A stretch of 64,000 nucleotides of DNA from Planctomycetota bacterium (GCA_965223545.1 OZ245006.1:7520001-7584000), one strand, 5' to 3'; shown: positions 1-64,000, numbered from the stretch's first letter. Program-made: numbers and translations. The notes: generated from the sequence alone by a model not told the origin.

Positions 1-701
1 AAGTGGTGTGCAACCGCATCGAGTCGGAGTTCAAGGTGCCGATCAAGCTGGGCAAGCCCAAGGTCGCCTTCAAGCAGACGATTCGCGAAGGGCGGGACAT
101 CGAGGCGCGGCACATCAAGCAGTCGGGCGGCTCGGGTCAGTACGCGGTCGTGCGGGTTCGCTTCAGCAAGGATGCGGAGGCCGAGCGCGTCGCGTTCACC
201 GACGCGGTCACCGGCGGCTCCGTGCCGAAGGAGTACATCCCGGCGGTCAGCGCCGGCGTGCAGATGGGCGCGGACGGTGGCGGCCGGCTGGGCTACCCGT
301 TCGTCAACATCGCCGCCGAGCTGTACGACGGCAAGGCGCACGAGGTCGACTCCAGCGTGATGGCGTTCGAGGCGGCCGGCCAGCTCGCGTTCCGCCAGCT
401 GATCGACGGCAACGCCGTCTTGCTCGAGCCGATCATGCAGATCGAGGTCGAGAGCCCCGAGTCGTACACCGGCGACGTCATCGGCGATCTGAGCTCCCGG
501 CGCGGCATCATCGAGGAGATGATCACCAAGCCGGACGGGATCGCGTCGGTGCGCGGCCGCGTGCCGCTGTCGGAGATGTTCCAGTACTCGACCAAGCTGC
601 GCTCGATCACCCAGGGGCGCGGCCACTACTCGATGCAGCCGCTCAGCTACGAGATCGTGCCGGAGTCGGTGCGCGAGAAGCTGCTCGAAGAGCAGCTCTG
701 A
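1..701 (+). CDS. fusA: Elongation factor G, C-terminal part (domains IV-V; 5' truncated by window)
   Basis: KQSGGSGQYA, GGSVPKEYIPAV, LYDGKAHEVDSS, LLEPIM, GDVIGDLSSRRG, VPLSEMFQYSTKLRSITQGRG are EF-G motifs. No tuf follows, so it may be a second EF-G copy. Confidence 0.95.
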   Translation, partial: VVCNRIESEFKVPIKLGKPKVAFKQTIREGRDIEARHIKQSGGSGQYAVVRVRFSKDAEAERVAFTDAVTGGSVPKEYIPAVSAGVQMGADGGGRLGYPFVNIAAELYDGKAHEVDSSVMAFEAAGQLAFRQLIDGNAVLLEPIMQIEVESPESYTGDVIGDLSSRRGIIEEMITKPDGIASVRGRVPLSEMFQYSTKLRSITQGRGHYSMQPLSYEIVPESVREKLLEEQL

Positions 702-766
702 CCGCCCTCCGCTGACCGCCGGCACCCCCCGTTGACAGAGGTGGGGGCGTCGCCGACGGTGGCGGC

Positions 767-2488
767 GTGCGTTGCTCCTCTCCTCTGCGGTTCACCGGGG
801 CCGCGTTCGCCGCCGCGGCCGCTGCGGCGGCACCCGGCCTCGTGGCGCAGCCGGTCGTCTCCACCGGTGGCGAGACCATGCGATTGGCGGCGGCCAGCGT
901 CACCGCGAGACCGGGTGGTGGTTGGAACGTCGACCTGACCATGCAGGACGACAACGGCAATGCGTCCCTGCCCACCAGCTGGCGGCGGTGGTGGCACTGC
1001 CAGATCGACGGTCTGCAGGCGGGCGGCGAGACCTTGTTCGTCACGGTGCGCAACGCCGGCTACAGCGATGTCATCCTGCCGGTTTGGTCCACCAGCACCG
1101 ATGGCGCTCAGTTCGGCGCCTACACGCGGTTGCCGCCGAGCGCGGTCCCGGTGGTCTCCGGCAGCACGCATCGCTTCACCGTGACCACGCCCCCCGGGGT
1201 CGTCAGCCTGCGGCTGGCGAAGTACTTTCCATACACGACGGCCGATAAGGCGGCCCTGCTGGCGAGCATCGCCGGGCACCCCTCGGGTAGGGTGCGCGGC
1301 ATCCGCAGCCTGGGCGCGTCGTGGCAGGGGCGCGCCATCGAGCGCGTGCAGCTCACCGATCCGAACGTGCCCGACCCGGGCAAGGTCCGGGTCTGGGTGC
1401 ACGCTGGCGTCCACCCCGCCGAGACCACCAGCTACTTCATGGTCGAGGGGTTGATCGGCTTCCTGCTGTCGTCCGACCCGGCCGCAGCGGACCTGGCCGC
1501 GCAGACGATCTTCGACATCGTGCCGATGGCCAACCCGGACGGCGTCGCGCTCGGCAACTACCGCACCAACAGCAGGAGCGTGGAGATCGAGTCGCAGTGG
1601 GCGAGTCCGTACAACAGCCCCGAGCGCGAGGTGGTGGCCTTGCGCACCGAGATCGAGCAGCTGATGGGCACCGCGGCGAGCCCGGGCACTGCGCCGATCC
1701 AGGTGTTGCTCAACCTGCACAGCACGCACAACATCGCGTTTCCGTTCCACTTTCAGCACAGCGCCAACCCGAGCTGGAACCCGGTGACCAACAACAGCGG
1801 GGTGGTGCCGGCCGTCAACGCGCTGGAGGCGCGGTTCATCGCCGATTTTCGCAATCGCAGCGCCTTCGTCGCCCGCGGCTCGACGCTGTCGAGCAGCTGC
1901 GGGGCGCCGGTGCGTCCGTTCGTCGAGTGCATGATGCACGACCGCTGGAGCGCGACCCAGGCCTGGGCCAGCGCGGGCGGCGCGCCGGTCATGGCGATCA
2001 CCTTCGAGGGCACCTACGGCCGTGGCCCGGACGGGGTGCAGTGGAACACGCCGGACGACTACCGGCGGGTCGGCGCGGAGCTCGCGCGGGCGCTGCACGA
2101 TTACCTGGGCTTGGTGCCGGTCGTCGTGCCGAGCGTGCTGAGCTACGGGCCGCCGTGTGGGGCGTCGCTGGCTGGCACGGCTTCGCCGTCATCGGCAGGG
2201 GCGACGGTGCGGTTGACCACCACCGGGGCGCCGCCGGCCGCGCCGGGCGTCCTCTTGTTCGGCGCGCTGCGCACCGTGCTGCCGTTGCCCGCGCCGTGGT
2301 CGTGCTTCGTGCTGACTCAGCCGTTGGCCGATCTGCCGATCGGCACCGATAGCGCGGGCACTGCGGTCGTGACCTTGCCCTTCCCGCCGGTGCCCGGAGC
2401 CGTGGTCGACGTGCAGGCCGCGATCGCGAACACCGGTGTCGCGCCGATCCAGATCGTCACCAGCAACGGCATCGAAGTGCGCAACTGA
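767..2488 (+). CDS. Secreted M14-family zinc carboxypeptidase-like protein with C-terminal accessory domain
   Basis: Signal-peptide-like N-terminus; LAKYFPYT, HAGVHPAE (HxxE), VPMANPDG, NLHS, TFEG match the M14 motif order. Start codon uncertain. Confidence 0.8.
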   Translation: MRCSSPLRFTGAAFAAAAAAAAPGLVAQPVVSTGGETMRLAAASVTARPGGGWNVDLTMQDDNGNASLPTSWRRWWHCQIDGLQAGGETLFVTVRNAGYSDVILPVWSTSTDGAQFGAYTRLPPSAVPVVSGSTHRFTVTTPPGVVSLRLAKYFPYTTADKAALLASIAGHPSGRVRGIRSLGASWQGRAIERVQLTDPNVPDPGKVRVWVHAGVHPAETTSYFMVEGLIGFLLSSDPAAADLAAQTIFDIVPMANPDGVALGNYRTNSRSVEIESQWASPYNSPEREVVALRTEIEQLMGTAASPGTAPIQVLLNLHSTHNIAFPFHFQHSANPSWNPVTNNSGVVPAVNALEARFIADFRNRSAFVARGSTLSSSCGAPVRPFVECMMHDRWSATQAWASAGGAPVMAITFEGTYGRGPDGVQWNTPDDYRRVGAELARALHDYLGLVPVVVPSVLSYGPPCGASLAGTASPSSAGATVRLTTTGAPPAAPGVLLFGALRTVLPLPAPWSCFVLTQPLADLPIGTDSAGTAVVTLPFPPVPGAVVDVQAAIANTGVAPIQIVTSNGIEVRN

Positions 2489-2491
2489 TCA

Positions 2492-3601
2492 TCACAGACA
2501 GTCGCGCAACGCCGCGAGCACCCGCCGTACCGAGCACGAGGTGGCGCCGTGTCCCATCAGCCCGATGCGCCATACCGCGCCGGCCAGCGGTCCGAGCCCG
2601 CCACCGATCTCGATTTGGTGCTCGGCGCGCAAGCGCCGGCGCACCGCGGCCTCGTCGACCCCGTCGGGCACGCGCACCGAGGTCAGCATCGGTGTGCGTA
2701 GCGGCGCATCGACCAGACAGGACAGGCCGAGCGCGGCGAGGCCTTCGTACAGCTCGGTGGCCACCGCGCGGTGGCGCGCGGCGCGAGCGCCGACGCCCTC
2801 TTCGAGCGCCAGGTCCAGACTCGCCGCCAGGCCGTAGATCTGGTTGATCGGCGCGGTGTGGTGGTAGACCCGCTCGCCGCCCCAGTAGCCCCCGAGCAAG
2901 TTGACGTCGAGATACCAAGACGGTGGCGCCGCCTTGCGCTGGCGGGCGCGCTGAATCGCGCGCTGCGAGAAGGTGACCGGCGACAGGCCCGGAGGGGCCG
3001 ACAGGCACTTCTGCGTGCCGGCGTAGGCCGCGTCGACTCCCCACGCGTCGATGTCGAGCTCGACGCCGCCGAGGCTGGTGACGCAGTCGAGCACCAGCAG
3101 GGCGCCGGCCTCGCGTGCCGCCGCGGCGATCTCGTCCATGGGCTGCAGCACGCCGGTCGAGGTTTCCGCATGGACCACGCCGACCAGCGCGGTCTCGCCG
3201 GCGGCGATGGCGTCGCGCATGGCGGTGGGGTCGAGTGCGGTGCCGAACTCGGCGGCGACCTCGACGACGTCGCCACCTTGCCGGCGGGCGAGCTCCGCCA
3301 TGCGCCCGCCGAAGGCGCCGTGCACACCGATGACGACGCGGTCACCCGGCTCCACCAGGTTGACGAAGCAGGTCTCCATGCCGGCACTGCCGGTGCCGGA
3401 GATCGGCAGGGTGAACGGATTGTCGGTGCCGAACAGCGCGCGCAGATCGGCCTGCACCCGGTCCATCAATGCGAGGAACTCGGGATCCAAGTGGCCCAGG
3501 GTCGGTGCCGCCATCGCGGCCCGCACGCGGTGCGGCACGGGTGACGGGCCGGGGCCCAGAAGGAGGACTTCGCTGGGGGCAAACGGGGTGCGCACGGGCA
3601 A
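2492..3601 (-). CDS. Class V PLP aminotransferase (alanine/serine-glyoxylate aminotransferase family)
   Basis: LLLGPGPS, SGTGSAGME, VHAETSTGVLQP, DCVTSLGG, GTQKCLSAPPG (PLP lysine), YHHTAP, WRIGLMG. Confidence 0.92.
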   Translation of the reverse strand: MPVRTPFAPSEVLLLGPGPSPVPHRVRAAMAAPTLGHLDPEFLALMDRVQADLRALFGTDNPFTLPISGTGSAGMETCFVNLVEPGDRVVIGVHGAFGGRMAELARRQGGDVVEVAAEFGTALDPTAMRDAIAAGETALVGVVHAETSTGVLQPMDEIAAAAREAGALLVLDCVTSLGGVELDIDAWGVDAAYAGTQKCLSAPPGLSPVTFSQRAIQRARQRKAAPPSWYLDVNLLGGYWGGERVYHHTAPINQIYGLAASLDLALEEGVGARAARHRAVATELYEGLAALGLSCLVDAPLRTPMLTSVRVPDGVDEAAVRRRLRAEHQIEIGGGLGPLAGAVWRIGLMGHGATSCSVRRVLAALRDCL

Positions 3602-3643
3602 GACCGTAGCCCACGCGCTGGCGCTGGGCGAGAGACGTCGGCG

Positions 3644-4447
3644 TCAGCGCATGCGGTGCAAGGCGTCGGCGACGCGGCGCTGCAGCGCCTTGGGGGCGAG
3701 CACCAGGAGGTAGCCGCTCTCGGTGGCGTCGATGCGCGCGCCGTCCTCGGACCAAACTTCGGGGCCGGTGATCGTGCGCACCAGCTCGACGAGGACGTCC
3801 GGCTCGTAGGCGGCGGCGGACTCGCGCTCGCCACCGGCGCGCGGTACTCCGTCGTCGCTCGGCAGGCCCTGGATCACCGGTGGCAGGAACTCGGTGCGGG
3901 CGAACAGCAGGTCGCGCACGTCGTGGCTCTGCAACACCGCGTCGCGGCGGCCCTCGGCCGCGGTCTCGATCGAGACCGCGCCGTGCCGCACGCGCCAGCG
4001 CAGTCCGTCCACTCGGGCGGTGATCAGATCGAGAAAGTCCGCGGCCGTCACCCCGGCGCGCAGATCGACGTCCAACGCGGCGCCGGTGTCGGCGATCAGC
4101 GCGCGCGCGGCAGGGGATTGCACCATCGGCAGGTCGGCGGCGGTCGACAGCCACTGCAACACGGCATCGAGACCGGCGGTGTCGGCGGTGAACGATGCCG
4201 CTGGCAAGCGCGTGGTGTGCAAGCGGGCGCCGAGTGCGGGCGCTCGCGCGGGAAGCGGGGTGTGGCGCTCTTCGGCCGGGCGGGCCAACCTGTTGTCCGG
4301 CGCGGTCGGCTGCGCGGTGCGCGTCTCCACCGGAGTCCCGCGCTGCGGTGTCGGTGGGGTCGTGCAAGCGATCGCCATGGTCGCAACGACGGCGAGCGTC
4401 GCAGGACCGCGCGACGCGGAGAAGGCGTTGGTCGGCAGCACCATCAC
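3644..4447 (-). CDS. Putative lipoprotein with secretin N-domain-like (STN/N3-like) modules
   Basis: Lipobox-like MAIAC. Segments LDAVLQWLS...FLDLI...WRVRHGAVSI, HDVRDL and LVELVRTITGPEVW...GYLLVLAP resemble secretin periplasmic N-domains. No barrel domain. Confidence 0.5.
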   Translation of the reverse strand: MMVLPTNAFSASRGPATLAVVATMAIACTTPPTPQRGTPVETRTAQPTAPDNRLARPAEERHTPLPARAPALGARLHTTRLPAASFTADTAGLDAVLQWLSTAADLPMVQSPAARALIADTGAALDVDLRAGVTAADFLDLITARVDGLRWRVRHGAVSIETAAEGRRDAVLQSHDVRDLLFARTEFLPPVIQGLPSDDGVPRAGGERESAAAYEPDVLVELVRTITGPEVWSEDGARIDATESGYLLVLAPKALQRRVADALHRMR

Positions 4448-4498
4448 CTCACTCTACCGGCGGCGCCCAGCGCGGACGCCGGGTGGATTGCCAGGGCG

Positions 4499-6649
4499 TC
4501 AGCGGCCGGCAGGCGTGGTGAGGAACACACCGGGATCGGAGTCGGTGGCGTAACGCGACATCACCGCGCGATCGCCCGACGCCGGGTGCACCACCACGGC
4601 TCCGTGCAGAGCGGCGTCATAGACCACCAGCTGACCGGTCCGCGGATCGGCCGCGAGCGCGGTGGGTTCCTCGAGCAACGGCCCCGTTCCGCTCCCCTGC
4701 GTTGCCCACAGGCGCCGGTGCCCGCCGCGGGAGTCGATGTCGACGATGGCGGCGTGGCCGGCGTCGGCGACGAAGATGCTGCCGGCCGCGGTCACCGCGA
4801 TGGCCCGGGCGTCGAGGAAGATCGAGCCCGTGCCAACGACGGCGCCCATGGCGGGTTCGCCGCTGATCGCGGCCACTGCGCCGCTGCCGAGGTCCACCGC
4901 GATGACGGCCTTCGGCTCCAACACCAGCAGCTGGCCGCGCGTGTCGTCGAAGGCGAGGTCGAAGCCCTGCGGGCCGATGGTCGCCAGCCGGCGCGCCGTG
5001 CCGCTGGCGCGCTCGACGAGCAGGACGTCGAGGCTGCGGGGGACGTCGCGTTCTGCCAGGAGCGCGAGCCAGAGGCCCTGGCGGTCGATGGCAACCGCCC
5101 GCAACCGGCGTCCACCGGTCGCCAAGGGCACGATCCTGCGGCTGGCTTGCCGCGTGTCGATGGCGATCACCTCGTCGTCGCGCAACGCCAGAATCGCGCC
5201 GGTGGCCGGGTCGTACAGCAGTTCGACCGGCGCGCCGAGGGCAGCGCCACCGAACGTAGTGCCATCATCGACGATGCGGCGGTCGCCGGTGCCACGTGCG
5301 ATCGCGAGGATTGCGTGTGTCCCGCTGCCGGCGGCCGGGCGCCGTACCACCAGAGCCTCGGTCGGCGTGACGGCGAGCGAGGGCGTGATGCGGTCCAAGG
5401 GTGGTCCGCCGCCGAGCGGTGGCTGAGGGGAGACGAGGCGCTGCTGCGTGCCGTCGAGTCGCATCTCCATCAGCGCGTGGAGGTCGTCGTACGTCAGCCA
5501 AACGCGGTCAGGGCCGGCGATCGAGAGGCCTGTCGCAGGGGTCGGGGCGCTGGCGAAGAGCGGCTGCGTGCTGGAGTGCACGCGCCAAGTGCCGTTCGCG
5601 AGACTGATCTCAGCGAGGTCGCCGTCGGTCGCGAGCGCCAGAGCGCGGCCGCCGTCCAGTCGCATCGCGGCGACCTCCGCGGTCAGGTTGCTCAGGTTGG
5701 CGGCGATCTGCCAGGCCCCGGTGTTGCGGTTGATCCAGCCCAGCACCGGGCCGCCACCCGGATAGAGCGATCCGGCGACGAGGATGCGGCCAGGAAAGCG
5801 CACCTCGACGGCCACCGCTGCCAACGACGTGAGCCATGGCACGGTGGGCGGCGGCAGTGGGCCGCCGGCCAGCAACCGTCGGCGGCCGGTGAGGATGTCC
5901 ACCTCGACGACCACCGGCAGCTCGCGCGGACCGAAGACCGATGGCTGGACGATGGTGCCGCCCACCACAAGTCGGTTCAGCCAACCCATCAGGGCGACGT
6001 CGATGGTGCGGTGCCAATCGGTGGTGGCGGCCGCTGGGCCCGGCGCCGACAGGAGCCGGGTGTCGCCACTGCGCAAGTCCACCGTGTACACCTCGTTGGC
6101 GCCCGCGATGAAGGCGCGGTCCCCGTCGAGCGCGATCGCTTGCCCCTTGATCACCGCTCCGGCGGCCGACTGCAGCGCGATCGAGCGGCGGTTGCCGGTG
6201 GTGGTGTCGATGTCGATCAGGCGCGACCAGAGCGAGTCGAGTACGACGGCGCGGCGGGCGTCGGAATCGATGGCGACTGGCTCGCGCAGCAGTGGGCTGC
6301 GGCGCACCTGCAACGGCGGCCCGGGCAGTGCGAACCTGCGGCCGTCGATCTCGAACTCGATCGCCATCGCGTTGTCGCCGGGCTGCAGCGGCACGTCGAT
6401 CGACCAGTCGGCGAAGCCGTTCTGCGTCGAGGCCCGGCGGCCATCGACGAGCACGGCGTCGATCCGCGCCAGGTGGGTGGTGCCGCGCAGCGTGATGCGC
6501 GATGCGTCGGTCAGCGCCGCCCGTCCCGGGAAGGTGACCTCGACGGCGGGTGTGGTCGTGCCGGGCGCGCTGCCGGCTCCGCCGCACGCGAAGGGGACTG
6601 CGACGAGCAGTGCCAAGGCCGAGAGGGCGAGTCGTCGGCGAACGAGCAT
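4499..6649 (-). CDS. Putative lipoprotein with Ig-like N-terminal domain and beta-propeller repeats
   Basis: ATG at 6649 gives MLVRRR...VPFAC (lipobox). Ig-like segment ITLRGT...VLVDG...WSIDVPLQPGDNA. Repeated P.A/D(I/L)A.D...V.D......ID..TG.R blades. Confidence 0.65.
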   Translation of the reverse strand: MLVRRRLALSALALLVAVPFACGGAGSAPGTTTPAVEVTFPGRAALTDASRITLRGTTHLARIDAVLVDGRRASTQNGFADWSIDVPLQPGDNAMAIEFEIDGRRFALPGPPLQVRRSPLLREPVAIDSDARRAVVLDSLWSRLIDIDTTTGNRRSIALQSAAGAVIKGQAIALDGDRAFIAGANEVYTVDLRSGDTRLLSAPGPAAATTDWHRTIDVALMGWLNRLVVGGTIVQPSVFGPRELPVVVEVDILTGRRRLLAGGPLPPPTVPWLTSLAAVAVEVRFPGRILVAGSLYPGGGPVLGWINRNTGAWQIAANLSNLTAEVAAMRLDGGRALALATDGDLAEISLANGTWRVHSSTQPLFASAPTPATGLSIAGPDRVWLTYDDLHALMEMRLDGTQQRLVSPQPPLGGGPPLDRITPSLAVTPTEALVVRRPAAGSGTHAILAIARGTGDRRIVDDGTTFGGAALGAPVELLYDPATGAILALRDDEVIAIDTRQASRRIVPLATGGRRLRAVAIDRQGLWLALLAERDVPRSLDVLLVERASGTARRLATIGPQGFDLAFDDTRGQLLVLEPKAVIAVDLGSGAVAAISGEPAMGAVVGTGSIFLDARAIAVTAAGSIFVADAGHAAIVDIDSRGGHRRLWATQGSGTGPLLEEPTALAADPRTGQLVVYDAALHGAVVVHPASGDRAVMSRYATDSDPGVFLTTPAGR

Positions 6650-6665
6650 TGGGTAGCCTCGAGCG

Positions 6666-8285
<1,620 letters not shown>

Positions 8286-8413
8286 GGCACGGGAAGGGTA
8301 GCCGGTGGCGTCGTGGGCGCACCAGGCTGCGGCGGGTCGGGCGCCCCGTACGTGCGAGCGGGCGCGGCGTTGCACGCCGCGCCCGCTCGCCGGGCAGCAG
8401 TCGAGTCTGCGCG

Positions 8414-8803
8414 TCAGGCGCCGATCAGGCCCTTGAGCTGGTCGATCACCGCCTTGAGCGGGCCGGCCAGGTTCTCGTTGGCAGTGATCCTCGAGATCTG
8501 CTCGGTGATCGCACTGAAGTCGAACTTGCCCGACACCGCACTCATCGCGGCCTCGGCGGCGCCCTTCGCCTTCTCGGCGAGGTCGCCACCGCTCGGCAGG
8601 GCTTCCTTGAGCTTGGTGACCAGGTCGCCGAGCTTGCCGGCGGCGGACTGCGCGGTCTCCGGCGTGGTGACGCCCTTCAGGGCTTCGGTGATCTGCTCGG
8701 CGATGCCGGCCACTTGGTTGCCCGCGGAGCCGGCTTCGGCGGTGCAGGAAGGCATGGCGAAAACGAGCGCGAGTGCGATGACAGGGGCGATCCAGAGCTT
8801 CAT
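8414..8803 (-). CDS. Small alanine/lysine-rich helical lipoprotein
   Basis: GGAGA SD-like sequence upstream of ATG 8803; MKLWIAPVIALALVFAMPSC lipobox; amphipathic helical mature part. Confidence 0.7.
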   Translation of the reverse strand: MKLWIAPVIALALVFAMPSCTAEAGSAGNQVAGIAEQITEALKGVTTPETAQSAAGKLGDLVTKLKEALPSGGDLAEKAKGAAEAAMSAVSGKFDFSAITEQISRITANENLAGPLKAVIDQLKGLIGA

Positions 8804-9145
8804 GTTTGGGTTCTCCAGCAAAACGAGGGGTGGGTTCGAGGCCGTCTCGGGGCGGAGAATCTTAGCCCGCCTCGGCCCGGCGGCCAGAGATGGCCGGCAA
8901 ATGGCTGACTGAAGCGGGCGGCCGGGTATATTCAACCGGATCCCCTTCGCCGACGGAGGCCGCGCGCAGCCCCGGCCTCAGGTCCGCGTGACCGGGGCCG
9001 TCCACCCAGGCGCGACTGCCTTCGACCAAGGCGTCCACCATGCAGCCAGTTGTCGCGGCACGGCGAGCGTTTGCTCCCAGTCGCGAGCGCAGGCTGCCGG
9101 TGCATCTTCATTGCTCTCCCGAGAAACGAACCAAGCGAACTGTCC

Positions 9146-10858
9146 ATGTCTCAACTCATTGCTCCCCACGGTGGCACGCTGTGCGACCTGACCGTCGACG
9201 ACGCCCGTAGTGCGGCCCTCAAGGAGGCCTCGCGCGAGTGGCCATCCTGGGACCTGACCCCGCGGCAAATGTGTGATCTCGAGCTCCTGCTCAACGGCGG
9301 ATTCTCGCCGTTGCGCGGCTTCATGGGGCGCGAGGACTACGAGGGGGTGTGCGAGAAGATGCGGTTGGCGGATGGCACGTTGTGGCCGATGCCGGTGACC
9401 CTGGACCTGCCGGAGGAGTTGGCCGCGAAGCTCGAGAGTGGCAGCAAGCTGGCGCTGCGTGATCCCGAGGGCGTGATGCTCGCGGCGATGACCGTCGGCG
9501 ACGTCTGGAAGCCGGACCTCGAGGCAGAAGCACAACGGGTGTTCGGTACCACCGACGAGCTGCATCCGGCGGTCGCCCACCTGATGCGCAACACCAACCC
9601 GTGCTACGTCGGCGGCACGCTCGAGGGCCTGCAGCTGCCGACGCACTACGACTTCAAGGCGCTGCGCCGTTCGCCCGCCGAGCTGCGGCGCGACTTCGAG
9701 CGCCAGGGCTGGACCAAGGTGGTCGCGTTCCAGACGCGCAATCCGATGCACCGCGCGCACTTCGAGCTGACGTTGCGCGCCAGCAAGGAGATCGAGGCCA
9801 ACCTGCTGATCCAGCCGGTCGTCGGCTTGACCAAGCCGGGCGACGTCGACCACTACACCCGCGTGCACTGCTACAAGGCGTTGTTGCCGCGCTACCCGCA
9901 GATGACCGTCAAGCTGTCGCTGCTCAACCTGGCGATGCGCATGGGCGGGCCGCGCGAGGCGGTGTGGCACGCCATCATCCGCAAGAACTACGGCTGCACG
10001 CACCTGATCGTCGGCCGCGACCACGCCGGTCCCGGCAACGACAGCAAGGGCGAGCCGTTCTACGGCCCGTACGACGCGCAGGACCTCATGCGCGAGCACC
10101 AGGAGGAGATCGGCGTCCAGATGGTGCCGTTCAAGCTCATGGTCTACGTCGAGGAGCAGGACACCTACTTCCCGGCGGACGAGGTGCCCGAGGAGGCCCG
10201 CGTGCTGAACATCTCCGGCACCGAGCTCCGCAAGCGTTTGGCGGAGGGCAAGACCATTCCGGAGTGGTTCACCTACCCCGAGGTCGCGACGGCGCTGCAG
10301 CAGTCCCACCGGCCGCGGCACCGCCAGGGCTTCACGGTCTTCATGACCGGGCTCTCCGGCTCCGGCAAGTCGACCATCGCCAACGCACTGCTGGTCAAGT
10401 TCTGCGAGATGGGCGGTCGTCCGGTGACCCTGCTCGACGGCGACATCGTGCGCAAGAACCTGTCGTCGGAGCTCGGCTTCTCGCGCGAGCACCGCGACAT
10501 CAACATCCGCCGCATCGGCTACGTGGCGTCGGAGATCACCAAGAACGGTGGCATCGCCATCTGCGCGCCGATCGCCCCGTACGACAACGTGCGGCGCCAG
10601 GTCCGCGAGATGATCAGTCCGCTCGGCGGCTACATCCTGGTGCACATCGCCACACCGATCGAGGAGTGCGAGAAGCGCGACCGCAAGGGCCTCTACGCCA
10701 AGGCGCGCGCCGGCATCATCAAGGAGTTCACCGGCATCTCCGATCCTTACGAGGAGCCGGAGGACGCCGACGTCGTGATCCAGACCACCGAGCTCTCGCC
10801 GGAGCAGGCCGCGCAGCAGATCATTCTGCACCTGGAGAGCGAGGGCTACATCAGCTGA
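9146..10858 (+). CDS. sat: Bifunctional sulfate adenylyltransferase / adenylylsulfate kinase (Sat-CysC fusion)
   Basis: LIAPHGG, CDLELLLNGGFSPL, FQTRNPMHRAH, HLIVGRDHAGPG, ISGTELR, then APS-kinase motifs TGLSGSGKST, LDGDIVR, RDRKGLY, FTGISDPYE. Confidence 0.96.
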   Translation: MSQLIAPHGGTLCDLTVDDARSAALKEASREWPSWDLTPRQMCDLELLLNGGFSPLRGFMGREDYEGVCEKMRLADGTLWPMPVTLDLPEELAAKLESGSKLALRDPEGVMLAAMTVGDVWKPDLEAEAQRVFGTTDELHPAVAHLMRNTNPCYVGGTLEGLQLPTHYDFKALRRSPAELRRDFERQGWTKVVAFQTRNPMHRAHFELTLRASKEIEANLLIQPVVGLTKPGDVDHYTRVHCYKALLPRYPQMTVKLSLLNLAMRMGGPREAVWHAIIRKNYGCTHLIVGRDHAGPGNDSKGEPFYGPYDAQDLMREHQEEIGVQMVPFKLMVYVEEQDTYFPADEVPEEARVLNISGTELRKRLAEGKTIPEWFTYPEVATALQQSHRPRHRQGFTVFMTGLSGSGKSTIANALLVKFCEMGGRPVTLLDGDIVRKNLSSELGFSREHRDINIRRIGYVASEITKNGGIAICAPIAPYDNVRRQVREMISPLGGYILVHIATPIEECEKRDRKGLYAKARAGIIKEFTGISDPYEEPEDADVVIQTTELSPEQAAQQIILHLESEGYIS

Positions 10859-10870
10859 GCGGAGAGCGCG

Positions 10871-10897
10871 GCCCCGTTCGGCCAGTGCGAACGGGGC
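10871..10897 (+). terminator. GC-rich hairpin after sat-cysC (possible terminator/stabiliser)
   Basis: GCCCCGTTCG / CGAACGGGGC 10-bp perfect stem just after the stop codon; no clear U-tract. Confidence 0.4.
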
Positions 10898-10946
10898 TGT
10901 CGCCAGGGGCTCGGCGGCCGCGATCACGGCGCTATCGTGTGGTGTC

Positions 10947-11456
10947 GTGAACGCTCTTTTTCGCGCGACGATCGGTCTGCTGGTGCTCCTGTGCGGGGCG
11001 GCGTGCGGAACCCCGGTGGAGTACTTCGCGGTGCGCACGCACGCCGCGGGCAACGACGCCTCGGCGCAGCCGTTGGCCGAGACGTGGCTGGCCCGCAGCT
11101 GGCATCCGACCCGCGGCGCGACCATCAGCGAGGTCGTGCACCGGCCGGCGGGGAGACCGGCGGAGCGGCACGCCTGCGTGAGCAGCGCGTCGGGGGGGCG
11201 GTTCGAGTTCCGCAGCGACTCCGGTCTGTACCAGGGCGTCGGCGAGCTAGATCCGGCAGGGGCGACGGCGCGGACGCGCACCGAGCTGCGTGACGGCGGC
11301 CACACCTGGGCGCGAACGACCTTTCGCGCGGATGGCTGGGCCTCCGAGGTCGAGGTGTTCGATCGGGCCGGAGTGCGGCGGAAGGTGCTGCGGCAGAGTG
11401 CCCGGCGCATCACCGCGGACGAGTTTGCCGCGGCGGCGTCGCGCGTGCAAAACTGA
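10947..11456 (+). CDS. Hypothetical lipoprotein
   Basis: Hydrophobic leader ending LCGAAC; beta-rich mature part; fills the gap between sat-cysC and a convergent gene. Confidence 0.55.
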   Translation: MNALFRATIGLLVLLCGAACGTPVEYFAVRTHAAGNDASAQPLAETWLARSWHPTRGATISEVVHRPAGRPAERHACVSSASGGRFEFRSDSGLYQGVGELDPAGATARTRTELRDGGHTWARTTFRADGWASEVEVFDRAGVRRKVLRQSARRITADEFAAAASRVQN

Positions 11457-11464
11457 CGGATCTG

Positions 11465-11953
11465 TCAGCTGCCCCCGACGCGGTGGCGCCGCTTGGGGTG
11501 CGCCTGGAGCTCCGCCTGCAAACGGTCGACCAGCGCGCGTTCACCGTCCGTCTCCGTGTCGGAGGGCGCAAGCCGCAGCACGCCGCCCGCGGCCTCGTCG
11601 TCGAAGAAGCGCTGGCCGGGGCGGCACGGGCACAGCACGGTGCCGTCGGCCCCGGGCCGCAGATCTTCGCTGCGGGCCTCGATCCACATACCGGTGGTCA
11701 CCAAGGCGTCGCGCGAGGACCAGCGTTCGGTCGGCCTGGGGATGACGCCGCGGTCGGCGTCCAGCAAGTAGGTCGGGGTGACGTCGTAGAAGCGGCACAG
11801 CTCCACCATCAAGGCGGCGGAGGGCAGTGAAGTGCCGCGTTCGACGTGCGACAGGGTGGCCTGGCGAATGCCGAGCGCGTCGGCGACCGCTTGTTGGCTC
11901 AACCGCCGCTCGCGGGTGCGCAGATAGAAGATCTTCAAGCCGAGATTCACCAC
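11465..11953 (-). CDS. XRE/Cro-C1 family helix-turn-helix regulator
   Basis: VNLGLKIFYLRTRERRLSQQAVADALGIRQATLSHVERGTSLPS...LCRFYDVTPTYLL; GTG start at 11953 or 11950 inside the longer ORF. Confidence 0.85.
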   Translation of the reverse strand: MVNLGLKIFYLRTRERRLSQQAVADALGIRQATLSHVERGTSLPSAALMVELCRFYDVTPTYLLDADRGVIPRPTERWSSRDALVTTGMWIEARSEDLRPGADGTVLCPCRPGQRFFDDEAAGGVLRLAPSDTETDGERALVDRLQAELQAHPKRRHRVGGS

Positions 11954-12014
11954 GGCGCGACCTCGCGAGTGACGGTGTCGGCAGGTGGGGGCTGGCGCTG
12001 GGGCATGGCGGGCG

Positions 12015-13112
12015 TCACGTCTGCAGGCAGAGGACCGGGATCCGCCCGGAGTACGAGCTGCCGGTGGTGGCGCCGAGGTCCGTGCTCTCGACCCAGCCGA
12101 TGTCCCAACGCGGCAGCGACGCGCCGAGCTGCAGGTGGATGGCGTTCGAAGTCGACCAGCCGAGCGCGTTCTCGGTGGCGTCCGACAGTGCCCACTGCAC
12201 GAACAGCGGAATGTTGGCGAGCGCCGGAGTCGCGGGAATCGGCGCGCGCACGGTGGCCAGGCCGTTGCGCGGTCCGAGGGGCTGCAGGGCTGTGGGAATC
12301 GAGATCTGGCCACTCGTCAACAGCCAGCAGCCGGGGGCGCCGAGTGGCCCCATCTCGTACGGCAGCCGCAGCGGGCCGAGCGCCGTGCGGTTGGTGCCGA
12401 TCATGCACAGCACCGGGGCGGGCGTGGGGCGCGGTCCCGACAGGCTCAGAGTCGCCGTGCTGCCGAGCGCCAGCAGCGCGGTGTCCGCGGTTGCCGGCTC
12501 GGTGCCCATGTTGGTCATGCAGCTGGTGCCGTACGACGTCGCCGCGCCGCGCTCGGGCTGCACCACCGCGTCGATCGGCCACCAAGGCGTCGGTGCGGTC
12601 GGGTCGGTGGTGGTGATCGTCTCGATGCACAGCGTCCCGCCCAGGTACGCAAACGGCGTGTCCAGCGGAATGTCCACGGCAAACGGCGCGACCCATGGTG
12701 CCGGCGCGGTCGTCGGTTGTGGCACGTCGGGCAGGGTCAGCCAGCCGGCGAACACCTGTTGGTGGTCGGCGCCGCGGTTGCCGGCGAATGCCGCCTGTGG
12801 TGCGCTCGCCGCGCGGCTCGTGTGCGACATCCAAACCTCGACGTGCAAGCGGCCGCCGCGGTGGCGGTCGCCGGCGGCGTTGCGACGCACCGACAGGGTG
12901 AGGATGGGTTGGTTTACGATCTGGCCCAGATGGCGCGCGTCGAGCAAGAGCTGACGCCGCGCGTCGAAGGGCGAGAGTGCCCAGAACACGAGCCCGTCGC
13001 CCTCGACGTTGGTGTTCGCCGCCGGCACGGTGACCTGTGGCCGTTGTTGCGCCGCCAAGGGAGCCAGGCCGGCGGCGGCGGCGAGCAGCAGGTCTACGGT
13101 CCGAAATCGCAT
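12015..13112 (-). CDS. Secreted protein of unknown function with shared C-terminal domain
   Basis: Signal peptide ending LAPLAAQ; C-terminal TSYGTSC...GCWL...VQW...TSNAIHLQL module. Confidence 0.7.
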   Translation of the reverse strand: MRFRTVDLLLAAAAGLAPLAAQQRPQVTVPAANTNVEGDGLVFWALSPFDARRQLLLDARHLGQIVNQPILTLSVRRNAAGDRHRGGRLHVEVWMSHTSRAASAPQAAFAGNRGADHQQVFAGWLTLPDVPQPTTAPAPWVAPFAVDIPLDTPFAYLGGTLCIETITTTDPTAPTPWWPIDAVVQPERGAATSYGTSCMTNMGTEPATADTALLALGSTATLSLSGPRPTPAPVLCMIGTNRTALGPLRLPYEMGPLGAPGCWLLTSGQISIPTALQPLGPRNGLATVRAPIPATPALANIPLFVQWALSDATENALGWSTSNAIHLQLGASLPRWDIGWVESTDLGATTGSSYSGRIPVLCLQT

Positions 13113-13124
13113 GGCGAACGTTCT

Positions 13125-13385
13125 CTACTTGCCCTCGGTGGAAACGATGTAGCGGTGGAGGTAGCCCGGGGCGCCCTGCTGGTCCGACAGCACGAGCTCG
13201 CCTCCCGATGGAACCGGGTCGATCACGAAGTTGCCGTCCTTGTCGGGATCGACGGAGACCCCGTCTTCGCCGTCGACCTGCCACTCGACCGAGTCGGCCG
13301 GCCCGACGTAGGTGACCGTGGCGGTCTCCCCGGCCACCGGCGGGTCGGGCTCGATGCTGAAGCGGCTGCCGTCGGCGAGCACCAC
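13125..13385 (-). CDS. Small Ig-like beta-sandwich protein
   Basis: SIEPDPPVAGETATVTY...VEWQVDG pattern; packed 2-12 bp from same-strand neighbours. Confidence 0.55.
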   Translation of the reverse strand: MVLADGSRFSIEPDPPVAGETATVTYVGPADSVEWQVDGEDGVSVDPDKDGNFVIDPVPSGGELVLSDQQGAPGYLHRYIVSTEGK

Positions 13386-13387
13386 GT

Positions 13388-13993
13388 CTACCGAACCTCC
13401 CGGGTGCGCACGCGCGCCTGTGCTGCGTGCAGGGCAGTGCGGGTGTCGGGCAGCAGGGGAGCCGCGCTGGGCATCGGCCCGAACGTCGCCAGCTCCTCGA
13501 CGGCCCCCAGGCGGGCGAGGCTGCGCGCCGCCACGGCGCCCGCCGCGTCCGCGTGCGCCAGCTGCGGGCGCTGCAACACGCCGCGCAAGAGGCGGGCGAA
13601 GAGGGGAATCAGCTCGGTGGCGGTGCGGTCGCGCATCGACACGCGTTCGAGCTCACCGGACCAGTGGATCAAGTCCGCCAAGGGCGCCGAGCGCAGCGAC
13701 TGCGCCCATGCCAGGCTGCCGATCGCGGGGGGTGCCGCCGGCTCGCGCGGCGGGCGGGGTGTCGTGGCCGCGCGCGTGCCGGCCAGAGCTCCACCGCCGA
13801 AGGCTCCGGTGGCCGCTCCCGCGGCGAAGCCGACCGCGGCGATCAGCCACGCTCGCCGGCTGTGGGGGGCGCCGGCTTCGAGCTGCTGGCGCGTCCACTG
13901 ACCGCGGCGGTAGTTGTCTTTGCCACCGGTCGGAAAGGAGCCTGTATGCATGGGGAGCGCCGTGATGATAGCGCTGGGAGACGGGTTCTGCAC
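13388..13993 (-). CDS. Hypothetical protein with single hydrophobic/Tat-like segment and helical C-terminus
   Basis: SRRAWLIAAVGFAAGAATG segment; in-operon position; start uncertain. Confidence 0.45.
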   Translation of the reverse strand: MQNPSPSAIITALPMHTGSFPTGGKDNYRRGQWTRQQLEAGAPHSRRAWLIAAVGFAAGAATGAFGGGALAGTRAATTPRPPREPAAPPAIGSLAWAQSLRSAPLADLIHWSGELERVSMRDRTATELIPLFARLLRGVLQRPQLAHADAAGAVAARSLARLGAVEELATFGPMPSAAPLLPDTRTALHAAQARVRTREVR

Positions 13994-14017
13994 TGCCCGC
14001 CGGCGTCCGCGCGGTGG

Positions 14018-14884
14018 TCAACGGTGGGCGGCACGGCGCAGCTGCTCGTCGTCGGGGTGCCGGGCGAGTCCCTCGGCGCGCACCGAGGCCGCCTTCTCGG
14101 CGTTCCCCGTTTGCTCGTAGAGGTTGGCGAGATAGACGTAGGTCTGCGCTTGCCGCGGGCCTCGGCCCATGGTGCGCTGTTGCTCGACCAGCACCTCGAA
14201 GTGGCGGATCGCCTCGGCGCGAACTCCCGATGCCGCGGGCCAGTGGGCCAGGCCCTCCGCCTTGCGAAAGCGGGCCCGCCAGCTGGTCGGGTCGAGCTCG
14301 AGCGCCTCGCTGAAGGCGGTGTCGGCGGCTTCGCCGAGTTGCCGGCGCTGGTCGGGACTCGACGTCCGGAGCAGCTGCTGCACCAGCGCCTGGCCGAGAT
14401 CGACGCGGGCCTCGGCCGAGGCCGGCGCAGCCGCGGCACGCGTCCGCAGCTCCTCGACCGCCAGATCGAGCGCTCCGGCGTCTGCGAGCTGCTGCCAGAT
14501 GGCTTGGGCCGCGGCGTCGTCGGGGGCTGCCGAGAGGTCGGCGAGCGCGCGCTGCAGCAGCCCGTCGTCGGCCGGCGGCGGCGCTGCTCCTCGGAGTTCG
14601 GTGACGTGCTCGGCGACCAGGTGGCGGACGAGCGCCTCGAGGTCCGGAGTTGCCGTCACTGCGGTGCGGCGTGGAGCGGCGGGGTCTGCCGGCACGGGCA
14701 TGGACCGTTGCTCGAGGCGATGCTCCAGGGTTGCTACCCGCTCGCCGAGTGCCCGCAGCTGGCGCTCGAAATCCTCGCTGCGGGGTGATCGGTCGGGATC
14801 GGTGCGCCGGTCGCCGAGCCAGACGGCGAGCAGCACCACGCCGAGAGCGGCTCCGATCGCGATCAAGGTCCCGCCGCGACTCAT
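14018..14884 (-). CDS. Membrane-anchored TPR-repeat protein
   Basis: N-terminal TM helix, coiled coil, then TPR-like AEARVDLGQAL, FSEALELDP, YVYLANLYEQTGNAEKA; ATGA overlap with upstream gene. Confidence 0.75.
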   Translation of the reverse strand: MSRGGTLIAIGAALGVVLLAVWLGDRRTDPDRSPRSEDFERQLRALGERVATLEHRLEQRSMPVPADPAAPRRTAVTATPDLEALVRHLVAEHVTELRGAAPPPADDGLLQRALADLSAAPDDAAAQAIWQQLADAGALDLAVEELRTRAAAAPASAEARVDLGQALVQQLLRTSSPDQRRQLGEAADTAFSEALELDPTSWRARFRKAEGLAHWPAASGVRAEAIRHFEVLVEQQRTMGRGPRQAQTYVYLANLYEQTGNAEKAASVRAEGLARHPDDEQLRRAAHR

Positions 14885-17403
14885 TGGATCGTGACCACCA
14901 GGGTGGCGCTAGCGCTGGCGTTGCCGGTCGGACCGCAGCCGGCCGGGTTGAGCCAGACCGCTTGTGCGTAGGCGCGGGCGCCACTGCTCACGTTGGTCAG
15001 CGGAACCGGCAACCGCGCTTCACCGTCGGCGGTCGACAGTGCCGGCAGCAGCACCAGCGGTGCCGTCGGGTCCAAGTAAAGCGTGGCGCCGAGCAGGGGC
15101 AGGCCGGTTGGAATCGCGCGACCCCCGAGCAGGATCGCGCCGGCCGCGTTGGCGGGGGCGTTGCTCGCGAACAGGGCGAAGCGGGACTCGCCGGCAGCGG
15201 GGCAGCGTGTCCCCCCGAGCGCCGGTGCCCCGACGCAAGATGGTGTCGCGCTGCCGAGCGAGGTGAGTCCACAGCTCGCGAGGTCGATCTGGGTGGCGAA
15301 ACCGTCCGCGGTGCCGCGCAGTGTTTGGCCGACAGCTCCGGCGGTCGTCGGGAAGTCCGAGGAGCCGGTGACTCCAGCCAAGACCACCCGGCGCTCGCCG
15401 TCGGCGGCGAGGCCCTCGCCGCCGTCGCTGCCTCCGCCACCGAGGTAGGTCGAGTACAGCACGGCACTGCCATCCGGGCTGATGCGTGCCACGAAGCCGT
15501 CCGCGGACCCTCTGGCCGCAGCCTGCACTGCGCCCTGGGTCGACGGCAGATCGCTGGACGAAGTCTGCCCGCCGATCAGGACTGCGCCGGTGCGTTCCAA
15601 CGCGGTGCCCTTCGGGACATCGCCGCTGCCCCCGCCGAACAGCGTGGAGAAGAGCATTCGTTGACCATCGGCGCTGAGTTTGGTGACGAATGCATCCGAC
15701 GAGCCCTGGGCTGTCGACGAGTACGCCCCCGCCGTCGTCGGGAAGTCATTGGAGGCCGAAACACCGGTGACGATGACGGCACCACCATCTTCGGTGGCGA
15801 GTGCCTCGGCGACGTCACCGCTGGCGCCACCCAGCAGGGTCGCGAACACGGCGGCGTCGCCGCTCGGAGTCAGCCGCACCACGAAGGCGTCCGAGGTGCC
15901 GAGCTGCGTGTTCTGTACGACGCCCGCCGTGGTCGGGAAGTCTCCCGAGGATGTCGTGCCGGCGACCACGACGTGGCCGCCGGCGTCGACGGCGACTGCT
16001 TGCGCGACGTCGCCGCTACGGCCGCCGAGCAGCGTGCTGAAAACCAGGCTGGTGCCGTCGGCGGCGAGCAGCGTGGCGAACGCGTCGGAGGTGCCGGCCG
16101 GTGCGGTGCCGAACGCGCCAGCGGTGCGCGGAAAATCGCTCGACGAAGTCACGCCGGCGACGGCGGCACGGCCGCGGTCGTCGAGGGCGACCCCGTGCGC
16201 CACATCGCCGGCAGAGCCGCCCAGAAACGTGGAGAAGCGCAGGGTGCTCCCGTCCGCCGATAGCTTGGTGACGAAGCAATCCGAGCGGCCGCTGAGCCGG
16301 CGTGAGTGCGCGCCGGCCGTGGTCGGAAAGTTGGTGGACTGTGTATTGCCGGCGACCACGACGTCGCCGTTTGCGTCGATGGACACGCCGTAGGGCTTGT
16401 CGCCCGAGCTGCCACCCAGGTAGGTGCCAAACCGCAGTCCCGTCCCGCTCGGGTCGAAGGATGCAATGAACACGTCGGCGGTGGGAGCGCCGAAGCCGTT
16501 GTAGGTCGGGTCGAAGACTCCGGCGGTGACCGGGAAGTTGCTCGATGCGGTCTCGCCGCAGACCACGGTGTCGTCAGCCGCCGAGCGGGCGACATCGATG
16601 GCGAATTCGTAGCTCGAGCCACCGAGGAACGAAGACCAGTCGATGCCGGGGTCGATCACCGTCGGGTGTCCGCGGTCGTAGTCGGGCAGCTCAAAGCCGT
16701 AGGCGGCTTCGCCGAGCCGCCGGTAGCGACAGGTGATGGGCATCCGTCTGCCGTCCACGACCTGCCACGTCTTTGGCCGGGGCTGGCGCAGCGGCCCAAA
16801 CGCCGTCGACAGCTGCAAGTCGCCGCCGCCGTCGACGGAAAGGTCGCCCGCGCCCTGGACGTCGATGGCGATGCGCGAGGGATCGGCGCCGGCGGCCAGC
16901 AGCAAGTCGTAGCCGAGCGTGCCATCGCGCACCCAGAGCTGTAGATCGACGCCGGGGTACAGTTGGCGGTAGCGCACGCTGTGGTGGGCGGGGACGCCGA
17001 CGTGATGGTCGCTGGCCTGCTCGCCGAGCAAGAAGTGGCGCACGCCGGCATCGCCTTCGCCGACCAGTTCGGCTGCTGGATCGGCGCCGCGGAACCGCAG
17101 GCGCACGACGTTGCGCATTGGGCCTCGGTCCGGCCCGATGTACCGTTGGAAGTCGAGTGCGATGGCGTCGCGCTCGACCCAAACCAGCGCCCCCGCAACC
17201 TCGCCCCGGAATCGGACGGTGGCCGGCCACTGGCCGTGGTTGGCGGTGAATCCACGCGGAAAGACCGCGGGTGCCCGCGCCGATGGGGCGGGAGTGGACG
17301 GCCGAGCAGCACTGGTTGGCCGTAGGTCGGTTTGCGTGGCACAAGAACCGAGCGCCAGCAGTGCGGCAATCGCCAGGGGACGGGAGTGGTGGTTCCGGTT
17401 CAT
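14881..17403 (-). CDS. Secreted/lipoprotein SBBP-repeat (seven-bladed beta-propeller) protein with shared C-terminal domain
   Basis: FTANHGQW, VRYRQLYPGVDL, VIDP, then about six FSTxLGGxxGD...GxTxSxDFPTTAGA...DAFVTKL repeats; lipobox-like LALGSC. Confidence 0.88.
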   Translation of the reverse strand: MNRNHHSRPLAIAALLALGSCATQTDLRPTSAARPSTPAPSARAPAVFPRGFTANHGQWPATVRFRGEVAGALVWVERDAIALDFQRYIGPDRGPMRNVVRLRFRGADPAAELVGEGDAGVRHFLLGEQASDHHVGVPAHHSVRYRQLYPGVDLQLWVRDGTLGYDLLLAAGADPSRIAIDVQGAGDLSVDGGGDLQLSTAFGPLRQPRPKTWQVVDGRRMPITCRYRRLGEAAYGFELPDYDRGHPTVIDPGIDWSSFLGGSSYEFAIDVARSAADDTVVCGETASSNFPVTAGVFDPTYNGFGAPTADVFIASFDPSGTGLRFGTYLGGSSGDKPYGVSIDANGDVVVAGNTQSTNFPTTAGAHSRRLSGRSDCFVTKLSADGSTLRFSTFLGGSAGDVAHGVALDDRGRAAVAGVTSSSDFPRTAGAFGTAPAGTSDAFATLLAADGTSLVFSTLLGGRSGDVAQAVAVDAGGHVVVAGTTSSGDFPTTAGVVQNTQLGTSDAFVVRLTPSGDAAVFATLLGGASGDVAEALATEDGGAVIVTGVSASNDFPTTAGAYSSTAQGSSDAFVTKLSADGQRMLFSTLFGGGSGDVPKGTALERTGAVLIGGQTSSSDLPSTQGAVQAAARGSADGFVARISPDGSAVLYSTYLGGGGSDGGEGLAADGERRVVLAGVTGSSDFPTTAGAVGQTLRGTADGFATQIDLASCGLTSLGSATPSCVGAPALGGTRCPAAGESRFALFASNAPANAAGAILLGGRAIPTGLPLLGATLYLDPTAPLVLLPALSTADGEARLPVPLTNVSSGARAYAQAVWLNPAGCGPTGNASASATLVVTIQ

Positions 17404-20147
17404 GATTGGCTCACGGTTGGAGAGGTTCGTTCGCGTCGGCGGCTGCGCGTCAGCGCGGCGAAGAAGGACACCGTAGCGAGCGCGAGCAACACCAAGACGA
17501 TGGTCATCGCCGAGGACCAGTCGCCGCCGGCGACCGGCGGCGAGCCCGCGGCAGGCGTCGCGGCGAACATCGCCGCGACCGCTTGGTAGGCGGCCTTGGG
17601 CCGCCGCTCGCCAGTGACCAAGCCGTAATGTTCCTCGGGGTCCTCGTCGTGCTGCAAGTGATCGTCATCGACCGTCGTGCGGTCCCACCACGCGCCGTGC
17701 AGCTGCGGATTCGAGTAGTTCTTCCACCACTCGTCGGCAAACTCGAACACGAAGCCACCGCACGCGCCGGCGGCGTTGAGTCCGGTCCAGCATTCGGTCG
17801 TCCGTTGCGCTTGCCCGTCTTCTCCGGCCTCCATGCTGTTGACGCCGAACTCGGTGATCAACAGCGGCCGGTCGCCGGCGATCGGCTGCAGCACTTTGCT
17901 GATGAAGTTGCCGTAGCCCATCGCGACGACCTCCGGTGGCCACAGCGGATAGAGGTTGAAGGCGCAGACGTCGAGGAACGACAGATCGAGCGTGCGCGTG
18001 TTGGGCCAGTTGGCGTGCGTGACGAAGTGCCTGCTGTCGCGGGCGCGAATTTCGTCGTACAGGCCGCGCAGTACGCCTTCGACTTTCGCGGTGCCGTGCT
18101 GCACCACGATCCACGGTGGGATCTCGTGCCCCAGCATCCAGCCGAGCACCGCAGGGTGGTCGTGCAGCGCTTCGACGCGATCGAGCAGCGCCTGCTGTTG
18201 CCCGGCAAACGCGTCGTTACCGAGCTGAGGCCAGTCGAGCCAGCCGGCGACGAGCACGCGCAACTGATGTCTCCATGCGACGTCGAGCAGGGTGCGTGGC
18301 GGATCGTAGGCCAGCACGGTGTTCGCGCCGAGGGCGGCGATCATGGCGAGGTCTTCGGCCAGCTCTTCCTCGCTTGGGAACGGCGAGCGGCCGGGCCCGG
18401 TGCCCGGTCGCCAGGGACCGTAGTGCACCCCCTTGACCTTGTAGGGAGCGTCTTCGAGGGCGAGCGTCTTGCCGGTGACGCGGACCGCCGGGGGGTCTTG
18501 TGGCGGCACACTGCCGAGGCCGGGAAGCACGAGGAGCGCGGCGCCGAGGGCGCTGGCCGTGGCGAGCGGTGCCCAGCGTGGACGCAGGGGAGGCAGGTGG
18601 CGGTCGCGGTAGAGGACTGCCATGGTCGGGATGAACAGGAACTTCGCCGCAATCACCACGGTGAGGGGAGACCACAGCAGCATGGGAAACCACAGCAGGG
18701 GCACCAACAGCAGGGCGGCGCCGAAGCCGGCCTCCCACAGCAGTGCAGGGTCGAGTCCGTTGTCGGCGATCCCGTTGGTCGGCACCCAGCGGCGCTCGCG
18801 GCGGGACAGGCCGTGGAGGCTGCCGCGTGCGGTCGGGAAATCGGTGGCGCCGTAGCCCAGCCAACACGTGCAGATGAACGCGGGGAGTTCGCGGAGCCGG
18901 CCGTGGCGCAGCGAGAACGCGATCACCGGCAAGAAAATCAGGACCGGGATGACGCTGCCCGCGATCAGAGTCGTGCGCAGATCGAAGTGAGTGTCGCGCA
19001 GCACGAACGGGCCGAGCAGGTAGAGGGCGCACACATACCCCAGCAGCACGGTTTGCAGGGTGTAGAAGCCCGTGAAGTGCAACAGACCCCATTTTTCCGC
19101 GAAGCGGAGCCGGTTGGTCGTGAGGATCGTCCAAAGGTGCCGGCGGAGCACTTGCATGCTCCCGAGCGCCCACTTGTACGTGCGAATGCGGAACGCCGCG
19201 TACGAAGGCGGGTGCCTTTCGCCGAACGGCACATCGCTCGCGTACGCGACGCGGTAGCCCGCGAGGTTGAGTCGCACCGTGAGGTCGATGTCGTCGGCGA
19301 AGCAGCCGGGCGTGTAGCCACCGACAGCGCGCACGGCTTCGTTGCGCAGTAGCCCGTTGTGGCCGACGAACGGGGTCCAACCGTGGCGCTGGGCCACCGA
19401 GAGAAACAGGTGGAAGACGTCGATCGCGCGCGACAGCACGCGGTTGACGCCGCAGTGGCTGGCGTCGGCGACCGACACGTTGCGCGCTTGCGCGATCGCG
19501 ATCGACGGATCGCGCAGCCGCTCGAGCAAGCGGTGGATGCAGTCCGGATCGACTGCCACCGAGTCGTTGTCGCAGATGAGCGTGAAATCGGCGATGCCCT
19601 CGAGCTCGCCCAGCACGTAGTTCAGGGCACCGGGTTTGCCGCCGGTCTTCTCTGGCCTGTTCAGAAGCAGTAGCTCGAAGCGCGGGTCGGCTTCCAGGCT
19701 CGGCCGCAGTCGGTCGACGGCGGGGTCGCCTCCGGCGAGGTCGTCGTGGAGTACGAGGAGGAGGCGCCCCGGTGCCCTGAGGCCGCGCAGGCTTTCGAGC
19801 GCCTGGTGATCGAGGTCGCCGCAGCACAGATAGACCACCGCCACGGTCGGAGTGGGTGTGTCGGGCTCGCGTGGTTCAGCGGGCGTGCCCGCGGTATCCG
19901 CACCGCGGCGCTGGAACAGGTAGACCAGTGCGACCATCGCCATGGTCGCCGCCGGAAAGCTGAAGACGATCTCGGCCGTCAGCTTTCCGTACAACAGCAG
20001 GCTCTCCAGGCCGTTGCGAGGGTCCGAGAGGTAGGCGGGCAGTACCGTCGCGGCGTAGCACGCGCTAAACGTCGTTGCGAGGAGAACTGCCGCGATGGCG
20101 ACGCGGTTGCTCGGCAACGGCGCACTGCCGCCGAGGCGATCGGGCAT
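17400..20147 (-). CDS. GT2 (cellulose-synthase-like) glycosyltransferase fused to C-terminal GH-A clan TIM-barrel domain
   Basis: GGKPGALN, ICDND, AQAR, GHNGLLR, ADDIDL, multiple TM helices; then VKGVHYGP, LGANTV, WMLGHE, ITEFG, FEFADEWWK, EEHYGLV. Confidence 0.85.
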   Translation of the reverse strand: MPDRLGGSAPLPSNRVAIAAVLLATTFSACYAATVLPAYLSDPRNGLESLLLYGKLTAEIVFSFPAATMAMVALVYLFQRRGADTAGTPAEPREPDTPTPTVAVVYLCCGDLDHQALESLRGLRAPGRLLLVLHDDLAGGDPAVDRLRPSLEADPRFELLLLNRPEKTGGKPGALNYVLGELEGIADFTLICDNDSVAVDPDCIHRLLERLRDPSIAIAQARNVSVADASHCGVNRVLSRAIDVFHLFLSVAQRHGWTPFVGHNGLLRNEAVRAVGGYTPGCFADDIDLTVRLNLAGYRVAYASDVPFGERHPPSYAAFRIRTYKWALGSMQVLRRHLWTILTTNRLRFAEKWGLLHFTGFYTLQTVLLGYVCALYLLGPFVLRDTHFDLRTTLIAGSVIPVLIFLPVIAFSLRHGRLRELPAFICTCWLGYGATDFPTARGSLHGLSRRERRWVPTNGIADNGLDPALLWEAGFGAALLLVPLLWFPMLLWSPLTVVIAAKFLFIPTMAVLYRDRHLPPLRPRWAPLATASALGAALLVLPGLGSVPPQDPPAVRVTGKTLALEDAPYKVKGVHYGPWRPGTGPGRSPFPSEEELAEDLAMIAALGANTVLAYDPPRTLLDVAWRHQLRVLVAGWLDWPQLGNDAFAGQQQALLDRVEALHDHPAVLGWMLGHEIPPWIVVQHGTAKVEGVLRGLYDEIRARDSRHFVTHANWPNTRTLDLSFLDVCAFNLYPLWPPEVVAMGYGNFISKVLQPIAGDRPLLITEFGVNSMEAGEDGQAQRTTECWTGLNAAGACGGFVFEFADEWWKNYSNPQLHGAWWDRTTVDDDHLQHDEDPEEHYGLVTGERRPKAAYQAVAAMFAATPAAGSPPVAGGDWSSAMTIVLVLLALATVSFFAALTRSRRRERTSPTVSQS

Positions 20148-20327
20148 GGATGCGAGGCTGAGGTGAGAGGTGGCCTCGCTTTATCGGTGCCTCCGTATGA
20201 TGTGTCAATTCAGGTGATCTCCCACGACTCTCGACCGAAAATTGGTGTTTATCCGTAGGCGCGGCGTGCGCGTTGCTCGGGAACCGCGCCTCTGTCGCAT
20301 GCCGACCTCGACCGTATGATTTGACCG

Positions 20328-21293
20328 ATGCGCTCCATCCTCGTCCTGAGCACGATGTCCGCCGCGGTGTTTGCCGCTACCGTCTACAGCTATCAGCGAG
20401 GGGCTTTGCCCGGTGCCACCGGCCAGGCCGGTACCGTGCCGGTGACCATCGCCCGCAATGGTCAGGGCTGTGGTCAGTGCCACACTCCGACCGCTGGTGC
20501 GCCGTTGCCGTCGTTGGATTTTGCCCCTCAGCAGCGATCTCTCGACCTGAGCCAGGCGATCCAGGTCACCGCGACCGCCAACGGTGGGGTGAACGGCACC
20601 CACGGCGGTTTCGTGGCGGAGGCGACGGCCGGCGCGTTCAGCGCCGGTACGACGAGCAAGATCGATGCGACCGGTGCGTTCATCACGCACCAGATCGCCG
20701 GGTTCGGGCGCACATGGCAGTTCGGCTACACCGCGCCGGCGACGCCGGGCGTGATCGAGATCTGGGCGGCGGGCAACACTGCCGATGGCGATGCCAGCGA
20801 GAACGGCGACAGCTGGGCGTTCCTCGGCGGCGCGCAGGCCAACTCGGCACCCACGCGGCTGTATGCCAACGCCGCTGGCGTCACCAACCTCGGCGATGGC
20901 TGCGTCGGTGGCTTCGGCCAGTGGCCCGTCCTCGGCGCGCCGCAGTCGCCGACGGTGGGCAACCCCACCTTCCGTTTGGAGTTGCACAGCGCGCCCCCCG
21001 CGACGGCCGCGATCTTCCTGCTGGGCACGACTCCGGTGTCGCTCAGCCTGACCCCGTTCGGCGTCGACAACTGCACGCTCTACACGCTGCCCAGCCTGCA
21101 GCTGACGATTCCGACCTCGCCGGGCGGCACCGCCGTCAACGGCGACGGCACCGCCGCGCTGCCGTTGCCGCTGCCGAACAACCCCGCCATCCGCGGCGTG
21201 ATGCTGCACGCCCAGGTCCTGGTCATCGATCCTGCCAGTGGCCGGCCGGCGAACGCGACCATGTCGAACGCGGTGACCATCACCGTCCTCTGA
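20328..21293 (+). CDS. Secreted Reeler-like protein with CxxCH motif and shared C-terminal domain
   Basis: Signal peptide; GCGQCH; Reeler-like ITH...WQFGYTAP...IWAAGNTADGD; C-terminal TNLGDGC...HAQ...MSNAVTITV. Confidence 0.7.
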   Translation: MRSILVLSTMSAAVFAATVYSYQRGALPGATGQAGTVPVTIARNGQGCGQCHTPTAGAPLPSLDFAPQQRSLDLSQAIQVTATANGGVNGTHGGFVAEATAGAFSAGTTSKIDATGAFITHQIAGFGRTWQFGYTAPATPGVIEIWAAGNTADGDASENGDSWAFLGGAQANSAPTRLYANAAGVTNLGDGCVGGFGQWPVLGAPQSPTVGNPTFRLELHSAPPATAAIFLLGTTPVSLSLTPFGVDNCTLYTLPSLQLTIPTSPGGTAVNGDGTAALPLPLPNNPAIRGVMLHAQVLVIDPASGRPANATMSNAVTITVL

Positions 21294-21321
21294 AGGTACG
21301 GAGCCTGGCTCCGTTCCATCA
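21291..21321. repeat. REP-like palindrome copy 1 (short loop)
   Basis: TGAAGGTACGGAGCC-T-GGCTCCGTTCCATCA; overlaps the stop codon of the upstream gene. Confidence 0.8.
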
Positions 21322-21353
21322 CCGACCGAAGGTCAACTTCAAGCCGGCGGTGA

Positions 21354-21375
21354 TGAAGGTACGGAGCCTGACCTG
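21354..21375. repeat. REP-like palindrome copy 2, left half (interrupted by IS110)
   Basis: TGAAGGTACGGAGCCTGACCTG, identical to the left arm and loop of the intact copy at 38335-38356. Confidence 0.85.
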
Positions 21376-21379
21376 AAAC

Positions 21380-22762
21380 TCACCCAGCCTCGGCGATCGG
21401 TATGAGCTTGTACCCGAGGGATTTAGCGTTCTGTCGGAGTCCGACGATGCGTCGCTGGGTGAAGCGCTCCTCGTAGGCCTTGGCGCCTTCGTCTACGTAG
21501 TCCTGGCCGAACTTCAGCATGCGGTAGATGAGCAGGGCCAGTTTGCGGGCGATGGCAAAGATGGCGACGTTGCCGTCCTTCGCGCGGGCGATCTTGCGGA
21601 AGTGTGCGCCGAGAGCTGTCTGAGTACGTTGGAGGGACAGGGCGGCCATCCGGAGGACCGTGGCGATCCTGCTGACCGCGATGTTGTTGCGGTGCTTCTT
21701 GATGCGCTTTCCACCCGAGACGGCTTGACGTGGGCACAGGCGTAGCCAGGAGACGAAGTGCTTCTCGGTCGGGAAAGCTTCGAGGTCGTAGCCGACCTCG
21801 GTGAGCACGATCATGGCCGTGCTCGGGCTGATACCGTCGATTCGCGTGAGATCACACCCGACGAGCCGGCAGAGGGCATCGCGAAGCTCCCGGCCGCCCT
21901 TCGTTCGGATGCTCCTCTCCTTGCGGGGGTCTGGATGCTCGGGGACGTCGGCCGTCTTGGCTTCCTCCGGTTGCAGGTCCTCGATCATCGCCATCAATCG
22001 CTTCTCGACCGACTCGATCTCGTGGTCGGTGTGCTCGAGCATCCGCAAGCCCGAAGCGAGAGTGAAGATGTGCTCCTCGATCCAGGTCCCTTGCAAGTGA
22101 TCCGCGAGCTCCTTCTCGGAGATCTTGCAGCGCGGATCACGCAGTCTGGCGAGCGCTCGAGGGTCGCGTTCACCAGCGAGAATCGCGCGGATGATCGCGA
22201 GGCCGGTCTTGCCGGTGATGTCCGTTACCGCGCGATGGATCGCCACGTTCATCTGATCCAGTGACCGCTGCATCAACTGCGTGTGGCGCGTGCGCTGCGC
22301 GATCAAAGACGCGGCATGGCGTTGCAGGGTCCGCAACGCACAGATGTCCTTCGGAGGCCGGAACGAAGCGCGAATGAGGCCATAGGTGTGTAGCTTCTGC
22401 AGCCAACTGCAATCGCTGGCATCGGACTTGGAGCGGCCCGGCACGTTCTTCACCTCGCGGGCATTCGCGAGGATGACCTCGAAGCCTCTCGACTCGAGTA
22501 GCTCGTAGACGGGAATCCAGTAGACATAGGTGCTCTCCATCGCGACGGATCGCACTCCGAGCTCCTCCAGCCAGTCCGCGAGCGCCTCTAGCTGGGGCGT
22601 CGTCGTTCCGAATCGCTTGATCGGACGACTGCCGTCGGGTGCTGCTGCGCACACCCAGTGCTCGCGGCTGCCGATGTCGATTCCGGCGGCGTTGGGCTTC
22701 ACGACTGGCAATACTTCCGCTGCGGGCTTCTTGCCCTTCCTCGTTCTGCTCTTCCCAGCCAT
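21380..22762 (-). CDS. IS110-family DEDD transposase/recombinase
   Basis: AGIDIG (D), AMEST (E), KSDASD (D,D) RuvC-like domain; C-terminal LTRIDGISP...FVSWLRLCP...SGG (Ser)...AIFAIARKLA. Confidence 0.95.
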   Translation of the reverse strand: MAGKSRTRKGKKPAAEVLPVVKPNAAGIDIGSREHWVCAAAPDGSRPIKRFGTTTPQLEALADWLEELGVRSVAMESTYVYWIPVYELLESRGFEVILANAREVKNVPGRSKSDASDCSWLQKLHTYGLIRASFRPPKDICALRTLQRHAASLIAQRTRHTQLMQRSLDQMNVAIHRAVTDITGKTGLAIIRAILAGERDPRALARLRDPRCKISEKELADHLQGTWIEEHIFTLASGLRMLEHTDHEIESVEKRLMAMIEDLQPEEAKTADVPEHPDPRKERSIRTKGGRELRDALCRLVGCDLTRIDGISPSTAMIVLTEVGYDLEAFPTEKHFVSWLRLCPRQAVSGGKRIKKHRNNIAVSRIATVLRMAALSLQRTQTALGAHFRKIARAKDGNVAIFAIARKLALLIYRMLKFGQDYVDEGAKAYEERFTQRRIVGLRQNAKSLGYKLIPIAEAG

Positions 22763-22784
22763 ACTTCATCCTCATTGTTGTGGT

Positions 22785-22938
22785 GGGCCCGGCCCGAGGC
22801 GGCGATCAAACGAATCTGACCTGCGGGAGTGGGCACGGCGACGTGCCCCTCACCAGTGAAGGATGGCCAACTCGGACCCAGACTGGCTCTGGGGCAAACG
22901 TGCTCCAGTGGCTATTGGGGGCGTAGCTGCCGGGCCCC
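22785..22938 (-). ncRNA. Candidate bridge/seek RNA in the IS110 non-coding end
   Basis: 9-bp closing stem GGGCCCGGC/GCCGGGCCC, internal hairpins, and segments matching the target (22816-22823, 22883-22889). Boundaries are inferred. Confidence 0.55.
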
Positions 22939-22968
22939 TCACACGTTCCCCTCCCCCTTCCTCAGCGG

Positions 22969-24000
22969 CTAGTTTCCTGCCCTGAAGGGCCGACAAATCT
23001 GCCGGGGCAGGACTGGCTCCGTACCTTCAGTTCCCTTTCCGGGCGCGAGCCACGCTGCGGTGAATGCGCCGAGCCACCCACCCAGCGCGTTGCACCAGAA
23101 GTCGTCGATGGACGGGTTGCGCGCCGAGACGAACAGCTGCAACCCCTCGATGCCTGCGCTGTACGCCGCCGCCCAACCGGCGGCGGCCCACGCCCTGCGG
23201 CGCGCTAGCCACACGAGCACGGCGCCGAGTGGGACGAACAGCGCAACGTTGAACAGCAAGTCACGGCGGTTGGAGAAGCGCAGCGGGAGAAACCGCGGGT
23301 AGTTGCGCACCGACCAAAAACGCGCGGGCACGTCGAGATCGCCTCCGCGGACCCGGTGCTCGACGCCGCCGGCGTCGAACGTGAGCGCTTCGACGTCGCC
23401 GAGCCACGGCCGGTTGTAGGTGGGATCGTTGCCGACGACGAGCCGGTAGTCCGGGTCCCAGCGGGGAAACGGAGACTCGTTCAGTGCGCGATCGACGCGC
23501 ACGACTCCGTCCACCGCGACGCGCAGCCGGTGCGCACCAATGTCGACGGTGATCTCCCGCCACTCTCCTGCAGCCAGGGCACCCGCCACCGTCGCCACCG
23601 GCGCACGCCGCACGCGGCCGCCGGGATCGGAGCCCGGCATGCGCAAGTAGAAGACCAGGTCGTCTCCGTCTTGGCCGATGCCGAAGTTGCGCCGGTGCAC
23701 GTGCAGCGCGGTGGTCACAATCCATCCGAGCGGCGCGTCTTCCACCCGGGCCCTGGCGCGCAGGGAGATGCGCAGCTCGCCGCCGCCCATCGCTACAGCT
23801 TGCCAGGTCGGCGCCGCCTCGGTGCGAGCGATGCCGGGGCCCGCGAACTCGAACCCGCCGCTCGCCGTGGCGCGGGCGGCGTTCTCGAGCCGGCGAGGCA
23901 GTTCCCACTCGAACGGCCGCAGCAGTCCCCACGTGTAGATGCCGCCCATGGCGACGAGGACGAGCAGGCGGGCGCGCACACTCAGGTTCGGACTGGGCAA
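22969..24000 (-). CDS. Membrane protein with ConA/LamG-like domain and C-terminal VanZ domain
   Basis: NFGIGQDGDDLVFYLR...LVVGN...RPWLG (LamG-like); DLLFNVALFVPLG...IEGLQLFVSARNPSIDDFWCNALG (VanZ). The stop codon lies inside the IS end. Confidence 0.8.
   Translation of the reverse strand: MPSPNLSVRARLLVLVAMGGIYTWGLLRPFEWELPRRLENAARATASGGFEFAGPGIARTEAAPTWQAVAMGGGELRISLRARARVEDAPLGWIVTTALHVHRRNFGIGQDGDDLVFYLRMPGSDPGGRVRRAPVATVAGALAAGEWREITVDIGAHRLRVAVDGVVRVDRALNESPFPRWDPDYRLVVGNDPTYNRPWLGDVEALTFDAGGVEHRVRGGDLDVPARFWSVRNYPRFLPLRFSNRRDLLFNVALFVPLGAVLVWLARRRAWAAAGWAAAYSAGIEGLQLFVSARNPSIDDFWCNALGGWLGAFTAAWLAPGKGTEGTEPVLPRQICRPFRAGN
23013..23029. repeat. REP-like palindrome copy 2, right half
   Basis: CTGGCTCCGTACCTTCA; 23015-23029 is the exact reverse complement of TGAAGGTACGGAGCC. 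Confidence 0.85.
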
Positions 24001-24070
24001 TGTGCTTGGATTCTACGACCGCCCGACCGAGGTCGCGTGCGCGCTGCGGCCGGCGTAGCATGCCCGGCGC

Positions 24071-27000
24071 ATGTCGTCCTCCCCCGACCGTGTCGTCGTC
24101 GTCGGCGCGCGCGAGCACAATCTGCAGAACGTCGACGTCAGCTTTCCGCGCGACGCGCTGACCACGTTCACCGGCGTGTCCGGCTCGGGCAAGTCGAGCC
24201 TGGCCTACCACACGGTCTACCAGGAGGGGCAGCGGCGGTTCTTGGAAAGCCTGTCCAGCTATGCGCGCCAGTTCCTCGGCCGCATGGAGAAGCCAAAGGT
24301 CGACCGCGTCGAGGGGCTGTCGCCGACCGTGTCGATCGACCAGAAGCAGGGCAGCCACAGTCCGCGGTCGACGGTCGGCACGCTGACCGAGGTGCTCGAC
24401 TACTTGCGGCTCTTGTTCGCCCGGTTGGGCACGCCGCGCTGTCCGGTCTGCGATGCCGAGATCGAGGCCTGGTCGGTGGATCGGATCACCGAGACCGTGC
24501 TGCAGCGTTTCGCAGGGCAGCCCCTGCTCGTCTTGGCGCCGGTCGTGCGCGAGCGCAAGGGCGAGTATCGCAAGGAGCTGGCCGAGTTCCGCGCCCGTGG
24601 CTTCGTCCGTGCCCGCATCGACGGGCAGGTGCGGCGCCTCGACGAGGACATCGCGCTGCACCGCTACAAGTACCACACCATCGAGCTCGTGGTGGATCGC
24701 CTGCGCGTCGACGCCGCGCACAGCTCACGCCTGGCCGAGGCGGTCGAGCAGGCGCTGGGGTTGACCGGTGGGCTGCTGGCGGTGCTCTGCGAAGACGACT
24801 ACCAGCTGTTCTCGACCCAGCGGGCGTGCCCGGACGGACACGGCGCCCTGCCGGAGCTCGAGCCGCGGCTGTTCTCGTTCAACAGCCCGATCGGCGCGTG
24901 CGCCCACTGCGACGGCATGGGCGAGGTGCACAGCTTCGCGGAGAGCTTGCTGGTGCCGGACCCCGACCTGTCGCCGCGCGAAGGCGGGCTGCTGTGCATC
25001 ACCGGCGAGGGGCGATTGGCGTACAGCCAGCTCACGCTGGATCACCTCGACACGGTGGCCGCCGAGTACGGCTTCGACATGGACACGCCCTGGCGCGCGC
25101 TCAGCGCGGCGCAAAAGCGGGTGATGCTGCACGGCACCGGCAAGAAGAAGTTCGAGTTCGTCTGGCGCCGGCAAGGGCGCGGCTACTCGGCGCGCGGCAA
25201 GGATCGCAAGGCGTTTCCGGGGGTGATCGCGCACCTGGAGAAGGTCTACCGCGGCGCGACGGCGCGTCACCTCGACCGGTTTCGGGCCTCGACCGCGTGC
25301 CCCGAGTGCGACGGCCGCCGGCTCAACGACGCCGCCTGCGCGGTGCGGTTCGACGGGCACAGCTTGCCGGAGGTCTCCGCGTGGTCGGTGGCCGAGGCGC
25401 GCGCGTTCTTCGACGACCTGGAGCTGACCGGCAACGCCCTGGCGATCGGTCGCGAGGTGGTGCGGGCGATCCAGCAGCGGCTGCAGTTCCTCGACGAGGT
25501 CGGCCTCAGCTACCTGACCCTGGATCGGCGCGCCGACACGCTGTCCGGTGGCGAGTCGCAGCGCATTCGGTTGGCGGCGCAGGTGGGCTCCGGTTTGCGG
25601 GGAGTGTTGTACGTGCTGGACGAGCCCAGCATCGGTCTGCACGCCCGCGACCATGAGCGGCTGCTGGGTACGCTGGCCGCACTGCGCGACCGCGGCAACA
25701 CCGTCTGCGTCGTCGAGCACGATGAGGCGACGATGCGCGCCAGCGATCACGTCGTCGACGTCGGTCCCGACGCCGGCCGCGGCGGCGGGCGGATCGTAGT
25801 GTCGGGCACCGCGGCCGACGTCGCCGCCGCGCCGGCGTCGCTCACCGGCGCGTATCTGCGCGGCGAGCGTCGCATCGAGCTGCCGGCGGCGCGCCGGACC
25901 GACGACTGCGGCGCGCTCGTGGTGCGCAATGCGCGCCACCACAACCTGCGCGGCATCGACGTCGAGCTGCCGCTGGCGCGCTTGGTGGCGGTCACCGGAG
26001 TCTCCGGCTCGGGCAAGTCGACCTTGGTCAACCATATCCTGAAGCGGGCGTTGCGGCGCGCGCTGCACGGCGCACTGGACGTGCCCGGCGCGCACGACCG
26101 CATCGAGGGCGTCGAGCAGATCGACAAGCTGGTGGAGATCGATCAGGCGCCGATCGGCCGCACGCCGCGCAGCAATCCCGCGACCTACACCAAGACGTGG
26201 GACCACGTCCGCGATCTCTTCGCGGCGTTGCCCGAGTCGCGCGTGCGCGAGTACAAGAAGGGGCGCTTCTCGTTCAACGTCCGCGGCGGCCGCTGCGAGA
26301 GCTGCGAGGGCGCCGGCATCACCCTGCTCGAGATGCAGCTGTTGGCGCCGGTCGAGGTCGTCTGCGAGGACTGCGGCGGGCAGCGCTTCAATCCGGAGAC
26401 CCTGGAGATCGAGCTCAAGGGCCACAACGTGCACGACCTGCTCGAGCTCAGCGTCGACGAAGCGCTCGCCTTGCTCGGCGCGTTCCCCAAGATCGCGCGA
26501 CCCCTGCAGGCGCTGCACGACGTCGGTCTCGGCTACGTCAAGCTGGGCCAGCCCTCGACCACCTTGTCCGGCGGCGAGGCACAGCGCATCAAGTTGGCGA
26601 CCCAGCTGCAGCGGCCACCCACTGGCCGCACGCTGTACTTGTTGGACGAGCCGACCACCGGCCTGCACTTCGAGGACATCCGCCGGCTGATGCAGGCGTT
26701 GCAGCGGCTCGTCGACGCGGGCAACACCGTGGTCGTCATCGAACACAACCTCGACGTGGTTGCCTGCGCCGACTGGATCATCGACCTCGGGCCGGACGGC
26801 GGCTCGGGCGGCGGCGAGATCGTGGGCACCGGCACGCCGGAGGAAGTGGCGGCGTGCGCGGGCTCGCACACCGGCCGTGCGCTGAAGGCCGCACTCGCTC
26901 CGCGCAAGGCGCCGGCGCGGCGGCGGGCCGCGCGGCGCCGCGCGAGCCAGCGGCCGACGCACCTCGAGGTGGTCGGCGCGCGGCAGAACAACCTGCAGTC

Positions 27001-29860
27001 GGTCGATGCGCGGTTGCCGCTGGATCGGCTGACGGTGGTGACCGGGGTGTCGGGGTCGGGAAAGTCGAGCTTGGCGTTCGACACCCTGTTCAGCGAAGGC
27101 CAGCGCCGGTTCGTCGAGAGCTTGTCGACCTATGCCCGGCGATTCCTCGGTCGCATGGACCGCGCCCCCGTCGATCGGCTTGAGGGCATCGGACCGGCGA
27201 TCGCCATCGACCAGCGCGCCAGCCACCGCAGCCCGAGGTCGACGGTCGCCACCGCGACCGAGGTGCACGACTACCTGCGGCTGATGTACGCGCGCATCGG
27301 CCGGCCCCACTGTCCGGAGCACGGTCAAGAGCTGGTGCTGCACTCGCCGAGCAGCATCGCCCGCCAGCTGCGAGCCGAGTTCGAGGATGAGCGCGGCTAC
27401 ATCCTGGCGCCGGTGCGGATGCCAGAGGGCGTCCGCGGTGGTACCGAGGAGGGCCGCCGCGCGTTCCTCGATGCGCTGGTCGCGGGTTGGCGCGAGCAGG
27501 GGTTCGTGCGCGCCTGGGTCGACGGCGGCGAGCACCGGCTGGAGAAGCCGCTGCCGGCGTCCGCTGCCGCCGAGGCTGCGGTCGCGTTGGTCGTCGACCG
27601 GCTGCGGTTCGCCGATCGCGGCCGCGTCGTCGACAGCGTCGCGCAGGCCGGCGTGATGAGTGGCGGCCTGGTGATCGCGCGCACCACCGACGGCGCCGAA
27701 CGCGTGTTCTCCACCGACCGTTCTTGCCCGCACTGTGGCGTGTCGGTGCCCGCGCAACCGCACCCGCGCTACTTCTCGTTCAACCACCACAGCGGAGCGT
27801 GCAAGGCCTGCGGTGGGCTCGGGCAGTCGGTGGCGTGCGATCCCGACCTCCTCGTCAACCTGCCGGAGCGGCCGCTGTTCGGCGGCGCGATCAAGCACCG
27901 CGGCGCTGCCTTCACGTTCTTGTCCAAGCGCAACGGCTGGTACCACAAGGTGGCCAAGCAGGTCGCGCAGCACTTGGGCTTCGACCTCACGGTGGCGTAC
28001 GAGGAGTTGGCGCCAGAGCACCAGCGCGTGCTGATGTGGGGGCTCGAGGAGCCGCGCTTCGAGGTCACGTTTCGGCGCCAGCGGGCGAGCGGCAGTCGGA
28101 GCTACAAGGTCGCCGCCAAGTGGAAGGGGCTGTGCTCTCAGGTCGAGCAGTGGTTTCACGGTCACGATCAGAGCCAGGCGCCGGAGCGGCTGTCGGCGGT
28201 GATGCGGGTCGGGTCGTGCCCGGCGTGCGAGGGCGACCGGCTGCAGCTGGCGCAGCGCCACGTGACCATCGGCAAGCGGCCGCTGCCGGCGGTCTGTCGG
28301 ATGACCGTCGACGACGCCCTCGCCCATCTGCGCCGGTTGCGCCTGCGCAAGGCGGAGCGGACCGTCGCCCAGGACATCCTCGCCGAGATCGACAACCGGT
28401 TGGGGTTCCTGTCCGCGGTGGGGCTCGGCTACCTGACCTTGGATCGCTCGGCGGCGACGCTGTCGGGCGGCGAAGCGCAGCGAATCCGGTTGGCGAGTCA
28501 GCTCGGCAACCAGCTGGTCGGCGTGCTGTACGTGCTCGACGAGCCGACTGTCGGGCTGCACCCGCGCGACACCGAGCAGCTGTTGCAGACGCTGCACTCG
28601 CTGCGCGATCTGGGCAACACCGTGGTCGCGGTCGAGCACGACGAGCAGGTGATCCGCAGCGCGGATCACGTGCTCGACGTCGGCCCCGGCGCAGGCCATC
28701 GCGGCGGTCGGCTCGTCGCCAGCGGCAGCCCCGAAGAGGTGGCGGCGGCCGACTCGCTCACCGGTCGCTACCTGCGCGGCGAGCTCGGCATCCCCGTGCC
28801 CGCCGCGCGCAGCACGCCCCGCGCGCACATCGCGGTGCGCGATGCGCGCTGCCACAACCTGCGCGGCGTCGACGTCGACGTTCCGCTCGGCGTTCTCGCC
28901 GCGGTCACCGGGGTGTCCGGCTCGGGCAAGTCGAGCCTGGTGATGGACGTGCTGCTGCCGCAGTTGCGGCAGCCCAAGCTGCGCGTCGACGGCATCGGCG
29001 ATGCTTCGGTCGTGGTCGTCGACCAATCGCCGATCGGCACCACGCCGTCGAGCAACCCGGCGACCTACGCCGGGGTCATGACCCCGATCCGCGAGCTCTT
29101 CGCGGCGTTGCCGGAGTCACGGGTCAAGGGCTTTCGCGCCGGCCGCTTCTCCTTCAACGTCGCCGAGGGGCGCTGCCCGACCTGCGAGGGCAAGGGCCAG
29201 CTCCGCGTCGAGATGCACTTCTTGGCGGACGTCTGGGTCACCTGCGAGCTCTGTCGCGGCCGGCGCTACAACCAGGAGACCCTCACCGTGCACTACCGCG
29301 GCCGGACGATCGCGGACGTGCTGGAGATGGAGGTCGAGCAGGCGCTGCCGTTCTTCGCCAACTTGCCCAAGATCCGCGCACCGTTGCAGGCGCTCGCCGA
29401 CGTCGGGCTGGGCTACCTGAAGCTGGGACAGCCGGCCAACACCCTGTCGGGGGGCGAGGCCCAGCGCATCAAGCTGGTGTCGCGGCTGTGCAAGGCGTCG
29501 CGCGGTCACGTGATCCACCTCCTCGACGAGCCGACGACCGGGCTGCACCTGGAAGATGTGCGCAAGCTGGTCGATGTACTGGCTCGGCTGGTGCGGGCCG
29601 GCGACAGCGTGGTGGTCATCGAGCACCACCTCGACGTGATCAAGTGCGCCGATTGGGTGCTCGAGCTGGGTCCCGAAGCGGGCGATGGCGGCGGCCGCAT
29701 CGTGGTCGCCGGCACTCCCGAGGAGGTCGCGGCGTGTCGCGACAGCCACACTGGGCGGTTCTTGGCGCCGCTGCTCGCGCCGGCTCGTGCGCCCCGGACA
29801 AAGCGCCCGCGGCGCACATCCGCCGGCGTTTCGCGCCGCAATCGGGAGCAGGCGCAGTGA
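24071..29860 (+). CDS. uvrA: Excinuclease ABC subunit A, double-length (tandem-fused) form
   Basis: Four Walker A GVSGSGKS motifs, four LSGGE signatures, CxxC zinc modules; two complete UvrA units in 1929 aa. Confidence 0.96.
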   Translation: MSSSPDRVVVVGAREHNLQNVDVSFPRDALTTFTGVSGSGKSSLAYHTVYQEGQRRFLESLSSYARQFLGRMEKPKVDRVEGLSPTVSIDQKQGSHSPRSTVGTLTEVLDYLRLLFARLGTPRCPVCDAEIEAWSVDRITETVLQRFAGQPLLVLAPVVRERKGEYRKELAEFRARGFVRARIDGQVRRLDEDIALHRYKYHTIELVVDRLRVDAAHSSRLAEAVEQALGLTGGLLAVLCEDDYQLFSTQRACPDGHGALPELEPRLFSFNSPIGACAHCDGMGEVHSFAESLLVPDPDLSPREGGLLCITGEGRLAYSQLTLDHLDTVAAEYGFDMDTPWRALSAAQKRVMLHGTGKKKFEFVWRRQGRGYSARGKDRKAFPGVIAHLEKVYRGATARHLDRFRASTACPECDGRRLNDAACAVRFDGHSLPEVSAWSVAEARAFFDDLELTGNALAIGREVVRAIQQRLQFLDEVGLSYLTLDRRADTLSGGESQRIRLAAQVGSGLRGVLYVLDEPSIGLHARDHERLLGTLAALRDRGNTVCVVEHDEATMRASDHVVDVGPDAGRGGGRIVVSGTAADVAAAPASLTGAYLRGERRIELPAARRTDDCGALVVRNARHHNLRGIDVELPLARLVAVTGVSGSGKSTLVNHILKRALRRALHGALDVPGAHDRIEGVEQIDKLVEIDQAPIGRTPRSNPATYTKTWDHVRDLFAALPESRVREYKKGRFSFNVRGGRCESCEGAGITLLEMQLLAPVEVVCEDCGGQRFNPETLEIELKGHNVHDLLELSVDEALALLGAFPKIARPLQALHDVGLGYVKLGQPSTTLSGGEAQRIKLATQLQRPPTGRTLYLLDEPTTGLHFEDIRRLMQALQRLVDAGNTVVVIEHNLDVVACADWIIDLGPDGGSGGGEIVGTGTPEEVAACAGSHTGRALKAALAPRKAPARRRAARRRASQRPTHLEVVGARQNNLQSVDARLPLDRLTVVTGVSGSGKSSLAFDTLFSEGQRRFVESLSTYARRFLGRMDRAPVDRLEGIGPAIAIDQRASHRSPRSTVATATEVHDYLRLMYARIGRPHCPEHGQELVLHSPSSIARQLRAEFEDERGYILAPVRMPEGVRGGTEEGRRAFLDALVAGWREQGFVRAWVDGGEHRLEKPLPASAAAEAAVALVVDRLRFADRGRVVDSVAQAGVMSGGLVIARTTDGAERVFSTDRSCPHCGVSVPAQPHPRYFSFNHHSGACKACGGLGQSVACDPDLLVNLPERPLFGGAIKHRGAAFTFLSKRNGWYHKVAKQVAQHLGFDLTVAYEELAPEHQRVLMWGLEEPRFEVTFRRQRASGSRSYKVAAKWKGLCSQVEQWFHGHDQSQAPERLSAVMRVGSCPACEGDRLQLAQRHVTIGKRPLPAVCRMTVDDALAHLRRLRLRKAERTVAQDILAEIDNRLGFLSAVGLGYLTLDRSAATLSGGEAQRIRLASQLGNQLVGVLYVLDEPTVGLHPRDTEQLLQTLHSLRDLGNTVVAVEHDEQVIRSADHVLDVGPGAGHRGGRLVASGSPEEVAAADSLTGRYLRGELGIPVPAARSTPRAHIAVRDARCHNLRGVDVDVPLGVLAAVTGVSGSGKSSLVMDVLLPQLRQPKLRVDGIGDASVVVVDQSPIGTTPSSNPATYAGVMTPIRELFAALPESRVKGFRAGRFSFNVAEGRCPTCEGKGQLRVEMHFLADVWVTCELCRGRRYNQETLTVHYRGRTIADVLEMEVEQALPFFANLPKIRAPLQALADVGLGYLKLGQPANTLSGGEAQRIKLVSRLCKASRGHVIHLLDEPTTGLHLEDVRKLVDVLARLVRAGDSVVVIEHHLDVIKCADWVLELGPEAGDGGGRIVVAGTPEEVAACRDSHTGRFLAPLLAPARAPRTKRPRRTSAGVSRRNREQAQ

Positions 29861-30495
29861 CGCGGCAGCGGGTGCCGCGCGGCGTGTTGTGGATCAGCGA
29901 CGGCCGTGGCGACGTGGAGCGGTTGGTGGCGATCGCCGAGGCGGCGTTGGCCGGGGGGGTGTGCGGCGTGCAGCTGCGCGAGCCCGGGCTCGATGCGCGC
30001 GCGCTCGGCGCTGCCGCCGCGCGCATCCGGCCGCACTGCGACGCGGCCGGTGCCCTGCTCTGGATCAACGACCGCGCCGACGTCGCCGCCGCCACCGCGC
30101 ACGGGGTTCATCTCGGCCACCGCTCGCTGTCGGCCGCAGCCGTGCGCCGCTGGGCGCCGGCCGACCTGTTGCTGAGCGTGGCGGTGCACGATGCCGAGGC
30201 GGCGGCGGGCGCAGGGGCGGACCGGGCGGACTGCGCGACCCTGGCGCCGGTGTTCGACACGACGTGCAAGCCGGGCGCGCGCCCACTGGGCGTGGCGGCG
30301 GCGGCGGCGATCGCGGCAGACGTCGCGCTCCCGATCTACTGGCTCGGCGGCATCGATGCCGCCCGCGCGGCGCAGCTGCGGGCGGTGCAGCCGTTCGGGC
30401 TGGCGGTGCGCAGCGCGATCGCCGCGGCCGCCGATCCTCGCGCGGCGGCCCGTGCCCTGGTCGCGGGGTTTCGTGGTGAGGAGGCCGCGCGGTGA
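29857..30495 (+). CDS. thiE: Thiamine phosphate synthase (ThiE/TenI family)
   Basis: GVQLRE, WINDRADVA, GVHLG, VAVHD, APVFDTTCKPG, LGGID; GTGA overlap with uvrA stop. Confidence 0.85.
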   Translation: MTRQRVPRGVLWISDGRGDVERLVAIAEAALAGGVCGVQLREPGLDARALGAAAARIRPHCDAAGALLWINDRADVAAATAHGVHLGHRSLSAAAVRRWAPADLLLSVAVHDAEAAAGAGADRADCATLAPVFDTTCKPGARPLGVAAAAAIAADVALPIYWLGGIDAARAAQLRAVQPFGLAVRSAIAAAADPRAAARALVAGFRGEEAAR

Positions 30496-30863
30496 ACACG
30501 TTGCGGGCGACGCGGGTGGCCATGCGGCTGGGGCTGCCGTTGTTCGTCGCCTCGGTCGCGTTGTTGTGGTGGTTCTTCGGTCTGCTGCGGGTACCGGACG
30601 GCATGGACTCGATGCTGGACACCCACCCGCCGGGGACGACTTGCATCATCTGGAAGACGCCGCGTTCGGTCCCGGTCGGCGCGGTGGTGTTCTGCGATGT
30701 GGAGGGCGGCAGCTGGCTGGCCCGGGTCACGGCGGTGGCCGAGGACGGTGGCCTCGCCTTGCGCTGCGACAACCGAGCTTCCCGCTTTGTCGCCTTGGAA
30801 CGGGCGTCGAGCTATCCCGCCGCAGCGGTGCGCGGCATGGTGCTGACCCAGTTTCCGCCGTAG
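30492..30863 (+). CDS. Small S24/S26 peptidase-like membrane protein
   Basis: TM helix, then DSM, GAVVF, LARV, LRCDN resembling signal peptidase boxes; catalytic Lys not evident. Confidence 0.45.
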   Translation: MNTLRATRVAMRLGLPLFVASVALLWWFFGLLRVPDGMDSMLDTHPPGTTCIIWKTPRSVPVGAVVFCDVEGGSWLARVTAVAEDGGLALRCDNRASRFVALERASSYPAAAVRGMVLTQFPP

Positions 30864-30926
30864 TCGGACGCCCTGAGGGTTGCGTCGGGCACGCTGCCGC
30901 CCGAGAGTCCCGCTGCCGAGATTCTG

Positions 30927-31859
30927 ATGGCAGGCAAGACCGAACGCGAATGGACCGCGTGGTTGGCGGAGCTGTTTCCGCGGCCGCGCTCGGTGCTGGT
31001 CGGCATCGGCGACGACGCTGCGGTGGTCGCCGAGCGGCGCGGTGCCTCGGTGATCACCACCGATCCGGTGATCGAGGGCGTGCACTTCGACGCCGGTACG
31101 CCGCCGAGCGCGGTGGCGGCCAAGGCCGTCAACCGCAACTTGGCGGACTTGGCGGCGATGGGCGCGCGCCCGCACCATCTGGTGGCCTCCGTGTTGCTGC
31201 CGCGGCGCATGCCCGCGGCGCGCGTGCGGGCGCTGTTCATCGGGCTGCGCAACGCCGCGGTGCGCGCCGACTGCGCGGTGGTGGGGGGAGACGTCGGCGC
31301 CACTCCCGGGCCGCTGACCCTGGCGATCACCGCGGTCGGGCACCTCGGCGGGGCTGCGCTGCGGCGCAGCAACGCGCGCGCCGGCGACGCCCTGCACGTC
31401 ACCGGTGACCTGGGCGGTGCCGCGCTCGGACACCACCTGCGCTTCACCCCGCCGGTCAGCGAGGGAGTGTGGTTGGCCGAGCGCACCGACGTCCGCGCCG
31501 CGATCGACGTCAGCGACGGTTTGCTGCTGGACTTGGCGACCCTGCTGGCCGCGTCCGGCGGCCTCGGTGCCGAGCTCGACCGCGAGGCCGTGCCCATCTC
31601 GGCCGCGGCGCGCCGCCGCTCGAGGCGCAGCGGGCGGACGCCGCTCGAGCACGCGATGAAGGACGGCGAGGATCACGTGCTGTTGTTCGCGGTGCCGCGG
31701 GGGGGGCGACTGCCGCGCGGCGGGCCGCTGCGGCCGGCGGCGCGCCAGCCCATCGGTCGGGTCACGCGGGCACCCGGCTTGTGGCTCGTCGATCGAGAGG
31801 GGACCCGCGTCCGGCTGGCGGCGGCCGGCTACCAGCACGAGGTCGGGGGCGGCCGGTGA
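30927..31859 (+). CDS. thiL: Thiamine-monophosphate kinase
   Basis: GIGDDAA, EGVHF, NLADLAAMGA, GGD, VTGDLG, IDVSDGL, GEDHVLLF. Confidence 0.92.
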   Translation: MAGKTEREWTAWLAELFPRPRSVLVGIGDDAAVVAERRGASVITTDPVIEGVHFDAGTPPSAVAAKAVNRNLADLAAMGARPHHLVASVLLPRRMPAARVRALFIGLRNAAVRADCAVVGGDVGATPGPLTLAITAVGHLGGAALRRSNARAGDALHVTGDLGGAALGHHLRFTPPVSEGVWLAERTDVRAAIDVSDGLLLDLATLLAASGGLGAELDREAVPISAAARRRSRRSGRTPLEHAMKDGEDHVLLFAVPRGGRLPRGGPLRPAARQPIGRVTRAPGLWLVDREGTRVRLAAAGYQHEVGGGR

Positions 31860-32371
31860 CCGAGGTCGAGCGAGCGCTGTTTGCCGCCGATGAGGCGGCG
31901 ACCCTCGCTCTCGGCCGTGCGATCGGCGCCCAGCTGCGCCGGGGCCAAGCCCTGGCGCTGAGCGGCGACCTCGGTGCCGGCAAGACCACGCTGGCGCGCG
32001 GCGTCGCGGTCGGGCTGCGGGTGGACGAGCCGGACGAGGTGTGCAGCCCGACGTATCTGCTCGTGGTCGAGCACCCGGGGCCCCTGCCGATGGTCCACAT
32101 CGATGCCTACCTGCCGGCCAAGACCCAGGCGTTCTTGGCCGATGGGGGAGTCGACTACCTGGCCGACCTCGGCGGGGTGGCGGTCGTCGAGTGGGCCGAG
32201 CGGGTCGCCACCCTCCTGCCGAGCGAGACCCTGTGGGTCGAGCTCGAGCGGGCGGAGCGGCGAGGGATCGCCGGCCGGCGCGCGCGTCTGCGGGGCCGAT
32301 CGCCGACGTTCTCGTGGCTGAGGCCGGGCGCCCCCCTTGCCATCGCCGGATGCGAGGAGCTAAGTTGTTGA
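31856..32371 (+). CDS. tsaE: tRNA threonylcarbamoyladenosine biosynthesis ATPase
   Basis: GDLGAGKTT, SPTYLL, HIDAY, VEWAE; GTGA overlap with thiL. Confidence 0.92.
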   Translation: MTEVERALFAADEAATLALGRAIGAQLRRGQALALSGDLGAGKTTLARGVAVGLRVDEPDEVCSPTYLLVVEHPGPLPMVHIDAYLPAKTQAFLADGGVDYLADLGGVAVVEWAERVATLLPSETLWVELERAERRGIAGRRARLRGRSPTFSWLRPGAPLAIAGCEELSC

Positions 32372-32484
32372 CTGGCAGATGATTGAGAAATCGTCGGCCG
32401 CGGCCGCTCGGAAGGCCGTTGGAGAAACTCCACGGCCGGCGTGAACCGGTGGCCCGCACGTCGCGTTGGCGCACCACAGACTCG

Positions 32485-33216
32485 ATGGGCCAAGAGCAGG
32501 AACACGACCGCAGCGGGGACGGCGGCGAAACCGGTTCGCCGCGCGTTTCGACCGGCGCCGCGCCAGCGGGGTCGGGCCCGGTCGGCGACCCCGGTGGTAC
32601 TGCCGAGGATTGGCTGGCACGGTTCGCCGAGGGCGACGAAGCCGCGTTCCACCGCATCGTCGGCGAGTACCAGGCTCGCCTGGTGCAGTTCTACTATCGC
32701 CTCTGCTGGGATCGCGACGCCGCCGAGGACTTCGCGCAGGACTTGTTCATGAAGCTGCTGCGCGGCGCCCGGCGCTACCGGCCGGAGGGCAAGCTGTCGA
32801 CCTTCATCTTCCGCGTCGCCACCAACCTCTGGATCGACCACTACCGGTCCGCGCGGCCGCAGCCGCGGCTCTACTCGCTCGACCAGCCGATGCTGGGCAG
32901 TGGGCGGAGCATGGCGGCGCGCGTGCCGGCGGGCGGGGCCGGCCCGCAGGAGGTGGCGATCGACGGCGAGCAGCGCGCGCAGCTGCGCGCCGCTCTGGAG
33001 TCGCTGACCGAGCCGCACCGGCTCGTGTTCGAGCTCGCGGTCTACCAGGAGCTGCCGTACGCCGAGATCGGCCAGATCTTGGGGATCCCGTTGGGCACGG
33101 TGAAGTCGCGGATGCACAACTCGGTCAAGGCACTGAAGGCCGTGCTCGATCCCGAGCGGCAGGAGGTGGACCGGCCGTCCCCCGGTTCGTTTCGGGCCGC
33201 CGGAGGTTCCGGATGA
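32485..33216 (+). CDS. ECF-type RNA polymerase sigma factor
   Basis: GDEAAF, AEDFAQDLF, TFIFRVATNLWIDHYR (region 2); ELPYAEIGQILGIPLGTVKSRMH (region 4). Confidence 0.93.
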   Translation: MGQEQEHDRSGDGGETGSPRVSTGAAPAGSGPVGDPGGTAEDWLARFAEGDEAAFHRIVGEYQARLVQFYYRLCWDRDAAEDFAQDLFMKLLRGARRYRPEGKLSTFIFRVATNLWIDHYRSARPQPRLYSLDQPMLGSGRSMAARVPAGGAGPQEVAIDGEQRAQLRAALESLTEPHRLVFELAVYQELPYAEIGQILGIPLGTVKSRMHNSVKALKAVLDPERQEVDRPSPGSFRAAGGSG

Positions 33217-34796
33217 CTCGGTCTGACCACAGGCCCGATCCGGAGTTCGCGGCCCTGGCGGGCGCGGTGGACGCGATCTTGGGTGAGTCGTCGGCGGAGG
33301 CTCATGCCGCGCGCCGCCAACTCGAGATCGACCCGGCGCAGGCGTTGGCGACGGCGGGCGTGCGCGATCTGTTCGAGCAGCTGCGCGGCTTGACCGTCGA
33401 GCCATCCGGTCGGGTGCCGGTCGCGGTGCGCTACGCCGCGGCCCGTCGAGCGCGGCTGCGCGCGCGGCGGCCGGGCGCCGGCGCGGTCTTGCGCTCGATG
33501 ACCGCGCGCACGTGGCTGGGCGTGCCGGCGGTGGCCGCCGTAGTGTTGGCAGCTCTGGTGCTGTGGCAGCGGCCCGGCGCTCTGGTCACGCCTTCGGTAT
33601 CGGCGGTGGATGCGGCCGTTGTCGATGTCGCGGCGGAGGCCGACGAGGAGTCGGCGGGCTTTGCTACCGTCGGTCGACGCACGCTGGTCGGCGCGGCGCC
33701 GGTCGAGCCGGACGACGCCGCGGTGGAGGACGTTCTCGCCGTCGGCGGGCTGGGGCTGCGCGCGACCTACGAGGCCCTGGCCCGCCTCGAGCGCGATGCG
33801 CCCCATCAGGACGTGCTGCGCGCCGACAACGACTTGGCGCTGCTGCGCTACGAGTTTCGCCAGCGGTTCACCGCGGCCCAGCGCCGGCGCTTGATGCGTG
33901 CCAACGGTGGAGACCCGGGGCTCGAGGGTCGGGTCCAGGCGCTGGCGGCGGCGATCGCGGCGAGACTGGAGCGGGAGCCGTTGCACGCGGTCGGGCCGCG
34001 GGCGGCGGCGCTGGCGCTGCGCGCGCTGTTGGCGGCTGGCTCGAGTCCGAGCACCGGCCATCGCGGCGCCGTGGCGGCGCTGCGCGCCGATTTGGCCAGG
34101 CGGCTGCCGGAAGTGCGGGGTGCGGACCGGGTCGCCGTGTTGGCGGCGATGGTGGACGTCGCGGTGCTCACCGACGGCGTCGAGGTCGAGCTGGTGCGCC
34201 GGTACGCGACGGCGTTGGCCAGGTCGGTGTCGCGCCCGGCGGAGGTGCGCGTCGCGGCGCACGGCCACGGCGTCGTCGTCGCCCAGCGCCGGCCCGAGCT
34301 GCTGCGCATCGAGACCCCGGCGGCGAGCCTTGCGGATGCCGGACATGTGCTCCGGCTGGCCCCCGCCTTCGGGGTCGACCCCGCGCTCGCGCGGCAGGCG
34401 CGTCGGTTGGTGGCCGCGCACCTGCAGGAGCGGTTGGCGGCGGCATCGGTCGAGCAGCCGGCGCTGCTCGCCGCGCAGCTGTACGGATTTGGTGACCTCG
34501 TCGACCGCGGTGAAGTCGACCGCATGCTGAGCCTCTGGCGGCCGCGCCTGATGGCCAGCGCCGACGTCGTGGCCCTGTACCAGATGGCTTGGGGGCAGTA
34601 TCCGCCGCGGCCGGGGTGGGCGCGCTTCCAGTGGGAGCTGCGCGAGGTCGGCGCGGCGAAGACACCGGAGTCGGTGTTGGACACCGCGGCCCTGCTGCTC
34701 AGCGTGGCGACCAACTTCGCGGCTCCGGGAGTGGCCGGCGTCCTGGAGTTGGATCGCGTGGCAGGGCAGCCCCCGGCCCGCCTCTCGTGGCTGTGA
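33213..34796 (+). CDS. Probable anti-sigma factor (single TM, large helical extracytoplasmic domain)
   Basis: ATGA overlap with the sigma gene; short N-terminal domain, TM WLGVPAVAAVVLAALVLW, long helical C-terminus. Confidence 0.55.
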   Translation: MTRSDHRPDPEFAALAGAVDAILGESSAEAHAARRQLEIDPAQALATAGVRDLFEQLRGLTVEPSGRVPVAVRYAAARRARLRARRPGAGAVLRSMTARTWLGVPAVAAVVLAALVLWQRPGALVTPSVSAVDAAVVDVAAEADEESAGFATVGRRTLVGAAPVEPDDAAVEDVLAVGGLGLRATYEALARLERDAPHQDVLRADNDLALLRYEFRQRFTAAQRRRLMRANGGDPGLEGRVQALAAAIAARLEREPLHAVGPRAAALALRALLAAGSSPSTGHRGAVAALRADLARRLPEVRGADRVAVLAAMVDVAVLTDGVEVELVRRYATALARSVSRPAEVRVAAHGHGVVVAQRRPELLRIETPAASLADAGHVLRLAPAFGVDPALARQARRLVAAHLQERLAAASVEQPALLAAQLYGFGDLVDRGEVDRMLSLWRPRLMASADVVALYQMAWGQYPPRPGWARFQWELREVGAAKTPESVLDTAALLLSVATNFAAPGVAGVLELDRVAGQPPARLSWL

Positions 34797-34884
34797 GCGC
34801 GATTCGCTGAGGCGAGACTCGCCGGGCGCCGCGCCGGGTTTCTTCGGTTCTGGTGTCGAGCAGGCGAGTGCGTATGGTCGGCGC

Positions 34885-36516
34885 ATGATTCGCGCCGGTG
34901 CGCTGTTCTCGTGCTCGGCGGCCGTGGCCGCGCTCGTTTCGATTGGCCCGCGCGTCCACGGCCAGGACCCGGCGGGTCGCGGTGGCGAGTCGGTCGTCGA
35001 TCCGCTCGCCGAGGTGCCGATCCCGGCCGATCCCGGTGCCGGAGCCGAGTACCCGCTCACCCTGATGGATGCGCTGCGGTTGGCTCTGCGGCACAACACC
35101 ACGATCAAGGTCGAGGAGCTGTTGCCGCACCAGGCCTCGGAGGACGTGCGCGCCGCGCGCGCGATCTTCGAGCCCGAGTTCTTCAGCCACGTCTCGGTGT
35201 CGCGCAGCAAGGATCCGACCCGCAACGTGTTCCAGCCGGCGATCAGCCGTGAGACCTACGACGCCCGTTTCGGCGTGCGGCAGCTGGTGCCCTCGGGTGG
35301 TCTGTTCGACTTGGCGTTCTCGCCGACGCGGCTGACGCAGAACTCGTCGGTGCAGGGCTTCCCGGCGCGCCAATACACCACCGACTTCACCGCGACCTAC
35401 ACCCAGCCGCTGCTGCGCGGGGCGTGGGACGACTACACCATGCGCGACGTACACGTGCAGGAGTCGCGGCGCGCGGCGGCGGCGTTTCGCTACGACCGCG
35501 TGGTGCAGGACACGCTGCTGGCGGTCGTGCAGGCGTATTGGGACCTGGTGTTTGCCCGCGAGAATTACCGCGTGGCTTTCCAGGCCTTCGAGCTGGCGCG
35601 GCGTCAGCTGGATCGCACCGACCAGCGGATCCGCGTCGGCGATCTGGCGCCGCTGGATCGCGTCACCGACGAGGCCGAGGTGGCCCGCCGGCGCGAAGAG
35701 CTGGTCACCGCGGAGAACGAGATCCGCGACCGCGAGGACGATTTGCGGCGGCTGTTGTTCGACGACGCCGACGGCGAGCTGTGGCGCCGGCAGATCGAGC
35801 CGCTGACGCCGATCGGTGCGGTCGACGGGTCGGGGTTGCTCGATTGGCGCATCATCGCCGCCCGGGCGCGGCGCGAGCGCCCCGACTTGCGCGCTCTGCG
35901 CGCCGACGTGTCCGCCGCCGAGGTGCAGCTCGAGGCGGCGGAGCGCGACGTGCTGCCGCAGCTCGATCTCGTCGGCTCGTACACCACCAACAGCGTGCGC
36001 GAGGGATTCGACGACGCCTGGTCGGACACCACCGACTTTCAATTCCCCGACTGGAGTCTGCGCCTCGAGCTGTCGGTGCCGATCGGCAACAACGCCGCAC
36101 GGGCGGCGCGTGACCGCGCGGGTCTCGAGGTCGAGCGCACGCGGCGGGCGCTGTACGCGGCGATGTTCGACGTCGATCTGGAGGTCCGCGACGCGGTGCG
36201 GCGCTTGGCCACCTTGGCGGAGAGCATCGAGCGGGGCCGCGAGAGCGTGCGCTTGGCGGAGACCAACCTCACCCGCGAGGTGGCGCGCAAGGACGCCGGC
36301 GAGAGCACGACGCTGGACGTGCAGCAGCGCAACCAAGAGCTGCAGGAGGCGCGTTCGCGGCTGCTGCGCAATCTGCTGGACTACCGCATCGCGGAGAGCA
36401 CGCTCGAGCACGTGCAGGGAACCCTGGCCGGTGAGGCCGAGGACGAGACCACCGCCGAAGACGGGGCGGCAGGGTCGGAATCCACGGGCGGCGACACCGA
36501 GCCCGGACGGGAGTAG
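34885..36516 (+). CDS. TolC-family outer membrane efflux protein
   Basis: Signal peptide; LTLMDALRLALRHN, YTQPLLRG, VVQAYWDL, RPDLRA, LPQLDL, LSVPIGN. Confidence 0.9.
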   Translation: MIRAGALFSCSAAVAALVSIGPRVHGQDPAGRGGESVVDPLAEVPIPADPGAGAEYPLTLMDALRLALRHNTTIKVEELLPHQASEDVRAARAIFEPEFFSHVSVSRSKDPTRNVFQPAISRETYDARFGVRQLVPSGGLFDLAFSPTRLTQNSSVQGFPARQYTTDFTATYTQPLLRGAWDDYTMRDVHVQESRRAAAAFRYDRVVQDTLLAVVQAYWDLVFARENYRVAFQAFELARRQLDRTDQRIRVGDLAPLDRVTDEAEVARRREELVTAENEIRDREDDLRRLLFDDADGELWRRQIEPLTPIGAVDGSGLLDWRIIAARARRERPDLRALRADVSAAEVQLEAAERDVLPQLDLVGSYTTNSVREGFDDAWSDTTDFQFPDWSLRLELSVPIGNNAARAARDRAGLEVERTRRALYAAMFDVDLEVRDAVRRLATLAESIERGRESVRLAETNLTREVARKDAGESTTLDVQQRNQELQEARSRLLRNLLDYRIAESTLEHVQGTLAGEAEDETTAEDGAAGSESTGGDTEPGRE

Positions 36517-36622
36517 GCTTAGCCATGCGGTTTTCGGTGACGCGCCGGGGTGCTCGGTCTAGGAGGCTGTCGACGACCTCTGGCGGCGATGCGCGCGGTG
36601 CCAGCCTCGACTCGGGATCCCG

Positions 36623-38302
36623 ATGATGCGGCGTTATCTCACCCTGTTGCCCTTGCTGTGGGCTTGTTCGGAGCAACCGCCAGCCGGGGGCGCGGCTGCG
36701 GCCGCCCCGGAGGGGCAGGCGGCTGTCGGCCCTGCCACCCACCCGTTCGGCTTCGAGGTTTGGCGAGCGGACTTTCCGTTCGAGCCGCACCTGTCGCCCG
36801 CCGAGGATCGCTGGTACGGACACTCGCGGCGCCAAGCGCTGGAGCGGATCGTCGACAAGCTGCAGGGCAACTGCACGCGCGACGGTTGGCTGATGGCGAT
36901 GGCGTTCTTCGAGCGCGCCGGCGAGGAAGCGGTGCCGGTGCTGGCCGAGGCCCTCGACCGCGCCCTGCAGACCAGCTCGATGGCGGACAAGGTGGAGAAC
37001 ATCGCCGAGGCGCTCGGCCGGATGGGGCACCTGGACTCCGATGACGTCGCCGAGGCGGTCTTCCGCGCGGCCCAGCACCGCAAGGAGTCGGTGCAGAAGA
37101 AGGCGATGATCGCCATGGTTCCGGCGGGCAACGCCGAAGTCGTGCGCCGCATGCTGCCAGCGCTCGGAGCGCTGCAGACGCGCAGCCAGGTCGCCCTGCT
37201 GCAGGCCGCGCGCGCCCACTTGCCCGAGGCCGAGGTCCGCGCGTTGTTCCGCGGTCTCCTGGTGCGGGAGTCACCGCACTTCAGCATGGCGGTCGACGAG
37301 ACCTTGAAGATGCCGCCGCCGCAGGCGATGGACCTACTCGAGCCGCTGTGGGCGATGGCGCGCGGCGAGCTGCAGTGGTCGATTGCCGGCGTGATGCACG
37401 CCGTCGGCGACGCTCGTGGTACGCACTACCTGCGTTCGCAGCTGCGCAGCGACCTCAAGAACGCGCAGATCGCCGCCATCGGCGCCCTGAGCAAGTACGG
37501 GCTGGAGCCCCTGTTCGACGATGTCCTCAAGCTGAGCATCTCGCCGGATCCGCAGGTGCGGCAGGCGGTGATGGTCGCGGTCAGCGGAATCGACGAGGAG
37601 AACGTCAGCAACCTGCTCAGCACGTTCGCGGTCGATCCGGTGATCGACGTGCGGCAGATGGCGTTGCACGCGCTGGTGCAGCGCGGTGAGCGGACGTTCG
37701 TCGAGCAGCTGATCGACACGATGCGCACCGCGACCGGCACCAACCTGATGAGCACGATGGCCGATCTCGCCGCCTCGGGTGACGAGGAGGGGCTGATCGC
37801 GATCGTCTCGCGCATGGAGAACGCCGCCCCGGAGGAGCGCCGGCCGTACATCAAGGCCATCGCCCGGTCCACGGCGCCGTCCGCGTTCGATGCTTTGCGC
37901 TCCGTCTTCATGGAGCCCGAAGCGCCGATCGCCGGCGGGACCACGAACGTCGCCTACGCCGCCACGGTGATGCCGAACCAGCGCGCCGCGGGGGATCGGA
38001 TGCTCGAGCTGTTCGACGCGCTGCCTGCCGAGGACTACCGGCGCCGCGCCTTCGCCCTGCACGCCATCGCCAACCTGGCGGCGGTCTCGGCGAAGGACCC
38101 GGAGTTCGCCGCGGAGGTCTATCGCCGCTGTCGCGCGCTGCTCGCCGACCGCGAGGCGATTCCCCAGCTCCGGCTCCTGGCCCTCGAATACCTGCGGCGC
38201 GACCTCACCCTCGACGACATGGTCGCCATCAAGCAGCAGCAGGAAACCGAGGACCCACCGATGCGCAAAGCGCTGTCGAGCTTCCTCTTCGAGTTCTTCT
38301 GA
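36623..38302 (+). CDS. HEAT-repeat lipoprotein
   Basis: Lipobox LLWAC; repeats such as SPDPQVRQAVMVAV and DPVIDVRQMALHAL. Confidence 0.75.
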   Translation: MMRRYLTLLPLLWACSEQPPAGGAAAAAPEGQAAVGPATHPFGFEVWRADFPFEPHLSPAEDRWYGHSRRQALERIVDKLQGNCTRDGWLMAMAFFERAGEEAVPVLAEALDRALQTSSMADKVENIAEALGRMGHLDSDDVAEAVFRAAQHRKESVQKKAMIAMVPAGNAEVVRRMLPALGALQTRSQVALLQAARAHLPEAEVRALFRGLLVRESPHFSMAVDETLKMPPPQAMDLLEPLWAMARGELQWSIAGVMHAVGDARGTHYLRSQLRSDLKNAQIAAIGALSKYGLEPLFDDVLKLSISPDPQVRQAVMVAVSGIDEENVSNLLSTFAVDPVIDVRQMALHALVQRGERTFVEQLIDTMRTATGTNLMSTMADLAASGDEEGLIAIVSRMENAAPEERRPYIKAIARSTAPSAFDALRSVFMEPEAPIAGGTTNVAYAATVMPNQRAAGDRMLELFDALPAEDYRRRAFALHAIANLAAVSAKDPEFAAEVYRRCRALLADREAIPQLRLLALEYLRRDLTLDDMVAIKQQQETEDPPMRKALSSFLFEFF

Positions 38303-38326
38303 CCGTGCGCCGCACCCGCGAACGAA

Positions 38327-38378
38327 CGAACTCGTGAAGGTACGGAGCCTGACCTGGCTCCGTACCCTCACGAGTTCG
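38327..38378. repeat. REP-like palindrome copy 3 (intact; empty IS110 target)
   Basis: CGAACTCGTGAAGGTACGGAGCC-TGACCT-GGCTCCGTACCCTCACGAGTTCG; 23-bp stem with one mismatch, between convergent genes. Confidence 0.9.
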
Positions 38379-38946
38379 GCAGCGCGAGCCAACGTTCGTC
38401 GTCCGTGCCGCGGTACCACTGGCCGGGCGCGGGTTTGTGGTCGAGCGGGTGGCCGCAGCCGGCGGCGGGGACCGGATCGAGGCCGGCGTAGCCCGCCTGT
38501 AGGTTGCGCGAGAACGCGGGTAGGCCTCGGCTGGGGAAGAAGAACACGCTGCGCCCGGCGTCGAGATAGGAGCGTGGCCAGGCGTACACCTCGAAGGCTG
38601 GGGGTTCGTCGGGCGCGGCTTCGTCTTCAGGCGATGGTAGCAGCGCGATCCGGTAGTGCTTGGCGCCGAACACCAGGCGCTGGCCCGCGATCGACGCCTC
38701 CTCGTCGACCTCGAGGTCGTGGCCCTCGGTGCGCTCCAGCAGGGATGCGGCCAGATCCGGCGTCGCCAAGTCGAACGGTGCCAGCTCGGTCGCGGCGCCG
38801 CACACGGCGCGCGCCGCCGCTTCCGCGCGGCGCTCGATGCGCGCTACCCGCGCGGCGGTGGCGTACGGAACCCAGAGGGTGACGCCCAGCACGACGCAAC
38901 CCAGGAGCAGGAGCGTATTGCCGAGATTCAGGGTCCGGAGACGCAC
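38368..38946 (-). CDS. Hypothetical membrane-anchored protein (pilin-like/DUF2950-like C-terminal motif)
   Basis: N-terminal TM helix; FEVYAWPRSYLDAGRSVFFF motif; start uncertain. Confidence 0.5.
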   Translation of the reverse strand: MRLRTLNLGNTLLLLGCVVLGVTLWVPYATAARVARIERRAEAAARAVCGAATELAPFDLATPDLAASLLERTEGHDLEVDEEASIAGQRLVFGAKHYRIALLPSPEDEAAPDEPPAFEVYAWPRSYLDAGRSVFFFPSRGLPAFSRNLQAGYAGLDPVPAAGCGHPLDHKPAPGQWYRGTDDERWLALPNS

Positions 38947-39043
38947 GCGCGGGATCTTGCGGCATGGCGCGCGCGTGTGCAATCGCAGGGTCGTTGGCAG
39001 GTGGCCGCTTGCGCCGTGGGGGCCGGCGGTGGACGGTGGGCTC

Positions 39044-40483
39044 ATGAGCCCCGTGCTCGATGTCCCCGCGGCGCTGCGGCAGCTCGCTGCCACGCTGCAG
39101 CAGAGCGGCGGGCGGGTCTGGCTGGTCGGCGGAGCCGTGCGCGATGCGCTCCTCGCGGAGGCCGCAACGCCAGACGCGGATCGGGCGGAGGCGGGCGTCG
39201 AGCGCGACTGGGATCTCGCCACCGACCTGCCGCCGGACGCCGTCGCCGCCGCCATCGGCACCGCGCCACAGCGCGCGCACGCGTTCGGCGCGGTGGCATT
39301 CGAGCGGGACGGTGTCGCCGGCGTCGTGCAGACACTGCGGCGCGAGTCCGGCTACCGAGACCGGCGCCGGCCGGACGTCGTGGAGTTCACTGCCGATCTC
39401 GCTGCCGACGCCGCGCGCCGCGACTTCACGGCCAACGCGCTCTACCTGGATCTGAGCGACGGCCGCTTGATCGATCCGCTCGGCGGTCGCGAGGATCTGC
39501 GGCGCGGCGTGCTGCGGGCGATCGGGGACCCCAGCGTGAGGTTGCGCGAGGACCCGCTGCGCATGCTCCGCGCCGTGCGGTTCTGCGCGGCGGGCGGCCT
39601 GCGGCTGGAGGCGGCCACCGACGCCGCCCTGCGCGCGCACAGCGATGCGGTCCGTGACCTCTCCGCCGACCGGGTGCGCGACGAGCTGACGCGCGCCTTC
39701 ACCGGCCGTGGCCGCGGCCGCGCGCTGCGCATGGCGATCGACCTGGGCGTGACAACGCCTTGGCTCCCCGAGCTCGCGCCCATGGACGGGGTTCCTCAAC
39801 CACCACAGTACCACCCGGAAGGCGACGTCCTGACGCACGTGTGCTTGGTCTTGGACCACGTGCCGGCGGACGATCCGGTGTTGTCGTGGGCGGCCGTGCT
39901 GCACGACGTCGGCAAGCCGCCGACCTTCGAGCGGGCGGCGGACCGCATCCGCTTCACCGGCCACGACGTGCTGTCGGCGCAGATGGCCGAACGCATGCTG
40001 CGCCGGCTGCGTGCTCCGCGGCGCTGGATCGAAGCGGTGGTCGAGATCTGCCGTGACCACATCAGGATCGCGTCGCTGCCGCAGATGGGCAAGACCAAGC
40101 GCGAGCGTTGGCTGCGGACCGAGCTGTTCCCGGCGCACCTGGCGTTTCATCGCGCCGATTGTCTGGGCAGCCATGGCGATCTGCACATCTACGAATTCGC
40201 TCGGCGGGCGTTGGCGGAACTGCCGCCGGAGCCGCCGCCACCGCTGGTGTCCGGTGCCGATGTGCTCGCCCTCGGCGTCGGCGAGGGGCCCATGGTGGGG
40301 CAGCTACTGCGGGCCGCGCAGGCCGAGATCGAGCAGCGTGCCGGTGTCGATCGGAGACAGGCTTTGTCCATTCTCGAGACAGTGGTGAAGAGTGCGGTCA
40401 AGGAGCCCGCAGGCGGGGCCGATACGGAGGGCACTGGCCAAGCACGGACCGATGCCGATGACGAACAGCGACCTCAGTCATGA
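39044..40483 (+). CDS. cca: CCA tRNA nucleotidyltransferase / poly(A) polymerase family with HD domain
   Basis: LVGGAVRD, RDWD, RRDFTANAL, EDPLRMLRAVRF, HPEGDVLTH, LHDVGKP. Confidence 0.9.
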   Translation: MSPVLDVPAALRQLAATLQQSGGRVWLVGGAVRDALLAEAATPDADRAEAGVERDWDLATDLPPDAVAAAIGTAPQRAHAFGAVAFERDGVAGVVQTLRRESGYRDRRRPDVVEFTADLAADAARRDFTANALYLDLSDGRLIDPLGGREDLRRGVLRAIGDPSVRLREDPLRMLRAVRFCAAGGLRLEAATDAALRAHSDAVRDLSADRVRDELTRAFTGRGRGRALRMAIDLGVTTPWLPELAPMDGVPQPPQYHPEGDVLTHVCLVLDHVPADDPVLSWAAVLHDVGKPPTFERAADRIRFTGHDVLSAQMAERMLRRLRAPRRWIEAVVEICRDHIRIASLPQMGKTKRERWLRTELFPAHLAFHRADCLGSHGDLHIYEFARRALAELPPEPPPPLVSGADVLALGVGEGPMVGQLLRAAQAEIEQRAGVDRRQALSILETVVKSAVKEPAGGADTEGTGQARTDADDEQRPQS

Positions 40484-41543
40484 CTTCGAGAGCTACCGGC
40501 GCGACCGCAACAAGCGGCGCCTGCGCGAAGACGGTCTGCGCGACCTCGGCGCGAAGGGCGAGGTGATCCGCCAGCTCGAGGCGGTAGAGGAAGAGGCCAC
40601 TCGCAACGCCCAGCTCGCGCGCGAAGCGACCGAGTTCTTCGCGGACGCCACCCGAACGGCGGCGGGGGTCGTGCAACAGATCAACGACGATCGCGAGGTC
40701 GAATCGCGGGAGCGGATCGGCGGCGACGTCGAGGAGTTCTTGGGCGAGGTGCGCCGCACGGCCGAATCGTGTGTCCGTTCGTTGGCGGAGGGACGCTCGA
40801 GCGGCGGCGCCGCCCGCGCCAAGGCGGCGACGGCCCCCGTCGTGGAGGACGAGCCAGAAGCCGAGGCGCCGCCGCCGCCGAGCCAACTGCCCGAGCGGCC
40901 GCGCAACGGCACCGGTGGCCGGCGGCCGACCTCGGTGATGCCGGTGTTCCGCGATGGCGAGTCGAATCCGCTGCAGGATCTCGCCGCTGCCGCGGCGGAG
41001 CCGATGCCCGCCGCGTCGGCTGGCGAAGCGACGGCGGAGATCGCCGATGCCTTCACCGAGGCCGAGATCGCGGCGGATACGGACACGGCGGCTGCCGGTG
41101 GTGCCGCCGCTGACGGCGAGACCGGGGAGGCCGGCAGTGTGTCTTGGCCGATGAGCTTCGGCGAGGTGGATCTGGCCGGCGCCGGCGCTGGCGCCGTGGC
41201 CGAGGACGAGCCGGAGGCTGCGCCCGATGTCGCGACGACCGACGCCGCAGATTCCCCCACCGACTGGGCCGCGGGGCTGGCCGCGGCGCCCAGCGGAGCG
41301 TCGACCTCGCTGGACGACTACCTGCTGCCGGCGTTCGAGTCCGAGGAAAGCGAGCCCGAGCCGACCCCGGCGCCGGATTCCGGCGACGATGCCGCGCTGG
41401 CCGAGGATGCGGGCATCGGCGTGCAGGTGCTGCGCTCGTTGCTCACCGATCCGGAGCGCTTGCGGGCGGCTCTGCGCGCGCTGCTGCAGGCCGACGTGCT
41501 GACGCCGGAGGAAGCGCGCGACGTGGCCCGTGCATTGATCTGA
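40452..41543 (+). CDS. Hypothetical protein: N-terminal coiled coil, long acidic low-complexity linker, short helical C-terminus
   Basis: Open frame with coding-like third-position GC; A/E/D/P-rich middle. Confidence 0.6.
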   Translation: MPMTNSDLSHDFESYRRDRNKRRLREDGLRDLGAKGEVIRQLEAVEEEATRNAQLAREATEFFADATRTAAGVVQQINDDREVESRERIGGDVEEFLGEVRRTAESCVRSLAEGRSSGGAARAKAATAPVVEDEPEAEAPPPPSQLPERPRNGTGGRRPTSVMPVFRDGESNPLQDLAAAAAEPMPAASAGEATAEIADAFTEAEIAADTDTAAAGGAAADGETGEAGSVSWPMSFGEVDLAGAGAGAVAEDEPEAAPDVATTDAADSPTDWAAGLAAAPSGASTSLDDYLLPAFESEESEPEPTPAPDSGDDAALAEDAGIGVQVLRSLLTDPERLRAALRALLQADVLTPEEARDVARALI

Positions 41544-41566
41544 GAGATCGCGGCCGAGGCCTAGTC

Positions 41567-42412
41567 CTAGGTCAGCGCGATCCGCCGCGCGATCCAGCGC
41601 GCCGGCAAGATCGCCGCCAGCACGGCGAAGCTCTCGACGAAGCGGTGCGCGCTCATGCAGAGCAAGCCGGTGTACACCATCGTGCCGAGCAGCAGCCAGG
41701 TCATCGAAGCGCGCAGGCTCCCGCGGTCCCACTGCGGCACGCGGGTCACGCGCAGCACGAACAGCAGCGCCAGGACCCCGCCGATCGCCGCCGCCGGCCA
41801 CGGGTGGGGCATGCCGAGCAGGGCCAGCGCGGCGGCGATCGGCGGTACCAGCTGCACCGACTCGGCGGTTCGGTGCCGCACCTGCCGCTCGTCCTCGAGG
41901 ATGCCGACCACGGTGACCGCGACGATGTAGCAGGCGTAGACCGCGGCCGCGATCCAGACCTCGCGCGGCGGCGAGGCCAGCGTCAGCACGATCGGTCCGG
42001 CGGCCAGGTTGAGTCCGCGCAGAAGCCCCATGTTGAGCGCCCCGGCCCAGTGGTTGTGTTTGACGGCGTAGTTGTAGGCCAGCACGAGAGCCGCGAGCGT
42101 GGCGTGGAACGGCGACCACGGCGACAGCGCGATGCCGGCCGCCAACAGGACGACGCCGAGTCCGAGGGCCGCGCCGGCGGTGATCTCACCGGCCGGAATG
42201 GGGCGCTCGGGTCGGTGCACTGCGTCGCGCTTCCGGTCGGCGTGATCGTTGAGCACCATGCCGGCGGCGTAGACGCAGACACTGGCGGCCGCCGCGCGTG
42301 CTCCACCGGCGCCGATGGGCAGGCCGGCGAGGCAGAGGCCAGCGACTACGTCGGCCGCCGGCGAAAACAAGGTGCCCGCGCGCAGCAGGCGGAGGTAGGC
42401 CAGAGCGGACAT
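41567..42412 (-). CDS. UbiA-family prenyltransferase
   Basis: YLRLLR, GMVLNDHADRKRD...RPERPIPAG, GLLRGLN, multiple TM helices. Confidence 0.88.
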   Translation of the reverse strand: MSALAYLRLLRAGTLFSPAADVVAGLCLAGLPIGAGGARAAAASVCVYAAGMVLNDHADRKRDAVHRPERPIPAGEITAGAALGLGVVLLAAGIALSPWSPFHATLAALVLAYNYAVKHNHWAGALNMGLLRGLNLAAGPIVLTLASPPREVWIAAAVYACYIVAVTVVGILEDERQVRHRTAESVQLVPPIAAALALLGMPHPWPAAAIGGVLALLFVLRVTRVPQWDRGSLRASMTWLLLGTMVYTGLLCMSAHRFVESFAVLAAILPARWIARRIALT

Positions 42413-42438
42413 CGGGGCGTCGGGCGCGAGCGGCCTCT

Positions 42439-44223
42439 TCAGGGCAGCTTCAAGATGTCGTTGTAGGTGACGAACACCAGCAGCGCGACGATGAATGCGA
42501 GGCCGAGAACCTGGCTGTAGTGGAACACGCGTTCGCTGACGGGCGACCCCTTGATGCCCTCGATGAGGACGAACATCAGGTGGCCGCCGTCGAACATCGG
42601 GATCGGCAGCACGTTGATGAACGCCAAGTTGAGGCTGAGCACCGCCAAGAAGTAGAGGAAGCGCTCCCAGCCCGCCTGCGCCAGCGCGTAGCTCACGCGG
42701 GAGATGGTGATGATGCCGCCGAGGTTCTTGGCGGCGACCTCGCCGGTGAACAGCTTCTTCAGCGTCACGTAGAGCCGCTTGATCCAGTCGAACGAGCAGA
42801 CCAAGCCGGCCTGCAGGGCACCGCCGAACGACTCTTCGCGGATGATCTCGCGCACCGGTGTCAGCTGGGCGACGAAGCCGAGGTCGTTCTGCCGGCGGGC
42901 GGGTACCAGGGTGAGGGAGTGCTCCTCACCACCGCGCCTCACGACCAGCTGCAGCGGGCCCGCGTCGCTCTGTCCAACCGCGGCGCGGAGGTCCTGCCAG
43001 CTGCTCAGCGCGACCCCGTTGATGGCGACGATCTCGTCGCCGGCGACCACGCCGGCGGCTTCCGCCGGCGAGTCGGGGTCCGGCGTCACCGCCGTGCTCT
43101 TCGGCGCGTGCGCCAGGCCGACGTGCGCGGCCAGGGCGGTGCGCGCCGCGGCGTCGGCCTCGGCCTCGAGCACGCGGGTCTCGCCGTCGCGCAAGACCGT
43201 CATGCGCAGCACTCCCGGTGTCGCGGCGACCGTCAGCGTGCCGCCGGCGAAGGGTTCCCCGTCGATGCTCTGGATGCGATCGCCGACCCGCAGATCGAGC
43301 GCCCGCAGCAGCGGCAAGCCGTCGCGTAGGCCGGCGACCTGCCGGTGCGCGGCGCGCACGCCGAGCATCGGCTGTGGCAGGTCGACCTGGCCCGGAGTGT
43401 ACTGCAAGGTATGCGCGCGGCCGTCGCGCAGCACGGTCAGCTCCACCGCGCCGTCGGAGAAGCGCGTCGGTAGCTCCACGTCGACGTAGCTGTAGGCGTC
43501 CACCGGCGTCCCGTTCAGGGCGACCAGCGTGTCACCCGTGCGCGCCCCGGCAGCGTAGGCGGGCCCCCGCGCGTCGACGTCGAGCGTGACCGCGGTTTCC
43601 ACCGCGCTGCGCACGCCGATCGTGTAGATGCCCTGCTCGCCGTCGTAGGCGGGATGGACCGTCGCGGAGTACTGTTCGCCGTCGCGCTCGACCATCAGGT
43701 CGACTGGGCGGTCGCCGGCGAGCGCGATCTCGACGTGCAGGTTGTCGAACGAGTAAGTCTCTTTGTCGCCGACTTGCAGGATGCGGTCGCCGGTCTGCAA
43801 GCCCGCCTGCCACGCCGGGCTGCCGGCCGCCACATCGCCGAGCATCGGCGCATCGAACTCCACGCCGGCGCGGAACACGATGGGGAAGGCGACCAGGGCG
43901 AACAGCAGGTTCATCAACACGCCGCCGGCGAAGAACATCGCGCGCGCCGGAATGCTCTTGGAGTGCAGATCGCCCTCGGCGTCGATGCGCGAGGCGGTTG
44001 GGTCCTCGCCGGCGACGCGCACGTAGCCGCCGAGCGGCACCAGCGACAGCCGGTAGTCGGTATCGCCGCGGCGGAAGCCGGCCAGCCGCGGGCCGAACCC
44101 CAGCGAGAACACCAGCACGCGGACGCCGGCGAGGCGCGCGCACATGTAGTGGCCGGCCTCGTGGATGAACACCAAGAAGCCGATGCCCAGAGCGGCGAGC
44201 AGAATGAAGTAGAGTTGCGACAT
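42439..44223 (-). CDS. rseP: RIP metalloprotease RseP (M50) with multiple PDZ domains
   Basis: HEAGH, FSLGFGP, PLGGYV, several SPA..AG...GD PDZ units, NVLPIPMFDGG; downstream of dxr. Confidence 0.93.
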   Translation of the reverse strand: MSQLYFILLAALGIGFLVFIHEAGHYMCARLAGVRVLVFSLGFGPRLAGFRRGDTDYRLSLVPLGGYVRVAGEDPTASRIDAEGDLHSKSIPARAMFFAGGVLMNLLFALVAFPIVFRAGVEFDAPMLGDVAAGSPAWQAGLQTGDRILQVGDKETYSFDNLHVEIALAGDRPVDLMVERDGEQYSATVHPAYDGEQGIYTIGVRSAVETAVTLDVDARGPAYAAGARTGDTLVALNGTPVDAYSYVDVELPTRFSDGAVELTVLRDGRAHTLQYTPGQVDLPQPMLGVRAAHRQVAGLRDGLPLLRALDLRVGDRIQSIDGEPFAGGTLTVAATPGVLRMTVLRDGETRVLEAEADAAARTALAAHVGLAHAPKSTAVTPDPDSPAEAAGVVAGDEIVAINGVALSSWQDLRAAVGQSDAGPLQLVVRRGGEEHSLTLVPARRQNDLGFVAQLTPVREIIREESFGGALQAGLVCSFDWIKRLYVTLKKLFTGEVAAKNLGGIITISRVSYALAQAGWERFLYFLAVLSLNLAFINVLPIPMFDGGHLMFVLIEGIKGSPVSERVFHYSQVLGLAFIVALLVFVTYNDILKLP

Positions 44224-44225
44224 CG

Positions 44226-45368
44226 TCAGTGCAGCATGCGCATCGCCGCGCGCCGGGCCGCCTGGTCGGCAGCGTGCACGTCGGCCAGAGTCGCGACCGG
44301 CTTTGGCGAGTGGTCTCGCACGACCGCGGTCACGGTGTCGGTGATCGCGGTGAAGCGCGCCTTGCCGTCCAAGAACATCCCCGTCAACACTTCATCGGCA
44401 GCGTTCAGCACCGCACCTGAGTCGCCGCCCGCGCGCAGGGTGTCGTAGGCCAGCGGAATGGCGGGATAGCGCGCCTCGTCGACCGCCGCGAAGGTCAATT
44501 GCGAGAACGCGACCGGGTCGAAGGGCTCGAACTCGAACGGCACCCGCTCCGGATAGGCCAGACAGTAGAGGATCGGAACCCGCATATCGGGGCGGCCCAG
44601 CTGTGCCAGCATGCTGCCGTCGACGAACTCGACGATCGAGTGCACGATGCTCTGCGGGTGGATCAGGACGCGGATCTGGTCCGGCTCGAGGCCGAACAGC
44701 CACCGGGCTTCGAGAATCTCGAACGCCTTGTTCATCATCGTCGCCGAGCCGATGGTGATCCGCGGCCCCATTTCCCAGGTCGGATGGCGCAGCGCTTCTG
44801 CCGGCGTGATGTCGGCGAACGTGTCGAGCGCGCGCTCGCGGAACGGGCCGCCGGAGCCGGTCAGGTAGATGCGGCGCACCTTGCCCCGGTCCTCGCCCTG
44901 CAGGCACTGGAACACGGCGCAGTGCTCCGAGTCGACCGGCAGGATCGGCGCGCCGCTGTCGGCCGCCAGCTGCATCAGGTAGTCACCGGCGACCACCAGC
45001 GATTCCTTGTTGGCCAGCGCCAGCGGGATGCCGCGGCGCAATGCCCACTCCGACGCGGGCAGCCCGGCGGCGCCGGTGATCGCGTTGAGCACGATGTCCG
45101 GCTGGCCGGCCTCGAGGGCTTCGAGGACACCGTCCGCGCCGCGCAGCCACGCGCTGTCGGCGCTCTCGTCGCCCTCGCCTGCCACCAGGCAGACGGCGAC
45201 CGGTTCGAAGCGCTCGACCTGCTGCTGCAGGGCTTGCGCGGACCGGTGCGCGGTCAGGGCGACCACCGAGAAGCGCTCCGGCCGGTCGGCGATCAGCTGC
45301 AGCGCCTGACAACCGACCGAGCCGGTGCTGCCGAGGATCGCCACGCGCTTCGGGGTATGGTCGCGCAC
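44226..45368 (-). CDS. dxr: 1-deoxy-D-xylulose-5-phosphate reductoisomerase
   Basis: ILGSTGSVG, LANKESLV, PVDSEH, HPTWEMG, MNKAFE, HPQSIVHS, PDMRVPI. Confidence 0.97.
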   Translation of the reverse strand: MRDHTPKRVAILGSTGSVGCQALQLIADRPERFSVVALTAHRSAQALQQQVERFEPVAVCLVAGEGDESADSAWLRGADGVLEALEAGQPDIVLNAITGAAGLPASEWALRRGIPLALANKESLVVAGDYLMQLAADSGAPILPVDSEHCAVFQCLQGEDRGKVRRIYLTGSGGPFRERALDTFADITPAEALRHPTWEMGPRITIGSATMMNKAFEILEARWLFGLEPDQIRVLIHPQSIVHSIVEFVDGSMLAQLGRPDMRVPILYCLAYPERVPFEFEPFDPVAFSQLTFAAVDEARYPAIPLAYDTLRAGGDSGAVLNAADEVLTGMFLDGKARFTAITDTVTAVVRDHSPKPVATLADVHAADQAARRAAMRMLH

Positions 45369-45432
45369 GACTTCGCTGGTTTATGGTCTCGGCCTCGCCC
45401 GGGCAAACTCAACACCGAAAACCGCCGCCACC

Positions 45433-45963
45433 ATGTCCCGCCGCTGGGAAGACCGCGCCGCGTTCTGCATCGTGTGCGGTGCGCCCCTGCACCGGCGGGA
45501 GGCCTACGGCCGGCCGCGCAAGTGTTGCACCCGCTGCGACTACGTGCAGTTCCGCTCGCCGGCCTGCGCCGCGGGAGTCGTGGTCGCGCGCGGCCGGGAG
45601 GTGCTCCTGATCCGCCGCGGGATCGAGCCCTACCGGGGCGCGTGGGGCATCCCGGCCGGGTTCCAGGACTACGACGAGGAGCCGGAGGCCGCCGCGGTGC
45701 GCGAAGTGCGCGAGGAGACCGGCCTGGAGGTGCGGCTGCACCGCCTGCTCGCCGTGTGCTACACGCGCGACGACCCGCGCAATCGCGTCAACGTCGCGAT
45801 CTACCTCGGCGAGGCCGTTGCCGGCGAGCTGGCGGCGGCCGATGATGCGGTCGCGGCGTGCTACTTCTCCTTGGATGCACTGCCCGAGCCGATCGCCTTC
45901 GACAACAACCGCGCGGTGCTGCGTGAGCTGCGCCGCCAGTGTCCCACCGGGAGCTTGCTTTGA
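45433..45963 (+). CDS. NUDIX hydrolase with N-terminal zinc ribbon
   Basis: FCIVCG...CTRC; Nudix box AGFQDYDEEPEAAAVREVREETGL. Confidence 0.9.
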   Translation: MSRRWEDRAAFCIVCGAPLHRREAYGRPRKCCTRCDYVQFRSPACAAGVVVARGREVLLIRRGIEPYRGAWGIPAGFQDYDEEPEAAAVREVREETGLEVRLHRLLAVCYTRDDPRNRVNVAIYLGEAVAGELAAADDAVAACYFSLDALPEPIAFDNNRAVLRELRRQCPTGSLL

Positions 45964-46997
45964 GCGAACCATCCTCCGCCTATCGCCAGGCCGGCGTCGA
46001 CATCGACGCCAAGTACCAGGCCGTGCAGAGCAGTCGCGAGGCGATCCGCTCGACGTACACGAAGGGCGTGGTCGGCGATGTCGGGCAGTTCGGCGGCATC
46101 TTCGATCTCGCCGCGGCGGGCGCCGCGGGTCAGCTGCTGGTGGCCTCCACCGATGGGGTCGGCACCAAGGTCAAGGTCGCCAAGGCGGCGGGCCGGCTCG
46201 CCGGGGTCGGCGCCGACCTCGTCAACCACTGCGTCAACGACATCCTCGTGCAGGGTGCGCGGCCGCTCTTCTTCCTCGATTACATCGCCGTGGCGCGCAT
46301 GGTGCCCGAGGAGGTGCGCGCGGTGCTCGGCGGCGTCGCCGCGGCGTGCCGCGAGAACCAAACCGCCCTGCTGGGTGGCGAGACGGCGGAGATGCCGGGG
46401 GTCTACCGCGACGGCGAGCTCGACGTCGCCGGCACCATCGTCGGCTGCGTCGCGCGCGAGCGGGTGCTGGACGGCAGTCGCGTGGCCGCGGGCGACGTCC
46501 TGATCGCGCTGCCCTCCTCCGGCCTGCACACCAACGGCTACTCGCTGGCGCGCCGGGTCGCGTTCGAACAGCTCAAGCTCGGTCCGGACGACCGGCCGTC
46601 GGTGCTGGCCGGAGCAACCGTCGCCGACGCGCTGCTCGCGGTCCACCGCTCCTACTTGGCCGCGGTCTGGCCCCTTCTCGAGGCGGACCTCGTGCACGCC
46701 ATGGCGCACATCACCGGTGGCGGTCTCTACGACAATCTGCCGCGCGTGCTGCCCGCCGGGGTCGGGGTCGAGATCGAGCGCGCGGCGATGCCGCGTCCAC
46801 CGGTGTTCGAGCTCTTGGTCGACGGCGGCGAGATCGACGAGGTCGAGGCCTACCGGGTCTTCAACATGGGGTTCGGCATGGTTCTCATCGTCGACCCCGA
46901 ACACGGCGACGCGGTGCAGGACCGGCTGCGCGCCGCCGGTGAAGATGCCCACCGGGTCGGCACGGTGGTCGCGCGCGAGGGTGTCGAGCTGCGCTGA
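45960..46997 (+). CDS. purM: Phosphoribosylformylglycinamidine cyclo-ligase (AIR synthetase)
   Basis: YRQAGVDI, STDGVGTK, PLFFLDY, GGETAEMPG, SSGLHTNGYSL, HITGGG, FNMGFG. Confidence 0.97.
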   Translation: MSEPSSAYRQAGVDIDAKYQAVQSSREAIRSTYTKGVVGDVGQFGGIFDLAAAGAAGQLLVASTDGVGTKVKVAKAAGRLAGVGADLVNHCVNDILVQGARPLFFLDYIAVARMVPEEVRAVLGGVAAACRENQTALLGGETAEMPGVYRDGELDVAGTIVGCVARERVLDGSRVAAGDVLIALPSSGLHTNGYSLARRVAFEQLKLGPDDRPSVLAGATVADALLAVHRSYLAAVWPLLEADLVHAMAHITGGGLYDNLPRVLPAGVGVEIERAAMPRPPVFELLVDGGEIDEVEAYRVFNMGFGMVLIVDPEHGDAVQDRLRAAGEDAHRVGTVVAREGVELR

Positions 46998-47012
46998 AAG
47001 GCGGTGTGAGCG

Positions 47013-47984
47013 GTGGTGGAGTGGCAGCGGGACAAGCACGGGTTGGCGGCGGCGCCGCTGCGCGCCGCGCTGATCGTGGCGGCGCTGGGCGCCGGTGGCT
47101 TGACCGGGCAGGAGGTCACCGTCGGGCTGCAAGATGCCTACCAGCGCGCGCAGGAGCTGGCCGTGGCAGGCGCGCCCGAGGAAGAACAGCGCGACGCCTA
47201 CGCGCGGGCGTGGAGTTCGTACGCGCGCCTCGATCCGAGCAGCGACGCGGCGCGGGAGTGGTTCGCCGCCGCGGTCTACAGCGCGATTCGCGCCGGTGAG
47301 GCGGCGCGCGTCGCGGCGCTGCTGCAGCAGCGCGTCGACGCCGGCGATGTCGACGCGGCCACCGTCGAGTGGTTGCTGCGGGCGCACCTCGCCGCCGGCG
47401 CCGCCGACCCGGCACTGCGCGCCGTGCGGCGGCACATCGACGCGCACGGCGATCTCGTGCACCGCGTGTTGGTCGAGCACGGTGGGCTGGCCGGTCTGGG
47501 GGCAGCGGCGGTGGCGGGTGGCTGGTTGCGGCGGGGGGACACCGACGCGGCGATGTGGTTGTTCGAGTTCGCCGTCGAGAGCTCGCAGCGGCACGCCTTC
47601 GACTTGGCCAACCTGGCGTTGGCCAACCGCCACATCGGCCGGATCGAGGACGCCGAGTCGCTGTATCGCGAGGCGTTGGAGGCCGCGCCCGACGACGCCA
47701 TCCTGTGGAACGACTGGGCTTTGTTCCTCAAGGGGACGGGGCGGCCGGCGGAAGCGGCGGAGGCGCTGGAGCGCAGCCGGCAGTGTGAGCAGCCGCCCGA
47801 CACCGGGCCGGCGACCACCAATCTGCTCCTGCTCGCACTGGGTCGCGGCGAGGGGGTTGGGCCGGCGGTGGGGCAGATGGCAGTGGTGCTGGCCAAGCGA
47901 CCCGCGGCTGCGTTGGCGCGGCGCGCCCTTCTGCAGGGGGTCGCCGCGGATTGGCACCGCGGCCTCGGCGCCGCGCGGCGATGA
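47013..47984 (+). CDS. TPR-repeat exported protein
   Basis: Leader-like N-terminus; LANLALANRHIGRIEDAESLYREALEAAPDD and WNDWALFLKGTGRPAEAAEAL TPR units. Confidence 0.7.
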   Translation: MVEWQRDKHGLAAAPLRAALIVAALGAGGLTGQEVTVGLQDAYQRAQELAVAGAPEEEQRDAYARAWSSYARLDPSSDAAREWFAAAVYSAIRAGEAARVAALLQQRVDAGDVDAATVEWLLRAHLAAGAADPALRAVRRHIDAHGDLVHRVLVEHGGLAGLGAAAVAGGWLRRGDTDAAMWLFEFAVESSQRHAFDLANLALANRHIGRIEDAESLYREALEAAPDDAILWNDWALFLKGTGRPAEAAEALERSRQCEQPPDTGPATTNLLLLALGRGEGVGPAVGQMAVVLAKRPAAALARRALLQGVAADWHRGLGAARR

Positions 47985-48235
47985 CCGTAATCGTTCCGCC
48001 GACGTAACAGGTCGGTCCCCGCCGGCGATCCTTCCGGGCTGGATTCCCTCGGCGCGGTCGTCACGTCGGGATAAGCTCGTGCCGGACCGATGCCTGAAGG
48101 ACGCGAACCGACGCGCCTCCGGTGAGGTTGGCGCGCGGTTTGCACCAACGATTCGCCGGGATGGTTGCGGCGCGTGGTTGGCGCCCCCCGCCCGCGGCAT
48201 CGCTTCCACCGAGAATCTGCCAATAGGAGCCAACG

Positions 48236-49570
48236 ATGGTGTTCACCGCAGTCGCCTTGACGCTCGCCCTACTCGCCCCACAGGACCCTCCGGGCGACCC
48301 GCGGCTGACGTCGGTCCTCAAAGCCAGCGAGATCAAGAAGCTCAATGGCCTGGCCGTGAAGTGGTTCCAGGCGCGTCAGCGCTACGATGAGGAGACCGAA
48401 GCCCAAAGCTTGGTCAAGCTCAGCCAGCTGACCTCGCGCGCCAAGGAGAAGTTCATCAACGAGTGGGAGAAGCGCGACGCGCCCCTGCAGCACGTCGGCG
48501 ATGTGCTGGCCGTGTTCGCCAACGTGTTCGACTACGACAACGAGTCGGGCACCGGTGAGATGCGGTTGCGCAAGGAGAAGGGGGCGTTGCAGGACTACTA
48601 CGCGGCGATCCCCCGGGGCTACCGCGGCAAGGAAGCCATGCGGTGTCTGCTGCAGCTTCCGGCTCGCGAGGACGACGCCACGATCAGCGCGGAGGACTTC
48701 TACGAGGCCACCTGGAAGGGCACCGAGTTCGCCGAGTCCACGCTGGTGCTCGCCCCGCAGATGCCGGAGACGGCGCTCGACTACCTGGGCGATCTGTCGA
48801 CGCCGGATGGTGATGCGCGCGAGTCGGACTACATCCGCGCCGTGCTCGGCGCTGCGGGCGAGGCCCAGCGCCAGCTCAACATGGACCGCGGTCGCTTGAT
48901 CCTCGATTGCGGCGAGGGCGCCGGCGCCTTCGGTCTGCGGTTGGCGAGCTACTTCCCGGCGCGCTTCGCCGGCGTCATCGTCCGCCACCCCGTCGACATG
49001 GGCGCGTTCCGCATGGCGAGCTTGGGCGGGATGTCGGTGTGCTTGATCTCGTCGGCCGAGACTGCCGAGGCGGCCGGCAAGATCAAGGAGGCCCTCGACG
49101 CGCTCGAACCGGGCGCGTGCACCGTGCTCGAAGCCGAGGGCGAGGCCCCGTACGGCGGCATGCACGAGGCGATCGGCAAGTGGGCCGAGGGTGTGGAGCG
49201 CGACCTGTTCCGCAGCAAGGTGACGTGGGCGCCGAACAACGATCGGTTCCGCAAGGCCTACTGGGTGACCGTGCCGCTGTTCGAGACCGCGTTCGGCCCG
49301 GCGGAGTTGCAGCCGTTCCTGTCGGCGGAGGCCGACCGCGACTCCAACACCATCCGCATCGAGGCGAAGAACATCACCGAGGTCTCCCTGTTCCTCAACG
49401 ACGCGCTGATCGATCTCGACAAGGAGTTCACCGTCGTGGTCAACGGCAAGGCGCTGACCGAGAAGTTGGAGCGCAACTTCCACAACATGACCGACTGGAT
49501 GTTCAACCGCTTCGACCCCGGCTACATGTTCACGACGACCTACACGACGGCCGTGCCCGAGGCCCAGTAG
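48236..49570 (+). CDS. Exported alpha/beta-hydrolase-like protein
   Basis: Signal peptide; YYAAIPRGY, LVLAP, NMDRGRLIL, YFPARFAGVI; C-terminal LFLNDALIDLDKEFTVVVNG. Confidence 0.55.
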   Translation: MVFTAVALTLALLAPQDPPGDPRLTSVLKASEIKKLNGLAVKWFQARQRYDEETEAQSLVKLSQLTSRAKEKFINEWEKRDAPLQHVGDVLAVFANVFDYDNESGTGEMRLRKEKGALQDYYAAIPRGYRGKEAMRCLLQLPAREDDATISAEDFYEATWKGTEFAESTLVLAPQMPETALDYLGDLSTPDGDARESDYIRAVLGAAGEAQRQLNMDRGRLILDCGEGAGAFGLRLASYFPARFAGVIVRHPVDMGAFRMASLGGMSVCLISSAETAEAAGKIKEALDALEPGACTVLEAEGEAPYGGMHEAIGKWAEGVERDLFRSKVTWAPNNDRFRKAYWVTVPLFETAFGPAELQPFLSAEADRDSNTIRIEAKNITEVSLFLNDALIDLDKEFTVVVNGKALTEKLERNFHNMTDWMFNRFDPGYMFTTTYTTAVPEAQ

Positions 49571-49583
49571 GCGTTTTCCGCGG

Positions 49584-51527
49584 TTGGCTAGTCCTAGTAC
49601 CGACAGCGCCGAGCTGCCGGCGGCGCGCGGTGCGTTGGCGTCGTTCGCCGCCGGGCACGCCATCATGAGCATCGAGCTGTCGGCGGTGCGGCTCATGGCA
49701 CCGCATTTTGGCGACAGCGCGTTCGTCTGGACCAACGTCATCGGCGTCCTGCTGGTGGCCTTGGCGGTCGGCGCCTGGTGCGGCGGCCAGCTTGCGGAGC
49801 GACCGCGCGCGCTGGCGCTCACCGCAGTGCTGCTGCTGATCGCCGGCGCCTGGACCGCGGTAGTGCCGCTGGTGGCGCCGGCGATCGGTGGCTTCTTGTT
49901 GCCGCAAGACCTCTTGTTGGACGCGGCGATGCCGGCGATGGTCCGGGGTTCGCTGGTCGCCTCGCTGTTGTTGTTTGCGCCGCCGGTGGCGGTGGCGGGC
50001 TGCATCACTCCGGTGCTGGTCGTCGCCTTGGCGCGCCATCGGCCCGTCGGGCGGGCGTGCGGTGTGGTGGCGGCGGCGTCGACTCTCGGCAGCCTGACGG
50101 GCACGTTCGCGACCACGCACTGGTTGATCCCCGAGCTGGGCAGCCGGGCGACGCTGTGGATCGATGCCGCCATTCTGGCATTGGCGGCGGCGCTGTTGCG
50201 GCCGAGCCTGCCGCGGGCCGCCCTGTGCGCCGTGCCGCTTCTGCTCATGCCGGCGCGCGACCTGCCGCTGCGCGCGCCGCCCGCCGACGCAGTCCTGCTC
50301 GCCGAGGTAGAGAGCCCGTATCAGTTCTTGCGGGTGCTGCGGCGCGATGCGGATGGGGGTGCGGTCACCACGTTGAAGATCAACGAGGGGCTGGATTCGT
50401 TCCATTCGATCGCGATCGAAGGGCAGCCGTTCACCGGCGGCCGCTACTACGACTATCACCTCGCCGCCGCGCTGCTCGCCGGCGACGGCACGGCGCCGGC
50501 GGAACCGCGCGTTCTGTCTTGTGGCGCGGCCGCTGGCTCGTTCTCACGCGTGTTCGGTGCCGTTTTTTCGCGCTGCACGGTGGACGCGGTGGAGCTCGAC
50601 CCCGCTGTGGTCGAGCTCGGAGAGCGCTGGTTCGGTGGCCGTGGGGCAGGCGGTGAGGTGTACTCGGGCGTCGATGCGCGGGTCTTCGTCGAGTGCACCG
50701 ACAAGACCTACGACGTGGTGCTCGTCGATGCCTACGAGCACCAGATCTACGTCCCCGCGCACGTCTCCAGCCGCCAGTTCTTTGCGGCGGTGCGACGTTG
50801 TCTGGCGCCCGGCGGAGTGGTCGCCATCAACGCCGGCGGTGTCTCGTTCGAAGACGGCGTGGTGCGCGCGCTCGGTCACACGATGGCAGAGGTGTTCGGC
50901 GAGGCCTGGGCGTTTCGTGTGCCGCGATCGCGCAACTTCGCGATCTTCGCGCGGCGCGACGACCAAATCGAACCGGCGCAGCTGCGCGGTTCGCCGCCGC
51001 GGGCCGAGTTGGCGGAAGTCTGGCGGGAGCTGGCGGCACCGGGGGCGTGGCGTCAGTTCGGCCGCGGCGAGCCGGTGCTCGACGACGACCGTCCCTTGCT
51101 CGACGTGTTGCAGAACCGCGCGTTGGCGGTGCGCGATGGCGTGGCCGAGCTGATCGCGATGGCCGGCGACGTCGACCCGGCCGATGCCGAGGAGCGCGCC
51201 CGCGCGGCGCGCGCCGCCGGCGACTGGGCCCAAGCGCTCGAGGCGCTGGGCGAGGCGCGGCAGGCCAACGCCAGGCTGCGGCTGGCGGCCGGCGACCTGC
51301 GCTGGTTACAGCGCGACTTGACCGGAGCGGCGGCCGAGTACGAGGCTGCGCGCGCGTTCGACGACGCGGCGCTGCGCCCGTACCTCGAGCCGCGGCAGAG
51401 CGACCTCGCGGTCGAGCTGGCGGGGCTGGCGCGCGCCGGCGACGTGGCCGCGCGCAACGGCTGGTTGGCCTGGGCGGGGATCGCCGCTGGTGGCCTGGCG
51501 GCGTTCTTCGCGCTGCGCGCCGTCTGA
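49584..51527 (+). CDS. Membrane-fused spermidine-synthase-like SAM-dependent protein
   Basis: Multi-TM N-terminus (IELSAVRLMAPHFG, STLGSLTGTF), ESPYQ, CGAAAG, VELDPAVV, DAR, YDVVLVDAY, LAPGGVVAIN. Confidence 0.85.
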   Translation: MASPSTDSAELPAARGALASFAAGHAIMSIELSAVRLMAPHFGDSAFVWTNVIGVLLVALAVGAWCGGQLAERPRALALTAVLLLIAGAWTAVVPLVAPAIGGFLLPQDLLLDAAMPAMVRGSLVASLLLFAPPVAVAGCITPVLVVALARHRPVGRACGVVAAASTLGSLTGTFATTHWLIPELGSRATLWIDAAILALAAALLRPSLPRAALCAVPLLLMPARDLPLRAPPADAVLLAEVESPYQFLRVLRRDADGGAVTTLKINEGLDSFHSIAIEGQPFTGGRYYDYHLAAALLAGDGTAPAEPRVLSCGAAAGSFSRVFGAVFSRCTVDAVELDPAVVELGERWFGGRGAGGEVYSGVDARVFVECTDKTYDVVLVDAYEHQIYVPAHVSSRQFFAAVRRCLAPGGVVAINAGGVSFEDGVVRALGHTMAEVFGEAWAFRVPRSRNFAIFARRDDQIEPAQLRGSPPRAELAEVWRELAAPGAWRQFGRGEPVLDDDRPLLDVLQNRALAVRDGVAELIAMAGDVDPADAEERARAARAAGDWAQALEALGEARQANARLRLAAGDLRWLQRDLTGAAAEYEAARAFDDAALRPYLEPRQSDLAVELAGLARAGDVAARNGWLAWAGIAAGGLAAFFALRAV

Positions 51528-51612
51528 CGGCTCGTGGCCTAGACGCGTGGCCGGAAAATGCCGCTTTGGCGAGTCGACTTAGTCGCCAGCAGCAAGCCGG
51601 CTTGAATCCGAA

Positions 51613-52791
51613 TCAGGCACTGCTGGAGTTGCCAAACGTTGCACTGGCCCGGCCGACGATCATCGGGTCTATTGCTCCGACTTGATCCAAGTCCTTACCG
51701 TCGTAGGGGAAGCCGTGTAGGAAGCAGCGCATGGCGTTCAGTCGTGCGCGCTTCTTGCAGTCGGACTTGATGACCGTCCAAGGCGCATCGGCGGTGTCTG
51801 TGTGGAAGAACATCGCTTCCTTCGCCTTGGTGTAGTCGTCCCATTTGTCCAGGGACTCCCGGTCGATCGGGCTCAGCTTCCATTGTTTGAGAGGATGCGC
51901 CTCACGCGCTTTGAAGCGGCGACGCTGTTCCTCCCGGCTAACCGAGAACCAGTACTTCACGAGATGTGTGCCGCTGCGCACCAGGTGGCGTTCGAACTCC
52001 GGGCACTGGCGCATGAACTCGACGTACTGATTGTTATCGCAAAAGTCCATCACGCGCTCGACACCTGCGCGGTTGTACCAGGAGCGATCGAACAGAACGA
52101 TCTCACCCTCGGTCGGGAGGTGGCGCACGTAGCGCTGGAAGTACCACTGCCCGCGTTCTGCGTCGGTTGGCTTGTCCAAGGCGACAACCCGCGCGCCGCG
52201 TGGATTGAGATGTTCCATGAAGCGCTTGATCGTGCCGCCCTTGCCTGCCGCATCGCGGCCTTCGAAGAGAATCACGGCGCGCTCACCCGACCGGCGTGCC
52301 CAGGCTTGCAGTTTCAGAAGCTCCACCTGCAGCAGGTACTTCTGCGCTTCGTAGCGTCGCCGAGACATCTTGTTCCGGTACGGGTAGCCGCCGTTGCGCC
52401 AGTCATCTGACAGCTCCTCGTCGGGGTGGACCTTGCCCCCGGCCTTGGCCATACGGGTGCGGAGAGCCCGCTGGATCAAGTCGAGCTCTTCGACTGACGC
52501 GTCGCCGAGCAGGTTGCGGATGGTCTTCGGCAGGGCCTTGCCTTCGCCGCGACGCACCGCGTCGTGCACGGCGACGGCCTGTGTCCCAACGGCGCTGGCT
52601 GTCGCGTTGAGTACCGTGCGCCGTGCCGAAGCACTGGGTCTCGTATCGGGCACCGCATCAATGCGCTCGGTGACGTCCCTCAACTCCTCTGCAGTGGACT
52701 CAAGAAGTCCGTTACGGGGTGCGTTGAGGTGTTGGTTGCGCTGACTCCGCCGGTGCTTCCTCTTCTCGCGATTCTTTTTCTTCTTGCCCAT
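51613..52791 (-). CDS. ppk2: Polyphosphate kinase 2
   Basis: LQVELLKLQ, FEGRDAAGKGG, WYFQRY, FDRSWYNRAGVERVM, WKLSPID, KKRARLN. Confidence 0.96.
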   Translation of the reverse strand: MGKKKKNREKRKHRRSQRNQHLNAPRNGLLESTAEELRDVTERIDAVPDTRPSASARRTVLNATASAVGTQAVAVHDAVRRGEGKALPKTIRNLLGDASVEELDLIQRALRTRMAKAGGKVHPDEELSDDWRNGGYPYRNKMSRRRYEAQKYLLQVELLKLQAWARRSGERAVILFEGRDAAGKGGTIKRFMEHLNPRGARVVALDKPTDAERGQWYFQRYVRHLPTEGEIVLFDRSWYNRAGVERVMDFCDNNQYVEFMRQCPEFERHLVRSGTHLVKYWFSVSREEQRRRFKAREAHPLKQWKLSPIDRESLDKWDDYTKAKEAMFFHTDTADAPWTVIKSDCKKRARLNAMRCFLHGFPYDGKDLDQVGAIDPMIVGRASATFGNSSSA

Positions 52792-53016
52792 GTCGTGCGC
52801 GGTTCGGTGACGTGTGCTCCGGCCTCGATGTGTGTCGCTGGAAATCTGGCAAACGTCCGCACCGCGCTTGGATTTTCAACTGTTGGCCGCTGCTGTGATC
52901 TGGGCGGGCCCCCAGCGTCGCGTCGAGCCATTCCCCAGGCGGGTTCCTGGGTGAAAGGCGTGCGCCAGGCTGGAGGCACGGTTTTGCGGGGCGGGGGCCA
53001 GCGGGAAGCTGTTGTC

Positions 53017-55044
53017 TCACAGGATGTCGAGGACGCCGTTGAGCTGGTTGGTGAGGGTCTCGACCGCGGCGCGGTAGTTCAAGTCGACCGAGATCTTCGA
53101 GTTCCACGGCAGCGGTTCCTTGTCCGCCACACCGCCAAGGGCGACCGCCGCGAAGGCCCGCGACAGCTCGGTGATGCTCTCGTCGTGCAGCATCTTGATC
53201 AGCGGGTCGATGGTCCGCTTGTCGCCGATGAAGCCCAAGGCGGAGGCGATGGCGCTCAGCTTGGCGACGTTGCGGTTGGTGTCCTCCATCAGCATTTGCT
53301 GTAGCGAGTTGGTCACCGACTTGTCGCCGAGCTTGCCCAGCGCGATCGCGGCCTGCTTGAGCAGGTCCGGCCGTCGCACCGAGTCGTCGACGATCTCGCG
53401 GATGGTCTCGCGCGAGCGGTCGTGGCCGACCAGCGCCAGGCCGATGCACAAGTAGCCGGCGAGCTCGTCCCGTTGGCGGTTGGCGTCGAGCAGGGCCCGC
53501 AGTAGTGGGGCCGCCTCCTGCGATCGGCAGAGCCCGAGGGCGACGGCGATCGCCGACAGGGTCTGACCGTTCTTCACCGACGCCAGTGCGCGGCGGAGCT
53601 CGATCTCGACCTGGCCGGAGGTGGTCGCCCGGCCGTCGCTGGCGGTGCCGTGCGCCAGCACGCCCAAGGCGATCGCCGCCCACGGCTTGACCAACGCCTT
53701 GTTGCCCTTGGCGAAGATCGTCAGCAGCGCGTTGCGGTTGGCGTCGCCGCCGATCTGGCCGAGACCGATGAGCGCAAAGTTGCGGGTCTGCTGGTCCTTG
53801 GCGTTGGCGAAGGTGTCGCGCAGAGAGTGGCTGAAGCGGGCGTCGCCCGGGTTGTCCTCCGCCGGCTGGCACAGGATGCCGAGCGCCAGGGCGGCCGACT
53901 GCTGGATCTCACGGGAGCGCTGAGCACCGCCGAGCGCCGCGGCGAACGCCGCCTTGTACTCACCCGTCGAGTCACCGCCACGGCCGAGGAGCTGGGCGAC
54001 CGCCGGCGGCACGTGGGCTTGTACGATCTGCTCGCCCGGACCCGCCGCCTTCCGGTAGTAGCGCCACAGAGTGTCGATGCACTCGTCCCGCAACGCGGCT
54101 TCGGTCGGTCGGATCAAGCGGATGCCGTTGATCGCCGCGACCGGAACGTTGCGGTCGATGATGCCGTGCTCGAGGGTCTGTTCCACGATCTCCCGCAGCG
54201 GCGCGTAGCAGCGGCGCTTGAACTCGGCGTTGTTGGACGCGTGTCCGAGCAGCCCCAGTCCGTAGCAAGCGAACGCGCGCGTCCGCGCGTCGACCGCCGG
54301 GCGGTCGACGAGCCTTTGGCCGGCGGCGGTGTCGCGGGCCAAGTCGGGTAGGTACTCGAGCGCGCCCTCGAGCTGCGAAATGCCCATCGCCAGCGCGGCG
54401 GTCTCGCGGATCTCCTGGTCGCGGCTCGGCAGCCGGTCCCGCATCACTTCGAGCAGGCGGAAGTCGGGGTGATCCAGGCCGATCTTGGCCAGCGCGACCA
54501 TGCAGGACGAGACGATGTCGCGCTGGTCGGTGCTGTCGATGGCGCGCTTCAGCGCCGGCAGCACGCGGTGGACGACGTCGGCCTCGGTCGGCTTCATCGT
54601 GTCGCGGCCCAGCCTCCGGCGGCTGCCGCCCATGTAGAACACGTCCGAGCCGGTCGACGTCACGCTCGCGTGGATGGACTCCTTGAGGCTGATGTAGGGG
54701 TCCTTGTTGAACTCCCACCAGAATTGCCACTTGGTCAGGTCGTCGCCGATCGAGATCCCGCGTCCGCCGGTCCGCGTGCCACCGGCCGCGCCGCCACCGG
54801 AGCCGACGCCGGGGCCCGGGGTGTTGCCACCGGCCACGCCGGGCCGCGGCGTCACCGGCCCGGGACCGTTGGGACCGCCGGGCTGGCCAGGACCCGCCGG
54901 CGGCGGACGCTGCCCGCCGCCGCCGCCGGGGTTCGGCGGGACGACGTCGCCGGGACCGCGGTACTGGCCGCCGTGTGCCGATGCCGCCGCCGCGAACAGC
55001 AGGATCGCGCTGCAGCAGCCGAGATTGCGTAGAGAGTGGTTCAC
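53017..55044 (-). CDS. Secreted HEAT-repeat protein, paralog A
   Basis: Signal peptide ending ASA|HGGQY, Pro/Gly linker, WQFWWEFNK, repeated AALALG/IGLG helices; GTG start at 55044 inferred. Confidence 0.8.
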   Translation of the reverse strand: MNHSLRNLGCCSAILLFAAAASAHGGQYRGPGDVVPPNPGGGGGQRPPPAGPGQPGGPNGPGPVTPRPGVAGGNTPGPGVGSGGGAAGGTRTGGRGISIGDDLTKWQFWWEFNKDPYISLKESIHASVTSTGSDVFYMGGSRRRLGRDTMKPTEADVVHRVLPALKRAIDSTDQRDIVSSCMVALAKIGLDHPDFRLLEVMRDRLPSRDQEIRETAALAMGISQLEGALEYLPDLARDTAAGQRLVDRPAVDARTRAFACYGLGLLGHASNNAEFKRRCYAPLREIVEQTLEHGIIDRNVPVAAINGIRLIRPTEAALRDECIDTLWRYYRKAAGPGEQIVQAHVPPAVAQLLGRGGDSTGEYKAAFAAALGGAQRSREIQQSAALALGILCQPAEDNPGDARFSHSLRDTFANAKDQQTRNFALIGLGQIGGDANRNALLTIFAKGNKALVKPWAAIALGVLAHGTASDGRATTSGQVEIELRRALASVKNGQTLSAIAVALGLCRSQEAAPLLRALLDANRQRDELAGYLCIGLALVGHDRSRETIREIVDDSVRRPDLLKQAAIALGKLGDKSVTNSLQQMLMEDTNRNVAKLSAIASALGFIGDKRTIDPLIKMLHDESITELSRAFAAVALGGVADKEPLPWNSKISVDLNYRAAVETLTNQLNGVLDIL

Positions 55045-55467
55045 CTGGAGACCTGCCTTTGGCTTCGCGTGTCGTGCTCGTTTCGTTCCGGGGGCGGAGC
55101 GAGAGCCGGCGGCCGCCTGCGCGCAGGGGTCTCCAGGGACGGTTGGGATCGCTGCAAGAGTCGGGCCGCGCCGTTGGCAGGGCGGGTTGGGCCGCGTTCG
55201 GCGGTCGGTGTCACGCGGGCGTGCCAATACCGGCGTTCGTCGAGAATCGCCTCGGCCCCGGCCTCGGGGCGTTCGCGGCGACCGCCGGGATTCGGTCGAC
55301 GGTGGGGCGATGACGTCGCAACGCCGGCGGGCGCGAGTTCGAGGAGGGTTGGCGGCCGGTGCCCGGCCGGCATCATGGTCCGAGTGTGCTATGTCGTCGG
55401 GTTGCTGTGGGGCCTGAGCGTCCGGGGCCGAGAATCTTCGCGCGGCGACAACCTTTCGGAAGGCTCG

Positions 55468-55938
55468 ATGGCGCTGGAACTTCGACAACGCAGCTCCCGG
55501 AGGCTCGAAGACAACACTGGCCTCTGGGCTCAGCGCGGCCGCCGGCGACCGCGGGACCCGCGACCGACGCTCGGGTCGCGGAATGCTCCGTGTTTGGTTG
55601 CGGCCTCGGCCGCGCTGAGCTTCTTGCTCTGGGCTCGGGTCGCGTTCGTCACGCTCTTTCCGGGGATTGCCGCGCGGGTCGGCATCGAAGCCGAGTCGAT
55701 GCTGGTGTACGCGATCGAGAGTGCGCTGGAGCGGGAGCTCGAGAAGATCCCGACCGGAGGCCTCGGGCCGACCATTCTCAATGCGGGCCTCTGGCTCGCC
55801 GCATTCGGCATCGCCGTCTTTGGTGGCATCTCGGTCTGTCGAGCGTGTAAGCAGAATGCGAGACGCGCTTGGGCATTCGCGGTCGGTGGAGTGGTCGCGG
55901 CCTACCTGACTTGGCCCGATCCGTTCAATCCGGGGTGA
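55468..55938 (+). CDS. Hypothetical small membrane protein
   Basis: Three hydrophobic segments in the 3' part of ORF 55036-55938; start very uncertain. Confidence 0.35.
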   Translation: MALELRQRSSRRLEDNTGLWAQRGRRRPRDPRPTLGSRNAPCLVAASAALSFLLWARVAFVTLFPGIAARVGIEAESMLVYAIESALERELEKIPTGGLGPTILNAGLWLAAFGIAVFGGISVCRACKQNARRAWAFAVGGVVAAYLTWPDPFNPG

Positions 55939-56001
55939 GGACGAGTCCTGAGCACGAACTCGCGGCGACGACCAACCCCGCCTGCGCGCACTCTTAAACG
56001 A

Positions 56002-56038
56002 GCGCGCCCGCGAACCCGGCGAGGGTCCGCGGGCGCGC
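56002..56038 (-). terminator. Probable intrinsic terminator of HEAT paralog B
   Basis: GCGCGCCCGCG...CGCGGGCGCGC stem followed on the minus strand by TCGTTTAAG, about 25 bp after the stop. Confidence 0.55.
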
Positions 56039-56062
56039 GCTGCGCTTTGCAGCGCTACGGCG

Positions 56063-58096
56063 TCACAGGATGTCGAGGATCCCGTTGAGCTGGTTGGTCA
56101 GGGTCTCGACCGATGCGCGGTAGTTCATGTCGACCGCGATCTTCGAGTTCCACGGCAGCGGCTCCTTGTCGGCCACGCCACCCAGGGCCACCGCGGCGAA
56201 CGCGCGGGACAGCTCGGTGATGCTCTCGTCGTGCAGCATCTTGATCAGCGGATCGATGGTCCGCTTGTCGCCGATGAAGCCCAGCGCCGAGGCGATGGCG
56301 CTCAGCTTGGCGACGTTGCGGTTGCTGTCATCCATGAGCATCTGCTGCAACGAGTCGGTCACCGACTTGTCACCGAGCTTGCCCAGCGCGATCGCGGCCT
56401 GCTTGAGCAGGTCGGGACGGCGCACCGAGCTGTCGACGATCTCGCGGATCGTCTCGGTGGCCCGGTCGTGCCCCATGAGGGCAAGGCCGATGCACAGGTA
56501 GCCGGCGATCTCGTCGCGCTGGCGGTTCTTGATCAACAGCGAGGTCAGCGTGTCCGCGGACTCCTTGAACTTGCACAGGCCCAGCGCGATGGCGATCGCC
56601 GACTGGGTCTGGTCGTTCTTGATCGAGTTGATCGACTTGTGGAGGTCGGTGCCGATCTGGGTGTCGGCGGCCGCGCCCTCACCGGCCGCCTCGGCGGCGT
56701 TGAAGGCCAGGACGCCGAGCGAGACCGCCGCCCATGGCTTGACCAGGGCTTTGTTGCCCTTGTCGAAGATCTTCAGCAGCTCGTTGCGGTTGGTGTTGCC
56801 ACCGATCTTGCCGAGCGCCATCAGCGCGAAGTTGCGCGTCTGCTGGTCCTTGCCGTCGTTGAAGTACTTCAGCAGCACTTGGCTGAACTTCCTGTCGTCC
56901 TTGTTGTCCTCGACCGGCTGGCAGAGGATGCCGAGGGCGACCGCGGCCGACTGATAGATCTCGTTGGCGCGCTTGACACCGCTGAGCTCCTTGGCGAACG
57001 CGTCCTTGTACTTGCCATCGGTGTCGCCACCGCGGCCCAGCAGCTGAGCGACGGCCGGCGGCACGTGGGACTGGACCATCTGCTCGCCCTGGCCGGCGTC
57101 CTTCTCGTAGTACTGCCACAGCGCGTCGACGCACTCCTTGCGCAGGCCTTCGTCGCCGTCGGGCTGCAGCAGGCGAATGCCGTTGATCGCCGCGACCGGC
57201 ACGTTGCGGTCGATGACGCCGCTGTCGACGGTCTCCTTGAGCACGTCGCGCAGGGCCTCGAAGCACTGCCGCTTGATGTCGCTCTGGTTGGAGGCGTGGC
57301 CGATCAGGCCGAGGCCGTAGCAGGCGAACGCGCGGGTGCGCGAATCGACGGCCGGGCGGTCGACCAGCTTCTGCCCGGCAGCGGTGTCCCGCGCCAGGTC
57401 CGGCAGATACTCGAGGGCTGCCTCGAGCTGCGAGATTCCCATCGCCAACGCGGCGGTTTCGCGGATCTCCTGGTCGCGGCTCGGCAGGCGCTCCCGCATC
57501 ACGTCGAGGATGCTGAAGTCCTGGTGGTCCTTGCCGATCTTGGCCATCGCCACCATGCACGACGAGACGATGTCGCGCTGGTCGGTGCTGTCGATGGCGC
57601 GCTTCAGCGCCGGCAGCACGCGGCCCATGATGTCGGCCTCGGTCGGCTTCATGGTGTCCTTGGCTTCCGCGCGACGGCTGCCACCCATGAAGAACTCGTC
57701 CGATCCCGTCGTCACCTGGCTGGCGTGGATCGACTCCTTCAAGTTGATGTAGGGGTCCTTGTTGAACTCCCACCAGAACTGCCACTTGGTCAGGTCGTCA
57801 CCGATCGGTGCGCCGCGACCACCGGTCACCGGGCCGGCACCAGGAGCGGCGGGGCCGCCCGTGGCCGGGCCGGCCGGGCCGGGCGTGCCGGGCGCGGACG
57901 GACCCGGAGTCGTCGGGCCGCTCGGCCCGGGCGTGCCGGGGCCCCGCGGGCCGGGAGCGCTGCCGCCACCACCACCGGGGTTCGGCGGGACCACGTCGCC
58001 GGGTCCGCGATACTGGCCGCCGTGGGCGTATGCGGTGTCCGGCAGGGCGAACAGGAGGCCGGCGCATGCCAGGCCGCTCAGCAGAATCTTGTTCAT
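56063..58096 (-). CDS. Secreted HEAT-repeat protein, paralog B
   Basis: GAGGA SD before ATG 58096; MNKILL...AYA|HGGQY signal peptide; same architecture as paralog A. Confidence 0.85.
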   Translation of the reverse strand: MNKILLSGLACAGLLFALPDTAYAHGGQYRGPGDVVPPNPGGGGGSAPGPRGPGTPGPSGPTTPGPSAPGTPGPAGPATGGPAAPGAGPVTGGRGAPIGDDLTKWQFWWEFNKDPYINLKESIHASQVTTGSDEFFMGGSRRAEAKDTMKPTEADIMGRVLPALKRAIDSTDQRDIVSSCMVAMAKIGKDHQDFSILDVMRERLPSRDQEIRETAALAMGISQLEAALEYLPDLARDTAAGQKLVDRPAVDSRTRAFACYGLGLIGHASNQSDIKRQCFEALRDVLKETVDSGVIDRNVPVAAINGIRLLQPDGDEGLRKECVDALWQYYEKDAGQGEQMVQSHVPPAVAQLLGRGGDTDGKYKDAFAKELSGVKRANEIYQSAAVALGILCQPVEDNKDDRKFSQVLLKYFNDGKDQQTRNFALMALGKIGGNTNRNELLKIFDKGNKALVKPWAAVSLGVLAFNAAEAAGEGAAADTQIGTDLHKSINSIKNDQTQSAIAIALGLCKFKESADTLTSLLIKNRQRDEIAGYLCIGLALMGHDRATETIREIVDSSVRRPDLLKQAAIALGKLGDKSVTDSLQQMLMDDSNRNVAKLSAIASALGFIGDKRTIDPLIKMLHDESITELSRAFAAVALGGVADKEPLPWNSKIAVDMNYRASVETLTNQLNGILDIL

Positions 58097-58447
58097 CAGG
58101 TACGATTCCTCAGAGAGGGAAGAGTGTTCGGCTGGGGACCCGGCGCGGGATGGACCCGCCAGCCGGCGTCGCGATGGTTCCGAAGTCGTCCAACAAGCAA
58201 AATCGAGGCCCGACCGGGGCTCTCGATGGGAAAACCGCGCGGGCGCGCCGCGGTTCGCCGTGGATTCGCGGAGATGGTGCCCAGAATAGCGCCAGAGCGG
58301 ATGGGGTGCAGCGTTTCCCTGGGAGTCGCGGGACAATTGTGGGTTTGCGGTTGTTACGCGGGCGCAACAACAAGGAGAGGGGCTGCGGAAGCTCGCAATC
58401 GGGAAACCTCTGGCATCCGCGCCCAGCCGCCTTCAACTGAACGCCCC

Positions 58448-59539
58448 ATGCGATCCGCTCCGCCCTCGAACCGGCGCTGTGTCGCGGCGGCGGCCTTGTT
58501 CTGGGCGCTCGCTGGTGCGGCCGTTGGCTGTGGATCGCCTGCCCGCCTGACGGACCTGGGCGTGGCCGGCGCCCGCACTGCCGAGCTGGAGCCACCGCCC
58601 GCGGTCGAACGGCGGGACCCAGAAGACGCGCCGCGAGCGCAGGTCACCGAGCCCACCGAGAGCACGCCATCCTCCATCGCGCCGGTGCCGAGCGAGGAGG
58701 ATGCGGTGGCCACCGCGCTGCACACCGCGGCGGCCTTGGCCGAGGCCGGCGACCACCGCGGCGCCCTCCGCGCGATCGACCAGGGGCTGGCTGCGACCCC
58801 CGGCGACCTGGCCCTCGCCCTGGCCCGCGCCCGGCTCTTGCGCGACCAGGGGGCTCTGCGCGCGGCGGCCGAGGTGCTCGATGCAGCCCTGCTGCGCGCG
58901 CCCGTGGTCGCGGTCTTGCAGCCGGCGGTCCGCGCCCGGCTGTTGCTCGGCGAGGTCGCCGTCGCCCGCGCGCACCTCGAGGCCGCCGCGGCGTGGCCCG
59001 CTGCGCGCCGGCCCGAGCCCGCCGTCCTGGGCGGGCTACAGGAGGCAGTGGCGGCGGCGGCGGCCGGACGGCCGCAGCTCGACCTGGCCGAGCTGCGCGC
59101 GCTCGCGCGCGGTGCCGAGGCGCCGGTGCAGCGCGCGCGCGCCCTGCGCACCCTGGCGGAGGCGGATCCGGCCGGGCTCGGCCGCGCGCTCGACGCGGCG
59201 GCGGCCGACCCCGAGGCCAGTGTCCGCCGCCTCGCCCTTCGTCTGGGCATGGCGACGGGGCCCGCCGACGAGGACTGGCTGCGCGGGTTCGTCGACGACC
59301 AAGCGCCGATGGTGCGGGCGGCAGCCGCCGTCGCCGTCGCCGACCTGGAGCGCGATCGCGCCGTCGCCTTGCTGTTGGACGTTCTGGATTCCGAAGAGAA
59401 CGGATACGTTTTTCGCCAGGTGCACGACACGCTGAGCCAACTCGCTGGATCGACCGACCTCCTGCCGATGGGAGCGGAGGAGGATCCCGCCGTGCGCCGC
59501 CGGACTCGGGCGAGGTGGAGGGAGTTTTGGGGCAGGTGA
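58448..59539 (+). CDS. TPR + HEAT-repeat lipoprotein
   Basis: Lipobox-like AAVGC; TPR-like AGDHRGALRAIDQGLAATPGD; HEAT-like DPEASVRRLAL and DQAPMVRAAAAVAV. Confidence 0.65.
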   Translation: MRSAPPSNRRCVAAAALFWALAGAAVGCGSPARLTDLGVAGARTAELEPPPAVERRDPEDAPRAQVTEPTESTPSSIAPVPSEEDAVATALHTAAALAEAGDHRGALRAIDQGLAATPGDLALALARARLLRDQGALRAAAEVLDAALLRAPVVAVLQPAVRARLLLGEVAVARAHLEAAAAWPAARRPEPAVLGGLQEAVAAAAAGRPQLDLAELRALARGAEAPVQRARALRTLAEADPAGLGRALDAAAADPEASVRRLALRLGMATGPADEDWLRGFVDDQAPMVRAAAAVAVADLERDRAVALLLDVLDSEENGYVFRQVHDTLSQLAGSTDLLPMGAEEDPAVRRRTRARWREFWGR

Positions 59540-60525
59540 TCTTGGTGACGGGTGGCGCGGGCTACATCGGCTCGCACACCGTGCTGGCGCTGATGGAGCG
59601 CGGCCGCGAGGTCGTGGTTCTGGACGATTTCAGCGAGGGGCATCGGGCCGCCGTCGGCGACGCGACGCTCGAAGAGGGCACCTTGTTGGACGCCGGCTTC
59701 GTCGGTGACGTGTTTGCGCGGCACGACGTCGGCGCGGTGTTTCACTTCGCCGCCAAGTGCCTGGTCGGCGAGTCGGTGCGCGACCCCGGCAAGTACTGGT
59801 CGCAGAACGTCATCGCGACCTACAACCTGCTGGCGGCGATGGCGGCGAAAGGGTGTCAGCGGTTCGTGCTCAGCTCGACCGCGGCCACCTATGGCGAGGT
59901 GGAGACCGTGCCGATCGCCGAGGACGTACCGCAGCGGCCCTGCAACCCGTATGGCGAGACCAAGCTGTCGTGCGAGCGCATGCTGCGCGACTTTGCGGTC
60001 GCCCACGGCATCGATTCGGTCGCGCTGCGCTACTTCAACGCGGCCGGCGCCGATCCGGAGGGGCGCCGTGGCGAGGATCACGATCCGGAGACGCACTTGA
60101 TCCCCAACGTGATCGGCGCCGCGCTGGGCACCCGCCCGGCGCTGACCGTGTTCGGCGACGACTACGACACACCGGATGGCACGTGCGTGCGCGACTACAT
60201 CCACGTCGTCGACCTGTCGATGGCGCACGTGCTGGCGTTGGAGGCGATGGAGCGGGGCGAGGGCGGCGCGCGCGCCTACAACCTGGGCAACACCACCGGG
60301 ACGTCGGTCCGCGAGATCATCCGGACGGTCGAGGACGTCGGTGGCCGGCCGGTTCCGTACGAGATCGGCGCGCGCAGGCCGGGCGACCCGGCCACCCTGG
60401 TCGGCAGCAGCGAGCGCATCACCCGCGAGCTGGGATGGTCGCCGCGTTACGGCAGCACTCGGGACATCGTGGAGACTGCCTGGCGCTGGCACGAGAGCCA
60501 CCCCGAGGGCTATGCCGATGGCTGA
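59536..60525 (+). CDS. galE: UDP-glucose 4-epimerase
   Basis: ILVTGGAGYIGSH, HFAA, VGESV, SSTAATYG, YGETK, LRYFN, TPDGTCVRDYIHV, RRPGDP. Confidence 0.96.
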   Translation: MILVTGGAGYIGSHTVLALMERGREVVVLDDFSEGHRAAVGDATLEEGTLLDAGFVGDVFARHDVGAVFHFAAKCLVGESVRDPGKYWSQNVIATYNLLAAMAAKGCQRFVLSSTAATYGEVETVPIAEDVPQRPCNPYGETKLSCERMLRDFAVAHGIDSVALRYFNAAGADPEGRRGEDHDPETHLIPNVIGAALGTRPALTVFGDDYDTPDGTCVRDYIHVVDLSMAHVLALEAMERGEGGARAYNLGNTTGTSVREIIRTVEDVGGRPVPYEIGARRPGDPATLVGSSERITRELGWSPRYGSTRDIVETAWRWHESHPEGYADG

Positions 60526-61681
60526 TCGGTGGGCGCCGGGCGCGGCGCTGCTCTCGGCCCTCGCCGGGTTCGGGTCGTGTACGACGTTCGAGCTCGCGCG
60601 CGACGAGTTCGACGCGGTGACGCGCCGCGACGACGCCGCCGCGGAGCCGGAACGCCTCAGCTACGATTTCCAGCCGCGCCGCTATCCGTGGCTCGTGCGC
60701 TCACTCAACGGCCTCGGCCTGGACGGTGTCCTGGCGGCGACGCTGGAGGTCGAGCCCGAGCCGACCAAGGTCGACAACCCGGCCAAGCTCGTCCGCGACT
60801 GCTTGCACGTGCTGGCCGCCTCCGCCGGTCGCGACCTCGAGCGGATCGGCGAGGCGGCGGTGCGCGAGCTGTGGATCGTGCAGGTCGGCAGCGATCAACC
60901 GCTCAACCAGATCGTCGCGCTGCAGGGCATGAGCGGTCACCTGGCCGATCTGGCGGTCGACCCGCTGCAGACGCCGGTGCCCGACCCCGGCGGCACGTCG
61001 GCGACCGAGGTGGCGGCCTGGTTGGAGACGCTGAGTGCGCACTGGCCGCAGGCGCGCGGCGGCGCGCAGCCGGCGGCCGCCGAGCGCGCTGCCTATCTCG
61101 AGGCCTTGGCCGCGCTCACCGAGGCGCCGCTGCCCGACGGTGTCGAGCAGCGCGCGCTGATCGGCGCGCTGGTGCGTGGCGTCCGCCGCGAGGGCGATGC
61201 CGAGTTGCGCGCGGCGACGCGCGCGGCGCTGCGGCGCGCGCTGGTGCACGGGCTGTCGCTGGGGTTGCGCGGTGCCCTCTACGCCGAGAGCCCGCGCGTG
61301 CGGGAGGCCGCCATCGTCGGTCTGCGCCGGCTCGCGGGGCCGCCGGCGGTGGGCTACGTCCTGGCCCGCTTGGCCAAGCCGCCGGCCATGCTGGTCGCCG
61401 ACAGCAACCGCTTCGACGACGATCGCCTGCTGCGCCTCAAGCTGGTGCGGATGTGCGCCCAGCTGGCGCCGAAAGACGCCCTGGAGGCGGTCGCGGGCGG
61501 CGTGCCGCCAGTGGAGTTTCTGTACGAGACCGCGGTCGGCGATCAGGACGCCAACCTGCGCATGGTGGCGCTGGACGCGCTGGCGCGCTGCCTGCAGCGC
61601 CCGCTGTCGTTCGACCTCGCCTGGGCCGAGCGCTGGTGGCAAGACGAGTACGTGCCGGGTGGCCAGCGGGGCAGCGGCTGA
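60518..61681 (+). CDS. HEAT-repeat lipoprotein
   Basis: Lipobox-like GFGSC; ESPRVREAAIVGL and DANLRMVALDAL; overlaps galE stop. Confidence 0.65.
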   Translation: MADRWAPGAALLSALAGFGSCTTFELARDEFDAVTRRDDAAAEPERLSYDFQPRRYPWLVRSLNGLGLDGVLAATLEVEPEPTKVDNPAKLVRDCLHVLAASAGRDLERIGEAAVRELWIVQVGSDQPLNQIVALQGMSGHLADLAVDPLQTPVPDPGGTSATEVAAWLETLSAHWPQARGGAQPAAAERAAYLEALAALTEAPLPDGVEQRALIGALVRGVRREGDAELRAATRAALRRALVHGLSLGLRGALYAESPRVREAAIVGLRRLAGPPAVGYVLARLAKPPAMLVADSNRFDDDRLLRLKLVRMCAQLAPKDALEAVAGGVPPVEFLYETAVGDQDANLRMVALDALARCLQRPLSFDLAWAERWWQDEYVPGGQRGSG

Positions 61682-61682
61682 G

Positions 61683-62264
61683 ATGAGCGAGGAGCCGCTA
61701 CAGACGGCCTGGCTGCCGCCGGTCACTCCGTACGACGGCAGCCAGCTGCGCCCGCACTGGATCCGGCGCACGACCGGCCTCGTCGGCGACGCGCTGATCG
61801 CGTTCCGCGGTCCGTGCCGGCTGGCGCGGACCGAGATCGCCGACCTCGAAGACCAGCTCGAAGGTCCAGGCATCGCCGGCGACGACATGCTGCACTTCGT
61901 CGAAGAGGTGTTCGACGATGGCGACATCGGCAGGGCGCTGCTGCGCCAACGGCTGTTTGCCGCGACGATGCTGGAGCTCTTGCTCGCGCGCGCGCCGGGA
62001 GCCCCGCTGCGCCGCGACGGCGACGATTTGTTCGCCGGTGACGGCAAACTGTCGATTTCGGTGGCGACGCGCTCCTTGATCTCCGGCCTCATGCACTTCG
62101 CCCTCAACGTCACCAACTCCGGCACGCCGGTGCGCACGGCGTCGCTCACCGATCTCGGTGTCGAGCCGCGCGAGCTGGCCGAAGCCGCGCTGCGGCAGGC
62201 CGCTTTGGAGCGCGGTTCGATGCGGCGCGCCCGCTGTCAGGTGCGCGGGCGGGAGGAGTCATGA
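61683..62264 (+). CDS. DUF366-family protein
   Basis: YDGSQL, IAFRGPC, DLED, MLHF, RQRL, RDGDDL, KLSISVAT, HFALNV. Confidence 0.8.
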   Translation: MSEEPLQTAWLPPVTPYDGSQLRPHWIRRTTGLVGDALIAFRGPCRLARTEIADLEDQLEGPGIAGDDMLHFVEEVFDDGDIGRALLRQRLFAATMLELLLARAPGAPLRRDGDDLFAGDGKLSISVATRSLISGLMHFALNVTNSGTPVRTASLTDLGVEPRELAEAALRQAALERGSMRRARCQVRGREES

Positions 62265-63481
62265 GCGCGCGTCGCGGTCACGTCGTGCAGCTGATCAAGC
62301 TGCTGCTGGTGGGCGCCTTGATGGCGTTCGTGTTCTACAACGTGCAGTGGCGCGACGCCCACATCGTGCAGCTCGCCGACGGCGAGCAGCAGCACACCGC
62401 CGGCGAGATCGTCGGCCGGTGGGATACGCAAACGGTGACCTTTCGGCCGCTCGACGCCGACGGCGAGCCGACGGGCGAGGTGCAAGAGATCACGCCGTCC
62501 CCGCCCGAGGACGTGGTCTCGCCCGGCTTCTTCACCTACGTCCTCAACCTCGACAAGGCCTGGTTCGCGCTGGGCGCGCTGTGCTACTGCGCGAGCGTGT
62601 TCTTCGCCAGCACGCGGTGGTGGTGGCTGCTGCGCGTCAACGACCTCCGCGTGACCTGGTTCGAGACGCTGCGATTCACCTGGATCGGGCTGTTCTTCAA
62701 CAACATCGTGCCGGGTCAGACCGGTGGTGACCTGGTCAAGGCGCTGTACATCGTCAAGCACTGCGAGGGCGGCCGCATGCCCGCGCTGGTCTCGGTGCTG
62801 GTCGATCGCATCCTGGGGCTGGGGTCGCTGGCGTTGCTCGGCGCGCTGGTCGTGCTCTTCGCGCTCGACAAGGACGGCTTCGGCCTGATCGCCATCGGGG
62901 TCTGGTCGGTGCTCGGCGTCGTCGCGATCGCCGGCGTCGTCGCCTTCAGCAAGCGGGTGCGGCGGCTGGTCCGGCTGGACGAGCTGCTGCGCGCCCTGCC
63001 GGCCGGCATCAGCGGCATCCTGCAGAAGGTCGACCAGGCGGTCTACTTCTACCGCGGCCACAAGCGGGGGATCGCGGTGTGGCTGGTGCTCGGCATGGGC
63101 AACCACGTGGTCTCGGTGCTGAGCATCCTGCTGGTCGGCGAGGCGCTCGGCGTCGGCATGCCGCCGCTCGAGTACTTCGTCCTGGTGCCGATGATCACCA
63201 TCCTGTCGGCGTTCCCGATCGGACCCAACGGCTGGGGTGTCGGCGAAGCGCTCTACAAGACGCTGTTCGGCAAGTTCGGCGCGCCGCACCTGGTCGACGT
63301 CGCCAAGCCGACGGCCGAGTTCATCATGGGAACCCGCGGCGTCGCCCTGTCGGTGCTCTACCGCGTGCACCTGACGTTGTGGTCGCTGGTCGGCGGAGTG
63401 CTGGTGTTGTTCGAGCGCGACAAGGTGACGCGCAGCGACATCGAGCAGGAGGTCGAGCGCGAGGCCGTCGAGGGCGCGTGA
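62261..63481 (+). CDS. Lysylphosphatidylglycerol-synthase TM / UPF0104 flippase-like membrane protein
   Basis: RWWWLL, IGLFFNNIVPGQTGGDLVKA, SVLVDRILG, PIGPNGWGVGE. Confidence 0.85.
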   Translation: MSARRGHVVQLIKLLLVGALMAFVFYNVQWRDAHIVQLADGEQQHTAGEIVGRWDTQTVTFRPLDADGEPTGEVQEITPSPPEDVVSPGFFTYVLNLDKAWFALGALCYCASVFFASTRWWWLLRVNDLRVTWFETLRFTWIGLFFNNIVPGQTGGDLVKALYIVKHCEGGRMPALVSVLVDRILGLGSLALLGALVVLFALDKDGFGLIAIGVWSVLGVVAIAGVVAFSKRVRRLVRLDELLRALPAGISGILQKVDQAVYFYRGHKRGIAVWLVLGMGNHVVSVLSILLVGEALGVGMPPLEYFVLVPMITILSAFPIGPNGWGVGEALYKTLFGKFGAPHLVDVAKPTAEFIMGTRGVALSVLYRVHLTLWSLVGGVLVLFERDKVTRSDIEQEVEREAVEGA

Positions 63482-63619
63482 GCGCCGGACTCCGGCGTCC
63501 TCACCACCATGGCAACGACGATGCCGCGCCCGGCGCGCGTGGCCGTATCGCGCTCCTGATCCGACCACCACTCGAGAGTCAGCGGTCCGCGGCCGAACGG
63601 GCTGCTATCCTACTGGGCA

Positions 63620-64000
63620 ATGTCACTGCTCGTAGTCGGCTCCACCGCGTTCGATTCCATCCAGACCCCGTTCGGCACCCGCGAAGACTGCCTCGGCGGC
63701 TCGTCGACGTACTTCGCGCTGGCGGCTTGCCTGTTCACCGAGGTGCGGCTGGTGAGCGTCGTCGGCGAGGATTTTCCCGCCGAGCACCGGCAGCTGCTGG
63801 AATCGCGCGGCATGAAGCTCGACGGGCTCGAAGTGCAGCCCGGCAAGACGTTTCGCTGGAGCGGTCGCTACTCGGCCGACATGAACCAGCGGGAGACGCT
63901 GGACGTGCAGCTGAACACTTTCGGCGGCTTCGCGCCGGTCGTGCCGGACGCCTTCCGCCGCACCAGCTACGTCTTCTTGGCCAACGGTGCCCCGGCCACG
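63620..64000 (+). CDS. PfkB-family carbohydrate/nucleoside kinase (3' truncated by window)
   Basis: My translation from ATG 63620: MSLLVVGSTAFDSIQTPFG...LGGSSTYFALAA...VVGEDFP...GKTFRWSGRY. Confidence 0.85.
   Translation, partial: MSLLVVGSTAFDSIQTPFGTREDCLGGSSTYFALAACLFTEVRLVSVVGEDFPAEHRQLLESRGMKLDGLEVQPGKTFRWSGRYSADMNQRETLDVQLNTFGGFAPVVPDAFRRTSYVFLANGAPAT

What the first reader, a model, noticed from the sequence alone, without database searches (positions are those of the whole stretch)
21354..23029. IS110 element inserted precisely into the loop of a REP-like palindrome, with an empty target copy in the same window
Seen: the left junction reads TGAAGGTACGGAGCCTGAC-CTG-aaactca (CTG at 21373-21375) and the right reads gggcagga-CTG-GCTCCGTACCTTCA (CTG at 23013-23015). 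Excising the element and one CTG gives GGAGCC-TGACCT-GGCTCC, identical to the centre of the uninterrupted palindrome at 38327-38378. The target, the core (CTG; CAG on the transposase strand) and the predicted circle junction (GGGCAGGA-CTG-AAACTCA) are therefore all readable. Known: IS110 recombinases such as IS621 use a short core shared by donor and target, lack terminal inverted repeats, are RNA-guided and can target REP sequences. Inference: this is a REP-targeting IS110 with a long (460 aa) recombinase whose DEDD residues and C-terminal Ser are intact. It is likely still functional and is a candidate programmable recombinase from an under-sampled lineage.
Basis: partly seen in the sequence, partly recalled or inferred. 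Interest (0 to 1): 0.82.

Follow-up and report, generated by a model that had tools for sequence, protein, structure and literature searches.

The report
RNA-guided insertion sequence targeting palindromic repeats
This is a real, recently spread, RNA-guided mobile element of a known family, present in 23 copies inside one family of short palindromic repeats; its true end lies a few bases further out than first read, and its guide RNA can be mapped from related elements.

Summary
The element is real, but its boundaries were misread. It is an intact IS110 with 23 near-identical copies in the genome, all next to the same REP arm.

The element spans 21370-23012 and recombines at a 2-bp core: AG on the transposase strand, CT on +. 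All 23 copies carry it, 23 homologous loci end with it in other flanks, and it matches the donor guide in the RNA.

The true target is the short REP GGAGC-CAG-GCTCC (94 empty sites, one at 21300-21312). The 'empty target' at 38344 is a rare long form (3 sites), probably a 5-bp footprint. The proposed circle junction therefore lacks 5 bp.

Covariation across homologues maps a bridge RNA at 22785-22938. Its target and donor guides track the flank and the end (18 of 21; 14 of 15). It lies upstream as in the IS110 group, but its guide order is IS1111-like. End geometry and protein motifs point to the ISPpu9 subgroup. Activity, RNA expression and circles are inferred, not shown.

The parts
21370..23012 (-). 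IS110 element, 1,643 bp without the core; one of 23 copies in the genome
21368..21369 (-). Core dinucleotide at the right end (AG on the transposase strand, CT on +)
   Evidence: the duplication junction crosses at AG; homologues have TAG, AAG or GAG on the left and CAG on the right
23013..23014 (-). Core dinucleotide at the left end
21370..21379 (-). Right end (10 bp after the stop codon): GTTT + CAGGTC; with the core, the last 8 nt are read by the donor guide
   Evidence: same GTTT-N6-AG spacing as the ISPpu9 B box
21380..22762 (-). 460-aa DEDD/Ser recombinase: D29 (22676-78), E76 (22535-37), D114 (22421-23), D117 (22412-14), S349 (21716-18)
22785..22938 (-). Predicted bridge RNA: outer helix, target-binding arm, donor-binding arm
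22910..22913 (-). Short right-target guide AGCC, complementary to core G + GCT on the top strand; 5' strand of the target loop
   Evidence: position 3 complementary in 21 of 36 vs 8.5 expected; positions 1, 2 and 4 weak
22883..22890 (-). Long target guide AGAGCCAG (7 of 8 identical to left target + core); 3' strand of the target loop
22882..22882 (-). Handshake-like base right after the target guide; equals the first base of the element's left end
   Evidence: 27 of 34 vs 15.6 expected
22816..22823 (-). Donor guide CAGGUCAG (8 of 8 identical to right end + core)
22972..22976 (-). GAAAC box 37 nt inside the left end; inverted partner of GTTTC at 21375-21379 (short, asymmetric subterminal repeat)
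   Evidence: covaries in L033, L186 and L187 but not in L004 or L116
21354..21367 (-). Right arm of the interrupted REP (right target GCTCC...)
23015..23029 (-). Left arm of the interrupted REP (GTAC + GGAGCC); overlaps the last codons of the VanZ-like ORF
21296..21312 (-). Empty short-form REP: the true type of target, 56 bp from the insertion
38327..38378 (-). Long-form REP; 38349-38356 equals the element's last 8 nt; 5 extra bp, probably an element footprint

Best explanation
An autonomous IS110 of the ISPpu9 type that spread recently into one REP family of its host. Shown from sequence: the element is 21370-23012, it joins DNA at an AG core without any further duplication, and its target is the short palindrome GGAGC-CAG-GCTCC. 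Shown by covariation: the left end encodes a structured RNA with two parallel modules. A 7-8-nt guide identical to left target + AG and a 3-4-nt guide complementary to the right target choose the site. An 8-nt guide identical to right end + AG recognises the element's own end. Inferred from IS621, ISPpu9 and CazIS110: the RNA is transcribed with the transposase gene and loaded on a recombinase tetramer. The two ends are joined at AG into a circle (23012 to 21370 through the core), or copied out. RuvC-DEDD/S349 composite sites then exchange strands with an empty REP. Read on the opposite strand the core is CT and the long guides behave like IS621's right guides followed by a handshake base, so the element sits in reverse polarity relative to IS621. 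The three long palindromes, including 38344, are most likely sites where the element was lost through the inner AG of its right end, leaving 5 bp (about 65%).
For: 23 of 23 copies end in CAGGTCAG; 22 of 23 continue into the REP arm. Empty short forms number 94, long forms 3. A tandem duplication at C1:4826231/4828049 turns original T-AG-CAGAC into C-AG-CAGAC, and a deleted fragment at C1:988112 leaves the REP context straight after CAGGTCAG. 24 of 57 analysed loci (own included) end GTTTCAGGTCAG, mostly with different flanks. Target guide vs own left flank: at least 7 of 8 in 18 of 21, against 9 of 420 swapped pairs. Donor guide vs own right end: 14 of 15, against 26 of 210. L132 shows right end-AG-left end directly in DNA. 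The closest homologue (L001, 78%) has the same right end, both target guides changed to match its host's REP, and that host shows 31 short and 0 long forms among 32 matches. RNA structure: 96.3% of cells paired, 18 of 29 pairs with compensatory change, 0 of 500 shuffles as high. The guide-defined 10-mer occurs 104 times in the masked genome, against 1,913 for the 7-mer alone. A sister REP with one mismatch in the guide has 0 of 43 sites occupied, against 22 of 105 (Fisher p 5e-4). Read depth over the element is about 841 against about 33 on the flanks.
Against: No RNA, circle or transposition was observed. No circle joint is among those listed (74 not shown; contigs only). No right-donor guide was found by covariation, and positions 1, 2 and 4 of the right-target guide are weak (427, 173 and 67 of 5,000 shuffles as high). 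Homologues are related, so the shuffles overstate significance. L007 ends in AC rather than AG, and L006's right end matches its target guide better than its donor guide (5 of 8). The sister REP differs outside the guide too, so the Fisher test is not a clean one-base test. Footprints were not found in two other hosts (0 in G041; 0 in G042; both incomplete). The long form is also one substitution away from a plain 5-bp tandem duplication.
Confidence: 0.85

Rival explanations
1. One reading: the element ends at 21376, the core is CAG, and the element targets only the long palindrome (23 of 26 such sites filled).
For: The excision arithmetic works and 3 long empty palindromes exist.
Against: The 5 bp travel with the element into non-REP flanks in this genome and in 23 homologous loci. 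They match the RNA donor guide, which covaries with the end (14 of 15). The sister element's host shows no long form.
Confidence: 0.02
2. The boundary correction holds, but the three long palindromes are a REP variant (slippage duplication plus one substitution, perhaps spread by the RAYT), not element footprints.
For: The insertion is one substitution away from a tandem duplication of CCAGG (sequence). No analogous scars in G041 or G042. Copy-out models leave the donor intact (10.64898/2026.08.31.748434 abstract; 10.1101/2025.10.25.684509 part 1).
Against: The extra bases match the element's end exactly in 3 of 3 sites, which have three different arm combinations. The only other loop variants seen in REP arms are two nested REP pieces. 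The long form was found in 0 of 40 relatives, though they also lack this REP family. IS621 post-excision junctions do occur in vivo (PMC13626964, passages).
Confidence: 0.3
3. Targeting needs the REP hairpin or the GTAC arm as well as RNA pairing, as reported for ISPpu10.
For: The long guide is only 7 nt and the right guide is weakly supported. 22 of 23 left flanks have GTAC. The target folds as a hairpin. Precedent: 10.64898/2026.03.19.712850 (abstract and discussion).
Against: The 10-mer defined by the guides is already almost REP-specific (94 of 104). GTAC is as common in empty sites (82 of 94). L010, L011 and L057 insert in non-palindromic sites that share only the guide match.
Confidence: 0.25
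4. The element is now inactive and the copies record a finished burst.
For: No sigma-70-like promoter in the linear element (0 found, 0.3 expected). A Gly-to-Tyr change next to E76 relative to some homologues.
Against: Twelve of 23 copies are identical, all 23 ORFs are intact, and 94 targets are free. The same Tyr occurs in L001 and L138.
Confidence: 0.1

Closest known systems
ISPpu9 of Pseudomonas putida KT2440 (IS110 group; PMC12288879: abstract, introduction, results part 1, sections 15 and 17, discussion part 1, passages and supplement part 1 of 3 read)
   Same: AG core at both ends; insertion into REPs; right end GTTT-N6-AG; AAAC box 36-37 nt inside the left end. The protein-cluster row holding ISPpu9, ISPsy35 and ISWpi13 in PMC11208160 Supplementary Table 1 shares long motif runs with this enzyme (judged by eye). 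An ssr9 primer shows the frame CTCCCG + 8 nt + AGT, whose last 7 nt equal the B-box end: the donor-guide frame found here.
   Different: Different host, REP and guides. No ssr9-like non-autonomous module found in this genome. The passages read do not map ISPpu9's guides. Percent identity to ISPpu9 itself was not computed.
IS621 / ISCro4 bridge recombinases (PMC11208160 and PMC11208158, passages)
   Same: DEDD + Ser chemistry, upstream non-coding RNA with target and donor loops, 2-bp core, REP target, handshake-like covariation between the target loop and the donor base next to the core.
   Different: Only distantly similar (E 2e-10); 460 vs 326 aa. The core is AG on the transposase strand, not CT. 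The long guide is on the 3' strand of each loop and reads the left side. IS621 has a 9-nt LTG 5' of a 4-nt RTG.
IS1111-group seekRNA elements (ISEc11, ISPa11; PMC11187229, passages and section 6)
   Same: The top-strand match lies 5' of the bottom-strand match; subterminal inverted repeat.
   Different: The RNA is upstream, not downstream. The repeat is 5 bp, not 7-17 bp. The enzyme is 460 aa, not 330-350 aa.
REP-RAYT systems (PMC2817692, search listing only; general features recalled)
   Same: About 120 short palindromes, many in pairs. A Y1 transposase gene at C1:3914532-3915533 is flanked by two inverted copies.
   Different: Both flanking REPs of that gene are filled by this IS110. The NCBIfam RAYT score is 63.5, below the cut-off of 80.

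Membership tests
IS110 family | N-terminal DEDD RuvC domain (PF01548) and C-terminal PF02371 with catalytic Ser | tested here: met
   (NF033542 247.9 > 140)
IS110 family | Short core shared by both junctions; no terminal inverted repeats, no target duplication beyond the core | tested here: met
   AG core
IS110 family | Non-coding end encodes a structured RNA whose loops match target and donor | tested here: met
   (computational; right-donor guide not found)
IS110 family | RNA is expressed and bound by the recombinase | not testable with these tools
   no RNA holder listed
IS110 family | Circular intermediate joined at the core | tested here: inconclusive
   no such joint among those listed; right end-AG-left end seen in homologue L132
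IS110 group (vs IS1111 group) | Long left end, short right end, RNA upstream of tnp | tested here: met
   left end 250 bp, right end 10 bp
IS110 group (vs IS1111 group) | Bottom-strand match 5' of top-strand match in the target loop (as in IS621 and ISEc21) | tested here: not met
   order is reversed: 22910-22913 precedes 22883-22890 in the RNA (rule)
IS1111 group | 7-17-bp subterminal inverted repeats and downstream RNA | tested here: not met
   5-bp asymmetric repeat, upstream RNA
ISPpu9 subgroup | AG core, A/B-box geometry, REP target | tested here: met
ISPpu9 subgroup | Transposase belongs to the ISPpu9 clade | tested here: inconclusive
   motif likeness to the cluster row, by eye only; no alignment or tree with ISPpu9
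ISPpu9 subgroup | Antisense Asr9 and Ssr9 small RNAs | not testable with these tools
   no second RNA copy outside full elements in G000; antisense transcription not testable
REP with cognate RAYT | Multi-copy short palindrome, lineage-specific, flanking a Y1 HUH transposase gene in inverted orientation | tested here: met
   (PF01797 40.3 > 23); NF047646 below cut-off

The most novel reading that the evidence does not exclude
The ISPpu9 subgroup is a distinct bridge-RNA class: upstream RNA but reversed polarity (AG core; long guides read the left target and the element's right end; the left end is held mainly by protein and one handshake base). It reprograms in nature to follow each host's REP and even the right ends of sister elements, which would make Ssr9 a second bridge RNA. 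It also leaves 5-bp footprints that record past insertions when its right end holds an inner AG.
Probability: 0.4. Interest if true: 0.7.

Novelty: new member of a known kind. Interest (0 to 1): 0.48.

Why it matters
It supplies a complete kit with corrected ends, target and predicted guides for a bridge recombinase far from IS621, with good natural signs of activity and fidelity: 23 recent copies, 22 of 22 independent insertions in one REP family, none in a one-mismatch sister family. The guide map should transfer to ISPpu9 in a laboratory strain, where circles and targeting are shown but guides were not mapped in the parts read, so it can be tested at once. The case is also a warning: an apparent empty site can carry a piece of the element and shift the inferred ends. 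The basic phenomenon, an IS110 in a REP, has been known since IS621 and ISPpu9.

Tried and rejected
Sequencing runs: no RNA holder listed. Four contig sets laid on 20900-38700 showed no joint at the element's ends among those listed and no gap at 38345 in the spanning contig; contigs drop rare forms, so this says nothing about circles.

Rfam: only a chance hit, E 0.54. Promoter scan of the linear element: none; the joined ends were not scanned.

Relatives: no close copy in 40 related genomes (best 38%), so no orthologous empty allele could be read. Footprint searches in G041, G042 and G043 found none convincing. One G043 site has 7 nt of right end after the target 7-mer, which I judge compatible with chance. 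One search's pattern was one base too long and is uninformative; one search found 2 ends only.

A right-donor guide was sought by covariation and not found; high scores at donor positions 5-7 were set aside as relatedness. The amino-acid list for the 6 type-B copies is empty through a script slip; tblastn gives them 99.1%.

A box C/D-like reading of the RNA motifs was considered after part 1 of 10.1101/2024.06.21.599552 and dropped for lack of evidence. Earlier scan notes gave nothing that bears on this. No structure prediction or protein-database search was run.

Full report
Observation. The minus-strand ORF 21380-22762 encodes 460 aa with PF01548 and PF02371 above their cut-offs and NF033542 at 247.9 against 140. 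D29, E76, D114, D117 and S349 align with IS621's D11, E60, D102, D105 and S241 and are invariant in five aligned sequences. The genome (G000, 8.1 Mb, 69.7% GC) has 23 full copies and one fragment. Twelve are identical, five differ by 1-3 bases and six form a second type with 9 substitutions and 1 insertion. Read depth supports the copy number, about 841 against 33, in a run that may be the source sample.

The boundary is wrong. There are two CAGs, so two excisions are possible on paper. The genome has 94 empty short palindromes (88 with REP arms) and 3 long ones. A short one lies at 21300-21312, 56 bp from the insertion. Two junctions in the genome decide the matter. At C1:4826231/4828049 the element and 173 bp of left flank are duplicated in tandem; the original site reads T-AG-CAGAC and the new junction C-AG-CAGAC, so the crossover is at AG and the element supplies everything up to it. 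A deleted fragment at C1:988112 ends in the same 8 nt followed by non-REP DNA. The element is therefore 21370-23012 with a 2-bp core.

Homologues. I fetched 75 genome loci and the best 80 of 224 metagenome loci, and added L077. A profile built from 39 distinct leaders hit 74 of 157 sequences; 58 scoring at least 25 bits were aligned and 57 analysed, L135 being truncated. Of these 57, 24 (own included) end GTTTCAGGTCAG, mostly with different flanks. Left junctions read TAG, AAG, GAG or CAG, which confirms AG as the core. L132 has its right end joined through AG to a near-copy of its left end. The nearest homologue is 78% identical and the other full-length ones are at about 61% or below.

The RNA. 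The leader holds a conserved fold at 22785-22938. On 27 hand-picked sequences, 29 pairs are formed in 96.3% of cells and 18 show compensatory change; no shuffle of 500 and no slid register came close (the structure was derived from this alignment, and relatedness inflates the controls). It has two parallel modules, each a CAYUGG box, a hairpin, a C-run and an 8-nt variable stretch ending in AG.

The guides. The first stretch matches the element's own left flank at 7 or more of 8 positions in 18 of 21 distinct guides, against 9 of 420 swapped pairs. The second matches its own right end in 14 of 15, against 26 of 210. Here they are AGAGCCAG (22883-22890) and CAGGUCAG (22816-22823). A short right-target guide lies on the 5' strand of the target loop: position 3 is complementary in 21 of 36 against 8.5 expected, while positions 1, 2 and 4 are weak. 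The base after the target guide equals the first base of the element in 27 of 34 against 15.6, like IS621's handshake covariation. No right-donor guide was found. L006 and L007 do not fit the donor rule.

Specificity in nature. The 7-mer alone occurs 1,913 times in the masked genome, the 10-mer defined by both guides 104 times, and 94 of those continue as the REP core. A sister REP with one mismatch in the long guide has 0 of 43 sites filled, against 22 of 105 (p 5e-4), though it also differs elsewhere. L001 has both target guides changed, and its host has 31 short palindromes that match them and no long form among 32 matches. The palindrome is a real REP: 83 exact 14-mers here and at most 3 in any of 40 relatives. 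A Y1 transposase gene at C1:3914532-3915533 is flanked by two inverted copies, both filled by this element; its NCBIfam RAYT score is under the cut-off. In the window the site overlaps the tail of a VanZ-like ORF, beyond its domain.

The long palindrome. At 38349-38356 it is identical to the element's last 8 nt, and so are the other two long sites, which have different arms. Loss of the element through the inner AG explains this directly. The 22-bp arms at 38327 still match each other, so the event was local. Against this, the insertion is one substitution from a tandem duplication, and no scars were seen in two other, incomplete, hosts. I put the footprint reading at about 65%.

Mechanism. 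Boundaries, core, target and the two long guides are shown by sequence and covariation. RNA expression, circle formation or copy-out, and DEDD/Ser strand exchange are inferred from IS621 (PMC11208160, PMC11208158 and PMC13626964, passages), ISPpu9 (PMC12288879, sections listed under Closest known systems) and CazIS110 (10.1101/2025.10.25.684509, part 1 of 5). The tandem duplication fits the one-sided reactions described in 10.64898/2026.08.31.748434 (abstract and section 8) and 10.64898/2026.08.14.744561 (passages).

Comparison. ISPpu9 has the same AG core, REP targeting and end geometry, and a primer in its supplement shows the same donor-guide frame. The cluster row holding ISPpu9 resembles this protein by eye. 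The RNA is upstream as in the IS110 group, but the guide order is the one PMC11187229 reports for IS1111 elements. Read on the other strand, the arrangement is IS621's with the element reversed.

Novelty. Searches and the parts of papers read showed no guide map for this subgroup and no such footprint. Figures were not available, one supplementary file of PMC11208160 was cut and one unreadable, and preprint supplements were closed. 10.64898/2026.10.21.760802 (section 8 and passages) built 86 bridge-RNA models, and 10.1101/2025.05.14.653916 (passages) screened orthologues of the IS621-like clade, so this scaffold may already be catalogued. Verdict: a new, probably active member of a known kind, with a corrected anatomy and a testable guide map. 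Interest 0.48.

Noticed in passing
L139 1637-1860; L145 2575-2800: A second left end with its own bridge RNA follows the element's right end directly, and its target guide matches that right end. This resembles the ISPpu9-ssr9 arrangement and suggests modules programmed to land on a sister element's end.
   Followed up: partly
L004, L116, L117, L138, L144, L145 left flanks: The left flank has the form of a sister right end (GTTW-N6-AG) and the target guide matches it, but no transposase gene ends there within 200 bp. L004, L138 and L144 show short end-to-end modules upstream.
   Followed up: partly
G000 C1:3912823-3917190 (L201): A RAYT-like gene is enclosed by two inward-facing copies of the element, a composite-like unit in which both of its REPs are destroyed.
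   Followed up: partly
G000 C1:1729864-1730900 (L202): A second RAYT-like gene, next to a tyrosine-recombinase-like ORF, is flanked by a sister REP family that the element does not occupy.
   Followed up: partly
G000 C1:4826058-4829685: Tandem duplication of the element plus 173 bp of left flank, with the new junction at an off-target AG.
   Followed up: yes
G000 C1:1714951-1718279: Two copies (types A and B) in the same orientation, 55 bp apart, fill both halves of a REP pair.
   Followed up: no
G000 C1:2860078-2862552 and 10 other sites: A second IS110 family (515-aa open frame, 11 copies) sits beside a repeat of about 175-195 bp that has more than 50 copies, some in tandem arrays.
   Followed up: no
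G000 C1:988112-988240: An internally deleted fragment (5' piece of the gene fused to the right end) lies next to the end of another repeated element with 8 further copies; copy 5179647 sits beside the same element.
   Followed up: no
L001 1646-1750: The right flank is a near-perfect palindrome that extends into an inverted copy of the right end; it may be a scar or an assembly artefact.
   Followed up: no
L006 near 2880-2895: The right end matches the element's target guide (7 of 8) rather than its donor guide (5 of 8).
   Followed up: no
window 24071-29860: A 1,929-aa tandem-duplicated UvrA.
   Followed up: no
window 17400-20147: A GT2 glycosyltransferase fused to a C-terminal region that looks like a glycoside hydrolase by eye; Pfam matched only the GT2 part.
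   Followed up: no
G000, 12 sites such as C1:1355010 and 8056746: Twelve near-equal partial Y1 transposase matches not near these REPs, probably another multi-copy element.
   Followed up: no
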